Made by a program: the position numbers and the translations under genes. Positions 1 to 64,000 of a stretch of DNA of 64,000 nt are shown in pieces (position 1 is the first letter of the stretch; every line of letters begins with the position of its first letter). The notes below the pieces were generated by a model. The model did not search any database. It had not been told where the DNA came from and saw nothing but the letters and a program-made list of their open reading frames with translations. Source of the DNA: Octopus sinensis (lineage: Eukaryota); NCBI RefSeq assembly GCF_006345805.1, contig NC_043005.1, positions 7,502,001 through 7,566,000 on the forward strand. The letters are read 5' to 3'.

Positions 1-234
1 CTCTGTTACACTCTAACCATTCATCATCTGATACTGGATCATCTTCTCTAATGACCCCTTTGTTGTGGCAAGACATCTCCTTCTGTCTCTCTGTCTCTTT
101 GTCACACTCTAACCTTTCATCTTCTGATACAAGTTCCTTTCCTCAAATGCCCTGCCCCTCTCATAATTCCTTGTCTTGTGCAGTTACTTGGTTACCCTGC
201 CAGTGCTGGTGCCACATTAAAAGCATCCAGTCCA

Positions 235-472
235 CACTGTAATGTGGTTGGCGTTTGGAAGGGCATTTAACTGTAAAGATCATGCCAAAACTAACCTTAC
301 CTCTGCTAGTACGACATTAAAAGTCTACTCTATGGAGTGGTTGACGTTAGGAAGGGAATCCAGCCATAAAATCCCTGCCAAAACAGGTACAGTAGCTTAA
401 GGTAGTTTTTCTACCAGGCCAGCTCCTGTCAACTGTCCTACCCATGCATGCATGGAAGATGGATGTTAAACG

Positions 473-480
<8 letters not shown>
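235..480 (+). mobile_element. Degenerate RTE 3' UTR copy
   Basis: gagtggttgacgttaggaagggaatccagcc...catgcatgcatggaagatggatgttaaacgat. Confidence 0.7.
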
Positions 481-507
<27 letters not shown>

Positions 508-584
508 CGTGCATGCACGTGTGTGTATGTATGTATTGTAGTGATATATGTATAATAGCAGAAGAGAAAAACATCTCAGTTTAC

Positions 585-676
585 CTCTGCATCATAACAA
601 TTAGTCACTTCTGGGTTATAGCACTTGAGCCCTGAACATGTTTGACACTGCAATTTTTTTTGAAAAAGTGAGTAAT
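585..676 (-). CDS. LRR gene exon: start of Cys-rich post-LRR domain
   Basis: ttttcttatattttgcAG...|GTAAAC; 92 nt, phase 1-0; (D)YSLFQKKLQCQTCSGLKCYNPEVTNCYDAE. The gene continues beyond the window's left edge. Confidence 0.8.
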
Positions 677-944
677 CTGCAAAATATAAGAAAATATCCA
701 GTTAGCAACCAAAGATTGTCATGTATTGAAGTTATAGAAAATATTTGCTTTGAGGTGTAAAACAAAAATGTATAAATATGAGTGATTATAAAGTTTATAT
801 ACCAAATAACAAAGACTGTAAAAAAGCTTCAATTTTTCTGTTGGAATTGTTTCAAATTCTTTTCTTTTGTCTGAAGCAGATTTGTTGCTCATTCAATTCA
901 GCATGTTTCTAGAGTGTAATGGCAGCAATGATATTAATAGAAAT

Positions 945-1100
945 TCTTGTTTCATATGTGTTTCTTGTTATATGTGTTTCTTGTTATATGTGTTTCTAAG
1001 TCCTGGTGTTTTTGTTATGTATTTGTCTGAATATTTTTTTATCATGCCTAATGCACCTACTATGATACATAAATATTTGAAGAGAGGTAGTGTTAATCAA
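945..1100 (-). mobile_element. Short R4/Dong-like RLE fragment
   Basis: Near-identical to 3270-3360 (ttatatgtgtttctaagtcctgg...gcacctactatgata). Confidence 0.7.
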
Positions 1101-1279
1101 CAGGTATTTATTTTAATGTCCCCACAAATTATGAAAAGCAAAGAGATGTTTTTGGTAAACAAAGTAGGTTGTGACTAAATACTACTAGGTATTTTAATCA
1201 ATGCTCTCCTGGTTCTGTAAATGATTATAGTAATATCAAATTACAAAATAATAATAGAAATAAGGGGTATATTACTTAC

Positions 1280-1449
1280 CATGACATAATGGATATCTTG
1301 ATGGATGTATTATATTTAGTTGGTTTGGGCCATGCCCCATATTGCAGTGGCTCCTGACAATCACGTGTCTGTTATATGTTTTATTTATATAATCAACAAC
1401 AGCTGGCAAATGACATCCACAGAACAAGTCTTTATTGTCTCTCAAGTCA
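1280..1449 (-). CDS. LRR gene exon: last LRR + LRRCT cap
   Basis: ttctctctgtaattacAG...|GTAAGT; 170 nt, phase 2-1; DLRDNKDLFCGCHLPAVVDYINKTYNRHVIVRSHCNMGHGPNQLNIIHPSRYPLCH (CxC...C...C cap). Confidence 0.88.
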
Positions 1450-3117
1450 CTGTAATTACAGAGAGAATGCTAACAATATTTTCATGAGATCAATAAATTC
1501 CTAGATACAAAAGTTAAGTAATTTAGAGCAGATGCTCAGAGGATGTGACATTTTTTCATAAGGCATAACTAGTATGAGTGGAGTGAGATGGTTTCTAGTG
1601 GAAACTAGACTTTTCAGATTTTGCTTTCTAGTAACTTATGTCTTAAATAAGTCTCTTTGTTAGAAGATTTATAGCCAATTAAATCAACTCAATTGTACAT
1701 ATTCTTCCTTTTTGTGGTAAATTATCAATGGAGAACTTGAAACTGAATGGAAACAGGATGAAACTGAAACATGAATGGAAATTGAATCTGGTAGGATCTG
1801 ACCTTAAAGTGGGAAAATATTAAAGCCATTCACGCTCACCACATCCCACCAGATAGTGTAAAGATTTATAAGAATTAGAAAGTGATACATTCATTTTATA
1901 TAAGAAATAACTAAAGACTTGTTGAAGTTAGATCCAGATTGCAGTGAGCTTACCACTTACTTTCTTGATCTATTAAATTGTTCACAAATAACCAGTCAAC
2001 AAAATATTAGAAGTAGTTCTGGGAGAAAACATCCAAATTGTTGATTCTGAACAACATCTTGTTATGTGCAATTAGCTCAGATTTTAGGACTGCTTGAACT
2101 TTCCCAAAACATTCCTTCCTGATTCTCTCTTTCATGCTTGCATGCTGAATGCCAAAGCCTTCATTTATTACCTGGTATTTGTAAGTTTATTCCTGTTCAA
2201 GCTCTTTTTTAACTGTGTCAGCATCTAACATGACTGAATTTGAGGTCTTCAAATTCCTTTTTCTGGAAAATAGACTTGGCACTGAATGCTTTCAAAGTAC
2301 ATGCTAGGCCTGTTCTAGAGGATTTTCAGGCTGTAGCCCATGGATAATTTTCAGAAATCCCTAATCTGGCAATGCTACTGAGAGCAATGTTGTTTCTGGA
2401 TAATCTCTACAATCATGGAAGTGCCATCAACCAGGGTTGCCTGAGATATGCACAGAACTACAAAACTGTTCAGCATGCTCTTGTCCTAGCATTGCTAACT
2501 AGTGGGTTCATGTCAAACACCTGTTGTCATGTGTAGGATGGTTCCAGTCATTGGCTGTGTCCATTGTAAAGATCATCTCAACACCTTCCTTTGACTAACA
2601 AAGGCAGGTAATGCTAATTTTTCTGGTGACTTTAGTGAAAGAGGTTGCATTGTTAACCAGATTGAAAGGGCTGAAGATAGACACTTTAGTCTTTGGTCAA
2701 GCATATGTCATGAAAAGGTAAAGGAAAATTAAGGTTAGAGAGAAAAGTGATGTTTCCCAGCAATTTTGTTAAAAGGTAGGTGAATGTGGCAAGAATGGTC
2801 TAAGTCAATGGACCTACTGTAAGCATGTGCCTGCAGATTAAAGGAAGATGTTGTAGAGAAGGTACTTGCCCCGGTGGTCAAGGCGATTGAGGTTTCCACA
2901 AGCAGCCCAAGGAAGTCTCTCATTTTGGGGGAATTATTTATTTTTAGAATTTATATTGTTAGTGGGTTTTTTTTTTACTTTTTTCATTCTTCTTTATGTA
3001 AACCCACAATGCATTGTCCTATACCATCCCCAATGCTTTTTGTGATCCTTAGTGGTGAATAAAGAAAAGATTATTATTGTTGCTGTTGTTATCATTATTT
3101 ATTATTATTATTATTAT

Positions 3118-3543
3118 TCAGTAGTTTTATTTTTATAGTGTGCTTTCACTTCACTACCGAGCGCAGCTCTGTGTGCCTTGGGTATGTGCTGTGATTTGTT
3201 GTGATGCTCTGATGGTTATTGTATGGAAAGTGTTCTGCGTAGGATGTGTGCAGTGCCTAGTAGTGCAATTTTCTGTATGTTATATGTGTTTCTAAGTCCT
3301 GGTGTTTTTGTTATGTATTTGTCTGAATATTTTTTTATCATGCCTAATGCACCTACTATGATAGGAATTGTTTCTGTTTTCAGGTTCCACATTCTAGTTA
3401 CCTCTATTTCCAGGTCTTTGTATTTTGAGAGTTTCTCCATTTCTTTTAGAGACACGTTGTCATCTGCCGGTATTGATACATCAATTAGAAAGCATTTTTT
3501 TTCTTCATGATCTCTGACAACTATATCTGGTCTGTTGGCCTTA

Positions 3544-3545
<2 letters not shown>
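3118..3545 (-). mobile_element. 3' fragment of RLE-type (R4/Dong-like) non-LTR element
   Basis: RPDIVVRD...LIDVSIP...EKLSKYKDLEIEVTRMW...IVGALG restriction-like endonuclease; flanked by (TAA)n. Confidence 0.85.

Positions 3546-3635
<90 letters not shown>
3543..3635. repeat. (TAA)n microsatellite
   Basis: Direct reading. Confidence 0.97.
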
Positions 3636-4164
3636 GTCTCTCTATTGGTAAGATGACTCTCAGATCGCTAGTAAAATTTTGCTTGCTTAACTTTGTTTGA
3701 AAAACTTTATTGTAAAACTGCACCAGGTTGTTTCCAAACTGAGCAGGATTCTGTGGAGCTGGTCAGTTTTGCCTTGTTCTTGTCATTTGCAGGGAACTGA
3801 ATTGAATTATCAACAGAATGTCAGAGGGAGGTAAATAGTGTCAGGAGCAAAAGTTATAAAACCTCCATCTCCACCATAAGGGTGACTGTAAACCAAAGAA
3901 CCACCAATGTCAATACAACAGGCAGCAGTAATAGAAACACATACAACAACAATGGCAACAAACACCAAAGAGTGAGCAGCAACATCGGGTAATTGGTTCA
4001 TCAGATGAAGAAGCTAGTGATGGCGGACAAGAAGAGATCAAGGCCAACAATACATGAGAGAGCAACGTCTGCCTTGGTGAACAAGCATTGATGAGGACTG
4101 AGGATAGGCTAGATTTCTCACTTGTAGATAGTTGTTTATAGACAGAAATAATTGTTGGTAGGGG

Positions 4165-4630
4165 ATCATCATCATCATCATTATCGTTTAACGTCTGTTT
4201 TCCGCGCTAGCACGGGTTGGACGGTTTGACCGGGGTCTGGGAAGCTGGGGGCTGCACCAGGCTCCAGTCTGATCTGGCAGTGTTTCTACAGCTGGATGCC
4301 CTTCCTAACGCCAACCACTCCGCGAGTGTAGTGGGTGCTTTTTACGTGCCACCTGCACAGGTGCCAGGGGGGTCTGGCATCGGCCACGATCGGTTGGTGC
4401 TTTTAACGTGCCACCGGCACGGAAGCCAGCCAAGGCGGCGCTGGCATTGGCCACATTCGGATGGTGCTTTTTATGTGCCACTGGCACAGATCCCAGTCGA
4501 GGTCACGTTCGGATGGTGCTTTTTATGTGCCACCAGCACAGAAGCCAGTCGAGGTGGCGCTGGCATCGGCCATGTTCGGATGGTGCTTTTTATGTGCCAC
4601 TGGCACAGAAGCCAGTCGAGGCAGCGCCTG
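4165..4630 (-). mobile_element. RTE 3' UTR copy with internal ~60-bp tandem repeats
   Basis: (CAT)n tail and gatgcccttcctaacgccaaccactc core; repeated ggatggtgctttttatgtgccac units. Confidence 0.85.
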
Positions 4631-4913
4631 ATTTAACTTTTTTGAGATACTTTAAGTAGGTGTTTGCTATTCCATGAAATGATTTTGAAATCATGGTGAT
4701 GTGAAGTGAGTTGAGATAGCAGGTAGAGGTAGCGAGCTGGGATAGGAGGTGGGAGTGACATCAGTAAATATAAAATGTGACAATTATTCAGTGTCATGGC
4801 AACCGAATAATTGTCACATGTTACATTTACAGATAAATGCCTCTATTTGCATAATATCGAGGTCTCTTTCATTCTTTTGTTGTCTTGCCATTTCTATCAA
4901 TATATATATATAT

Positions 4914-5205
4914 CATCATCATCATCATCATCATCATTATTGTTTAGCGTCCGCTTACCATCCTGGCAAGGGTTGGATGGTTTGACTGAAGTCTGGCAAG
5001 CCAGTGGGCTGCACCAGGCCCCAGTCTGATGCAGTAATGTTCCTACAGCTGGATACCATTCCTAATGCCAACCACTGTGTAGCGGGTGCTTTTTACTTGC
5101 CACTTGCATGGAAGCCAGTCACAGGGCACTAACCACATTCCGATGGTGCATTTTATGTGCCAATGACAAAGGAGCCAGTCAGCGGGCACTGACATCAACC
5201 ATGCT
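4914..5205 (-). mobile_element. RTE 3' UTR copy
   Basis: (CAT)n tail plus the same core. Confidence 0.8.
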
Positions 5206-5411
5206 TGGATATACATATATATAAAACAGGCAGGCTGGCAGGCACACAGGCAGGTGGGTGCCAATCCTGTAAGATATTAAGCAATAGAATGGTAACTTAC
5301 CTTTTTTTTTAATGTGTACTTATGATTATGGATCGAATATGATCAAATCAATCCTGATAGTATTTGAATGTAGTTATCAGAATCGAAAGCAAAAACTTTT
5401 CTAAGATATAC

Positions 5412-5628
5412 GTATTCTTTTCTACTCAAGAGTAAGTCCAAAATTTTGGGGGAGGGGTCCAGTCGATTAGATCGACCCCTGTATGCAAATGGTGCTTAAT
5501 TTATTGACCCCAAAGGGATAAAGGGCAAAGTTGAACTCGGCAGAATTTGCACTCATAATGTAAAGACAGAGAAAAAACTGCTAAGCATTTTGCCTGGCTG
5601 GCTAATGTTTCTGCCCGTTCACTGCCTT
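5412..5628 (-). mobile_element. SINE with Deu/Nin-like core
   Basis: Reverse complement of aaggcagtgaacgggcagaa...tttgccctttatccc...ggggtcaataaattaag; TSD-like taagatatac on both sides. Confidence 0.78.
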
Positions 5629-5779
5629 ATAAGATATACTTATTAAGCTACCAATATTTCTACCAGCTAAAAACTTTTTCTTGTTAGTTGTATAAAACAA
5701 ACAATTGTGAATTTGCTAACTTCTACACTTAGGTTTTACTTTTGTAATTAGTGTTAAAATTATGGTTTGTTATACATAC

Positions 5780-5851
5780 ATTTCAATTATATTGGGGAGA
5801 AATAAGAAAGAACCATCTTGAAAACGCCTGATTTGGTTGTTCCTCAAAATT
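5780..5851 (-). CDS. LRR gene exon (72-nt LRR)
   Basis: tttgtctttgtttcAG...|GTATGT; (L)ILRNNQIRRFQDGSFLFLPNIIE(I). Confidence 0.9.
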
Positions 5852-7359
5852 CTGAAACAAAGACAAAAACAAATATTTAGTAAGTTAAGGTGTCTAAGTA
5901 AATAGTAATGGATTTTGAATTCTCTTGTTCATAAATATCTGAATTTCCCTTCAGTCAAAGCAAACAAAATAAATTCTCATTGTCACAGTACAATTCTTCG
6001 TTTCTCTTTATGCTTCTCTTGTCTGCATAATTTAGAGAGAAATAAGTTCTATGAAACAAACTTATCATAGATATGCTAAGTGAAGAGAAAATCTTCTGTG
6101 TTGCCACAACAGTACTATATCAAACATGATAATAAAAACACAATCAAAAGAACAACATAACTATTTTATGTCTGCAATTAATGTGAGATTTTTATGTAAC
6201 ATTCTCATCTATGAAACATATATTTCAGGGTTGGACATACTTAGCAATTAACTTGCTCATTGATCATGTGTTGAAACTTAGCTAACGATATCACATAAGA
6301 CTCAATGTAGCCAACTGAAAACATATAAAAATAGTTAAATTCACCAAAAAAAAAAGAAAAAAAAAAGAAATTCATGATTTGTCTGTTCATCACCAAGTTG
6401 TAAATTGACAAATCATGGAACCAGGAAATCATTAGCAACAATTGATATCAAAATGTCTAGGTCAATATATTACGGAATCATATGTCTGAAAGGTCAAAAC
6501 GAAAAGCATAAAACGTGAGACTTGTAAGACCTTTCTATTTACAAAATTTCAAGCAGTTGCATTGGAATGCTAGTGATCAGGTCACAGAGGTATGACAGAA
6601 ATTTTCACACTTCAAAAAAGAGATGAAAATGAATTAAATGTTTTTGAGAGCTAAAACGCTCCTACACAATGAAATTGATATAAATATTACTTTCAACATA
6701 TTTTATAATATATTAACATAACCACATGGAAGAGAAGAAATTTAGAAATATTATACATTTCAATATGCCCTCAGAACAGGGTGACACATGCGTGATCACA
6801 TAGTCTCAACAGCTTTTGTGTGGTCTTTTCACTGACTTCCATCAGGTTTCCATAAAAGGGTTTACTTGTCATATGTTGCTGCCATTTTACCACTTCATGG
6901 TGATGTAAGAAGAGGAAAACATCATCACACTTACATCAACAACAGGATTACAGATACTGGCCTGGAATGTACCTAGGACCTTAAGGCAGTGATGTAGGAC
7001 TGCAAAGTGTAGCAGGTAAATTTTGTTGTGGCCCAGGTTGGAATCCAGCCATAAGAAGACATTTCGATATTAAAATTTATAAAACAATAATATTGGATAT
7101 CTTAAGAACAGATCACTGTAGGTAGACACATGATAGATATTCTTATATAACCTTTAGTTGAAAACTATGTCTTTCACAGTATCAAAACTTAGTTCCAGAT
7201 TGTAGGAAATAATAATACTTTAGAATTGCGTATGGCTTAAATATTAGAAGACTGATAAAAAAAAACAAGCAAAATACTAAATAGCATGTACTACTGTTAT
7301 ACATGATATGAGGAGCATTTTAGAAGTTTGGAAAATTTTTTAGGAGAATAAGTTATAAC

Positions 7360-7573
7360 TGCAGTGTGGAAGGTGTTTATAAGCCATTTAAGAAACACAC
7401 AAAAACCGTTAGATTCACTTCAACATTTAAATTTAATTTGCCAATTTTGTCAGTGAACAGGTCGCGGTCTCAAAGCAACAAAAATATTTTGGTAAATTAA
7501 ATTTAAATGTTGAAATAAATCTAACAGTTTTTGTGTGTTTCTTAAATGACTTATAAACACCTTCCATGCTGCA
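7360..7573. repeat. Foldback/MITE-like hairpin with 85-bp arms
   Basis: 7360-7444 is the reverse complement of 7489-7573 with few mismatches. Confidence 0.85.
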
Positions 7574-7683
7574 ATTGTTTTCGTTCCAGCACACGATCTC
7601 AGATCAGTTCACTTGCTATGCAGGTACATCTCTGTAAGTTATAACTGTCCTAGATTATTAAAATTATAGTTTGAAGATAGCTG

Positions 7684-8546
7684 TGTGAAAAAGTGTCACA
7701 CCCTAGCAGTTGAGGGAACCTGTGGAAGAGGTAGACCCAGGAACATTTGGGACAAGGTGGTGAAGCATGATCTTCGAACATTAGGCCTCACCAAGGCAAT
7801 GACCAGCAACCGAGACCTTTGGAAATATGCTGTGCATGAGAAGACCCAGCAGGACAAGTGAGACCATAACCCATGGCCTTTACCAGGATGTAGCCAGCCC
7901 ACTTATGCATACCTTTCCTTCTTTGGACACGAAACTCTGCTTGCGAAGACCTGTTGAGGCAAGTGAAATCAAAATTAAATTCGAAATCGAACCAAATTCA
8001 TCGACTGGCACCCATGCCAACCTCCCTTCACTGGACACTAAACTCTGCTTGCAAAGACCTGTTAAGTGAAATCGAAATTGAACCAAATTCGATGACTGGC
8101 ACCCATACCAGTGGAGTGCTAACAGCTCCATCCAAGCGGGATCACTGCCAGAGCAGCTGTCTGGCACATAAAGTGCACCATTTGAGCATGATCATTGTCA
8201 GTGTTGCCTCACTGGCATTTGTGCCGGTGGCACATGAACAAAACATTTGAGCGAGGCTGTTGCCAGTGCTGCTCGGACTGACTCCTGTGCAGGTGGCACG
8301 TAAAAAACACCATATTCGAGTGTGGCCATTGCCAGTACCGCCAGACTGGCCCTCGTGCCAGTGGCATTTTAAAAGCACCCACTACACTCTCGGAGTGGTT
8401 GGCGTTAGTAAGGGCATCCAGCTGTAGAAACTATGCCAGATCAGATTGGAGCCTGGCACAGCCATCTGGTTCTCCAGTCCTCAGTCAAATCATCCAACCC
8501 ATGCTAGCATGGAAAGCAGACGTTAAACGATGATGATGATGATGAT
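7684..8546 (+). mobile_element. RTE-clade LINE 3' end (ORF2 C-terminus + long 3' UTR)
   Basis: TLAVEGTCGRGRPRNIWDKVVKHDLRTLGL...DLWKYAV; 3' UTR ends catgctagcatggaaagcagacgttaaac(GAT)n. Confidence 0.88.
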
Positions 8547-8699
8547 AATTACTATATATGTAATAAACTGGCCCACCAACTTCTTTTATTGGAGATTGAA
8601 AGAGTTGGCTGTAACAGAACTTTAAACACATCCCACTAAACGATGCTTGTCAAGGATGACTAGTTTGTAGAATTCAGTTGAGACATTTGGAAGTCCACT

Positions 8700-9485
8700 G
8701 TGCAATAAAAAAGTTTTTTTTATGTGTTAAACTAAGAAAAAATGCTACAGAAACTTGTGAAATGCTCCAGACTACTTATGGATTAACTTATATTAGCTGA
8801 GCATCTGTTTCTTGCTGGCACAAGAGGTTCAGAGATGGTATGTGCAAGGGACAGGAATGTCAGAATACTGGAGCTGGTTGAGAAAATTTGCAGCTTTCTT
8901 GATGAAGATCATCATGTGTCTATCAACTCAATAAATGTACAATGTGGCAACTGTATACAGAAGTATTCATAAAAATCTGAACAAGCACAAAATTTGCATA
9001 AAGTTTCTTCCAAGGGTGCTCAGTGATGAACACAAGGAAAGATGCAGTGGTGACAGTGTGGAGATAGCTGGCTCATTAACTCCAATCAAAGAGTACTCAA
9101 GTCTCTACTGAACTGTGACAAAAGCTGGATCTGTTATAACCCAGAGACCAAGAGACAGAATGCCCAATGGAAGTAACCTGGCTCTCTCAGACCCAAGGAC
9201 TGTCCTTCATCCTTCCTATAGTCCAGATCTTGCTCTCAGTGAGCTCTGGTTGTTCTCTAAAGGAGAAACACAGAGAATCACTTTTGAAGATGTTAAGATG
9301 AAGAGGTCCTGGATATCTTAACTTTGGAGGAATTCCGTGGGGCCTTCACTAAGTGGCTGGAGTGCTACAATAAGTGTACTGAAGTCAGAGAGTCCTACCT
9401 TGAAAGAGACTGGAGTTTTGTACTTCCCTGAACTTAATAAATGTGTTTCCTGGAAAAGAATCAAAATATCCGGGTGCACCTCATA
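8700..9485 (+). mobile_element. Highly degenerate mariner relic (different family)
   Basis: Decayed N-terminal FF.VKL.KNATETCEML..TYG and HPSYSPDLA.SE.WLF motifs. Confidence 0.65.
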
Positions 9486-9597
9486 CCTATATTACATCTT
9501 ATTACCAACTAACAAAAAAAAACTACATTTTCAGTACACAATCATACCATTGTAAAACATTGAAAATATACAGAACACATAAATAACAATTACTTAC

Positions 9598-9669
9598 AAT
9601 TTCTCCAAAGATGGCAGATGTTGAAACATTGTTGATGGGATGGATGGCAGCCTATTTCCATAGAGATGC
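9598..9669 (-). CDS. LRR gene exon (72-nt LRR)
   Basis: gcattttAG...|GTAAGT; (L)HLYGNRLPSIPSTMFQHLPSLEK(L). Confidence 0.9.
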
Positions 9670-9812
9670 CTAAAATGCAGTCAACATAGACATATATATA
9701 TATAGAGAGAGAGAGAGTCAACGTATACATATATATATACAGAGAGGCCTTAAGCCAACAGGTTTTGGGATCTGATGATACACCATAAACCTAAGCATTT
9801 TATGGACTAACT

Positions 9813-9853
<41 letters not shown>

Positions 9854-10239
9854 AGAGTAAGCACATAAATGTGAAAGAAGGTGGAAAAAAGAGTACTCAA
9901 ATACCAGAGGTAGACTAATATGCTTTATTTAAAAGCAGCAGAAAAATAACAAAAGCTGTTACTCAGAGTTTCATGTTCCCATTTGGCAGACAGTTTTGTT
10001 AAAACAGAACAGAAATAAGGATATGATCAAAACTAGTTAAAGGATACACCTTTAAAAATGGATTTGTTTCATTGGTCCTTTCAAATAACGGTCTTAAGCA
10101 TACAATGAACAAAATAAACAAAATAAATGAGTTCAATATAAATTCATCCTATTATAAAAAAGGCAAACATTTATATGATAACATTTCCAGTCACTTAAGA
10201 TCAGAAGCCATTAGAGCCAGTGCCTGATTATCCTTATTA

Positions 10240-11780
10240 TTACTATTATTTAAGATGTGACACAGTATCCAATATCATGATGTTGATTGAAGGTATTGTG
10301 TCTACCGGAGGTTTGTACTGTTTGTCAAGTCACAACAAGGACCTCAGACAGACAGTACTTTTTTACAATATATTTATGCTGTTCCAAGTAATGCTGATTT
10401 TTGCAATACACCTAGATTGTAGAGTATTTCTAAAGTTTCCAGATGTTTCTTCAGGTTGTGTGGTATTGAACTCAATGCTCTGATGACAATAGGAGCAACC
10501 TTTATATTTGACTCATAGCTGTCACATCTTAGTGATCTCAGTTCTCAGGTCTCCATATTTATCGATCTTTTCTCTTATTTTCATGATCTCTTGGCATTGC
10601 CATGTTGATTATTAGGCACTCTTGTTGGTGCTTCCTAAAGGTTACCATGTCCAGCCTTTGATGCTCTAACACCCTGTCTGTTTGGATGTCAAAGTCCCCA
10701 GAAGATTTTTGCCTTCCCTTTTTCATCCATTACCTTTTCTGGTGTATGTTGGTACCAAGCACCCGTTACCTTATATCCATACTTCCAGCATAGTAGCCAG
10801 TGAACGTTTTGGGCTATCTTGTATCTGTGCTTGTACTCTTTCTGTGCAAGACTTTCACAAGCACTAACAATGTGAGTCACGCTTTCAACCCTCTTCCCAC
10901 ACATTCTGCAGAGGTTCGTTGTACTTGTGTGATATATATCTCTTTTCACTGAGTTGATATTCAATGCCTGATCCTAGGCAGCAATGATTAGGCTTTCAGT
11001 CTTCTTTTTTAAGTCACCCTTGCTGAGCCACCTCCATGATGCTTCATGATCTTTTAAGTTGTTAGTTTCATGGTGGAACTGATCATGTAATTCCATGCGG
11101 ACTAGTGTTTCTTCTCTCTAATTGGCTATTCATGATTGGAATTGATTAACACTCTCAAGTCCATTTTTGGTAACTCCTTCTGTATTAGCAGCATACTGTA
11201 GCTGATCTTGTTTGTTATTTATCAAATACTCTATCATGCTTCCTCTTTCACTGTTGATGCACTCCTATATGCTAATCACCTTTACACCTCTTTATGTAGA
11301 CCCTGTGTACGTTCACCTTAGACTGGAGGGCACCATGCAACATCATTGTCTTTCAGGTTGTGCAATTGAGTTGGTCAATCTCCACTTGCATCCATTTCAG
11401 GATGAGTACACTAAAGCAGACTACAGCAACAGCCCATCATCATAGTTGTACTCACCATCATCTGGGTCTTCCATTCTCTCTCTATTTGGCAATTCTATGC
11501 CCTTACTATCTGCTCTTTTTCCCTGTTTCAAAATGAGCACCACACACTTTGAGATACCGATTTCCATTCCTATATCTTTCCTGTACAACTGTACAGTCTC
11601 AACCAGCCTCTCTCCATTTCAGGCTCTGTTTTTGTGATCAGTTTTAAATCATCCATGAAGAGAAGGTAGTTCAGATGGGGTCCATTCTTTCTCAATTCAT
11701 AGTGCACATTGACTTTGCATAGGACTAAAGAAAGTGGAATCAAGGCTGTACAAATAACAAAGGTAAACAAGAGTCTCCCT
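10240..11780 (-). mobile_element. Degenerate R4/Dong-like element (RT end, zinc motif, RLE)
   Basis: LFMDDLKL RT motif, CRMCGKRVESVTHIVSAC zinc motif, decayed RLE; TAA-like repeat at the 3' flank. Confidence 0.82.
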
Positions 11781-12039
11781 GGAGACTCGTGTGTGTGTGT
11801 GCATGTGCATGTGCTGTGTGTGTGTGTGTGTGTGTGTGCGATCGAATGTATGTGTATGCATGTGTTTCCATAATTTTGTTTGTTGTGGCATTTCATTAAT
11901 CAGTGCTAACAGAGTACACCTACAATCAAAAGTTTCCTAGACACACAGAGAGGCAAAAAATGAGAAAGAGAGGGGAAACTTTTAAGTTTTAGAAACCTAA
12001 AACTAATGAAATAATGTCAACGTGTTTGATGCAACTTAC

Positions 12040-12111
12040 AATGACTTTAAATTGTTAAGATTTCTGAACTTTCCGTTTGAAATAAATGTGATTCTGTTAT
12101 AATATAGATAT
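12040..12111 (-). CDS. LRR gene exon (72-nt LRR)
   Basis: tttcttgtttcAG...|GTAAGT; (L)YLYYNRITFISNGKFRNLNNLKS(L). Confidence 0.9.
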
Positions 12112-14195
12112 CTGAAACAAGAAAGAGAAATTATAAGAAATTGTATAGAGTATGTGTCATATCAAAAGTGAAAGAATAAAAGTAAAACAATATTATACTG
12201 CTGAAAAAAAAAAATTGGAAGTGCTGTATAGTTGTGCAGCAAAGATATAGGTACATCACCAATATGAAATGAATTTGAGGACTGAGAACACTTCACTAGT
12301 GTTCAGGACACTGGAAAAGTATATCTGCTCAGACATAAATTCCCATCGATTTTATTTTGATCTACTCCTATGCATTTTTATTAAGATCAATTGTCATGAA
12401 ACTTACAGCAGATATCAAGTGAAAGATTTAGATGTTTGGTTTATCTACATATTCTAACACATCCAAATGAACTCAGCCCAAAGTATTCATTTGGTTGATC
12501 ATGCCTTCAAATCATGACCTCTGAGGAAATGAATGGAGTATAGGATTATTATTACATATTTCCATATAGTATGACATCTATTACATAACATTGTATGCAT
12601 TCCATAACATTGTATAAGATATGGAATTAAAATATTGTCGCTTTATGGAAACAACTATAATGTCAGTCTGACTTCACCTTTCTTCATTCAAATTATTACT
12701 TTTGTATATAATAACACAAATTGGTTGCAGTTCACTACAGCCGTTTCGGACATGTTTTTTATTGAGGAACATATCACTTACATCATGTAAAAAAACCTTT
12801 TCTTCAGGTGAATTAAAAACAAATCTAATATTTAGAATTTTTTACAGAAATAGTATAGAATGAATATTCACTGTCTCATCTCAGTGTCAGTAGAAAGAGT
12901 AAAATGGGGAATATTATTTCAATGTTAAATATACATGGCAATAAATCTATCAGCACCTCTAAAGGATGGAGAGAGAGGAAGAAAAGAAAAGGAAAAAAAA
13001 CGCTTACCCTTTTATAGGAGTCTAAAGGGTTTCTTTTGGGGATTGACTTCATTTATAGATATGAAAATAAGGTGACTCATTAATTATCAGCATGCTATTA
13101 AGACTGGCAAGAGAATAAAGGATGATAAGTAATAAAATGAAGATAAAATGAAAGAAAATAAAAGACTATAAGTAAAAGTAAAATTAAAATTAACATAAAA
13201 TCTCATTATAAGGAATGATAAAAGAAGAACAATAAAATTACAAGGTATAGATACAAGTGGAACACAAAATGCTAACACGTGTGTATACAGTACTATCGTA
13301 AGACAGGTTGAATAACTTAGTCCTAAACATGTCATTAGACGTCAATGTCATAGGTCTATGATCTACATTGACCATGAGTTTAGTAACAGCAACAAATTTG
13401 TAGACGCAGATGAACCTGCATACAAGTACATTAGAGCATGTACCAATATATACCCCTACCAACACATCCTCTCCCCACACCACCACACCACACCACAACA
13501 CTCCACATCACTCCACACACACTAGCCCTGACCACTTCCCAGCACCCACACCACACACCATTATCTGCACCCCAATACACCATCATCCACACACCCACAC
13601 GCAATCTTCAATAGCATCACCACACATACCACTATATGAGCAGCCACACATTACAGACACACACACTTTACACACCCACAAACGTCAAAGTCACTAGACC
13701 CTATCAATACACACACATTCTCACATATACACACACACCTTGATTTCAGGATCACCAATACTTTATTATCTCCCTTTCTTTCAACCTCTTCTTTCAAACT
13801 TTTCTTCTAGTCAGTCACCATGCTTGACCGCTAATTCCACAAGTGTTTTTTTAAATTCTTTCTTTGTTTATTTTCTGTTGAAGAGTATAGGCTCGAAATG
13901 TAAAAGACTTTTTCACAATCCTGAGTGTCAAACTAATACACCTGCTTGTTGTTCATCATCTGTCTTTGTCTTTTGTTTTTCTATAAATTTCATTAATATA
14001 TATATATATCAATGTTTGTTTTTGTCTTCAGTTATAATAAAAACAATTTTTCATTAATCAGATGAGTTACTCTATACATTTCTAGAGTACAAATTTATTA
14101 TGCCTAAACAAGAATTTTAACAGTCACTTCAAAGCTTCAGCCAGCTAAGCCATTATTGGATTATCTCTCCCTCTCTCTCTCTCTCTCTCTCATAT

Positions 14196-14462
14196 ATCGT
14201 TCGTCGTTTAGCGTCCGTTTTCCATGCTAGCATGGGTTGGACGGTTCTATTGGGGTCTGTGAAGCCAGAAGGCTTCATCAGGCCCAGTCAAATCTGGCAG
14301 TGTTTCTACGGCTGGATGCCCTTCCTAACGCCAACCACTCCGTGAGTGTAGTGGGTGCTTTTTACGTGCCACCCGCACTGGTGCCAGACAGAGCTGGCAA
14401 ACGGCCACGAACGGATGGTGCTTTTTATGTGCCACCGGCACGAGGGCCAGGCGAGGCTGGCA
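14196..14462 (-). mobile_element. RTE 3' UTR copy
   Basis: gtttagcgtccgttttccatgctagcatggg...gcccttcctaacgccaaccactcc. Confidence 0.85.
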
Positions 14463-14498
14463 TATATATATATATATAAACATTATTGTTCCTATATC

Positions 14499-15146
14499 TC
14501 TCAATGAGAGACATTCAGTAAAAGTACTTTAAAGTAAAGATTATTTGCTAACATAATGTGGCAGTTGTGGTTGGGATGAATGTTATTGTTGTTTTGCCCC
14601 AGGAAACATCGTCTCCAGCTGGCTATTTGACACAATATCTATGTCCTTATATTTTCAAACAGCAGAGTTTAGCACCCCCATCCAGCACAATGCAATATCT
14701 ATGGACCTCTATTTCTGGGTTGCTTCCATTCCTCGGCACAGAAACATGCATCCCAGCTGGAACGTCTACATTATGTTGGCAAATAATCTTTACTTTAAGG
14801 TACTGTTACTGAATGTCTCTCATTGAGACATTTAGGAAAAATAATGTTTCTATTTATTAGCTCAGTGACTGTGAGTCACAATGAAAATTATATTTTCAAA
14901 TGGGGGTTTAGCAGCACCATCTCAGCCTAGCAGTTATTCTGTGCTGAGGAAGGGAAATTACCCAGAAACTGTGGTCCACAGATATTGCTTTGTGCTGGGT
15001 GGGGGTGCTAAACTCCCCTGTTAGAAAATATAAGGACACAAATACTGTATCGTATAGCCAGCTGGAAACGATATTTCCTGGGGCTAAACAACAGTAACAT
15101 TTGTACCAACCAGGACTGCCACATTATGTTGGAAAATAATCTTTAC

Positions 15147-15148
<2 letters not shown>
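14499..15148. mobile_element. MITE (14499-14828, ~60-bp TIRs) plus an inverted partial copy (14965-15148)
   Basis: tctcaatgagagacattcagta...aacataatgt / acattatgtt...tactgaatgtctctcattgaga; related diverged copies at ~62940-63400. Confidence 0.72.
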
Positions 15149-15990
<842 letters not shown>

Positions 15991-15993
<3 letters not shown>

Positions 15994-16545
15994 GCAATAA
16001 CAGAGGAACTTAAGTCAGGCTGTCCTTGGAAGCTCCTCTGTTCTGATAACTTTGTTCTTATAGCTGAATCCCAACCATAACTAGAGAAAACGTTTTCTGT
16101 GTGGAAGTAAGGGCTGGAATCAAGGGGTCTTAAAGTTAGTTTAGCAAAAACCAAACTCTTAGTACATAAGAGAGCAGACAAATCACAAATCCTTTCAGAC
16201 AGATGGTCCTGCTCAATATGTAGAAAGGCTTAGGTAGAAACTTCATAAAATGTACCCAGTGCTATCTATGGACACATAAGTGAAGCAGCAATATCAGAGG
16301 TAGGTTAAATAGGTTAAAAGACCCTTTGTTTGTAGCAAATGCACAGGTACAATAAACACTAGAGATATACAGAAAATAGACTCCATCAAATGCCAGTGGG
16401 GATACCTGGAAGTAGTTGGTAGCTTTCGTTATCTAGGTGACTGGGTCAGTTGTGGAGGTGGATGCTTCAAGAGTGTAGCTGCTAGAATAAGTTGGATAAA
16501 GTTCAAAGAGTTTCTACTTTTGTTGGCGACAAAGGGCCTCTCCAA
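15991..16545 (+). mobile_element. Degenerate RTE reverse-transcriptase fragment
   Basis: [27 protein letters not shown] (decayed LLYADDLVLIAES) and SWIKFKEFL.LLATKGLS. Confidence 0.75.
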
Positions 16546-16799
16546 ACTGTCTAATCCATGCCAGAATTAAATGATGGTGGTGGTGATGATGATGATGATG
16601 ATGATACAGAGAGAGAGAGAGGGAGAGAGAGAGAGACAGAGACAGAGACAGACAGACAGACAGACAGACAGACTGATAAGCAGGCAGACAGGCAGGCAGG
16701 CAGGTTGGGAGAGAATCAGATAAAGAGTGTGAGATGGCAATATTTGATATTTAGAAATATAGCCATCAAAGAAATGTTAACAATTTTTATCCAACTTAC

Positions 16800-16871
16800 A
16801 AATTCTCTAGCTTGGGAAGGTCTTTAAATGCAGCTTCATTAAAATAGGTGATATTATTATATTTCATCGCT
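16800..16871 (-). CDS. LRR gene exon (72-nt LRR; paralog of 22318 exon)
   Basis: ttttgtttgcAG...|GTAAGT; (L)AMKYNNITYFNEAAFKDLPKLEN(L). Confidence 0.88.
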
Positions 16872-17149
16872 CTGCAAACAAAAGAAAATATAAAATATTC
16901 AGGGCAAACATGTTAAAAAAAACAATAAACTGTAATAAATAAGAAATCAGGGATATTAATGATCATACCAGTTGAGGAATCCTGATGTTTAACAATGAAA
17001 ATATCTTTCATATGTGTTTATTAATGAGTGCCTTTTGAAGCTTAGTATGTATATATTTTATACATAGTGTAAGTATTTACAGTGAAATTATTAAAGCTGA
17101 AACTATTATCTCACATTACAATAGAGATGTTATTGTTTCACTTTTGACG

Positions 17150-17372
17150 TAATACCAAAACAGTCTAAGAAGTTTGGCAAGAAGTTGAAAATGTTTTTGG
17201 TGCATAAAACTCCATGGATCCTAAGTAGGGTATGTGTACAATTTGAAGGAAATCAATTGGGTAGTTCTCAAGATTTAGTGATGCACACATACAGACACAT
17301 GCAGAGACAGACACATACAGAGACAGACACACACACAGACAGATACACATTCTCAGTTTTACATATATAGGT
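17150..17372 (-). mobile_element. Diverged 5' fragment of Helitron family A
   Basis: Reverse complement matches the tatataaaactgagaatgtgt...cttgagaactac...tacttagg head of family A. Confidence 0.65.
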
Positions 17373-17777
17373 ATATTCTATGAGATAATACCCAAAAGTA
17401 ACTGGAGATGTTGTCTGTGAGTGAAGCCCATTGTAGTTCAGATTTCCACCCCTAGAAGCCACTTGATGCAACCCTCAGGCATCAGTCTGCCAACCAGTGT
17501 CAGCAATTGAGGTCATACTCCCACATAGTGTGTCTTTGTTAGATTCCTGGACTGGTAGTGGGTCCTTGGGCAAGATGAGTCAAGTTCCTCCAGGGACTGA
17601 CCCAGATGGCTTGCGCTTGTAGTGTGCATATTTGATTCACTGCTACCAAGTAGGATCGTCTACAGCTGGGTAAGCAATGGTCAATGCCTTGACAAATGAG
17701 AAACAAGAGCACTCAGAGGGTGCAAACCGCCGCCAAGGCAACACCAATGTCCCCTCAACAATATATATATGTGTATA

Positions 17778-17820
<43 letters not shown>

Positions 17821-17822
<2 letters not shown>

Positions 17823-18733
17823 TTTGATACTTTGATACTTTGATAGGTTTCGGCCATTATTGGCCCAGGCCATGTCTAACTTAATAGCACCACCTGGTGA
17901 AGTCTTTCAAGTCAGAATTTGGGCACTATGGCCCACTCAAGTAGAAAGTTATTGTTTACAGAGACATATCCGGGTGTAGGGGGTTTATCCGGGATTTCTT
18001 AAAGGAATCTGTCCAAAGACTTCTTGAACCCTATAGGGTCAGTTTCTGTTTTAATGTGTTTTGGTGTAATGTTAAAGAGAGCGGGGCCAATTGAGGTGAA
18101 ATAATTGTGCCGTATTGTTGTTATGAGATGAGAGTGCGATTTTTGTTTTGGGCGGATGGCACGGGGCCCAAGCCTTGGATGTACCTTAAAGGTGATGCCA
18201 ACATCATTTGGGCAATGCTGATGGAATATTTTCCACATCATGCAGATGATGTAGCGCTCACGACGACGTTGGAGAGAATAAAGTTTTAGCTTTTCTAGTC
18301 GACCCCAATAGTCGAGGCCTGTCATGCCATCTATCTTTTTTGTGATTGCCCTTTGAGGTGCTTCAACTTTTATGATACCTTGTATTGTGTGGGGAGACCA
18401 CAGTGGACAACAGTATTCAAGGTGGGGTCGGGCAAAAATGGAGAAGAGAAGGATAATGGTGTGGATATCTCTCGACTGGAAAGTTCTGAGAATCCAGGAA
18501 CACATTCTGCGGGCCATGTCAACTTTGGTGTTTATATGAGTGACCCAGCTTATGTTGTTGTCCATAATTACTCCCAAGTCTCTGATGTTGTTGGACGCCG
18601 TGAGAGTTTCACCTGAAGGAAGGGAGTATGGGAGTTTCAGGGCATCCTCTTTTCCAAAGTGGATTAACTCAAATTTATCCTCGTTCAGTAGCATATTGTT
18701 TTTTTTCTGCCCATTGGATAACAGCCAGTAGAT
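17821..18733 (-). mobile_element. 5'-truncated copy of the same CR1/L2-group LINE family
   Basis: ORF MLLNEDKFELIHFG...RPHLEYCCPLWSP; same 3' UTR (ggtggtgctattaagttagacatggcc); tail (ATCAAAGT)3. Confidence 0.92.
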
Positions 18734-18740
18734 CTATATA

Positions 18741-19282
18741 TCTCTTATTATAAAAGGCAGATTTTATCTGCCTCCCTTTGGGAGTTATAGAAATCTACAA
18801 TATAGGATTTCTTCAATTACAATTTACCTAACATTTTTAAGAGTACAATGCATCGCGTCATGCCAGGTCCAGTTTTTAAAATTTAAACTCCAATTAAGCA
18901 AAATTTACAGAAAACTCACATTCTGGTGTGTGTGTCAAATGCTTTTCTTAGTCTGGTTTACACCACACGCAAACGCACACACACACTGTGTAACGAATAA
19001 AGTGAAACTAGTCTCTTATTATAAAAGGCAGATTTTATCTGCCTCCCTTTGGGAGTTATAGAAATCTACAATATAGGATTTCTTCAATTACAATTTACCT
19101 AGCGTTTTTAAGAGTACAATGCATCGCATCATGCCAGGTCCAGTTTTTAAAATTTAAACTCCAATTAAGCAAAATTTACAGAAAACTCACATTCTGGTGT
19201 GTGTGTCAAATGCTTTTCTTAGTCTGGTTTACACCACACGCAAACGCACACACACACTGTGTAACGAATAAAGTGAAACTAG
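18741..19282 (+). mobile_element. Head-to-tail dimer of a 271-bp Helitron-like element (family C)
   Basis: Two near-identical units 18741-19011 and 19012-19282, each TC...CTAG, joined CTAG|TC. Confidence 0.7.
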
Positions 19283-19459
19283 ATGTAATATTTGTTTCTG
19301 TCTATCACGCTGATAGATACATGAGTAAAATGTATGGGAAGCTAACAAATAAGAGTGAGTGAAAATGTTCTTGGAAGAGAGTAAATAGCCAGAGATAGTG
19401 ATTTGAGGAAGACTTTACATTAAATAACCGTAGTGGCTTGTGTTAGTAATAAAGTAAAC

Positions 19460-19485
19460 ATACACTCATACATACATACATACAT

Positions 19486-19516
<31 letters not shown>

Positions 19517-19849
19517 TACATACATACACACACACATACATACACACATACATACATACATACATATACATACATACATATACATACATACATACACCAC
19601 ACACACACACATACACACACACACAGTATTGAAGCTTGAGAACAATCAGATACATTTGCAACACATCTGTTGAAAATATTATTGTTCACACACATACATA
19701 TACATATATACATACAGACAGACAGACAGATAGACACACACACACACACACACACATGATCCAGCATGGCCACAACCTCAAGGCTGAAACATATAAAAGA
19801 ATAACAGAATATAAATGTGTGCATGTGTGTGAGAGAGAGAGTGTGTGTG

Positions 19850-19881
<32 letters not shown>

Positions 19882-19895
19882 TGTATATATATATA
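19460..19895. repeat. Compound (TACA)n/(CA)n/(GACA)n/(TATG)n microsatellite
   Basis: Direct reading. Confidence 0.95.
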
Positions 19896-20067
19896 ATAAT
19901 GCGGTTTTTTCAACAGCTTGAACTAAAAGTCAGAGGGGAATGGGATAAACTACTTATATTAACTTGCTATAAAAGCAGGTAGTAATTTTATCTTGTCCTT
20001 ATTCATAGTGCAAGTTTTGAAGAGTGCATTTCGATTTTAACAGCTATTTTTTTCAAAGCTATATTGG

Positions 20068-20325
20068 AACAGCCTAGAAGACGAGCCTCATCCTGAAAGA
20101 TCTGTAGAACTCGACAAGGACATCCTGAAAACCCTGGTGGAACAAAATCTCATCGTAACTGTTGAGGAACTAGCAGAGAAGCTTGGATTTGGTCATTCAA
20201 CCATTCATTAAGACCTGTGTGCTATCGGAAAAGTCAGAAAATTGGGTCAATGGGTTCCTCACGAACTTTCCGAGTCTAATTGCATGCAGAGAGTGAATGT
20301 ATGCTTTTCTTTGCTGTCACATCTC
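20068..20325 (+). mobile_element. mariner transposase fragment
   Basis: LEDEPH...TVEELAEKLG...KLGQWVPHELSESN. Confidence 0.8.
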
Positions 20326-20346
20326 ACCACTACTGCGCTATGTATA

Positions 20347-20982
20347 TCTATATATATAAAACTGTAGTTGTGTGAGTGTCTGTCCCCTTCGATTTAGATT
20401 CCTAACTACTCCCACATTTTGCGGTGCAGTTTAACCAAATTCGGGTAGCTTATAGTCGTGATTCATATCGATCCCGTCTGCGTATTAGCGCGCGTCTACG
20501 ATGAGTCTACGATTTTAAAAATAATTTAACATCATTTTTTATTCCATTTTAATGCATAATTTTTCGTGTGTCGATGGCGGCGGAGTTGGCGTCCACGCTC
20601 ACACCTGCACCTGTGGGGAAGGGAGTGTAAGGAAATCAACGTCGTAATGCGTTGTCAAGGAGACCAGCGTTCTTTTAGAACAACGACTTCATGGCTTGAA
20701 GACACCAAAACAGAAATGGCTAAGAAAGCATCTACATGAGTCTACGATTTAAAAAAAATTTACCATCGTTTTTTTTCCATTTTAATGCATTTTTTCGCTA
20801 TTATATAAGGGAAGTAACTCTCTAAAAATGTCTACGATGAGTCAACGATTTTTCAAAAAATTTACCATCATATTTTTTCCATTTTTAATGCATTTTTTGC
20901 TATTTTTTGGCTATAACTCTCTAAAAATGCTTATATAGTTATTTCCCTTACAAACCCGAGCAACGCCGGGCGATACTGCTAG
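20347..20982 (+). mobile_element. Non-autonomous Helitron family B
   Basis: 5' TC, 3' hairpin cccgagcaacgccggg + CTAG, inserted between A and T. Confidence 0.9.
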
Positions 20983-21042
20983 TATATATATATATATATA
21001 TCTACAGCCAGTAGATATATATATATATATATATATATATAT

Positions 21043-21428
21043 GGTGGAAGCACTCCATCGGTTACGACGATGAGGGTTCCGGTTGATCCGAATCAACGGA
21101 ACAGCCTGCTCGTGAAATTAACATGTAAGTGGCTGAGCACTCCACAGACACGTGTACCCTTAACGTAGTTCTCGGAGATATTCAGCGTGACACAGAGAGT
21201 GACAAGGCCGGCCCTTTGAAATACAGGTACAACAGAAACAGGAAGTAAGAGTGAGAGAGAATTGTGGTGAAAGAGTACAGCAGGGATCACCACCATCCCC
21301 TGCCGGAGCCTCGTGGAGCTTTGGGTGTTTTCACTCAATAAACACTCACAACGCCCGGTCTGGGAATCGAAACCGCGATCCTATGACCGCAAGTCCGCTG
21401 CCCTAACCACTGGGCCATTGCACCTCCA
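21043..21428 (-). mobile_element. tRNA-derived SINE with Meta-domain-like core
   Basis: Head ggaggtgcaatggcccagtggttagg...ggtttcgattccc; core tgtaagtggctgagcac resembles the MetaSINE domain as recalled. Confidence 0.75.
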
Positions 21429-21448
21429 TATATATATATATATATATA

Positions 21449-21730
21449 TGAAGGCACATGGCTCAGTGGTTAAAGGGTAGAGCTTACGATTGTGAGGTTG
21501 TGAGTTCAGTTCCTGGACTGAGCTGCATGTTGTGTTCTTGAGCAAGACACTTTATTTCACGTTGCACCAGTTAACTCAGCTGTAGAAATGAATTGCAACA
21601 TCACTGGTGCCAAACTGTATCGGCCTTTGCCTTTCCCTTGGATAACACTGGTGGCGTGGAGAGAGGAGGCCGGTATGCATGGGCGACTGCTAGCCTTCCA
21701 CAAACAATCTTGCTCTGACTTGTACCTCGG
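21449..21730 (+). mobile_element. tRNA-derived SINE (another family), head-to-head with the previous one
   Basis: tggctcagtggttaaag A box, gagttcagttcc B box, cttgagcaagacactttatttcac body. Confidence 0.75.
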
Positions 21731-21734
21731 ACTG

Positions 21735-21905
21735 AAATTATCATCATCATCGTCTACTTTCCATGCTGGCATGGGTTAGACGACTTGATGTGGAGGTAGC
21801 TACTTGGGAAGCTGGCCAGACTCCAATTGTCTGTTATGGCATGGTTTCTTCAGTTGGATGCCCTTACTAACACCAACCACTTTACAGAATGCAGTGGGAC
21901 CTTTT
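21735..21905 (-). mobile_element. Degenerate RTE 3' UTR copy
   Basis: catcatcatcgtc...ccatgctggcatggg...ggatgcccttactaacaccaaccac. Confidence 0.75.
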
Positions 21906-22317
21906 TACAAGTGCATGTGTTTTCAGCTATAATAAAAACAATGTTTCATTAATCTGATGGATTGTTCTATACATTTGTAGAGTACAAATTTATTATTCCT
22001 AAACAAGAATGTTGTTGACAATGACATCACAGTTTTGACCAGTCTAAACTGTCATTAGACTTTCTCTTTCTCTCTTTCTCACACACACACACGCGCTTGC
22101 GCACGCACAGACACATACACATATATACAGAGAGAAAAAGAGAAAAGGATAGAGAAAGAGAAAGGGAGAGAGAAAGAGAACGGGAGAGAGCAAGGCAGAT
22201 ACAGATGGACAGACAGACAGGTGGGGAGAAGACCAGATAAAGAGTGTGAGACAGATATCTGATACTTAGAAATATGGCCATCGATGAAATGTTATTAGCA
22301 ATTTTGATCTGACTTAC

Positions 22318-22389
22318 AAATTCTTTAGTTCGGTCAAGTTTTTCAATGCAGCTTCCTCAAAATAGCTGATTTTATTATATTTCAATGTT
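22318..22389 (-). CDS. LRR gene exon (72-nt LRR)
   Basis: ttcgttaacAG...|GTAAGT; (L)TLKYNKISYFEEAALKNLTELKN(L). Confidence 0.87.
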
Positions 22390-22643
22390 CTGTTAACGAA
22401 AGAAAGTTAATAAGAAATTATATAGGGAAGATTTGAGTGATAAAATATCAAATATTCAGAACAAACTGTAATAAGAAATAAGAAGTCAGGGATATTATGA
22501 TAATACAAGTTGGTGAATCCTGATGTTTAATAAAGAAACTATCTTTCATATGTCTTTAATTAATGAGTGTCTTGTGAAGCATAATTGTAAAACTTAGGTT
22601 CTATTTTTTCTTGCATTTTAATTTTATATTTTTCTATATTCAA

Positions 22644-23049
22644 CTAGCAGTATCACCTGGCGTTGCTCGGGTTTGTAAGGGAAATAACTATATAAGCATT
22701 TTTAGAGAGTTATAGCCAAAAAATAGCAAAAAAATGCATCAAAAATGGAAAAAAAATGATGGTAAATTTTTTTTTTAATCGTTGACTCATCGTAGACATT
22801 TTTAGAGAGTTACTTCCCTTATATAATAGCGAAAAAATGCATTAAAATGGAAAAAAATGATGGTAAATTTTTTTTTAAATCGTAGACTCATTGTAGACAT
22901 GCGCTAATACCCAGAAGGGCTCGATATGAATCACGACTATAAGATACCCGGTTTTGGTTAAACTGCATCGCAAAATGTGGGAGTAGTTAGGAATCTAAAT
23001 CGGAGGAGACAGAGTCTCACACACACAACTTCAATTTTATATATAAAGA
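22644..23049 (-). mobile_element. Non-autonomous Helitron family B
   Basis: Reverse-complement copy; TC...CTAG termini, A|T site. Confidence 0.9.
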
Positions 23050-23669
23050 TAAGTCAACATTAAATACAAGTTATTTAACAAACACTATTTTATGGAAACA
23101 ATACATACTATGGAGATATGAGAGATAGCAGGATATATGATATACAAAATTATTCTTTGCTTTTCTGATGTCAGTTTCTCATGCATTGTGTTGGTGGGAA
23201 ATAAAATTTGAGTTGTAGGTGCACTAAATTATTTGGGGCTCATTCGTGGTGTGATGGATGTAAAGAGATATGTCTAGCTGGGTAATTTCAGGGCCAGTAT
23301 TATTTATATCAGATGTTCTTCAATACTTGAAGTACATTTGCTGCCAAGAGTAGTCAACATAAAACTGTCAGAGTGCAGCATTTAGCTGATTTAAATTTCC
23401 CAAAGGTTTAATGTGATCCAGACTATTGTGTTATGATGTACAGAGATATACTCAATATTATCTGAGTTAGAGGATTGAGTCTGTAGGTGAGAAAGATGAC
23501 CAGCATATTTGTTGAGTCAGTATGATTGTCAATGATCTAGATGGATATGAGTATTGATAATGCTGAAATAGTAAATAAGCTGACATCAAAGATAATAGCC
23601 TCATAGTGTGAAGAGTCTAAGACACAAAGAGAGCTCTGCATACTGAAATCCACACTTAAAATAAATTTC

Positions 23670-24565
23670 AGCCTTAAAATGAATTTCAGGATGTCCAATT
23701 GATTTTGATGACAAGCTCCTGTTGACAGAACTTGAAAAAGATCATGCAGTTTCAGTGGAAGAATTGGCAAGCAAACTTCTTTCAAGACATACAGCTGTTC
23801 ACCACCATCTCCAACAGCTTGGAAAGGACCCAAAACTCAGAAAATGGGTGCCTTATGATTTGTTTGAAGCCAACCACAAATCCTGAGTGGATATCTGCTT
23901 GTCTTTTCGTTTTCACCCTTTTTGGACAAACTGGTGACTGGTGATGAAAAATGGGTTTGTTATGAAAATGTTAAGCATTGTAGATATTAGCTTGGTGAAG
24001 GGAAAAGGCTCAACCATAACTGAAAAGGGAACTCCACGTTAAGAGGGATTTTCTTTCTGTTTGGTGGGATTGCAAAGGAATCTACTTTGAGTTGCTTCCA
24101 ACTAATGCAACAATCAAGGATCAAATCTACAGTCAGCAATTAGAGCATTTGAATGCTGCTTTGGAGAAAAGAGGCTAGTTTTAGTGAATTTAAGAGGAGT
24201 GGTGTTTCATCAGGACAAGACCCCACACTGCAAAGATCACATCACAGAACATTGAGGAACCTGGCTGGGAGAAAATTGCTCATCCACCTTATTCTCTAAA
24301 CCTTGCTCCTTTAGATTACAATTTGTTCTATAGTTTACAGAAACATTAGGATGGATTAACTCTCAAAATAACTGAGGGAGTCGAAACTGACCTTTCAGAG
24401 TTCTTCTCTTTCAAACAGAAAGATTTTTTCACTTATGAGTAGACGGGAAGATGTCATAGATAATTATGCAAACTACATTGACAATTAAGTTTCATTGAAA
24501 TGTAAGATTTGATCACTTGTTTTCCATATTTAAGAGTGGACATTACTTATGGGATGACATGCTAA
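23670..24565 (+). mobile_element. Degenerate mariner relic
   Basis: Decayed WVPYDL, TGDEKWV, HQD...HPPYS.NLAP.DY; right TIR-like ggacattacttatgggatgac. Confidence 0.8.
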
Positions 24566-24649
24566 TTATTAATTTAAATATTCTCATTCACATGTTTTAG
24601 TGATTCACATTATTATTAAAAATATGGAAAGGATTGTTTCAGTTCTTTA

Positions 24650-25098
<449 letters not shown>

Positions 25099-26350
25099 AA
25101 ATCCTTAAAATCCTTAAAAATGTTTTAGCCCGAAGGCCGCGGCCATGCTAGGGCACCACCACTGAATGAGCTACACTAATTTGTGAATCCACCTCTGATA
25201 CGTGGCACTTGATCAACAAGGGAGTTCGATGCTGCTGCCCGCATCCGCGTCTCCTGTCGTGAGGTAGGTTCATCTGGGACTTCCGACAAGAAGAGATCCA
25301 GTTTAGTTTTAAAGAAACCCACATCCACACCATGTAAGTCTCTCAGGCATTTAGGGAGGATGTTAAAGAGCTGTGGTCCTCTGAAACCCAAGCTGTTGCA
25401 GTATCTGGACCTGTATTTTGATGGTGATGTTGGAATCCTTGGCACCATGCAGTGGCGCCCCATTCTGCGGTTGGGGTAACTTTGAATGCCAAAGTTTGGG
25501 ACAAACCCTCCAGGATTTTCCAGATGTATATCACCGCATATCTCTCCCGCCTCCACTCTAGGGAGAAGAGGTTTAATACCTTCAGTCTTTCCCAGTAGCT
25601 GATATTTTGCATTGAGACGATTTTCTTTGTGTAGCTTCTCTGAATTGCTTCGATTTCTGCTGTTAGTTTTATATTGTGTGGTGACCACAGTTGGGAGCAG
25701 TAGTCCAAGTGGCTGAGGACGAATGTTTTCCATAGGACCATCAGTGTCTCTTTCTCTCTTGTTCTGAAAGTTCGGAGAATCCATCCAGCTAGCCGTCTGC
25801 ATTTTATCACCAGATTAGCAATATGCACTTGGAAAGATGCATCATTGCTCATGCCAATGCCCAGGTCACGCACTGATTTTGACTCAGGGATTGCAATTCT
25901 TCCTGGGCCAGTGTATCCAGTCTGCACGTTGTTTACCTTGTGTGCCAGTAGCGCAGGGCCTGGAACTTACCTGCATTAAACTGCATGTTGTTGTCCTCAG
26001 CCCACCTGTATATGTGTCCAGCTCCTGTTGCAGATGCGCAATATTTTCAGGGTTTGTATTGCATGAGACTTTTGTGTCATCTGCATAGCTAGCAAGGGTG
26101 GTCATCGTAGCAACTGAAGGCATGTCTGAAAGGGCCACTATGAACATCAGTGGCCCCAAGACAGTGCCCTGTGGAACACCGCTTGTTATTTGCGTATCCT
26201 TGGAGGTGGCTCCATTGCACACAACTGCCTGTTTTCTGTCTTTTAGGAAGTTGTGCAGCCACTCTCCAAGTTTTCCGCCTATGCCGAGACCACGCAGTTT
26301 GTGACAGATCATACCATGGTCGACCTTATCAAAGGCTTTTGGAAAGTCGA
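25099..26350 (-). mobile_element. 5'-truncated CR1/L2-group LINE, second family
   Basis: [37 protein letters not shown]; tail (TTTTAAGGA)n; (TA)n on both sides. Confidence 0.9.
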
Positions 26351-26361
26351 TATATATATAC

Positions 26362-26392
<31 letters not shown>

Positions 26393-26403
26393 CATATATA
26401 TAC

Positions 26404-26440
<37 letters not shown>

Positions 26441-26565
26441 CATATATATATACATACATATATATATACACATTATATATATATATATATATATATATTA
26501 TTATAATACACATATATATACATATATATATATACATATATACATATATATATACATATATATAC

Positions 26566-26596
<31 letters not shown>

Positions 26597-26691
26597 CATA
26601 ATATATATATATAATATATACATACATATATATACATATATTATATAATACATATATATATACTCATATATATATACATATATATATATAC

Positions 26692-26742
<51 letters not shown>

Positions 26743-27021
26743 TATATACACATATATATATATATACATATAGATATATATACATATATATCATCATCAT
26801 CATCATCATCGTTTAGCGTCCGCTTTCCATGCTAGCATGGGTTGGACGGGTCAACTGGGGTCTGTGAAGCTGGAAGGCTTCGTCAGGCCCAGTCAGATCT
26901 GGCAGGTGTTTCTACGGCTGGATGCCCTTCCTAACGCCAACCACTCCGCGAGTGTAGTGGGTATTTTTTACGTGCCACCTGCACAGGTGCCAGACAGAGC
27001 TATATATATATACAAAATATT

Positions 27022-27069
<48 letters not shown>

Positions 27070-27140
27070 TATAACATGATATATATATATAAAAATATAG
27101 ATATACATATATATACATATATATATATATACATATATAT

Positions 27141-27198
<58 letters not shown>

Positions 27199-27232
27199 TA
27201 CATATATATATATACATATATATATACATACA
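26351..27232. repeat. (TA)n/(TACA)n microsatellite interrupted by an RTE tail
   Basis: Direct reading. Confidence 0.95.
26790..26999 (-). mobile_element. RTE 3' UTR copy
   Basis: (CAT)n tail plus conserved core. Confidence 0.85.
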
Positions 27233-27234
27233 TT

Positions 27235-27670
27235 TACTCTTTTACTCTCTTTTACTCTTTTTACTTGTTTCAGTCATTTGACTGCGGCGATGCTGGAGCA
27301 CCGCCTTTAGTCGAGCAAATCGACCCCGGGACTTATCCTTTGTAAGCCCAGTACTTATTCTATCGGTCTTTTTTGCCGAAATGCTAAGTGACGGGGACGT
27401 AAACACACCAGCATCGGTTGTCAAGCAATGCTAGGGGGACAAATACAGACACACAAACACACACAGACACACAAAAAAACACAGACATATATATATATAT
27501 ATACATATATACGACAGGCTTCTTTCAGTTTCTGTCTACCAAATCCACTCACAAGGCATTGGTCGGCCCGGGATCTATAGCAGAAGACAATTGCCCAAGA
27601 TGCCACGCAGTGGGACTGAACCCAGAACCATGTTGTTGGTTAGCAAGCTACTTACCACACAGCCACTCAT
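27235..27670 (-). mobile_element. tRNA-derived SINE
   Basis: Head gagtggctgtgtggtaag...ggttcagtccc (A/B boxes); tail ggcggtgctccagcat...cagtcaaatgactgaaac(AAGTAAAAG)n. Confidence 0.88.
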
Positions 27671-27748
27671 ATATATACATACATATATATATATACGTAT
27701 ATATAATATATATATACATACATATATATATATATATATACATACACA

Positions 27749-29578
27749 GGCATGCGAACTGTGTGATTCGGCCACTCTATGGCTCAAATATTGAGACAAC
27801 CTGGCTGAAGACTTTCAGCACCAAGCTCAATTGCTCTATCCTGACATGCAGGGTATCAGCAATGAAATCTATAACAAAACACTCATTGACATTGAAGTCA
27901 AAATTGCTAAACTGGGTGGAAATGAATTGTCGACGTATGGCCTGCCACAAGCATTCAGGTCAGAGTCAAATAGCCTTCCCACTGCTGTCATTCGTGAAAC
28001 AACCTATGACACTCAAGCGCTTTCAAGTACATTGTTGAAAACAAGCCTAAATTACTTCTGGACCAGCTGCAGGCCTACAGAACTATTCTTAACAGTGTAC
28101 GCTAACGCGAGGGACAAATCTTCTTCCTCGATGCTCCTGGAGGAACAGGAAAAACATTTATTATAAAGCTTCTCCTTGCAGAAGTTAGGAAGCATCAGGA
28201 CATTGCAGTAGCTGTAGCCTCCTCTGGCATTGCAGCTACTTTGTTACCCAGTGGCAGGACAGCACACTCAACTTTTAAACTCCCTCTCAATTTAGCAGCA
28301 TCCGAAATGCCTTCATGCAACATCAACAAAAGCTCAGATCAGGGACAAGTACTTAAAATGTGTCATCTAATTGTCTGGGATGAGTGCATTATGGCTCACA
28401 AGGGAGCTTTGGAAGCATTTGATAGAGCCCTGAAAGACATCCGGGACTGTCAGGCTCCAATGGGAGGTGTAACGCTTCTGTTGTCAGGTGATTTCAGGCA
28501 AACTCTTCCTGTCATTCTGAAAGGCACTAGAGCAGATGAAGTTCAAGCATGCCTAAAGTCCTCTACCCTGTGGCATCATGTTACAATCCTCAGTCTCACT
28601 ACTAACATGAGAGCTCAGCTACACGCCGACAAAATGTCCACAAAGTTTGCACAGGACATTTTGACACTTGGTGAAGACAAGATGCCTCTCGATGCTGCAG
28701 GACAAATGGAAGTGTGGTCATTTTCCTCTGTTGTTAATTCTGTAGATGACCTCAAAAACAAAGTCTTTCCCAGCTTCACACAAAACTACCAAAATCACAA
28801 TTGGCTGTGTGAAAGAGCAATATTAGCTCCAAACAACGTCGCTGTTAACAAAATTAATCAACAGCTAATGCATTCTCTTCCCGGCACTATACACACTTAC
28901 AAGTCTGTTGATACAATTCCAGATATAAATGAATTTGTGAACTATCCTCCTGAATTTCTCAATTCACTGGAGCCTCCTGGACTACCTCCACACATATTAG
29001 CACTTAAAGTTCGAACTCTTGTAATGCTACTCCGCAATCTGGAACCACCAAGACTTTGCAATGGAACACGACTGGTGATAAAGAAAATGATGTCACGCGT
29101 TATCGAGGCGATCATTATTTCTGGATGTGGAAAAGGTGATGTCGTCTTTATTCCAAGAATTCCTCTTACTCCATCAGGAGCAGAAATTCCATTTACATTC
29201 AGAAGACTGCAATTCCCCCTTCGTGTCAGCTTTGCCATGTCCATTAACAAATCTCAGGGTCAAACCCTCTCTGTAGCTGGTCTTCTCGTGGAAGAGCCCT
29301 GCTTCTTGCATGGGCAACTGTATGTTGGCTGCTCAAGAGTAGGAACCAAAAGAAACCTTTTTGTATATGCTCCACAAGGAGGTGTTATAATCTCAACAGC
29401 CAGGAGGTATATACATGATCCCCCTTTTTTTTAACAAACTTCATGTACTTTCATGTATTTATATTAATATACATATATATGTGTGTGCATGTGTGTTTGT
29501 GTGTATCCATATATATATAACAGAAAAGTCTAATTCTTCAATTGAATGTAACCAGGCGACGCCGGGTATCTCTATTAG
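27749..29578 (+). mobile_element. Helitron unit 1: 5'-truncated PIF1-like helicase + 3' terminus
   Basis: PGGTGKT Walker A, LPSGRTAHSTFKLP, IVWDEC, GDFRQTLPV, FAMSINKSQGQT, HGQLYVGCSRV; terminal hairpin accaggcgacgccgggt; terminus decayed to ATTAG. Confidence 0.93.
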
Positions 29579-29762
29579 TATATATATATACATAGTCACA
29601 ATGAGGTTATTTAAACCTCTTATATGGATATGTTTATCCAAGATACACTGCATACACATATACATAAAGAGACAGGTACACAAAGAAGGACAAATGTGAT
29701 ATATTAAATGTTTAGGTACATAGTGCTAATGAAATAATATGAAAAAGGGTAATCCAACTTAC

Positions 29763-29834
29763 AAACTATTCAAAGTGGGAAGATCCCTGATTGCCCCTTC
29801 TTGAATAAACGATATTCTATTATGTTCCAGAGAT
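29763..29834 (-). CDS. LRR gene exon 3, copy A
   Basis: tctttgctatAG...|GTAAGT; (L)SLEHNRISFIQEGAIRDLPTLNS(L); 72 nt, phase 2-2. Confidence 0.85.
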
Positions 29835-30360
29835 CTATAGCAAAGAAAGAGATCATAAGAATGTTAGCAAAAGATATTAAACATTAGGCTTAAATAATTA
29901 TTTCTAAGCCGAATGATTGCTTAATAGTGATTGATTAATAGGAAAAATGAAGTCATGCTGACAATTAATAATTCCAAATTGCATATATATTCATAAAAGC
30001 ATAACGTCATTTATTTTGAAGGTGTCATCGTAGCTGTTATCCATTTTCTGTTAAATTGAAAAATGACTTGTCATTTGTTGTGATGTGTTATTCTTGTTTC
30101 CATTGTTAAACATGAATTTTCCAATTTGAATCAAATTATTTTTCTGCCTTAGTTGTTGATTTTCTTATGCTATTCTTTGTCTTAATTAATTTTCATATTA
30201 ATGTAACTGTTGTTGTATTGTTGCAATTCTTTTTTAGTTTAATCTCGAGTGTGTGATTGAATCAGATGTTTTATGACTGGTTATTAAAATAAGAAATATT
30301 GGCCTCATACTCTAAAACATATATGTGTGTCCTTATAAATGACATATTCATATATATACA

Positions 30361-30389
<29 letters not shown>

Positions 30390-30392
<3 letters not shown>

Positions 30393-33300
30393 ACTGAGAA
30401 TGTGTGTCTATCTGTCTGTCTGTGTGTTTCCCTAAAATAGAGAACTACACAACCAATTTCATTCAAATTTTACACATGCCTTACTTAGGGTCCATGTAGT
30501 TTCATGGGCAAAACAAATGTTCAACTTCTTGCTTAGAGCGAGCCCAAAGCAATATCATATCTTCTCCACTATTTCAGTATTACATGTTAAAAGTGAAACA
30601 AAAACATTTCTCCATTTCATGTCAGATGCTTTCACTTTTACAATAAAAATAATAATAACAATTGAATTATATGTAGTAAGTAATAATTAAAATCAAACTA
30701 AAGTATAATATAATCGTAACATAACAAAAGTAAAAATAGCAATTGGTATAAAATTGCATCAATGACCTGAACTTGAATAAGTGGTTTCACATGAATGAGA
30801 ATAAATTAAAAATAAAATTTAAGTGCAGAAATGGAATAGTCCAGATGGATAAAAAAAAATTAAATTAAAGAAAAGACTATTGTCTATAAAGTATACAATG
30901 TAGAGAAAAAAGATTTGAACACCTGGAGGAAAGCACCTTCGAAAAGTGTCTTGGTGTGACTATGAATGATATCTAACCAGAGGCGGTAAATTCGCCAGAA
31001 TAGAAGCAAGATTCGAGTCAATGGAGCATGCAAGGCAGTACTAGACTCGAACTTGCAAAGTGGAAATATTTTATTTTTACGTTTATATCTGGGACGTAGG
31101 ACGTCCCGGATAAAAATGAAAAATGTCCCCCCTCCCAGCAGTAGAGGTAGGCTGGATTGTAGCCACACTTCTATACAAGAGGGAGGACAAGATACAATTG
31201 ATCGAAATTGCAAGAGACGGGCTTACAATTCCAGTCTATTATATATTTTGAGTATTGTTATCACTAGCGATATCAAGATATAACTTTGTATTTTGTATTT
31301 TATGTGTAGATGTATATATATAGATGTACATGTAATATGTACACATATATATACACATATATACATGCACTAGCACTATGACCCGGCAACGACGGGTCAT
31401 AATGCTAGTATATATATATATATATATCTTTATATATATAAAACTGAGAATGTGTGTCTGTCTGTCTGTGCGTTTCCCTAAAACTTGAGAACTACACAAC
31501 CAATTCCAATCAAATTTTACACATGCCTTACTTAGGGTCCCTGTAGGTTCATGGGCGAAAAAAATGTTCAACTTCTGGCCTAGAGCGAGCCCATAACAAT
31601 ATCATATCTTCTCCACTATTTCAGTATTACATGTTAAAAGGGAAACAAAAACGTTTCTCTATTTTATGTCAGATACTTTCACTTTAACAATAAAAATAAT
31701 AATAACAATTGAATTATATGTAGTAAGTAATAATTAAAATCAAACTAAAGTAACATGACAAAAGTAAAATAGCAATTGGTATAAAATTGCATCAATGACT
31801 TGAACTTGAATAAGTGGTTTCACATGAATGGGAATAAATTAAAAATAAAATTAGCGTGCAGAAATGGAATAGTCCAGATGGATAAAAAAAATTAAATTAA
31901 AGAAAAGACTATTGTCTATAAAGTATACAATGTAGAGAAAAAAGATTTGAACACCTGGAGGAAAGCACCATCGAAAAGTGTCTTGGTGCGACTATGAAAG
32001 ATATCTAACCAGAAGTGGTAAATTTGCCACAATAGAAGCAAGGTTCGAGTCAACGGAGCGTTCAAAGGAGTACTCGACTTGAACATGTGAAGTGGAAATA
32101 TTTTATTTTTACCTTTATATCTGGGACGTAGGACGTCCTGGAAAAATAATTTTAATGGCTCCCCCCCCCCGAAGTAGAGGTAGGCTGGATTGTAGCCACA
32201 CTTCTATACAAGAGGGAGGACAAGATACAATTGATCGAAATTACAAGAGACAGGCTAACAATTCCAGTCTGTTATATATTTTGAGTATTGTTATCACTAG
32301 CGATATCAAGATATAACCTTGTATTTTGTGTTTTATATGTAGATGTATATATATAGATGTACATGTAATATGTACACATATATACACATATATACATGCA
32401 CTAGCACTATGACCCGGCAACGACGGGTCTTTAATGCTAGTATATATATAAGACTGAGAATGTGTGTCTGTCTGTCTGTGTGTTTCCCTAAAACTTGAGA
32501 ACTACACAACCACTTTCATTCAAATTTTACATATGCCTTACTTAAGGTCCGTGGAGTGTCATCGGCAAAAAAATCTTAACTTTTTCCCTAGGGCGAACCC
32601 ACAGCAATATCATATCTTCTCCACTATTTCAGTATTACGTGTTAAAAGTGAAACAAAAACATCTCTCTTTTGTAATGCACACACTTTCACTATTAAAGTG
32701 AAAGTATTATATAACGGGGACGAACCATTAACAAGTGGTCATCCATTTTGCTAGAAGATCCGCTATGGTCTTATATGCTACGCCACTGGTTTTCAATTCA
32801 TATTAATCAAATTAATATTCAATTTTTCACCCTTATTATGTGTGTGTGTGTGTGTGTGTATTAGCAATTCGTATAAAATTGCATCAATGACTTGAACTTG
32901 AATAAGTGGTTTCACATAAATGGGGATAAATTAAAAAGATTTGTTATTATTATTATTACTGTTTGACTATTGTACTCACTGTTGGTTCCCCGTCGAGGAA
33001 ACGTTGTGTTGCATATCTTAAATAATTGTAAAGCGTAACCCTACCCCTTTCGGAGAAGGGGCTTTGGTTATTGTTTAAAAATTGAATTGTGCCTCTGTTT
33101 GGGGAAATTGACAATATTTTCACCGTCTTTACGGTAGCATTTTTGTTAAAATGCCTTCGATAGAAGAAAGTCCAAAAATGAATTTCGCTGCAGCCATACA
33201 CTTCTATACAAGAGGGAGGACAAGATCCAATTAATCGAAATTGCAAGAGACGGGCCTACAATTCCAGTCTGTTATATATTTTGAGTATTATCACTAGCGA

Positions 33301-33611
33301 TATCAAGATATAACTTTGTATTTTGTATTTTATGTGTAGATGTATCTATATAGAATGGTTGTATACTGTCAATCTAACACGAACGTGACAGTAGGGGGGT
33401 TCACCACCGCTGTTTAGCCCTAGGAAGCATCGACGCCTCCTGATGGCTTTGGCACATTTTTCCTGTGTCCTAATATACATTTTTAGATTGACAGTATACA
33501 ACCATTCTATCGCCCCACCACCGTACATGTCTACGAGAGATTTAAAAATTTAGTATTTCTGATGTATATATATAGATGTACATGTAATATGTACACATAT
33601 ATATACACATA
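30390..33611 (+). mobile_element. Tandem non-autonomous Helitrons, family A (30390-31408, 31427-32440, chimeric third copy)
   Basis: ~1 kb units starting TC(TTTATATATATAAAACTGAG) or a TA-eroded version, ending with hairpin tatgacccg-gcaacga-cgggtcata + CTAG, separated by (TA)n. Confidence 0.85.
33351..33509. mobile_element. Small MITE, perfect 26-bp TIR (TA ends), nested in a Helitron A copy
   Basis: tagaatggttgtatactgtcaatcta / tagattgacagtatacaaccattcta. Confidence 0.85.
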
Positions 33612-33661
33612 TATACATGCATAATATAACTACCCATACACACATACTCACACACACATAC

Positions 33662-33810
33662 ATAGGGGCAGGTGTGGCTGTGTGGTAACAAACTACGTTC
33701 CAAACACATGGTCCTGGGTTCAGTCCCACTGTGTGGTGACTTGGCATGTGTCTTCTGCTGTAGCCTCAGACCAACAAAAGCCTTCTCAGTGGATTTTGTA
33801 TATATATACA
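33662..33810 (+). mobile_element. Diverged SINE head (same family)
   Basis: gtgtggctgtgtggtaac...gggttcagtcccactgtgtgg. Confidence 0.7.
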
Positions 33811-33899
33811 GGCATACATACATATATATACTTGCATACGTACATATTCAGCATAAACACTCTACCACTACAACTAATAACTGTTGGGAACACTTTCAA

Positions 33900-36800
33900 A
33901 CCTGCCTTACATTCGAACCGGAATCTCAACGCCCGAGTTTTCCATCTGAAGTTAATCTCTCTCATGGAACTCATACAAAAAGGGCAAGTCTTTGGGCCCA
34001 TACAATGTGACATGTACACAATCGAGTGGCAAAAAAGGGCCTTCCACATGCTCATATCCTGCTTTGGCTCTCAACGAAGATCAATTCCAATGACATCGAC
34101 AAGATAATCTCTGCAGAGCTTCCTGATCCATCTTTAGCCAAAGAACTATACGAAATAGTTAAAGCAAACATGGTACATGGTCCATGTGGGCCTGGATTCA
34201 ACATAAACACACCATGCTTGAAGGACAGCATATGTTCAAAAAGATTTCCAAGGAGGTTCCTACAAGAAACTCAGACAGTTGCTGATGGGTATCCATCGTA
34301 CAGACGCAGAAAACCAGAAGATGGAGGATTCACAGCAACTATCGGACAGCACGATATTGATAATAGATGGATTGTTCCATACTGCCCACTCCTGTCAAAG
34401 ACTTTCAATGCCCACATCAACGTTGAGTTTCGAAACTCCGTTAAATCCATCAAGTACGTTTGCAAATTTGTAAACAAGGGTTCTGACGCTGCAATGTTTG
34501 GACTTCAACAAGAATACTGCCAGGATGGAGTGACGCATTATCAGGTAGGACGGTACATAAGTAGCAACGAGGCTTTCTGGCGCATCTTTGGCTTTCCAAT
34601 TCATTAACGACACCCCGCCATTCAACAGCTTGCAGTGCACCTGGAAAAGGGTCAAAGAGTGTACTTCACCGATGCTAATGCTTCTCTGTTGGCAGAGGAA
34701 CCAAGGGATAGCACACTCACTGCATTCTTCAAGCTTTGTCAAGTGGATCCATTCACTCAAACCTTGCTGTATCCACAGATTCCATCGTACTACACTTGGA
34801 ATGGAAAAAAAATGGGCCCCACGGAAAGCAGGTCAAAATGCTCATGGATACCCTGGCATTAAGTTTCACACTTGCCTTGGGCGAGTATACACAGTGCATC
34901 CCACTCAACAAGAGTGCTTCTACCTTTGTCTACTACTGCATGAGGTCAGAAGGCCAACGTATTTCCAGGCTCTAAAAACCGTCCATGGACATGTCTGCAC
35001 AACATACAGAGAAGCCTGATATCGACAAGGTCTGTTAGAAGATGGTGCACAATGGGATGCAACTTTAGGAGAGGCTGCTTTATCACAATCACCTAAAAGT
35101 CTTAGGGCACTATTTGCAGTATTACTACAAGCATGCGGACTGTGTGATCCGGCCACTCTATGGCTCAAATATAGAGACAACCTGGCTGAAGACTTTCAGC
35201 GCCAAGCTCAATTGCTCTATCCTGACATGCAGGGTATCAGCAATGTAATCTATAACAAAACACTCATTGACATTGAAGTCAAAATTGCTAAACTGGGTGG
35301 AAATGAATTGTCGACGTATGGCCTGCCACAAGCATTCAGGTCAGGGTCAAATAGCCTTCTCACTGCTGTCATTCGTGAAACAACCTACGACACTCAAGCG
35401 CTTTCAAGTACATTGTTGAAAACAAGCCTAAATTACTTCCGGACCAGCTGCAGGCCTACAGAACTATCCTTAACAGTGTACGCCAACGCGAGGGACAAAT
35501 CTTCTTCCTCGATGCTCCTGGAGGGACAGGAAAAACATTTATTATAAAGCTTCTCCTTGCAGAAGTTAGGAAGCATCAGGACATTGCAGTAGCTGTAGCC
35601 TCCTCTGGCATTGCAGCTACTTTGTTACCCAGTGGCAGGACAGCACACTCAACTTTTAAACTCCCTCTCAATTTAGCAGCATCCGAAATGCCTTCATGCA
35701 ACATCAACAAAAGCTCAGATCAGGGACAAGTACTTAAAATGTGTCATCTAATTGTCTGGGATGAGTGCACTATGGCTCACAAGGGAGCTTTGGAAGCATT
35801 AGATAGAGCCCTGAAAGACATCCGGGACTGTCAGGCTCCAATGGGAGGTGTAACGCTTCAGTTGTCAGGTGATTTCAGGCAAACTCTTCCTGTCATTCTG
35901 AAAGGCACTAGAGCAGATGAAGTCCAAGCATGCCTAAAGTCCTCTACCCTGTGGCATCATGTTACAATCCTCAGTCTCACTACTAACATGAGAGCTCAGC
36001 TACACGGCGACAAAATGTCCACAAAGTTTGCACAGGACATTTTAACACTTGGTGAAGACAAGATGCCTCTCGATGCTGCAGGACAAATGGAAGTGTGGTC
36101 ATTTTCCTCTGTTGTGAATTCTGTAGATGACCTCAAAAACAAAGTCTTTCCCAGCTTCACACAAAACTACCAAAATCACAATTGGCTGTGTGAAAGAGCA
36201 ATATTAGCTCCAAAAAACGTTGCTGTTAACAAAATTAATCAACAGCTAATGCATTCTCTTCCCGGCACTATACACACTTACAAGTCTGTTGATACAATTC
36301 CAGATATAAATGAATTTGTGAACTATCCTCCTGAATTTCTCAATTCACTGGAGCCTCCTGGACTATCTCCACACATAATAGTACTTACAGTGGGAACTCT
36401 TGTAATGCTACTCCGCAATCTGCAACCACCAAGACTTTGCAATGGAACACGACTGGTGATAAAGAAAATGATGTCACACGTTATCGAGGCGATCATTATT
36501 TCTGGATGTGGAAAAGGTGATGTCGTCTTTATTCCAAGAATTCCTCTTGCTCCATCAGGAGCAGAAATTCCATTTACATTCAGAAGACTGCAATTCCCCC
36601 TTCGTGTCAGCTTTGCCATGTCCATTAACAAATCTCAGGGTCAAACCCTCTCTGTAGCTGGTCTTCTCGTGGAAGAGCCCTGCTTCTTGCATGGGCAACT
36701 GTATGTTGGCTGCTCAAGAGTAGGAACCAAAAGAAACCTTTTTGTATATACCCACAAGGAAAAACAAGGAACATTGTTTACAACGAGGTGTTATAATCTC

Positions 36801-36983
36801 AACAGCCAGGAGGTATATACACGATCCCCTTTTTTTTTAACAAACTTCATGTACTTTCATGTATTTATATTAATATACATATATATGTGTGTGCGTGTGT
36901 GTTTGTGTGTATCCATATATATATAACAGAAAAGTCTAATTCTTCAATTGAATGTAACCGGGCAACGCCAGGTATCTCTGCTA

Positions 36984-36984
<1 letters not shown>
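33900..36984 (+). mobile_element. Helitron unit 2: Rep (HUH) C-part + PIF1-like helicase, frameshifted
   Basis: ARVFHLKL, IEWQKRGLPHAHILLWL (HUH), KYVCKFVNKG, then helicase ORF 35622-36926; 3' hairpin accgggcaacgccaggt + CTAG. Confidence 0.95.
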
Positions 36985-37018
<34 letters not shown>

Positions 37019-37186
37019 GTCACAATGAGGTTATTTAAACCTCTTATATGGATATGTTTATCCAAGATACACTGCATACACATATACATAAAGAGACAGG
37101 TACACAAAGAAGGACAAATATGATATATTAAATGTTTAGGTACATAGTGCTAATGAAATAATATGAAAAAGGGTAATCCAACTTAC

Positions 37187-37258
37187 AAACTATTCAAAGT
37201 GGGAAGATCCCTGATTGCTCCTTCTTCAATATACGATATCGTATTATGTTCCAGAGAT
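37187..37258 (-). CDS. LRR gene exon 3, copy B (divergent)
   Basis: tctttgctatAG...|GTAAGT; (L)SLEHNTISYIEEGAIRDLPTLNS(L); 72 nt, 5 nt differ from copies A/C. Confidence 0.85.
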
Positions 37259-37808
37259 CTATAGCAAAGAAAGAGATCATAAGAATGTTAGCAAAAGATA
37301 TTAAACATTAGGCTTAAATAATTAATTCTAAGCCGAATGATTGCTTAATAGTGATTGATTAATAGGAAAAATGAAGTCATGCTGACAATTAATAATTCCA
37401 AATTGCATATATATTCATAAAAGCATAACGTCATTTATTCTGAAGGTGTCATCGTAGCTGTTATCCATTTTCTGTTAAATTGAAAAATGACTTGTCATTT
37501 GTTGTGATGTGTTATTCTTGTTTCCATTGTTAAACATGAATTTTCCAATTTGAATCAAATTATTTTTCTGCCCTAGTTGTTGATTTTCCTATGCTATTCT
37601 TTGTCTTAATTAATTTTCATATTAATGTAACTGTTGTTGTATTGTTGCACTTCTTGTTTAGTTTAATCTCGAGTGTGTGATTGAATCAGATGTTTTATGA
37701 CTGGTTATTAAAATAAGAAATATTGGCCTCATACTCTAAAACATATATGTGTGTCCTTATAAATGACATAATCATATATATACATATATGTATATACATA
37801 TATGTATA

Positions 37809-37867
<59 letters not shown>

Positions 37868-37905
37868 ATATATATATATATATATTATATATATATATAT
37901 ATATA

Positions 37906-39013
37906 TAAAACTGAGAATGTGTGTCTATCTGTCTGTCTGTGTGTTTCCCTAAAATAGAGAACTACACAACCAATTTCATTCAAATTTTCCACATGCCTTA
38001 CTTAGGGTCCATGTAGTTTCATGGGCAAAACAAATGTTCAACTTCTTGCTTACAGCGAGCCCAAAGCAATATCATATCTTCTCCACTATTTCAGTATTAC
38101 ATGTTAAAAGGGAAACAAAAACACTTCTCTATTTTATGTCAGATGCTTTCACTTTTACAATAAAAATAATAATAACAATTGAATTATATGTAGTAAGTAA
38201 TAATTAAAATCAAACTAAAGTATAATATAATCATAACATAACAAAAGTAAAAATAGCAATTGGTATAAAATTGCATCAATGACTTGAACTTGAATAAGTG
38301 GTTTCACATGAATGGGAATAAATTAAAAATAAAATTAGCGTGCAGAAATGGAATAGTCCAGATGGATACTAAAAAATTGAATTAAAGAAAAGACTATTGT
38401 CTATAAAGTATACAATGTAGAGAAAAAAGATTTGAACACCTGGAGGAAAGCACCATCGAAAAGTGTCTTGGTGCGACTATGAATGATATCTAACCAGAGG
38501 CGGTAAATTCGCCAGAATAGAAGCAAGATTCGAGTCAATGGAGCATGCAAGGCAGTACTAGACTCGAACTTGCAAAGTGGAAATATTTTATTTTTACCTT
38601 TATATCTGGGACGTAGGACGTCCCGGATAAAAATGAAAAATGTCCCCCCTCCCAGAAGTAGAGGTAGGCTGGATTGTAGCCACACTTCTATACAAGAGGG
38701 AGGACAAAATACAATTGATCGAAATTGCAAGAGACGTGCTTACAATTCCAGTCTATTATATATTTTGAGTATTGTTATCACTAGCAATATCAAGATATAA
38801 CTTTGTATTTTGTATTTTATGTGTAGATGTATATATATAGATGTACATGTAATATGTACACATATATATACACATATATACATGCACTAGCACTATGACC
38901 CGGCAACGACGAGTCATAATGCTAGTATATATATATATATCTTTATATATATAAAACTGAGAATGTGTGTCTGTCTGTCTGTCTGTGCGTTTCCCTAAAA
39001 CTTGAGAACTACA
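37906..39013 (+). mobile_element. Non-autonomous Helitron family A (37906-38925) + 5' stub (38940-39013)
   Basis: Same termini and body as 30390-31408. Confidence 0.85.
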
Positions 39014-39020
39014 AGCCTAA

Positions 39021-39957
39021 ATTGGTGAAGACAAGATGCCTCTCGATGCTGCAGGACAAATGGAAGTGTGGTCATTTTCCTCTGTTGTTAATTCTGTAGA
39101 TGACCTCAAAAACAAAGTCTTTCCCAGCTTCACACAAAACTACCAAAATCACAATTGGCTGTGTGAAAGAGCAATATTAGCTCCAAACAACATCGCTGTT
39201 AACAAAATTAATCAACAGCTAATGCATTCTCTTCCCGGCACTATACACACTTACAAGTCTGTTGATACAATTCCAGATATAAATGAAGTTGTGAACTATC
39301 CTCCTGAATTTCTCAATTCACTGGAGCCTCCTGGACTACCTCCACACATATTAGCACTTACAGTGGGAACTCTTGTAATGCTACTCCGCAATCTGGAACC
39401 ACCAAGACTTTGCAATGGAACACGACTGGTGATAAAGAAAATGATGTCACACGTTATCGAGGCGATCATTATTTCTGGATGTGGAAAAGGTGATGTCGTC
39501 TTTATTCCAAGAATTCCTCTTGCTCCATCAGGAGCAGAAATTCCATTTACATTCAGAAGACTGCAATTCCCCCTACGTGTCAGCTTTGCCATGTCCATTA
39601 ACAAATCTCAGGGTCAAACCCTCTCTGTAGCTGGTCTTCTCATGGAAGAGCCCTGCTTCTTGCATGGGCAACTGTATGTTGGCTGCTCAAGAGTAGGAAC
39701 CAAAAGAAACCTTTTTGTATATACCCACAAGGAAAAACAAGGAACGTTGTTTACAACGAGGTGTTATAATCTCAACAGCCAGGAGGTATATACATGATCC
39801 ACTTTTTTTTTTAACAAACTTCATGTACTTTCATGTATTTATATTAATATACATATATATGTGTGTGCGTGTGTGTTTGTGTGTATCCATATATATATAA
39901 CAGAAAAGTCTAATTCTTCAATTGAATGTAACCGGGCAACGCCAGGTATCTCTGCTA

Positions 39958-39958
<1 letters not shown>
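39021..39958 (+). mobile_element. Helitron unit 3: helicase C-terminal half + 3' terminus
   Basis: ORF 39036-39797 nearly identical to units 1 and 2; same hairpin + CTAG end. Confidence 0.93.
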
Positions 39959-40002
<44 letters not shown>

Positions 40003-40177
40003 ATACATAGTCACAATGAGGTTATTTAAACCTCTTATATGGATATGTTTATCCAAGATACACTGCATACACATATACATAAAGAGAAAGGTACACAAAG
40101 AAGGACAAAAGTGATATATTAAATGTTTAGGTACATAGTGCTAATGAAATAATATGAAAAAGGGTAATCCAACTTAC

Positions 40178-40249
40178 AAACTATTCAAAGTGGGAAGATC
40201 CCTGATTGCCCCTTCTTGAATAAACGATATTCTATTATGTTCCAGAGAT
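40178..40249 (-). CDS. LRR gene exon 3, copy C (inside Helitron array)
   Basis: tctttgttatAG...|GTAAGT; (L)SLEHNRISFIQEGAIRDLPTLNS(L); 72 nt, identical to the copy at 29763. Confidence 0.85.
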
Positions 40250-40779
40250 CTATAACAAAGAAAAAGATCATAAGAATGTTAGCAAAAGATATTAAACATT
40301 AGGCTTAAATAATTAATTCTAAGCCGAATGATTGCTTAATAGTGATTGATTAATAGGAAAAATGAAGTCATGCTGACAATTAATAATTCCAAATTGCATA
40401 TATATTCATAAAAGCATAACGTCATTTATTCTGAAGGTGTCATCGTAGCTGTTATCCATTTTCTGTTAAATTGAAAAATGACTTGTCATTTGTTGTGATG
40501 TGTTATTCTTGTTTCCATTGTTAAACATGAATTTTCCAATTTGAATCAAATTATTTTTCTGCCCTAGTTGTTGATTTTCTTATGCTATTCTTTGTCTTAA
40601 TTAATTTTCATATTAATGTAACTGTAGTTGTATTGTTGCAATTCTTTTTTAGTTTAATCTCGAGTGTGTGATTGAATCAGATGTTTTATGACTGGTTATT
40701 AAAATAAGAAATATTGGCCTCATACTCTAAAACATATATGTGTGTCCTTATAAATGACATATTCATATATATACATATA

Positions 40780-40849
<70 letters not shown>

Positions 40850-40857
40850 ATATATTA

Positions 40858-41879
40858 TATAACTGAGAATGTGTATCTATCTGTCTGTCTGTGTGTTTCC
40901 CTAAAACTTGAGAACTACACAACCAATTTCATTCAAATTTTACACATGCCTTACTTAGGGTCCATGTAGTTTCATGGGCAAAACAAATGTTCAACTTCTT
41001 GCTTAGAGCGAGCCCAAAGCAATATCATATCTTCTCCACTATTTCAGTATTACATGTTAAAAGGGAAACAAAAACACTTCTCTATTTTATGTCAGATGCT
41101 TTCACTTTTACAATAAAAATAATAATAACAATTGAATTATATGTAGTAAGTAATAATTAAAATCAAACTAAAGTATAATATAATCGTAACATAACAAAAG
41201 TAAAAATAGCAATTGGTATAAAATTGCATCAATGACTTGAACTTGAATAAGTGGTTTCACATGAATGGGAATAAATTAAAAATAAAATTAGCGTGCAGAA
41301 ATGGAATAGTCCAGATGGATACTAAAAAATTGAATTAAAGAAAAGACTATTGTCTATAAAGTATACAATGTAGAGAAAAAAGATTTGAACACCTGGAGGA
41401 AAGCACCATCGAAAAGTGTCTTGGTGCGACTATGAATGATATCTAACCAGAGGCGGTAAATTCGCCAGAATAGAAGCAAGATTCGAGTCAATGGAGCATG
41501 CAAGGCAGTACTAGACTCGAACTTGCAAAGTGGAAATATTTTATTTTTACGTTTATATCTGGGACGTAGGACGTCCCGGATAAAAATGAAAAATGTCCCC
41601 CCTCCCAGCAGTAGAGGTAGGCTGGATTGTAGCCACACTTCTATACAAGAGGGAGGACAAAATACAATTGATCGAAATTGCAAGCGACGGGCTTACAATT
41701 CCAGTCTGTTATATATTTTGAGTATTGTTATCACTAGCGATATCAAGATATAACTTTGTATTTTGTATTTTATGTGTAGATGTATATATATATAGATGTA
41801 CATGTAATATGTACACATATATATACACATATATACATGCACTAGCACTATGACCCAGCAACGACGGGTCATAATGCTA

Positions 41880-41915
<36 letters not shown>

Positions 41916-42855
41916 TTATATATATAAAACTGAGAATGTGTGTCTGTCTGTCTGTGCGTTTCCCTAAAACTTGAGAACTACACAACCAATTCCATTCAAA
42001 TTTTACACATGCCTTACTTAGGGTCCATGTAGGTTCATGGGCAAAACAAATGTTCAACTTCTGGCCTAGAGCGAGCCCATAGCAATATCATATCTTCTCC
42101 ACTATTTCAGTATTACATGTTAAAAGGGAAACAAAAACGTTTCTCTATTTTATGTCAGATACTTTTACTTTAACAATAAAAATAATAGTAACAATTGAAT
42201 TATATGTAGTAAGTAATAATTAAAATCAAACTAAAGTAACATGACAAAAGTAAAATAGCAATTGGTATAAAATTGCATCAATGACTTGAACTTGAATAAG
42301 TGGTTTCACATGAATGGGAATAAATTAAAAATAAAATTAGCGTGCAGAAATGGAATAGTCCAGATGGATAAAAAAAATTAAATTAAAGAAAAGACTATTG
42401 TCTATAAAGTATACAATGTAGAGAAAAAAGATTTGAACACCTGGAGGAAAGCACCATCGAAAAGTGTCTTGGTGCGACTATGAAAGGTAGCTAATCAGAG
42501 GCAGTAAATTCGCCAGAATAGAAGCAAGGTTCGAGTCAACAGAGCGTTCAAAGGAGTACTCGACTTGAACTTGTGAAGTGGAAATATTTTATTTTTACTT
42601 ATACATCTGGGACGTAGGACGTCCTGGAAAAAAAATTTTAATGGCTCCCCCCTTCCGAAGTAGAGGTAGGCTGGATTGTAGCCACACTTCTGTACAAGAG
42701 GGAGGACAAGATACAATTGATCGAAATTACAAGAGACAGGCTAACAATTCCAGTCTGTTATATATTTTGAGTATTGTTATCACTAGCGATATCAAGATAT
42801 AACCTTGTATTTTGTATTTTATATGTAGATGTATATATATAGATGTACATGTAAT
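40858..42855 (+). mobile_element. Two tandem non-autonomous Helitrons, family A (40858-41880, 41913-42855)
   Basis: Same sequence family; the second copy stops before its terminus where a SINE begins. Confidence 0.85.
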
Positions 42856-42864
42856 AGATGTACA

Positions 42865-43262
42865 GGCGCAGGAGTGGCTGTGTGGTAAGTAGCTTGCTAA
42901 CCAACCACATGGTTCCGGGTTCAGTCCCACTGTGTGGCATCTTGGGCAAGTGTCTTCTGCTATAGCCCCGGGCCGACCAATGCCTTGTGAGTGGATTTGG
43001 TAGACGGAAACTGAAAGAAGCCTGTCGTATATATGTATATATATATCTATATATATGTATGTGTGTGTGTTTGTGTGTCTGTGTTTGTCCCCCTAGCATT
43101 GCTTGACAACCGATGCTGGTGTGTTTATGTCCCTGTCACTTAGCAGTTCGGCAAAAAGAGACCGGTAGAATAAGTACTGGGCTTACAAAGAATAAGTCCC
43201 GGGGTCGACTAAAGGCGGTGCTCCAGCACGGCTGCAGTCAAATGACTGAAATAAGTGAAAGA
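42865..43262 (+). mobile_element. tRNA-derived SINE (same family)
   Basis: About 7 differences in the 155-nt head versus the 27235 copy; same tail. Confidence 0.88.
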
Positions 43263-43976
43263 GAAAAAAATATTTATGTATATCTACGTATATACATGTA
43301 TATTTATATATATATGCGTGTATGCGTGTATATAAATATATGCATTCATGAGTCTGTGTTTGTATGCATATATATATTTTTCAGATAAAAGAAATATAAA
43401 TATAACTATACAAATTTATGTATATGTATGTATATACGTGTGTATGTATATGTGTATATATATATGTACAGGTACATATATGAATATGTGTGTGTATATA
43501 TGTACATATATATATATACACACACACACATATATATAATAAATTAAATTATTTGCCTTAAAAAAACTGCCTTCTCATATTCCATTACACATGCTTCTCA
43601 AAAGCTCTTTTACTGGACCTTTCCACAGACACTTTCATACTATAAATTAGTAACCACACTCACTAAACACTCTTCAAATATTCATTCTTCATAGAATCAA
43701 AGGTTTTTTAATGTCTTTCATCACTGCATGATGAAGCATTCGCAGCCAGACTCCTTACAAATTGTACAATACTTTCTTAAAATACGTAAGAACAAACCAG
43801 ATCTTTGAATCCTGAATGTACAATTTGGTAGAAGTGTCACAGCCAGAAAACCTTTCTCGTTGGTGTATGACGAACGCTGATCTTAGGTACACAACTTAAC
43901 AAATGCAAAGGACACAAATGTGCACTCATTTGTATATACTCAAACACAATCACACACACACAAAATATAATGATAA

Positions 43977-45264
43977 ATCAGGTCATCCCATAAGTTCTGT
44001 CCGATTTTATCTTTTTTAAAATTGAATGAAATTTAATAGTATTTTAGACTGTCTGATGGAATTAAAAATTATTTTTATGCATTTGTGTACATTTAAACTA
44101 ATTAAATATTATTTTACAGAATAATAGAATTAAAATTTCTTTGATTAAAACCCCTTTCTAACGTGGAAGTATCCAAAGAACATATTTAAGGCACATAATG
44201 CTTTTTGAGTACAAAAAATGGAAACTCCGCAGCTGAAGCGACTTGAAACATACACTCAGTTTATAGGAAAGAACGCTTGAATGAAAGAACTTGCAGAAGA
44301 TGGTTTGCAAAATTCAGAAGTGGAGATTTCAGCCTTGAAGATGAAGATCAAACAGGACGTCCAGTTGAGTTTGATGATAAGCTCCTTGGGGCATTACTTG
44401 AAGAAAATCCTGCATTATCAGTTGAAGAATTGGCAATAAAGTTTAGTTCAAACCATACAACTGTTTGTAGTCATCTTCAACAACTTGGAAAGGTTCCTAA
44501 ACTTGGAAAATGGATGACTCATGAATTGTCCGAAAGCAACTGCAAATCCCGAGTTGACATCTGCTCTTCTCTCCAGTCTCGCAAACTTATTTCACCCTTT
44601 TTGGATAGACTTGTGATGAAAAATGGATCTTCTATCGAAATGTTAAATGTCGTAAACAGTGGCTTGGTAAAAGGGGGAAAAGCTCAGCCACAACTGAGAA
44701 GGGAACTTCATGGTAAAAAGGTTCTTCTCTGTATCTGGTGTGATTACAAAGGAGTAATTCACTTTGAATTGTTACCACCTAATGCAACAATCAATTCTCA
44801 AGTCTACTGTCAGCAAATTGAGCGTTTGAAACAAGCTTTAAAGAAAAAAAGACCCACTTTAGTGAATCGAAAAGAGTGATGTTTCATCAGGACAATGTGC
44901 AACCCCACACCACAAAGATCACATCACAGAAGATCGAAGAGCTTGGTTGGAAAAAAATTCCTCATCCACCTTATTCTCCCAACGTTGCTCCTTCAGACTA
45001 CCATTTGTTTTGTAGTTTACAGAATCATTTGGGGGACATAACTTTCGAAAGTCAGGAGGGGGTCGATTCTGATATTTCAGAGTTCTTTGCTTTGAAACCA
45101 AAAGAGTTTTATATTGATGGGATTAAAAAGCTTGTAAATAGATGGAAGGAAGTCATAGATAATCAAGGAAAGTACATTGATGACTAAATTTCAATTAAAT
45201 ATAACATTTTATCACTTGTTTTCTTTATTCAAAATTTGGACAGAACTTATGGAATGACTTGATA
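43977..45264 (+). mobile_element. mariner (D,D34D) transposon, full length ~1.29 kb, frameshifted
   Basis: ~28-bp TIRs (atcaggtcatcccataagttctgtcc / ggacagaacttatggaatgacttgat); KWMTHEL, HQDNVQPH...YSPNVAPSD with 34 residues between the two Asp. Confidence 0.93.
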
Positions 45265-45392
45265 GAATAATTGACAAATAGAGACAAATAGATAAAGAAA
45301 GTGAGACAGTGAGGTCTGCAGAAAGAGAAGCAGAGTATATTTAATATTTACATTGTTAATGAAATTATATCACAAATTGTAATCCAACTTAC

Positions 45393-45464
45393 AATTCTTT
45401 TAAATTCAGAAGGGTTCTGATTGACCAAAGTTGAAAAAAGCTGACGTCATTATAAGTCAGGTTC
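45393..45464 (-). CDS. LRR gene exon 2 (72-nt LRR)
   Basis: tttattatAG|g AAC CTG...GAA TT|GTAAGT; peptide (L)NLTYNDVSFFQLWSIRTLLNLKE(L); phase 2-2. Confidence 0.88.
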
Positions 45465-45654
45465 CTATAATAAAGAAAATAATTGTTTAAAATTGTTTAG
45501 AACAGATCATCAATAAAATATTAGATATTAGATTAAAAGAATTAGTTGATTTTTAAAGTAGATGTTTAATGAAAATAGGAAACCTTGATGGACATAGTAT
45601 TATAATAGAGTAAGGCACATGCTGTCAAGCTAAGTAAAATCGCTGTCATCCGTA

Positions 45655-45955
45655 CATAAAAGCTAAGTAAGATCACTGTCAACCATACATACAGGCTTGT
45701 CCTGTACAGGTGCTGGTACCACATAAAATGTACTCATGCCAGTGTTGCGTAAACACACCTGTGCTGGTGGCATGTAAAAAGCCCTAAGCACACTCTATAA
45801 AGTAGTTGGTGTTAGGAAGGGCACCCAACCATAGAAACGATGCCACAACAGACAATTGGAGTCTGGACAGTTCTTGGGCTGGCCTACTTCTGTCAAACTG
45901 TCCAACCAATGCCAGCATGGAAAATGGATGTTAAACAATGATGATGATGATGTCG
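45655..45955 (+). mobile_element. Degenerate RTE 3' UTR copy
   Basis: gttggtgttaggaagggcacccaacc...gccagcatggaaaatggatgttaaacaa(TGA)n. Confidence 0.78.
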
Positions 45956-46654
45956 ATGTGGTTAAAACTGCAGCAAACTTAACGTTTTAACTAAAAGGAA
46001 TAAGTACAATTTCATTTCAATGTGAATGTATCTTTGTAAAGTCTCAAAGGCTTCAAAGTGGCTGTCGACCATTTTCTTTCAAATAGAATAATTAACTCTA
46101 ATTTACTATGCTGTCTATATCCTGTCACCATTTCTAAAGTTGATCACTTCTTTGTCACTACCATTTCTTGAGAGCCACAAATGAATTGTCATATATGAGT
46201 TCTTGAATTATTTTCCTGGTGTGTCATTTCTATTATTTTTGTGCTATATTTCTGAACTTGTCTGACATCAAAATGAAACAAGAATTATATGGATGAATAC
46301 TGTTCTTAGTCTACGCAACATAACAAATACATTGGACATAAAGGGTGCGTTTATTTGGATAAACATGTACATACTCACATGCAGTCACAGATACAGACTC
46401 ATACACACAGACACATAAGCTATAGAGATATAGAAAGATTGACAATTAGAGATGATATAAAGAGTGACTTAAACAGTAACAGTGAAGCAATCTCATTTTT
46501 AAAAGGGGCAGATGATAAAAAATTCATTAATATTCATAGGGGCTGATATTTGTTGGTTTGAAATCCGCTATTTTAAATGACAATATAACCAATATGAATA
46601 AAATTTAGAAAAATTATGTATGTAATAAATATTTTGAAATTGTTTAAAACTTAC

Positions 46655-46854
46655 AATTTTGTCACATTCATTGGAAATGAGCTGGGCCATGGCTTTTTAC
46701 ATTCCATATCAGTCTGGAACTGATCACATGTGCATGAGGTGTAACATTTAGTTGTCATTGACTGGTCAACATATATTAAGATTAACAAAATCACTAACAT
46801 AAATTTGATTTTGATAGAATCAAAAGAAAATCTTGATTTACTATTGTAGGTCAT
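46655..46854 (-). CDS. LRR gene coding exon 1: signal peptide + LRRNT cap
   Basis: Translates MTYNSK...MLVILLILIYVDQSMTTKCYTSCTCDQFQTDMECKKPWPSSFPMNVTK(L): hydrophobic leader, then a CxxxCxC...C...P cap. Ends in TT|GTAAGT (phase 2). Upstream acceptor ttttcttctcttacag puts the exon start at 46961. The start codon may instead be 46800. Confidence 0.88.
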
Positions 46855-48113
46855 ATTCTAAAAAGAAATATTTCACCACTGAACACGAACGTTAGGCATC
46901 GAGAATCTCTTACTAAGCCGACAAAAGTTCTGTTTTCAAGGTCAGTCACACGTAAAATAATCTGTAAGAGAAGAAAATGCAAAATAACAGAAGCTTATAT
47001 TTTATTTACTTCACATTACTGACTCATTGTTCTAAGTAGAAATTGGATCTTAGGACTCAATTACTTTCCATTAGATTTTTAGAATTACGAAACTGGATGT
47101 CACTGTAACAATATACAATACATTAATAGACATCCTTCTAATTAGTGATAATGTTGATTGAAAGCCTAAGATAGATCGCTTTAACTCACACACACACATC
47201 TAAACGGTAGATGCTGGGTTCTGCAACTTGGTATCTTTACTTTGATCTTGAGCCAAACATTGATTATGTATGAGATGTTTTATGGTGCTGACTGATGATC
47301 TTGTGTAGGTCTATGCTTTCTGCTGCGGGTAGTGAGTCCTGCTTTGGTGTGTGCTACGAATCCACAATCATCACAAATAAAGACATTTGAAGAGAACTTA
47401 ATCACAATGTTTCTATCTACTCATTTCAAACTATTTCAGACTAGTGAAATACGATGTTCTTACATTTTACTTTTCAGTAAGATTCTCATCAACAGTTAAA
47501 TTCAATATTACAGTGCTTGAAATTATCCTTAAGCATTGTTATAAACCCAAACTCGAATATCAAAGTTTAAAAGGTTTTAATTGACTAAAAATACAGCAAT
47601 ATACAATACAAAGATTGCTAAATTGTAAGCAAAACCAAACTTCAACGCAATAACATTTTTATGCAGTGAGTTGCTACATTCTAGACAAACTAAAATCAAC
47701 ACTGAACACGTCATCTGAAAACAGAACAGAACTCAAGAGGGACGATATACAGGACTTTCTTTATTCCAAAGCAAACCATACATCTTTCATCTGAACAGAG
47801 TACCCTGCCTATCTCAACTGAATTAATATGCATATATAAGTAAAGCAGGTGTCAACATGCCAAGAAATTTCAATGAATTAAAATTAGTGATGCGGACAAC
47901 TATTATCTGAATTATAGTCATACGTGTGTTTGTGTGTATGTTTAGAAGGATAAATGGTATTCCATCTAACGTGACTTCGCTCAGAAGGCTGTAATGTCAT
48001 TGTGGTAGGAACCCGGTAAAGAAATACATGGAGCAAAGATGATAACTTTAAATACGTTTATTGTAGTCACACGTATATATATACACTAGCTGAATGTAAG
48101 TGGTTGATGTACA

Positions 48114-48503
48114 TCTTTATATATAAAAAAGAGGTTGTGTGCTGTCTGTCTCCTACGATTTAGATTCCTAACTACTCCCACATTTTGCGGTGCAGTTTAA
48201 CCAAAACCGGGTATCTTATAGTCGTGATTCATATCGAGCCCTTCGAGCGCGTCTACGATGAGTCTACGATTTTAAAAAAAATTTACCATCAATTTTCGCC
48301 ATTTTTAATGCATTTTTGGCATATATAAGGGAAGTAACTCTCTAAAAATTTATTATTAAATCTCAGAACGTAAAAAGCTACAGTTACACCCCACCCCCTT
48401 TGTGGTTAGCCATATTGAGATGGCTATTATACTTTACATCTCTAAAAATGCTTATATAGTTATTTCCCTTACAAATCCGAGCAACGCCGGGCGATACTGC
48501 TAG
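48114..48503 (+). mobile_element. Non-autonomous Helitron family B
   Basis: TC...cccgagcaacgccgggcgatactgCTAG-type termini, A|T site. Confidence 0.9.
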
Positions 48504-48819
48504 TTTATTCATATATCTACATGCATCTGTGTGGGTTGTATGTTAGCTGTTAACACTGGTGAGGAAAGCTCACGAACAGCGATATGTTAGAACCAGTGCA
48601 ATGTGTTGGAGCTGTGTAAGTATTGTTGACGACGTTGGTGAGAGACATGATGGTGGTGACGAAGATGGAGGTTGCTGTAATGTTGTCAGTGGTTAGACCT
48701 TAGAAGGTCGGGAACCAACAGTATTTCCTTATTTTAGCGCTCAGGCTCATACACAAGGACAGACAGGACGGACACTACAGTGGGGACAAAACACAGAATG
48801 AACGAATGGAGGGTGAATG

Positions 48820-50340
48820 TATCATTTAAATCTGTTTTACAGTCATAGAATTTCAAACATTTTTCTCCTTTTCGTTTTTCTTTTCCTCACCATTTTATGT
48901 AAGGTATTAAGTTCCTGTAATCTATTACTGGCGGAAAGTCATCGAACTCCACGCGCACTCCCATTGAGTCTTTCTTGTTTCCAAACAATTCGCCCCGCCT
49001 CTCACACCTCTCGTTGTCAATTACAAATGCCTTGGTACTCTCAGGATAAAATTCTGTTTTAGCTTCACTCTTATTACCGTCTTCATTTTTGTTATTTTCT
49101 TTTCGATTTCCGTACTTTTCGCATATGTCACCAAATACCATTTATTTTTCCATTCTTTCTTAGTTACTTTTTCCTTCAGTCCCACTTGATTTTCCACGTT
49201 GGTTTCCCTTGCTGATGTTGTTGTACTCTGCTGCTGTGTCTCTTCCTTTTTATTTTCCTTCCTTTTCTTTAACGGACGCTTTGGCGGTGAGTCCACGCCT
49301 TCCTTCCTTTTCTTTTGGATTTTTTCAGTTTGAACGGCAGTTTGTTTCTAGCGGTGTCATATGAAATAATCACCCATAATTATGACACTAGCATCGATCT
49401 ATTGCATTTCAATCTGTTTTAGGGTTAGGGTTAGGATTAGGGGTGGGGGGAAGGGTATCTTTTTTTTCTTCACAAATGTGAATAAACCCAATCTGTTTCT
49501 TAAACAAGGGACATATTCATACGGCACAGAATGTTTTTTACCTCAATAGACGTCAGTGATTGGTTGAAATTGCAGAAATTGAAGAAAAACAACAACAAAT
49601 ATCTCACAAACTATAGAATTTTCTCAATAAAGCCAAGAGAAAAAGATGTTTTATAAACACATTCTACCAGTATACGAAGTTTAAAATTTTTTAGTTACCT
49701 AGAAATTATGTTAAAAACTGCCGTTCAAACCGAAAAGATTCTTTCATTTTTCTATTTACTACCGTATAATCCTCCACCACCTTCTTCGGACACTTCTCAT
49801 TTACTGGGTCCGTTACTTCGTCACTCTGCTCCCGCTCGGTACCCTGCTGCTTCTATTCTTCTATACTTTTCTTGTCTTTCTGGGGACACCTTGCTCTCAT
49901 GTGTCCTCTTTCTCCACACTGGTAACAAGTTGAAGGTCTTCCCTCCACCACAATTCTTACTCTCGCATCTTCTGGTAGCACTATCTCTTCTGCTATTTTG
50001 TGCAGGTCTTGTAAACTGACTTGGACAGCGCCGCTTCAAGGTTGTGTCCCCACCAGTTTACCTCTTTCGTCCTTGTTATTTTAAAAACTTTTGCGTCTTC
50101 CTCCATATTATACATAATTGCTACTACCAGCCACACTTCCTCAATCTCCGGGGCACTCTGCCAATCCTTACCCTGGCCACTTGTTTACCACAGTAAGTCG
50201 TCAGAAGCACCCATTCCACTGTTCTTATTGACTCAGTGGCGTAGTTTTTCGCGTCTTCTTCTTTACCAAACCTTACTTTCACCGTTCCGTACTTCTTTCC
50301 ACGTGTATAAAATGTGGTAAGCCTCTTTATTCCCTTGAGA
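48820..50340 (-). mobile_element. Non-LTR ORF1 (gag-like) relic with CCHC knuckle, interrupted by a MITE
   Basis: Reverse frame gives GKKYGTVKVRFGKEEDAK...YCGKQVARVRIGRVP and CYQCGERGHMRARC (49886-49927). Confidence 0.65.
49319..49739. mobile_element. MITE with ~24-bp TIRs carrying TTAGGG-like repeats
   Basis: ttttcagtttgaacggcagttt / aaactgccgttcaaaccgaaaa; internal ttagggttagggttaggattaggg. Confidence 0.8.
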
Positions 50341-50394
50341 CACTCCTCTATTGTCTCTATTGGGGCTACTTCTGTCTTTTTAGAGGATAATGTT

Positions 50395-50630
50395 CTTATT
50401 TCTTTATTGCCCGCAAGGGGCTAAACACAGAGGGGACAAACAAGGACAGAGAAATGGATTAAGTCGGTTATATCGACCCCAGTGCGTAACTGGTACTTAT
50501 TTAATCGACCCCGAAAGGATGAAAGGCAAAGTCGACCTCGGCGGAATTTGAACTCAGAACGTAACAGCAGACGAAATACCGCTGTGCATTTCACCTGGCG
50601 TGCTAATGATCCTGCCAGCTCGCCGCCTTG
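50395..50630 (-). mobile_element. SINE with Deu/Nin-like core
   Basis: aaggcggcgagctggcag...gagttcaaattcc...gactttgcctttcatcctttcggggtcg. Confidence 0.85.
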
Positions 50631-50655
50631 TCAGTATATATATATATATATATAT

Positions 50656-53600
50656 TTTCGTTTTTTCACTTTTCCGAAGAGAAAATTGCATTGTTTATAC
50701 CTTTTATTCTTTTGAATAGTATCAGTGGAATTTTCGAAACATATGTAGAAAGTAAAAATACTTGTTTAAACCTGCGTTAACTCCATTTTTTTATTCATAT
50801 TATTCAAAATATTCAACGTAAACACGAAGTTTCAACCTTTATAAACAAGGAGTTACAACATCTTTACTTGTGGGATTTTTGCTGCCCTGGTAACTATTCA
50901 TTTATTTATCCGTGTTAATTGTTAACAAGGTAAAATACACTCATCTATTTATAATACTTTAATCAGGTTTATTAACAACCTGCTAACTGAATAGTTACAG
51001 CATATGGAGTTATTGAATATTAACGCATCTCTTAAGGACATTCCTATTCCACCTAAGAATGTTTTCCTTAAACAACTTGTCAATAAGATTAATTCATTCA
51101 TCAACCGAATAAGATGGCTTACCTTTTTCTTTGACAAAAATGACACTCAACAACACACTAATGATAAAACATCTGAGTTCAACAAGTTATTTAAATCTAA
51201 AAATAGTCCGCCGCCTAACCCAAGGTTGAAGCAATTTGAAGATGATCTCTGGTCCATTGTGAGAAATGTAAAATTTCAACGATCACCACTAAGAAATAAA
51301 CATCTGAGGTATCTTTGCAACATCACCAAAGAAATCAATTCTATGGATACTATGTTGGTTCAATCTGATAAGACTGGAAATCTGTACAAACTTTATAAAG
51401 ACTATTATTTGGAATTACTTGAAAAAGAAATTCAGAAAAAGTATAAAATTGATGATAAAAGAATACTTAAGAAAGCCAACATTGAGGCTATGAAAATCAT
51501 GGAGAAATATAACCTACAAATGAAGACAGAACCACTTGTTCCTAAGCAACCTAGGTTCATTTTGAAGGATCACAAACCAAATTTTTTTACTAACCCATCA
51601 TTAAGGCTTATCTGCCCTTCTAGCTCTGACATCGGTATCCTTAGTAAAAATATACTAGATAAATATATTCCTAATTTAATCAAAACATTAAAACTTAGTT
51701 TATGGACTAATTCATTTGACGTAGTTGACTGGTTTAGGTCTATTAACAGTAAGGTGAGTACAAAGTTTATCCAATTTGATATTTCCAATTTTTATTCGTC
51801 TATTAATCCAATAGTACTTAATAAGGCACTTTGGCTTGCTCATAACAAAGCTGGTCTCACCGAGAAGAAATTAATGTTGTGTTGGCAGCCAGAAGATCTA
51901 TTATAAAATTTGATGATAAGTTGTGGGTCCGTAAAGACACACCAGATAGTTTCGATATACCTATGGGAAGTTCTGATTCAGCACAGATAGCTGATTTGGT
52001 CTGTATATATATTCTTTTTGAAATGGCTGAAGAGTTCCCTAACATTTATGGAGGTCTATATCGTGATGATTGTTTACTTTACCTCCAAAATGTTTCCAAC
52101 CAAAAGATACGAAAAGTTAAGAATAGTTTAGTTAATTTTTTCAGTAGAATGGGCTTAAAAATCGTTTTTGATGACGATCTGACGAAGGCCAACTTTTTAG
52201 ATATTACGCTTAACTTACACAGTGACTCTTACTTCCCATATCATAAACCGTTGACCAATCTTAAGTACATTAGCAAATTTAGTAATCATCCTGGAGCAAT
52301 TACTAAGAATTTAGTTAAGAATATTTCATTTAGATTATCTAAATTATCTGCTAATGTTGATATTTTCAATAATAACGCTGAATTCTATAACTCTGCCTTA
52401 ATCAAAGCAGGTTATACAGAAAAAATTTTCTACATTGATTCTACTCAGTCTAATTGTAAATTCAATAATGTAGATAAGATTTCTAGTCGTAAAAGAATTA
52501 TTGATAACAACATAACTTACGCACCGATACAAAGCGAATGAAGGCAGATAACCCTTATTTATTCCCCTATTACCGATCTAAAAGTAAATATAACACCTTC
52601 AAAAGTAATTACGCTATGAATACTAGTAAAAATATTTGGTTAATAATTCCTTACGGGAGACAAATTAAATCTAATCTCCCACTGCTGTTTCGTCAAGCTA
52701 TTGCTAGGAATTTTCCAAACAATTCTAGATATTACTCTATAATTAATTCACATAAGGTTAGGATAGGTTTTTCAAACACAAAAAATCTCTTGCAATTATA
52801 TCTTCTCATATAACAAACTGTTAAATATTAATACATTTACTAATACTAACATTAATTTAGCTAATACCATCCAACCCTCTAGAAATATTAATAACAAGGT
52901 TATTGTATCTGAAGTCGATCCCAATAGAATTAAATTTATGTCAAGTAACTCTAAGATTAAAAATTCTATATACCAGTGTATAATCAGTACTCGTAATAAA
53001 GTACGATTTTACATTGGAAGCACATCGTTAGAGTTATCTAAAATAATTTCTATCCATTACTCAACATTTAGGGATAGAAATAAACGGAATAGTACCGGTC
53101 TCAGCAAACTGATTTGGGATTTAAAAGACCACAATGAACAATTTCATTTAGAATGGTTGATCCTCTCAATTTCGATACCATATGACAAAGGCAAGAAATT
53201 CTGTCTTCTCTGCAATTCTGAGCTATTTTTCATTATTTTTTCTAAAAATACTCTAGTAAACACGGTTATAGAACGAGCATACAGATGTAAGCATTGGCAG
53301 AAACATACTTTTAGTGCATATAAGTAGTCTCTATCATTATATATAGTTTAGACTTTAATTTCCTTTATATTTAACATTCACTATTAATATCCCTACTCTT
53401 TCTGTTAGCTACTTATGACGTTATATCATATAACGTTTTTTTAAACAATATTAATAGCGATCTGTCTATCGCTATACGAATCCATCATTTTTTGCTAAAA
53501 TGTCGTATTGACGAGTTTCGTTTTTTCACTTTCCCGAAGAGAAGATTGCATTGTTTATACCTTTTATTCTTTTGAATAGTATCAGTGGAATTTTCGAAAC

Positions 53601-53659
53601 ATATGTAGAAAGTAAAAATACTTGTTTAAACCTGCGTTAACTCCATTTTTTATTCATAT
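50656..53659 (+). mobile_element. Penelope-like retroelement (Naiad-like), frameshifted, with ~145-bp direct repeats
   Basis: RT motifs FDISNFYSSI, IPMGSSDSAQIADL, GLYRDD, NFLDITL; C-terminal GIY-YIG (SIYQC...FYIGST) and CxxC...CxH tail; direct repeats 50656-50800 and 53516-53659; (TA)n on both sides. Clade assignment is from recalled motifs. Confidence 0.88.
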
Positions 53660-53661
53660 AT

Positions 53662-53703
<42 letters not shown>

Positions 53704-53740
53704 TACATATACATATATATATACATATATATATATATAT

Positions 53741-55332
53741 AATTAATCAAAATAAAAACATGATGCCAAGGATTCAGCGGTACATATGTTTCAGGCCTTT
53801 ATTAGACGGATTTATAACAATGCATAATGTGTGTCTGTGGCCTTCTTCGGCCGCGCACAACTACTACCTCAAGGACATGTATTACATAAAAAATTCTACG
53901 TTGGGGATGCAAATCCTCTCATTCCCGTACGACATAATGCGGCAACAGCATAAAAATGAAGCGTCCATCTCGTCCTTCTCTCAATGTAGAATGAGGAAGT
54001 TTGGATGTTGAGGTAATATAAATAAATGAATAAATAAATATATACATATATAAATACAGACAGACGTGAAGGAACCTAATAATAAGAGCAAATAGAGATA
54101 AAGATGGAGGGGCGAGAATTCAGGACGAAGGATAAAAAATATATAAAAAGTGTAAGTATAGAAAAATATAAAAATGTGGAGTGTAAAGATATAAAGAGAT
54201 ATAAAAAATCTAAAAAAATATAAATGAATATAAAGGTATAAAGTTATAAAAAAATAAAAAAAATAAAAAAAATAAAAAATAAAAAAAATAAAATAAATAG
54301 AAAAGATTATCAGAAGTATAAAGGGTATAAGAGTGTAGGAATGTAAAAGAATATAAGGATAAGGGATATATAGTAGTTACGGACCAAACATGGTGGTCAG
54401 GAAAATGACAAATTCTGGTTGTAGAAGCGTTGGGTGTCATAAATCAACCGGGGCGTCTGGGGACCTAGTGTATTGTAAATTAGAGTTGTTGAGCCGCTTA
54501 TCTAGTTCTTCGTAACGTATTAAGTGGTCATCATGTACATACGTACCCGCATGGATACATACACCCATATACACGCGCACATATACGCACGCATACGCAA
54601 CTACACGCATACAAGCATACATACGTACTCTCGTGTAAACATATACAGATATACATGGAAAAAGGCGCATGTAGTTGGGTACACGAACCGACGCGCACAC
54701 GTACGTACCTACATACACTCACACTTCTATATATCCCTTATCCTTATATTCTTTTACATTCCTACACTCTTATACCCTTTATACTTCTGATAATTTTTTT
54801 TATTTTTTTATTTTTTTTTTTTTTTATAACTTTATACCTTTATATTCATTTATATTTTTTGATATTTTTTGATATCTCTTTATATCTTTACACTCCACAT
54901 TTTTATATTTTTCTATACTTACACTTTTATATATTTTTTATCCTTCGTCCTGAATTCTCGCCCCTCCATCTTTATCTCTATTTGCTCTTATTACCAGGTT
55001 CCTTCACGTCTGTCTGTATTTATATATGTATATATTTATTTATTCATTTATTTATATTAACTCAACATCCAAACTTCCTCATTCTACATTGAGAGAAGGA
55101 CGAGATGGACGCTTCATTTTTATGCTGTTGCCGCATTATGTCGTACGCGAATGAGAGGATTTGCATCCCCAACGTAGAATTTTTTATGTAATACATGTCC
55201 TTGAGGTAGTAGTTGTGCGCGGCTGAAGAAGGCCACAAACACACATTATGCATTGTTATAAATCCGTCTAATAAAGGCCCGAAACATATGTACCGCTGAA
55301 TCCTTGGCATCATGTTTTTATTTTGATTAATT
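53741..55332. repeat. Long inverted repeat (arms 53741-54373 and 54727-55332, ~350-bp spacer)
   Basis: Arm 2 is the reverse complement of arm 1 (the ORF track shows the same peptide RIQRYICF.PLLDGF... on both strands). Confidence 0.9.
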
Positions 55333-55419
55333 TACTCCACCACCTACACCACCAAACGGTATATACAGGTGCTTACAATTATCAAGTACTCACCCTGAAT
55401 TTCTGTACCCAACTCACCT

Positions 55420-55455
<36 letters not shown>

Positions 55456-55460
55456 TATAT

Positions 55461-55524
<64 letters not shown>

Positions 55525-55593
55525 GTAGGTCCCGGGTTGAGTCGGGGTTAACCACAGTAAATAAGGTACTCAATACATAGCAGAGTAAATTAA

Positions 55594-55753
55594 TTTATTT
55601 TATAGAAGGAGCTTCTACAGGACTAGAACTGTTTCATTCAAAAGAAATCATCAGGAAGCTAGTAGACAAGAGTTCTCTTGTCTACTAGCTTCCTGATGAT
55701 TTCTTTTGAATGAAACAGTTCTAGTCCTGTAGAAGCTCCTTCTATAAAATAAA
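55594..55753. repeat. Perfect palindrome: 79-bp arms, 2-nt spacer
   Basis: 55594-55672 pairs base for base with 55675-55753 around TT. Confidence 0.95.
55687..55737 (+). ncRNA. Minimal type I hammerhead ribozyme motif (mirror copy on - strand at 55610-55660)
   Basis: agcttc-CTGATGA-t ttc tttt gaa t-GAAA-cag ttctagtc ctg-TA-gaagct: stem I 6 bp, full core, stem III 4 bp, GUA cleavage triplet; first stem II pair is a U-U mismatch. Confidence 0.7.
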
Positions 55754-55754
55754 A

Positions 55755-55865
55755 TATATATAAATACATAATTATATATACATATATATATATATATTAT
55801 ATATATATATATATATTATATATATATATATATTATATATATATATATTATATACATATATATAT

Positions 55866-55896
<31 letters not shown>

Positions 55897-55924
55897 CCAC
55901 ATATATATATACATATATATATAC

Positions 55925-56004
<80 letters not shown>

Positions 56005-56041
56005 CATATATATATATTATATATACATATATATATATACA

Positions 56042-56072
<31 letters not shown>

Positions 56073-56088
56073 ATATAATATATATATT

Positions 56089-56126
<38 letters not shown>
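55755..56126. repeat. (TA)n microsatellite
   Basis: Direct reading. Confidence 0.97.
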
Positions 56127-60812
<4,686 letters not shown>

Positions 60813-60858
60813 ACGGGAAGCTTTATGAAAATAAACAAAAGACGAAGGCAGGTTTACG

Positions 60859-60900
<42 letters not shown>

Positions 60901-61782
60901 TATATATACTGACAAGGCGGCGAGCTGGCAGAATCGTTAGCACGCCATATATATATATATATATATATATACACACTGAATGAACAGATGAATGTATACA
61001 TTTATCAATTTGTTTTGCAAGATTCCTGATGTGAAATCATGTGTTGAAACAGATATTGTCGTATTTTAGGATGGTCATCCCCCCACTCCAAATAATTTAC
61101 ATACATGCACATAATTGTTTTATAAAATCTTTTGAACTTTCAAAATATTATTCCAAATGACTGAAATATGTGTTATAGAAGAACTCTTGAAAAATAATCA
61201 ATTACAGATGATGGCAGACCAATGTCGAAATTACCCAATTTGCAAAGTTCCAACAAGAAATATATTCGACAACTTCAGACTAATCTATATGAGAGGAAAA
61301 TATGGTTAACTGGAGATCTTAAATTAAATAAGTTATTCTGCTGGCCATGCTTGTTATTTAGTTTGAAAAAAATTGTTTGGAGTAATTTAGATCACTGGTT
61401 CTCAAACTTTAAAAAAAATTTACATGCTGGTCCCCTTACAGCTTTTTTCGATGATTCCCACTTCCCTATAAAATGCAGGATAATTAACATGGAAAAAATG
61501 GCACACATTCATGTACTGTAATTTCTGGACTGTGAACCGCAATCCTGAAAACTACAACTTAATCCACACAATGCCCCATTGGGATACAATAAATATACAT
61601 GAAAATACAGGGAATCAGTTGATCAATTGGTTACAAACAAATGAGAAACGAAAACAGTTTGAAAATATCCCAAGCATCCAGCATTAACAACTGCATAAGA
61701 CCCATTTATGTCTGTTTGGCAGAAAGAAACCGTGGGTTATACATGGAAACTACGATATATATATGTATATATACGGTATATT

Positions 61783-62020
61783 AGGCGGCAAGCTGGCAGA
61801 AACGTTAGCACGCCGGGCGAAATGCTTAGCCATATTTCGTCTGCCGTTACGTTCTCAGTTCAAATTCCACCGAGGTCGACTTTGCCTTTCATCCTTTCGG
61901 GGTTGATAAATTAAGTATCAGTTACACACTGGGGTCGATATAATCGACTTAATCCGTTTGTCTGTCCTTGTTTGTCCTCTCTGTGTTTGGCCCCTTGTGG
62001 GTAGTAAAGAAATAGGTATA
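61783..62020 (+). mobile_element. SINE with Deu/Nin-like core
   Basis: Same family; further pieces at 60912-60947 and 63911-64000. Confidence 0.85.
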
Positions 62021-62311
62021 AATATGTACATGAGAGTGGTTCTTGAACTTTTGGCATCCCCTTCCCCTTTCACCATGTTTGGGATGCTATTCCTCCCCAT
62101 TGTCAGGTCATTCCTCATATTGATTATCCAAGTGAGGCATTCCAACCAATTTAGCTTTTTTCGGCAAAAGTTTCGGCAGAAGTTTCTGCAATTGGACCAC
62201 TAGTATGCAAGGAAACCCACAATTTTAGTAGAAACACTGTCTTCTCCTCCTCCCCTGGAGGATTGCCATCCCTTTTCCTGAATCACTGGTAAATAACATG
62301 ACAACAAAAAA

Positions 62312-62680
62312 TCTTTATATATAAAAGTGAAGTTGTGTGTCAGTCTCCTGCAATTTAGATTCCTAACTACTCCCACATCTTGCGGTGCAGTTTAACCAAA
62401 AGCGGTTATCTTATAGACGTGATTCATATTGAGCCCTTCTGGGTATTAGCGCGCGTCTACGATGAGTCTACGATTTAAAAAAAAATTTACCATCATTTTT
62501 TCCCATTTTTAATGCATTTTTTTGGCTACGATGAGTCTACGAATTAAAAAAAAATTTTCCATAATTTTTCCGCATTTTTAATGCATTTTCGATCGATTTA
62601 TATAAGGGAAGTAACTGTCTATAAATGCTTATATAGTTATTTCCCTTACAAACCCAAGCAACGCCGGGCGATACTGCTAG
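62312..62680 (+). mobile_element. Non-autonomous Helitron family B
   Basis: TC...CTAG termini, A|T site. Confidence 0.9.
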
Positions 62681-64000
62681 TACTATATAAGAAACTATTC
62701 ACAACAGCACACCGTCTGTCATTTTATATACAGCAAAGTAACCACCTCTTCTATGTTCGGCTTTGTTTTAGAGAGGGCAACTCTCATTTCTGGTGTGATA
62801 TCCAGTCGATTTTGTGACTTAGTTTTGATGGCAAGGAAAGTGGAAAATGCGGTCTCACACATAGGTAGTTGGAAATGGCATTATATTGCATTAATAAATC
62901 AAGCTATTGGAATTACTGCAGACTCCCTAGCTCACAGTATATGGACACAGATCATATGTCAGTAGCCAGCTGGAAAAGATGTCTTGCTAAGGCTAAAAAG
63001 TAGTAATATTGTCCTACGTAGGACTGCCACTTTGCATTGGCAAATAGACTTTACTGTACAGTACTGTTACTACTTATTTCTCGCTCAGAGATTTAAAACT
63101 AGTTGTTTTTCTCTTTATGAGATCAGCGACTGTGTGTTACTTTAAAAGTATATACTGTGAGCAAGTGCAAGTGGCTGCCATCTCTAGCCGATGGTTGTCT
63201 TGTACCAATGAAGGGAAATTACCCAGAAACCATTGATCTACAAGTATCGCTATGGCTAGAAAGGGAGCAATAGAGTCCCTTTCTTGCAATATACGGACAC
63301 AGATCATGTGTCAGTAACCAGCTGGAAAAGCTGTTACATCATCCTACATAGATCTGCCACTTTGCATTGGCAAGTAGACTTTACTGTAAAGATATGCTTG
63401 TTTTCTGTATAATGGACATAGAATGTGCTGGGGGATTGCCGTTGTCTGTTTCCAAATAGGAAACATATAGCTAGTGCACAGTGGTTAAAGCAAGATATAG
63501 TTTCATAGGAAGTTAGTTATTATAAACAGTTAGAAGTTCAAGGATGTAAGAAAACAGTAGATTAACTGTGGTAAGGACAAACAATAACAACTACTACTTA
63601 GAATGATAAGTAGACTAGAAGTTGTTTTAAATAATTGAAAACAAACCAGGATAAGCAATTTCCAAATTTCTCCATGGTCAGTCACAATTTTCAAGGGAAG
63701 CAGGAAGCAAACATCATTTGTGTGAGGGTGATGCTCTTTTACAACCATTATATGTTGTCAAGAAAATGCTTCACACATGTATCTACTTATCTTTCTATTA
63801 TCTATATATCTATCTACACACACACACACACACAATGACCCATTTCAGGTTTCCATCGACCAAATCTAGTCACATGGTTTTGGTCAACCTGAAGCTATAA
63901 TAAATGACAAGACGGCAAGCTGGCAGAAACGTTAGCACGCCGGGCGAAATGCGTAGTCGTATTCCGTCTGTCGTTACGTTCTGAGTTCAAGTTCCGCCGA

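What the first reader, a model, noticed from the sequence alone, without database searches (positions are those of the whole stretch)
27749..42860. Helitron tandem array multiplies an LRR exon in place inside its host gene
Seen: three units of [Rep/helicase Helitron 3' end with hairpin+CTAG] - [~185 nt intron] - [72-nt LRR exon on the opposite strand, intact AG/GT] - [~560 nt intron] - [1-3 non-autonomous Helitrons with their own hairpin+CTAG]. All three exon copies are phase 2-2 and stop-free, so each can add one LRR to the protein. Established: Helitrons capture 3' flanking DNA by reading through their terminator, and symmetric exons tolerate duplication. Inference: read-through from the autonomous terminator to the next non-autonomous terminator, or repeat-mediated tandem duplication seeded by these Helitrons, amplified a host exon in cis and lengthened the LRR solenoid. 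This would be a transposon-driven repeat-number generator for a receptor-like gene rather than the usual dispersed gene-fragment capture.
Basis: partly seen in the sequence, partly recalled or inferred. Interest (0 to 1): 0.92.

Follow-up and report, generated by a model that had tools for sequence, protein, structure and literature searches.

The report
LRR exon triplicated by local duplication
A 72-base exon encoding one leucine-rich repeat, in a probable octopus-lineage gene, sits three times in a row inside an intron full of Helitron transposons, but the one readable duplication junction shows an ordinary DNA copying or repair slip, not Helitron transposition.

Summary
Three blocks (A 27749-, B ~33913-, C 39022-42864) each hold a 5'-truncated RepHel Helitron 3' part, 184 nt of intron, a 72-nt phase 2-2 LRR exon on the minus strand with AG/GT, ~556 nt of intron, and 1-3 ~1-kb non-autonomous Helitrons ending in hairpin+CTAG. 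The host gene is a chain of nine 72-nt one-LRR exons, and the joined frame stays open.

The Helitron-driven mechanism is not supported where it can be tested. Blocks B and C are a simple 2.97-kb head-to-tail duplication. Its junction joins position ~80 of a non-autonomous copy to the middle of the helicase ORF. The join runs through a 13-nt insertion templated from 615 bp upstream, with 3-nt and 2-nt microhomologies. That is a template-switch or end-joining signature and lies at no Helitron terminus. No autonomous piece has the left end that transposition requires.

81% of the array is Helitron DNA, so breakpoints inside it are expected by chance. An older exon-plus-intron duplication in the same gene shares no Helitron sequence. 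The older A event is unresolved.

Exon B carries 5 clustered substitutions (p~1e-3), a hint of selection or conversion. No transcript or ortholog evidence exists. This is an ordinary exon-level tandem duplication in a transposon-rich intron.

The parts
27749..29578 (+). Block A: 5'-truncated RepHel Helitron 3' part (helicase only), ending in a weak hairpin plus TTAG (mutated CTAG) followed by T
   Evidence: PIF1 and Pif1_2B Pfam hits. Homology to B starts at 27749 = 35129, and a microsatellite lies upstream. Terminus motif at 29552-29578.
29763..29834 (-). LRR exon copy A (72 nt, phase 2-2, AG/GT), identical to copy C
30391..31408 (+). Non-autonomous Helitron copy A1 (N1 type); its 5' edge is blurred in (TA)n; 3' strong hairpin plus CTAG followed by T
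31427..32440 (+). Non-autonomous Helitron copy A2 (N2 type), with canonical A|TC 5' end and hairpin plus CTAG|T 3' end; ~7% diverged from N1
32441..33620 (+). Diverged third non-autonomous copy (N3*), interrupted by a ~160-bp insert bounded by a 28-nt inverted repeat (33350-33510, MITE-like) and lacking the terminal hairpin/CTAG. A SINE head follows at 33664-33800.
33913..36984 (+). Block B: longest RepHel Helitron remnant (from about the Rep two-His motif GLPHAHILLWL to the 3' end). It is frameshifted and 5'-truncated, and ends in hairpin plus CTAG|T.
   Evidence: tblastn to RepHel proteins, Pfam PIF1, three-frame translation, terminus at 36958-36984
37187..37258 (-). LRR exon copy B, with 5 substitutions relative to A and C within 23 bp (R>T, F>Y, Q>E and one synonymous)
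37908..38925 (+). Non-autonomous Helitron copy B1 (N1 type)
38940..39013 (+). ~80-nt 5' stub of an N2-type copy, duplicated together with the block. This is the left side of the B/C junction.
   Evidence: identical to the starts of A2 and C2
39011..39023 (+). B/C duplication junction: 13-mer ACAAGCCTAAATT templated from 35422-35434 (also 28041-28053), with microhomology ACA on the left and TT on the right
   Evidence: (only three occurrences in the window)
39022..39958 (+). Block C: Helitron 3' part starting in the middle of the helicase ORF (= 36049 in B), ending in hairpin plus CTAG|T
40178..40249 (-). LRR exon copy C
40860..41880 (+). Non-autonomous Helitron copy C1 (N1 type)
41913..42864 (+). 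Non-autonomous Helitron copy C2 (N2 type), cut ~95 nt before its 3' end where a tRNA-like SINE head begins
5780..45464 (-). The part of the host gene visible in the window: nine 72-nt one-LRR exons at 45393-45464, 40178-40249, 37187-37258, 29763-29834, 22318-22389, 16800-16871, 12040-12111, 9598-9669 and 5780-5851

Best explanation
A large intron of an LRR gene in a probable octopod had been colonised by a RepHel Helitron, whose 3' end lies 184 nt from an LRR exon, and by a short run of non-autonomous Helitrons 556 nt on the exon's other side. The intron then underwent two local segmental duplications that happened to carry the exon.

The younger event is shown. It is a 2.97-kb head-to-tail duplication running from the middle of the helicase ORF to ~80 nt into the second non-autonomous copy. 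It was made by a replication or repair error, either serial template switching or polymerase-theta-type end joining. The junction holds a 13-nt stretch copied from 615 bp upstream and is flanked by 3-nt and 2-nt microhomologies.

The older event is inferred. It copied at least 4.6 kb, with a spacing of ~7.4 kb, and created block A. Its left edge is a new adjacency of microsatellite to Helitron interior. Its right edge is unresolved. I think it most likely arose the same non-transpositional way.

On this reading the Helitrons are passengers. At most, their hairpins and adjoining (TA)n tracts are breakage-prone spots.

Because the exon is symmetric (phase 2-2) and its splice sites were copied intact, the gene can now encode three near-identical LRRs where it had one. 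Whether it does so is not shown.
For: - Block structure and collinearity.
- B/C junction: the N2 stub plus filler plus helicase interior. The filler is a 13-mer found elsewhere only inside the Helitron, at 35422 and 28041. The chance of a 13-mer match in 128 kb of both strands is about 0.002 (my calculation).
- The ~80-nt N2 start is present on both sides of block C, which marks a duplication rather than an insertion.
- All autonomous pieces lack a 5' end, and the left terminal sequence is required for Helitron transposition (PMC4778049).
- Divergence is BC 1.55%, AC 1.79% and AB 2.26%. The Helitron and N1 segments give the topology (A,(B,C)).
- The same gene holds an older exon-plus-intron duplication (22125-22583 against 16604-17044, 75% identity) with no Helitron DNA inside the shared segment.
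- The Helitron family is scattered through the other introns too, and 81% of the array is Helitron-derived.
Against: - The older event cannot be reconstructed without one extra deletion or truncation under any model.
- If block A ends at 32440, its right edge coincides with a Helitron CTAG|T terminus inside (TA)n, as a read-through product would.
- The autonomous-type terminator hairpin is weak, which by the Helraiser data favours bypass.
- There are no reads, orthologous locus or transcripts to confirm the array or the use of the exons.
Confidence: 0.7

Rival explanations
1. The older copy (block A) was made by Helitron read-through. A then-complete autonomous element bypassed its own weak terminator and that of N1, stopped at the N2 terminator, and re-inserted about 1.5 kb upstream in a (TA)n tract. 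Its 5' part was later deleted.
For: Block A could end exactly at the CTAG|T of A2 (32440) inside (TA)n. The autonomous-type hairpin is weak. Read-through transduction occurs in ~12% of Helraiser events, and more often without a hairpin (PMC4778049).
Against: Block A begins inside the Helitron with no left end, so a later deletion must be added. It requires bypass of the strong N1 hairpin (z -9). The same locus shows a demonstrably non-transpositional duplication. Whether N3* was already next to N2 before the event cannot be seen, because C2 is truncated.
Confidence: 0.12
2. The older event was unequal homologous crossing-over between directly repeated Helitron copies (non-autonomous or autonomous) that flanked the exon. 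Deletions then trimmed the outer copies.
For: Directly repeated ~1-kb copies at 85-93% identity lie in the interval. This is the classic substrate for repeat-mediated exon duplication.
Against: No hybrid repeat at a junction is visible. The left copy lacks the upstream repeat that this model predicts, so a further deletion is needed. The B/C event was certainly not homology-mediated.
Confidence: 0.12
3. The array is an assembly artefact, either haplotype copies placed in tandem or repeat over-expansion.
For: It is a repeat-rich region with many microsatellites, and no read data are available.
Against: The copies differ by 1.5-2.3% plus indels and have different boundaries. The B/C junction has a unique templated insertion. 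There are no Ns in the window. Three copies with nested boundaries do not look like a two-haplotype merge.
Confidence: 0.06
4. The duplication is real but has no effect. The extra copies are skipped pseudo-exons, or the whole LRR chain is an unexpressed or decaying gene.
For: No ortholog-level or transcript-derived protein appears in two searches of a ~15-billion-protein collection (best 30-41% identity). At ~1% divergence per copy, intact frames are expected even without selection.
Against: All nine exons keep canonical splice sites and an open frame. Exon B carries a significant cluster of mostly amino-acid-changing substitutions, which is not the pattern of uniform neutral decay.
Confidence: 0.35

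Closest known systems
Intragenic tandem exon duplication by microhomology-mediated template switching or end joining (FoSTeS/MMBIR, or polymerase-theta joining with templated insertions)
   Same: Head-to-tail copy of a few kb, breakpoints in non-homologous sequence, 2-3 nt microhomologies, and a short insertion copied from nearby. A symmetric exon is carried along.
   Different: Here it lies in an invertebrate LRR gene and almost all the duplicated DNA is Helitron-derived.
Helitron gene-fragment capture by terminator read-through (maize, bats; Helraiser experiments, PMC4778049)
   Same: A Helitron 3' end with a weak hairpin lies next to host DNA, and further Helitron terminators lie downstream. 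Helitrons abut each other 3' end to 5' end, as described for bat genomes.
   Different: The copies are local and tandem rather than dispersed. The units do not begin at a left end. One junction is demonstrably not a terminus. The exon stays inside its own gene.
Expansion of LRR domains by duplication and shuffling of single-repeat symmetric exons (for example Ectocarpus ROCO/LRR loci, PMC3341825)
   Same: One LRR per exon, exons of equal length and the same phase, and repeat number changed by exon-level duplication. This gene also shows an older event of the same kind.
   Different: This is an animal gene with phase 2 introns and 72-nt exons. Only one recent triplication is seen, and there are no population or expression data.
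Helitron-associated tandem copy-number variation of whole genes (Populus KCS cluster, PMC13253262, title and abstract only)
   Same: A tandem duplication sits in a Helitron-rich interval and is credited to Helitrons on grounds of proximity.
   Different: That case concerns whole genes. Here it is a single exon, and the junction evidence here points away from Helitron action.

Membership tests
Helitron (canonical, RepHel-encoding) | Encodes a Rep (HUH) nuclease fused to a PIF1-like SF1B helicase | tested here: met
   PIF1 and Pif1_2B Pfam domains in A, B and C. In B, the two-His motif GLPHAHILLWL and tblastn similarity to a protein carrying Helitron_like_N plus PIF1 extend back to ~33913. Pfam itself did not call Helitron_like_N on the fragment. 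The ORF is frameshifted and N-terminally truncated.
Helitron (canonical, RepHel-encoding) | 3' end CTRR preceded by a short GC-rich hairpin, inserted with T on the 3' side | tested here: met
   CTAG|T in B and C, and TTAG in A. The motif occurs 10 times against 0.01 expected. The hairpin is weak for the autonomous type and strong for the non-autonomous type.
Helitron (canonical, RepHel-encoding) | 5' end TC preceded by A (left terminal sequence) | tested here: not met
   All three autonomous-type pieces start internally. The N2-type non-autonomous copies do show A|TCTTTATA. The pieces are therefore Helitron remnants and not complete elements.
Helitron 3' transduction (read-through capture) as the origin of the exon copies | Each copied unit starts at a Helitron left end and stops at a downstream terminator | tested here: not met
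   Block C starts at helicase-interior position 36049-equivalent, after an N2 stub and a templated filler. Block A starts at the 35129-equivalent interior position.
Helitron 3' transduction (read-through capture) as the origin of the exon copies | The new copy is inserted at an A|T site without duplicating target DNA | tested here: not met
   For B/C, ~80 nt of N2 are present on both sides of the new block. For A this is inconclusive.
Helitron 3' transduction (read-through capture) as the origin of the exon copies | Composite copies dispersed elsewhere in the genome | not testable with these tools
   No cephalopod genome is searchable here, and the window holds no further copy of the exon region.
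Microhomology-mediated or template-switch tandem duplication | Direct head-to-tail copies whose junction lies in non-homologous sequence with short microhomology | tested here: met
   ACA (3 nt) and TT (2 nt) at the two switch points.
Microhomology-mediated or template-switch tandem duplication | A short insertion at the junction templated from nearby sequence | tested here: met
   The 13-mer ACAAGCCTAAATT equals 35422-35434, 615 bp upstream of the re-entry point, and occurs only three times in the window.
Leucine-rich repeat protein gene with one repeat per exon | LRR consensus, equal exon length, same intron phase, open joined frame | tested here: met
   Nine 72-nt exons, all phase 2-2. LRR_8 E=3e-47. 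The subfamily is unknown, because no non-LRR part of the gene lies in the window and no ortholog was found.

The most novel reading that the evidence does not exclude
Helitron termini (strong hairpins) and the (TA)n tracts they sit in act as recurrent replication-stalling sites. These sites repeatedly trigger template-switch duplications of the adjacent one-LRR exons. On this reading the transposon landscape, rather than the transposase, works as a repeat-number generator for this receptor-like gene. The clustered amino-acid changes in exon copy B would then mark a new repeat that is expressed and diversifying.
Probability: 0.1. Interest if true: 0.6.

Novelty: new member of a known kind. Interest (0 to 1): 0.3.

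Why it matters
The case shows how an LRR domain gains repeats one exon at a time, and one duplication junction is preserved well enough to read the mechanism. It is also a caution. In a genome where introns are mostly transposon DNA, finding transposon ends around a duplicated exon does not show that the transposon did the copying. If transcripts include the extra exons, and the changes in copy B prove adaptive, this would be a dated example of receptor-surface growth in a cephalopod, a few million years old on a rough clock. It does not open a new class of mechanism.

Tried and rejected
- Ortholog or transcript search with the joined LRR chain. The word-index search and the full HMMER search gave only generic LRR similarity (41% identity or less), and names of the nearest hits were uninformative. 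The gene family and exon usage could not be settled.
- Exact-ORF look-up of the block B helicase in public assemblies found nothing on record, so there is no independent assembly of the locus.
- Species identification. The best named hit for the helicase is Octopus bimaculoides at 74%. For the LINE ORF it is Argonauta hians at 53%. The source is probably an octopod whose proteome is not in the database.
- tblastn of distant LRR proteins, and a motif scan for an N-terminal Cys-rich cap, found no further exons of the gene in the window.
- Rfam and tRNA scans found nothing.
- Gene conversion from the neighbouring exons as the source of exon B's changes was rejected. Those exons are only 57-62% identical to it and would have brought in many more differences.
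- Simple one-step tandem duplication for A versus B/C was rejected, because the truncated copy lies on the wrong side. Every model needs one more deletion or truncation (reasoned).
- An inversion between the inverted SINE-containing copies that bracket the array (27001-27720 and 42822-43514) was rejected. The exons inside have the same orientation as those outside, and the two copies are only 81-85% identical.
Full report
**Source and setting.** The window is AT-rich eukaryotic DNA, crowded with (TA)/(CA)-type microsatellites and transposons: LINE reverse transcriptases, a mariner and tRNA-like SINE heads. The best named relatives of its transposon proteins are from octopods. The helicase matches Octopus bimaculoides at 74% (an unnamed database entry reaches 82%), and the LINE ORF matches Argonauta hians at 53%. 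No near-identical protein exists in the collection. The source is therefore probably an octopod whose proteome is not in the database. Recently active Helitron families are documented in Octopus vulgaris (PMC13282606).

Self-comparison and alignments resolve three blocks on the plus strand.
- Block A (27749-~33620): a 1.83-kb Helitron 3' part, 184 nt, the exon (29763-29834, minus strand), 556 nt, then non-autonomous copies A1, A2 and a diverged, interrupted third copy.
- Block B (~33913-39013): a ~3.07-kb Helitron remnant that reaches back to the Rep two-His motif but is frameshifted and lacks its 5' third or more. It is followed by the exon (37187-37258), copy B1 and an ~80-nt stub of an N2-type copy.
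- Block C (39022-42864): 0.94 kb of Helitron 3' part, the exon (40178-40249), copy C1, and copy C2 cut ~95 nt short by a SINE head.

PIF1 helicase domains are present in all three blocks. The shared terminal motif (GC-rich hairpin, 7-nt spacer, CTAG, then T) occurs ten times in the window against 0.01 expected. The non-autonomous hairpins are strong (z -5 to -9) and the autonomous-type hairpin is weak (z about -1.2 to -1.4). N2-type copies start with a canonical A|TC inside a (TA)n tract directly after the preceding CTAG. N1 and N2 differ by ~7%. They are therefore separate insertions stacked end to end, an arrangement described for bat Helitrons (PMC4778049).

**The host gene.** Nine 72-nt exons lie on the minus strand between 45464 and 5780. 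Each encodes one 24-residue LRR, each has a polypyrimidine-AG acceptor and nearly always a GTAAGT donor, and all are in phase 2-2. Joined, they give an open 215-residue frame that hits LRR_8 at E=3e-47. Nothing in the window outside the LRR chain could be assigned to the gene. Two searches of the large protein collections found only generic LRR similarity of 41% or less. The gene is thus structurally convincing, but it is unannotated in the searched collections and there is no transcript evidence.

**How the younger duplication arose (shown).** If 36049-39021 is removed, B plus C becomes collinear with A. B and C are therefore a simple 2.97-kb head-to-tail duplication. Its junction reads: N2 start ...GAGAACTACA, then AGCCTAAA, then TTGGTGAAGAC..., which is the interior of the helicase ORF. 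The ~80-nt N2 start lies on both sides of block C. A Helitron insertion would not produce that. The filler is templated: the 13-mer ACAAGCCTAAATT occurs elsewhere in the window only at 35422 (B) and 28041 (A), inside the Helitron and 615 bp upstream of the re-entry point. It overlaps the flanks by 3 nt (ACA) and 2 nt (TT). By my calculation a chance 13-mer match in 128 kb has probability about 0.002. Microhomology plus a locally templated insertion is the recognised signature of serial template switching or of polymerase-theta-type end joining. That attribution rests on established knowledge and not on a paper read here. It is not a Rep-mediated event and not homologous recombination between repeats.

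**The older duplication (inferred).** A matches B/C over at least 27749-32376, with a spacing of ~7.4 kb. The new adjacency is at A's left edge, where a microsatellite meets the Helitron interior. In B the same point is continuous Helitron coding sequence. A's right edge could be the CTAG of A2 at 32440, or any point up to ~33913. This cannot be decided, because C2 is truncated. Three models were considered: a pasted copy by template switching, unequal crossing-over, and Helitron read-through with local reinsertion. Each of them needs one further deletion or truncation. I favour a non-transpositional origin for three reasons:
- the locus demonstrably makes such errors;
- A has no left end, and the left end is required for Helitron transposition (PMC4778049);
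- read-through would have had to bypass the strong N1 hairpin.

Read-through is not excluded, and I give it about 0.12.

**Are the Helitrons causal?** Helitron-derived DNA makes up 81% of the array, so two breakpoints falling inside it has a chance probability of about 0.65. The same family has termini in several other introns of this gene. The gene also contains an older exon-plus-intron duplication (22125-22583 against 16604-17044, 75% identity over ~470 bp) whose shared segment holds no Helitron DNA. This gene therefore gains exons with or without Helitrons. A looser role, with hairpins and (TA)n tracts acting as stalling or breakage sites, is possible but untested.

**Ages and an oddity.** Over the 2.74-kb common core, substitutions are BC 1.55%, AC 1.79% and AB 2.26%. 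The Helitron and N1 segments support (A,(B,C)). On the octopus repeat calibration quoted in PMC13282606 (JC distance 0.09 at about 25 Myr), this is roughly 2-3 Myr. That is a rough figure and rests on my assumption that the repeat calibration applies to these copies.

Against that topology, the exon is identical in A and C, while B carries five differences within 23 bp: AGA>ACG, TTT>TAT, CAA>GAA and GGG>GGA, giving R>T, F>Y, Q>E and one silent change. With A and C agreeing, these changes are most simply derived in B. Five of 28 B-specific sites falling in the 72-nt exon has p=7e-4, and any such 23-bp cluster has p=1.2e-3. Diversifying selection on an expressed new repeat, a short conversion tract from an unseen paralog, or a single multi-nucleotide mutation would each explain it. 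The neighbouring exons are too different to be the donor.

**Artefact?** The copies differ by 1.5-2.3% plus indels. The blocks have nested and different boundaries. One junction has a unique templated insertion, and the window contains no Ns. I put assembly error at about 0.06, but only spanning reads can exclude it.

**Verdict.** The headline mechanism, Helitron-driven amplification, fails where it can be tested and is the less economical reading where it cannot. What remains is a well-preserved example of a known process: tandem duplication of a symmetric one-repeat exon in a transposon-filled intron. The substitution cluster in one copy is a side observation worth following up. I referred no steps.

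Noticed in passing
window 37187-37258 (sites equivalent to 29795-29817 in block A): Exon copy B has five substitutions within 23 bp (three amino-acid changes and one silent change), while its flanks differ by ~1%. The enrichment has p~1e-3. The cause could be selection, gene conversion or a multi-nucleotide mutation.
   Followed up: partly
window 22125-22583 vs 16604-17044: An older tandem duplication of an LRR exon with ~200 bp of intron on each side (75% identity; the exons match at 57/72 nt). No Helitron sequence lies in the shared segment, and different Helitron pieces begin just beyond it.
   Followed up: partly
window 20956-20982 (+), 22644-22670 (-), 48477-48503 (+), 62654-62680 (+); 17108-17359 (-): Further termini of a third Helitron subfamily (…CCGAGCAACGCCGGGCGATACTGCTAG), and a reversed non-autonomous copy, lie in other introns of the same gene. 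The first two belong to a 93%-identical inverted pair (22625-22897 vs 20998-20731).
   Followed up: partly
window 27001-27720 and 42822-43514: Two ~700-bp copies of a tRNA-like SINE plus microsatellite, 81-85% identical and in inverted orientation, bracket the whole array with their heads facing it. A third SINE head (33664-33800) follows the truncated N3* copy. This may be coincidence, or the AT-rich Helitron 3' region may be a preferred SINE target.
   Followed up: partly
window 33350-33510: A ~160-bp insert with perfect 28-nt terminal inverted repeats (MITE-like) interrupts the third non-autonomous Helitron copy.
   Followed up: no
window 44247-45184 (+): A mariner/Mos1-type transposase remnant (HTH_48 and Transposase_1 domains, split over two frames) lies in the intron just upstream of exon copy C.
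   Followed up: partly
window 56400-60500 (+); also 18002-18733 (-), 25179-26663 (-): A LINE with a 724-codon open endonuclease-RT frame (best named relative in Argonauta hians, 53%), preceded by a Gln/Thr/Pro-rich ORF. Fragments of related LINEs lie elsewhere in the window.
   Followed up: partly
window 50995-53324 (+): A run of long open frames (303, 231, 101 and 186 codons) with no Pfam match. It is probably an unclassified mobile element.
   Followed up: no
window 29372 region vs 36760-36780 / 39733-39753: Block A has a ~25-nt deletion near the end of the helicase ORF relative to B and C, which changes the C-terminal reading frame. A's terminal CTAG is also mutated to TTAG.
   Followed up: no
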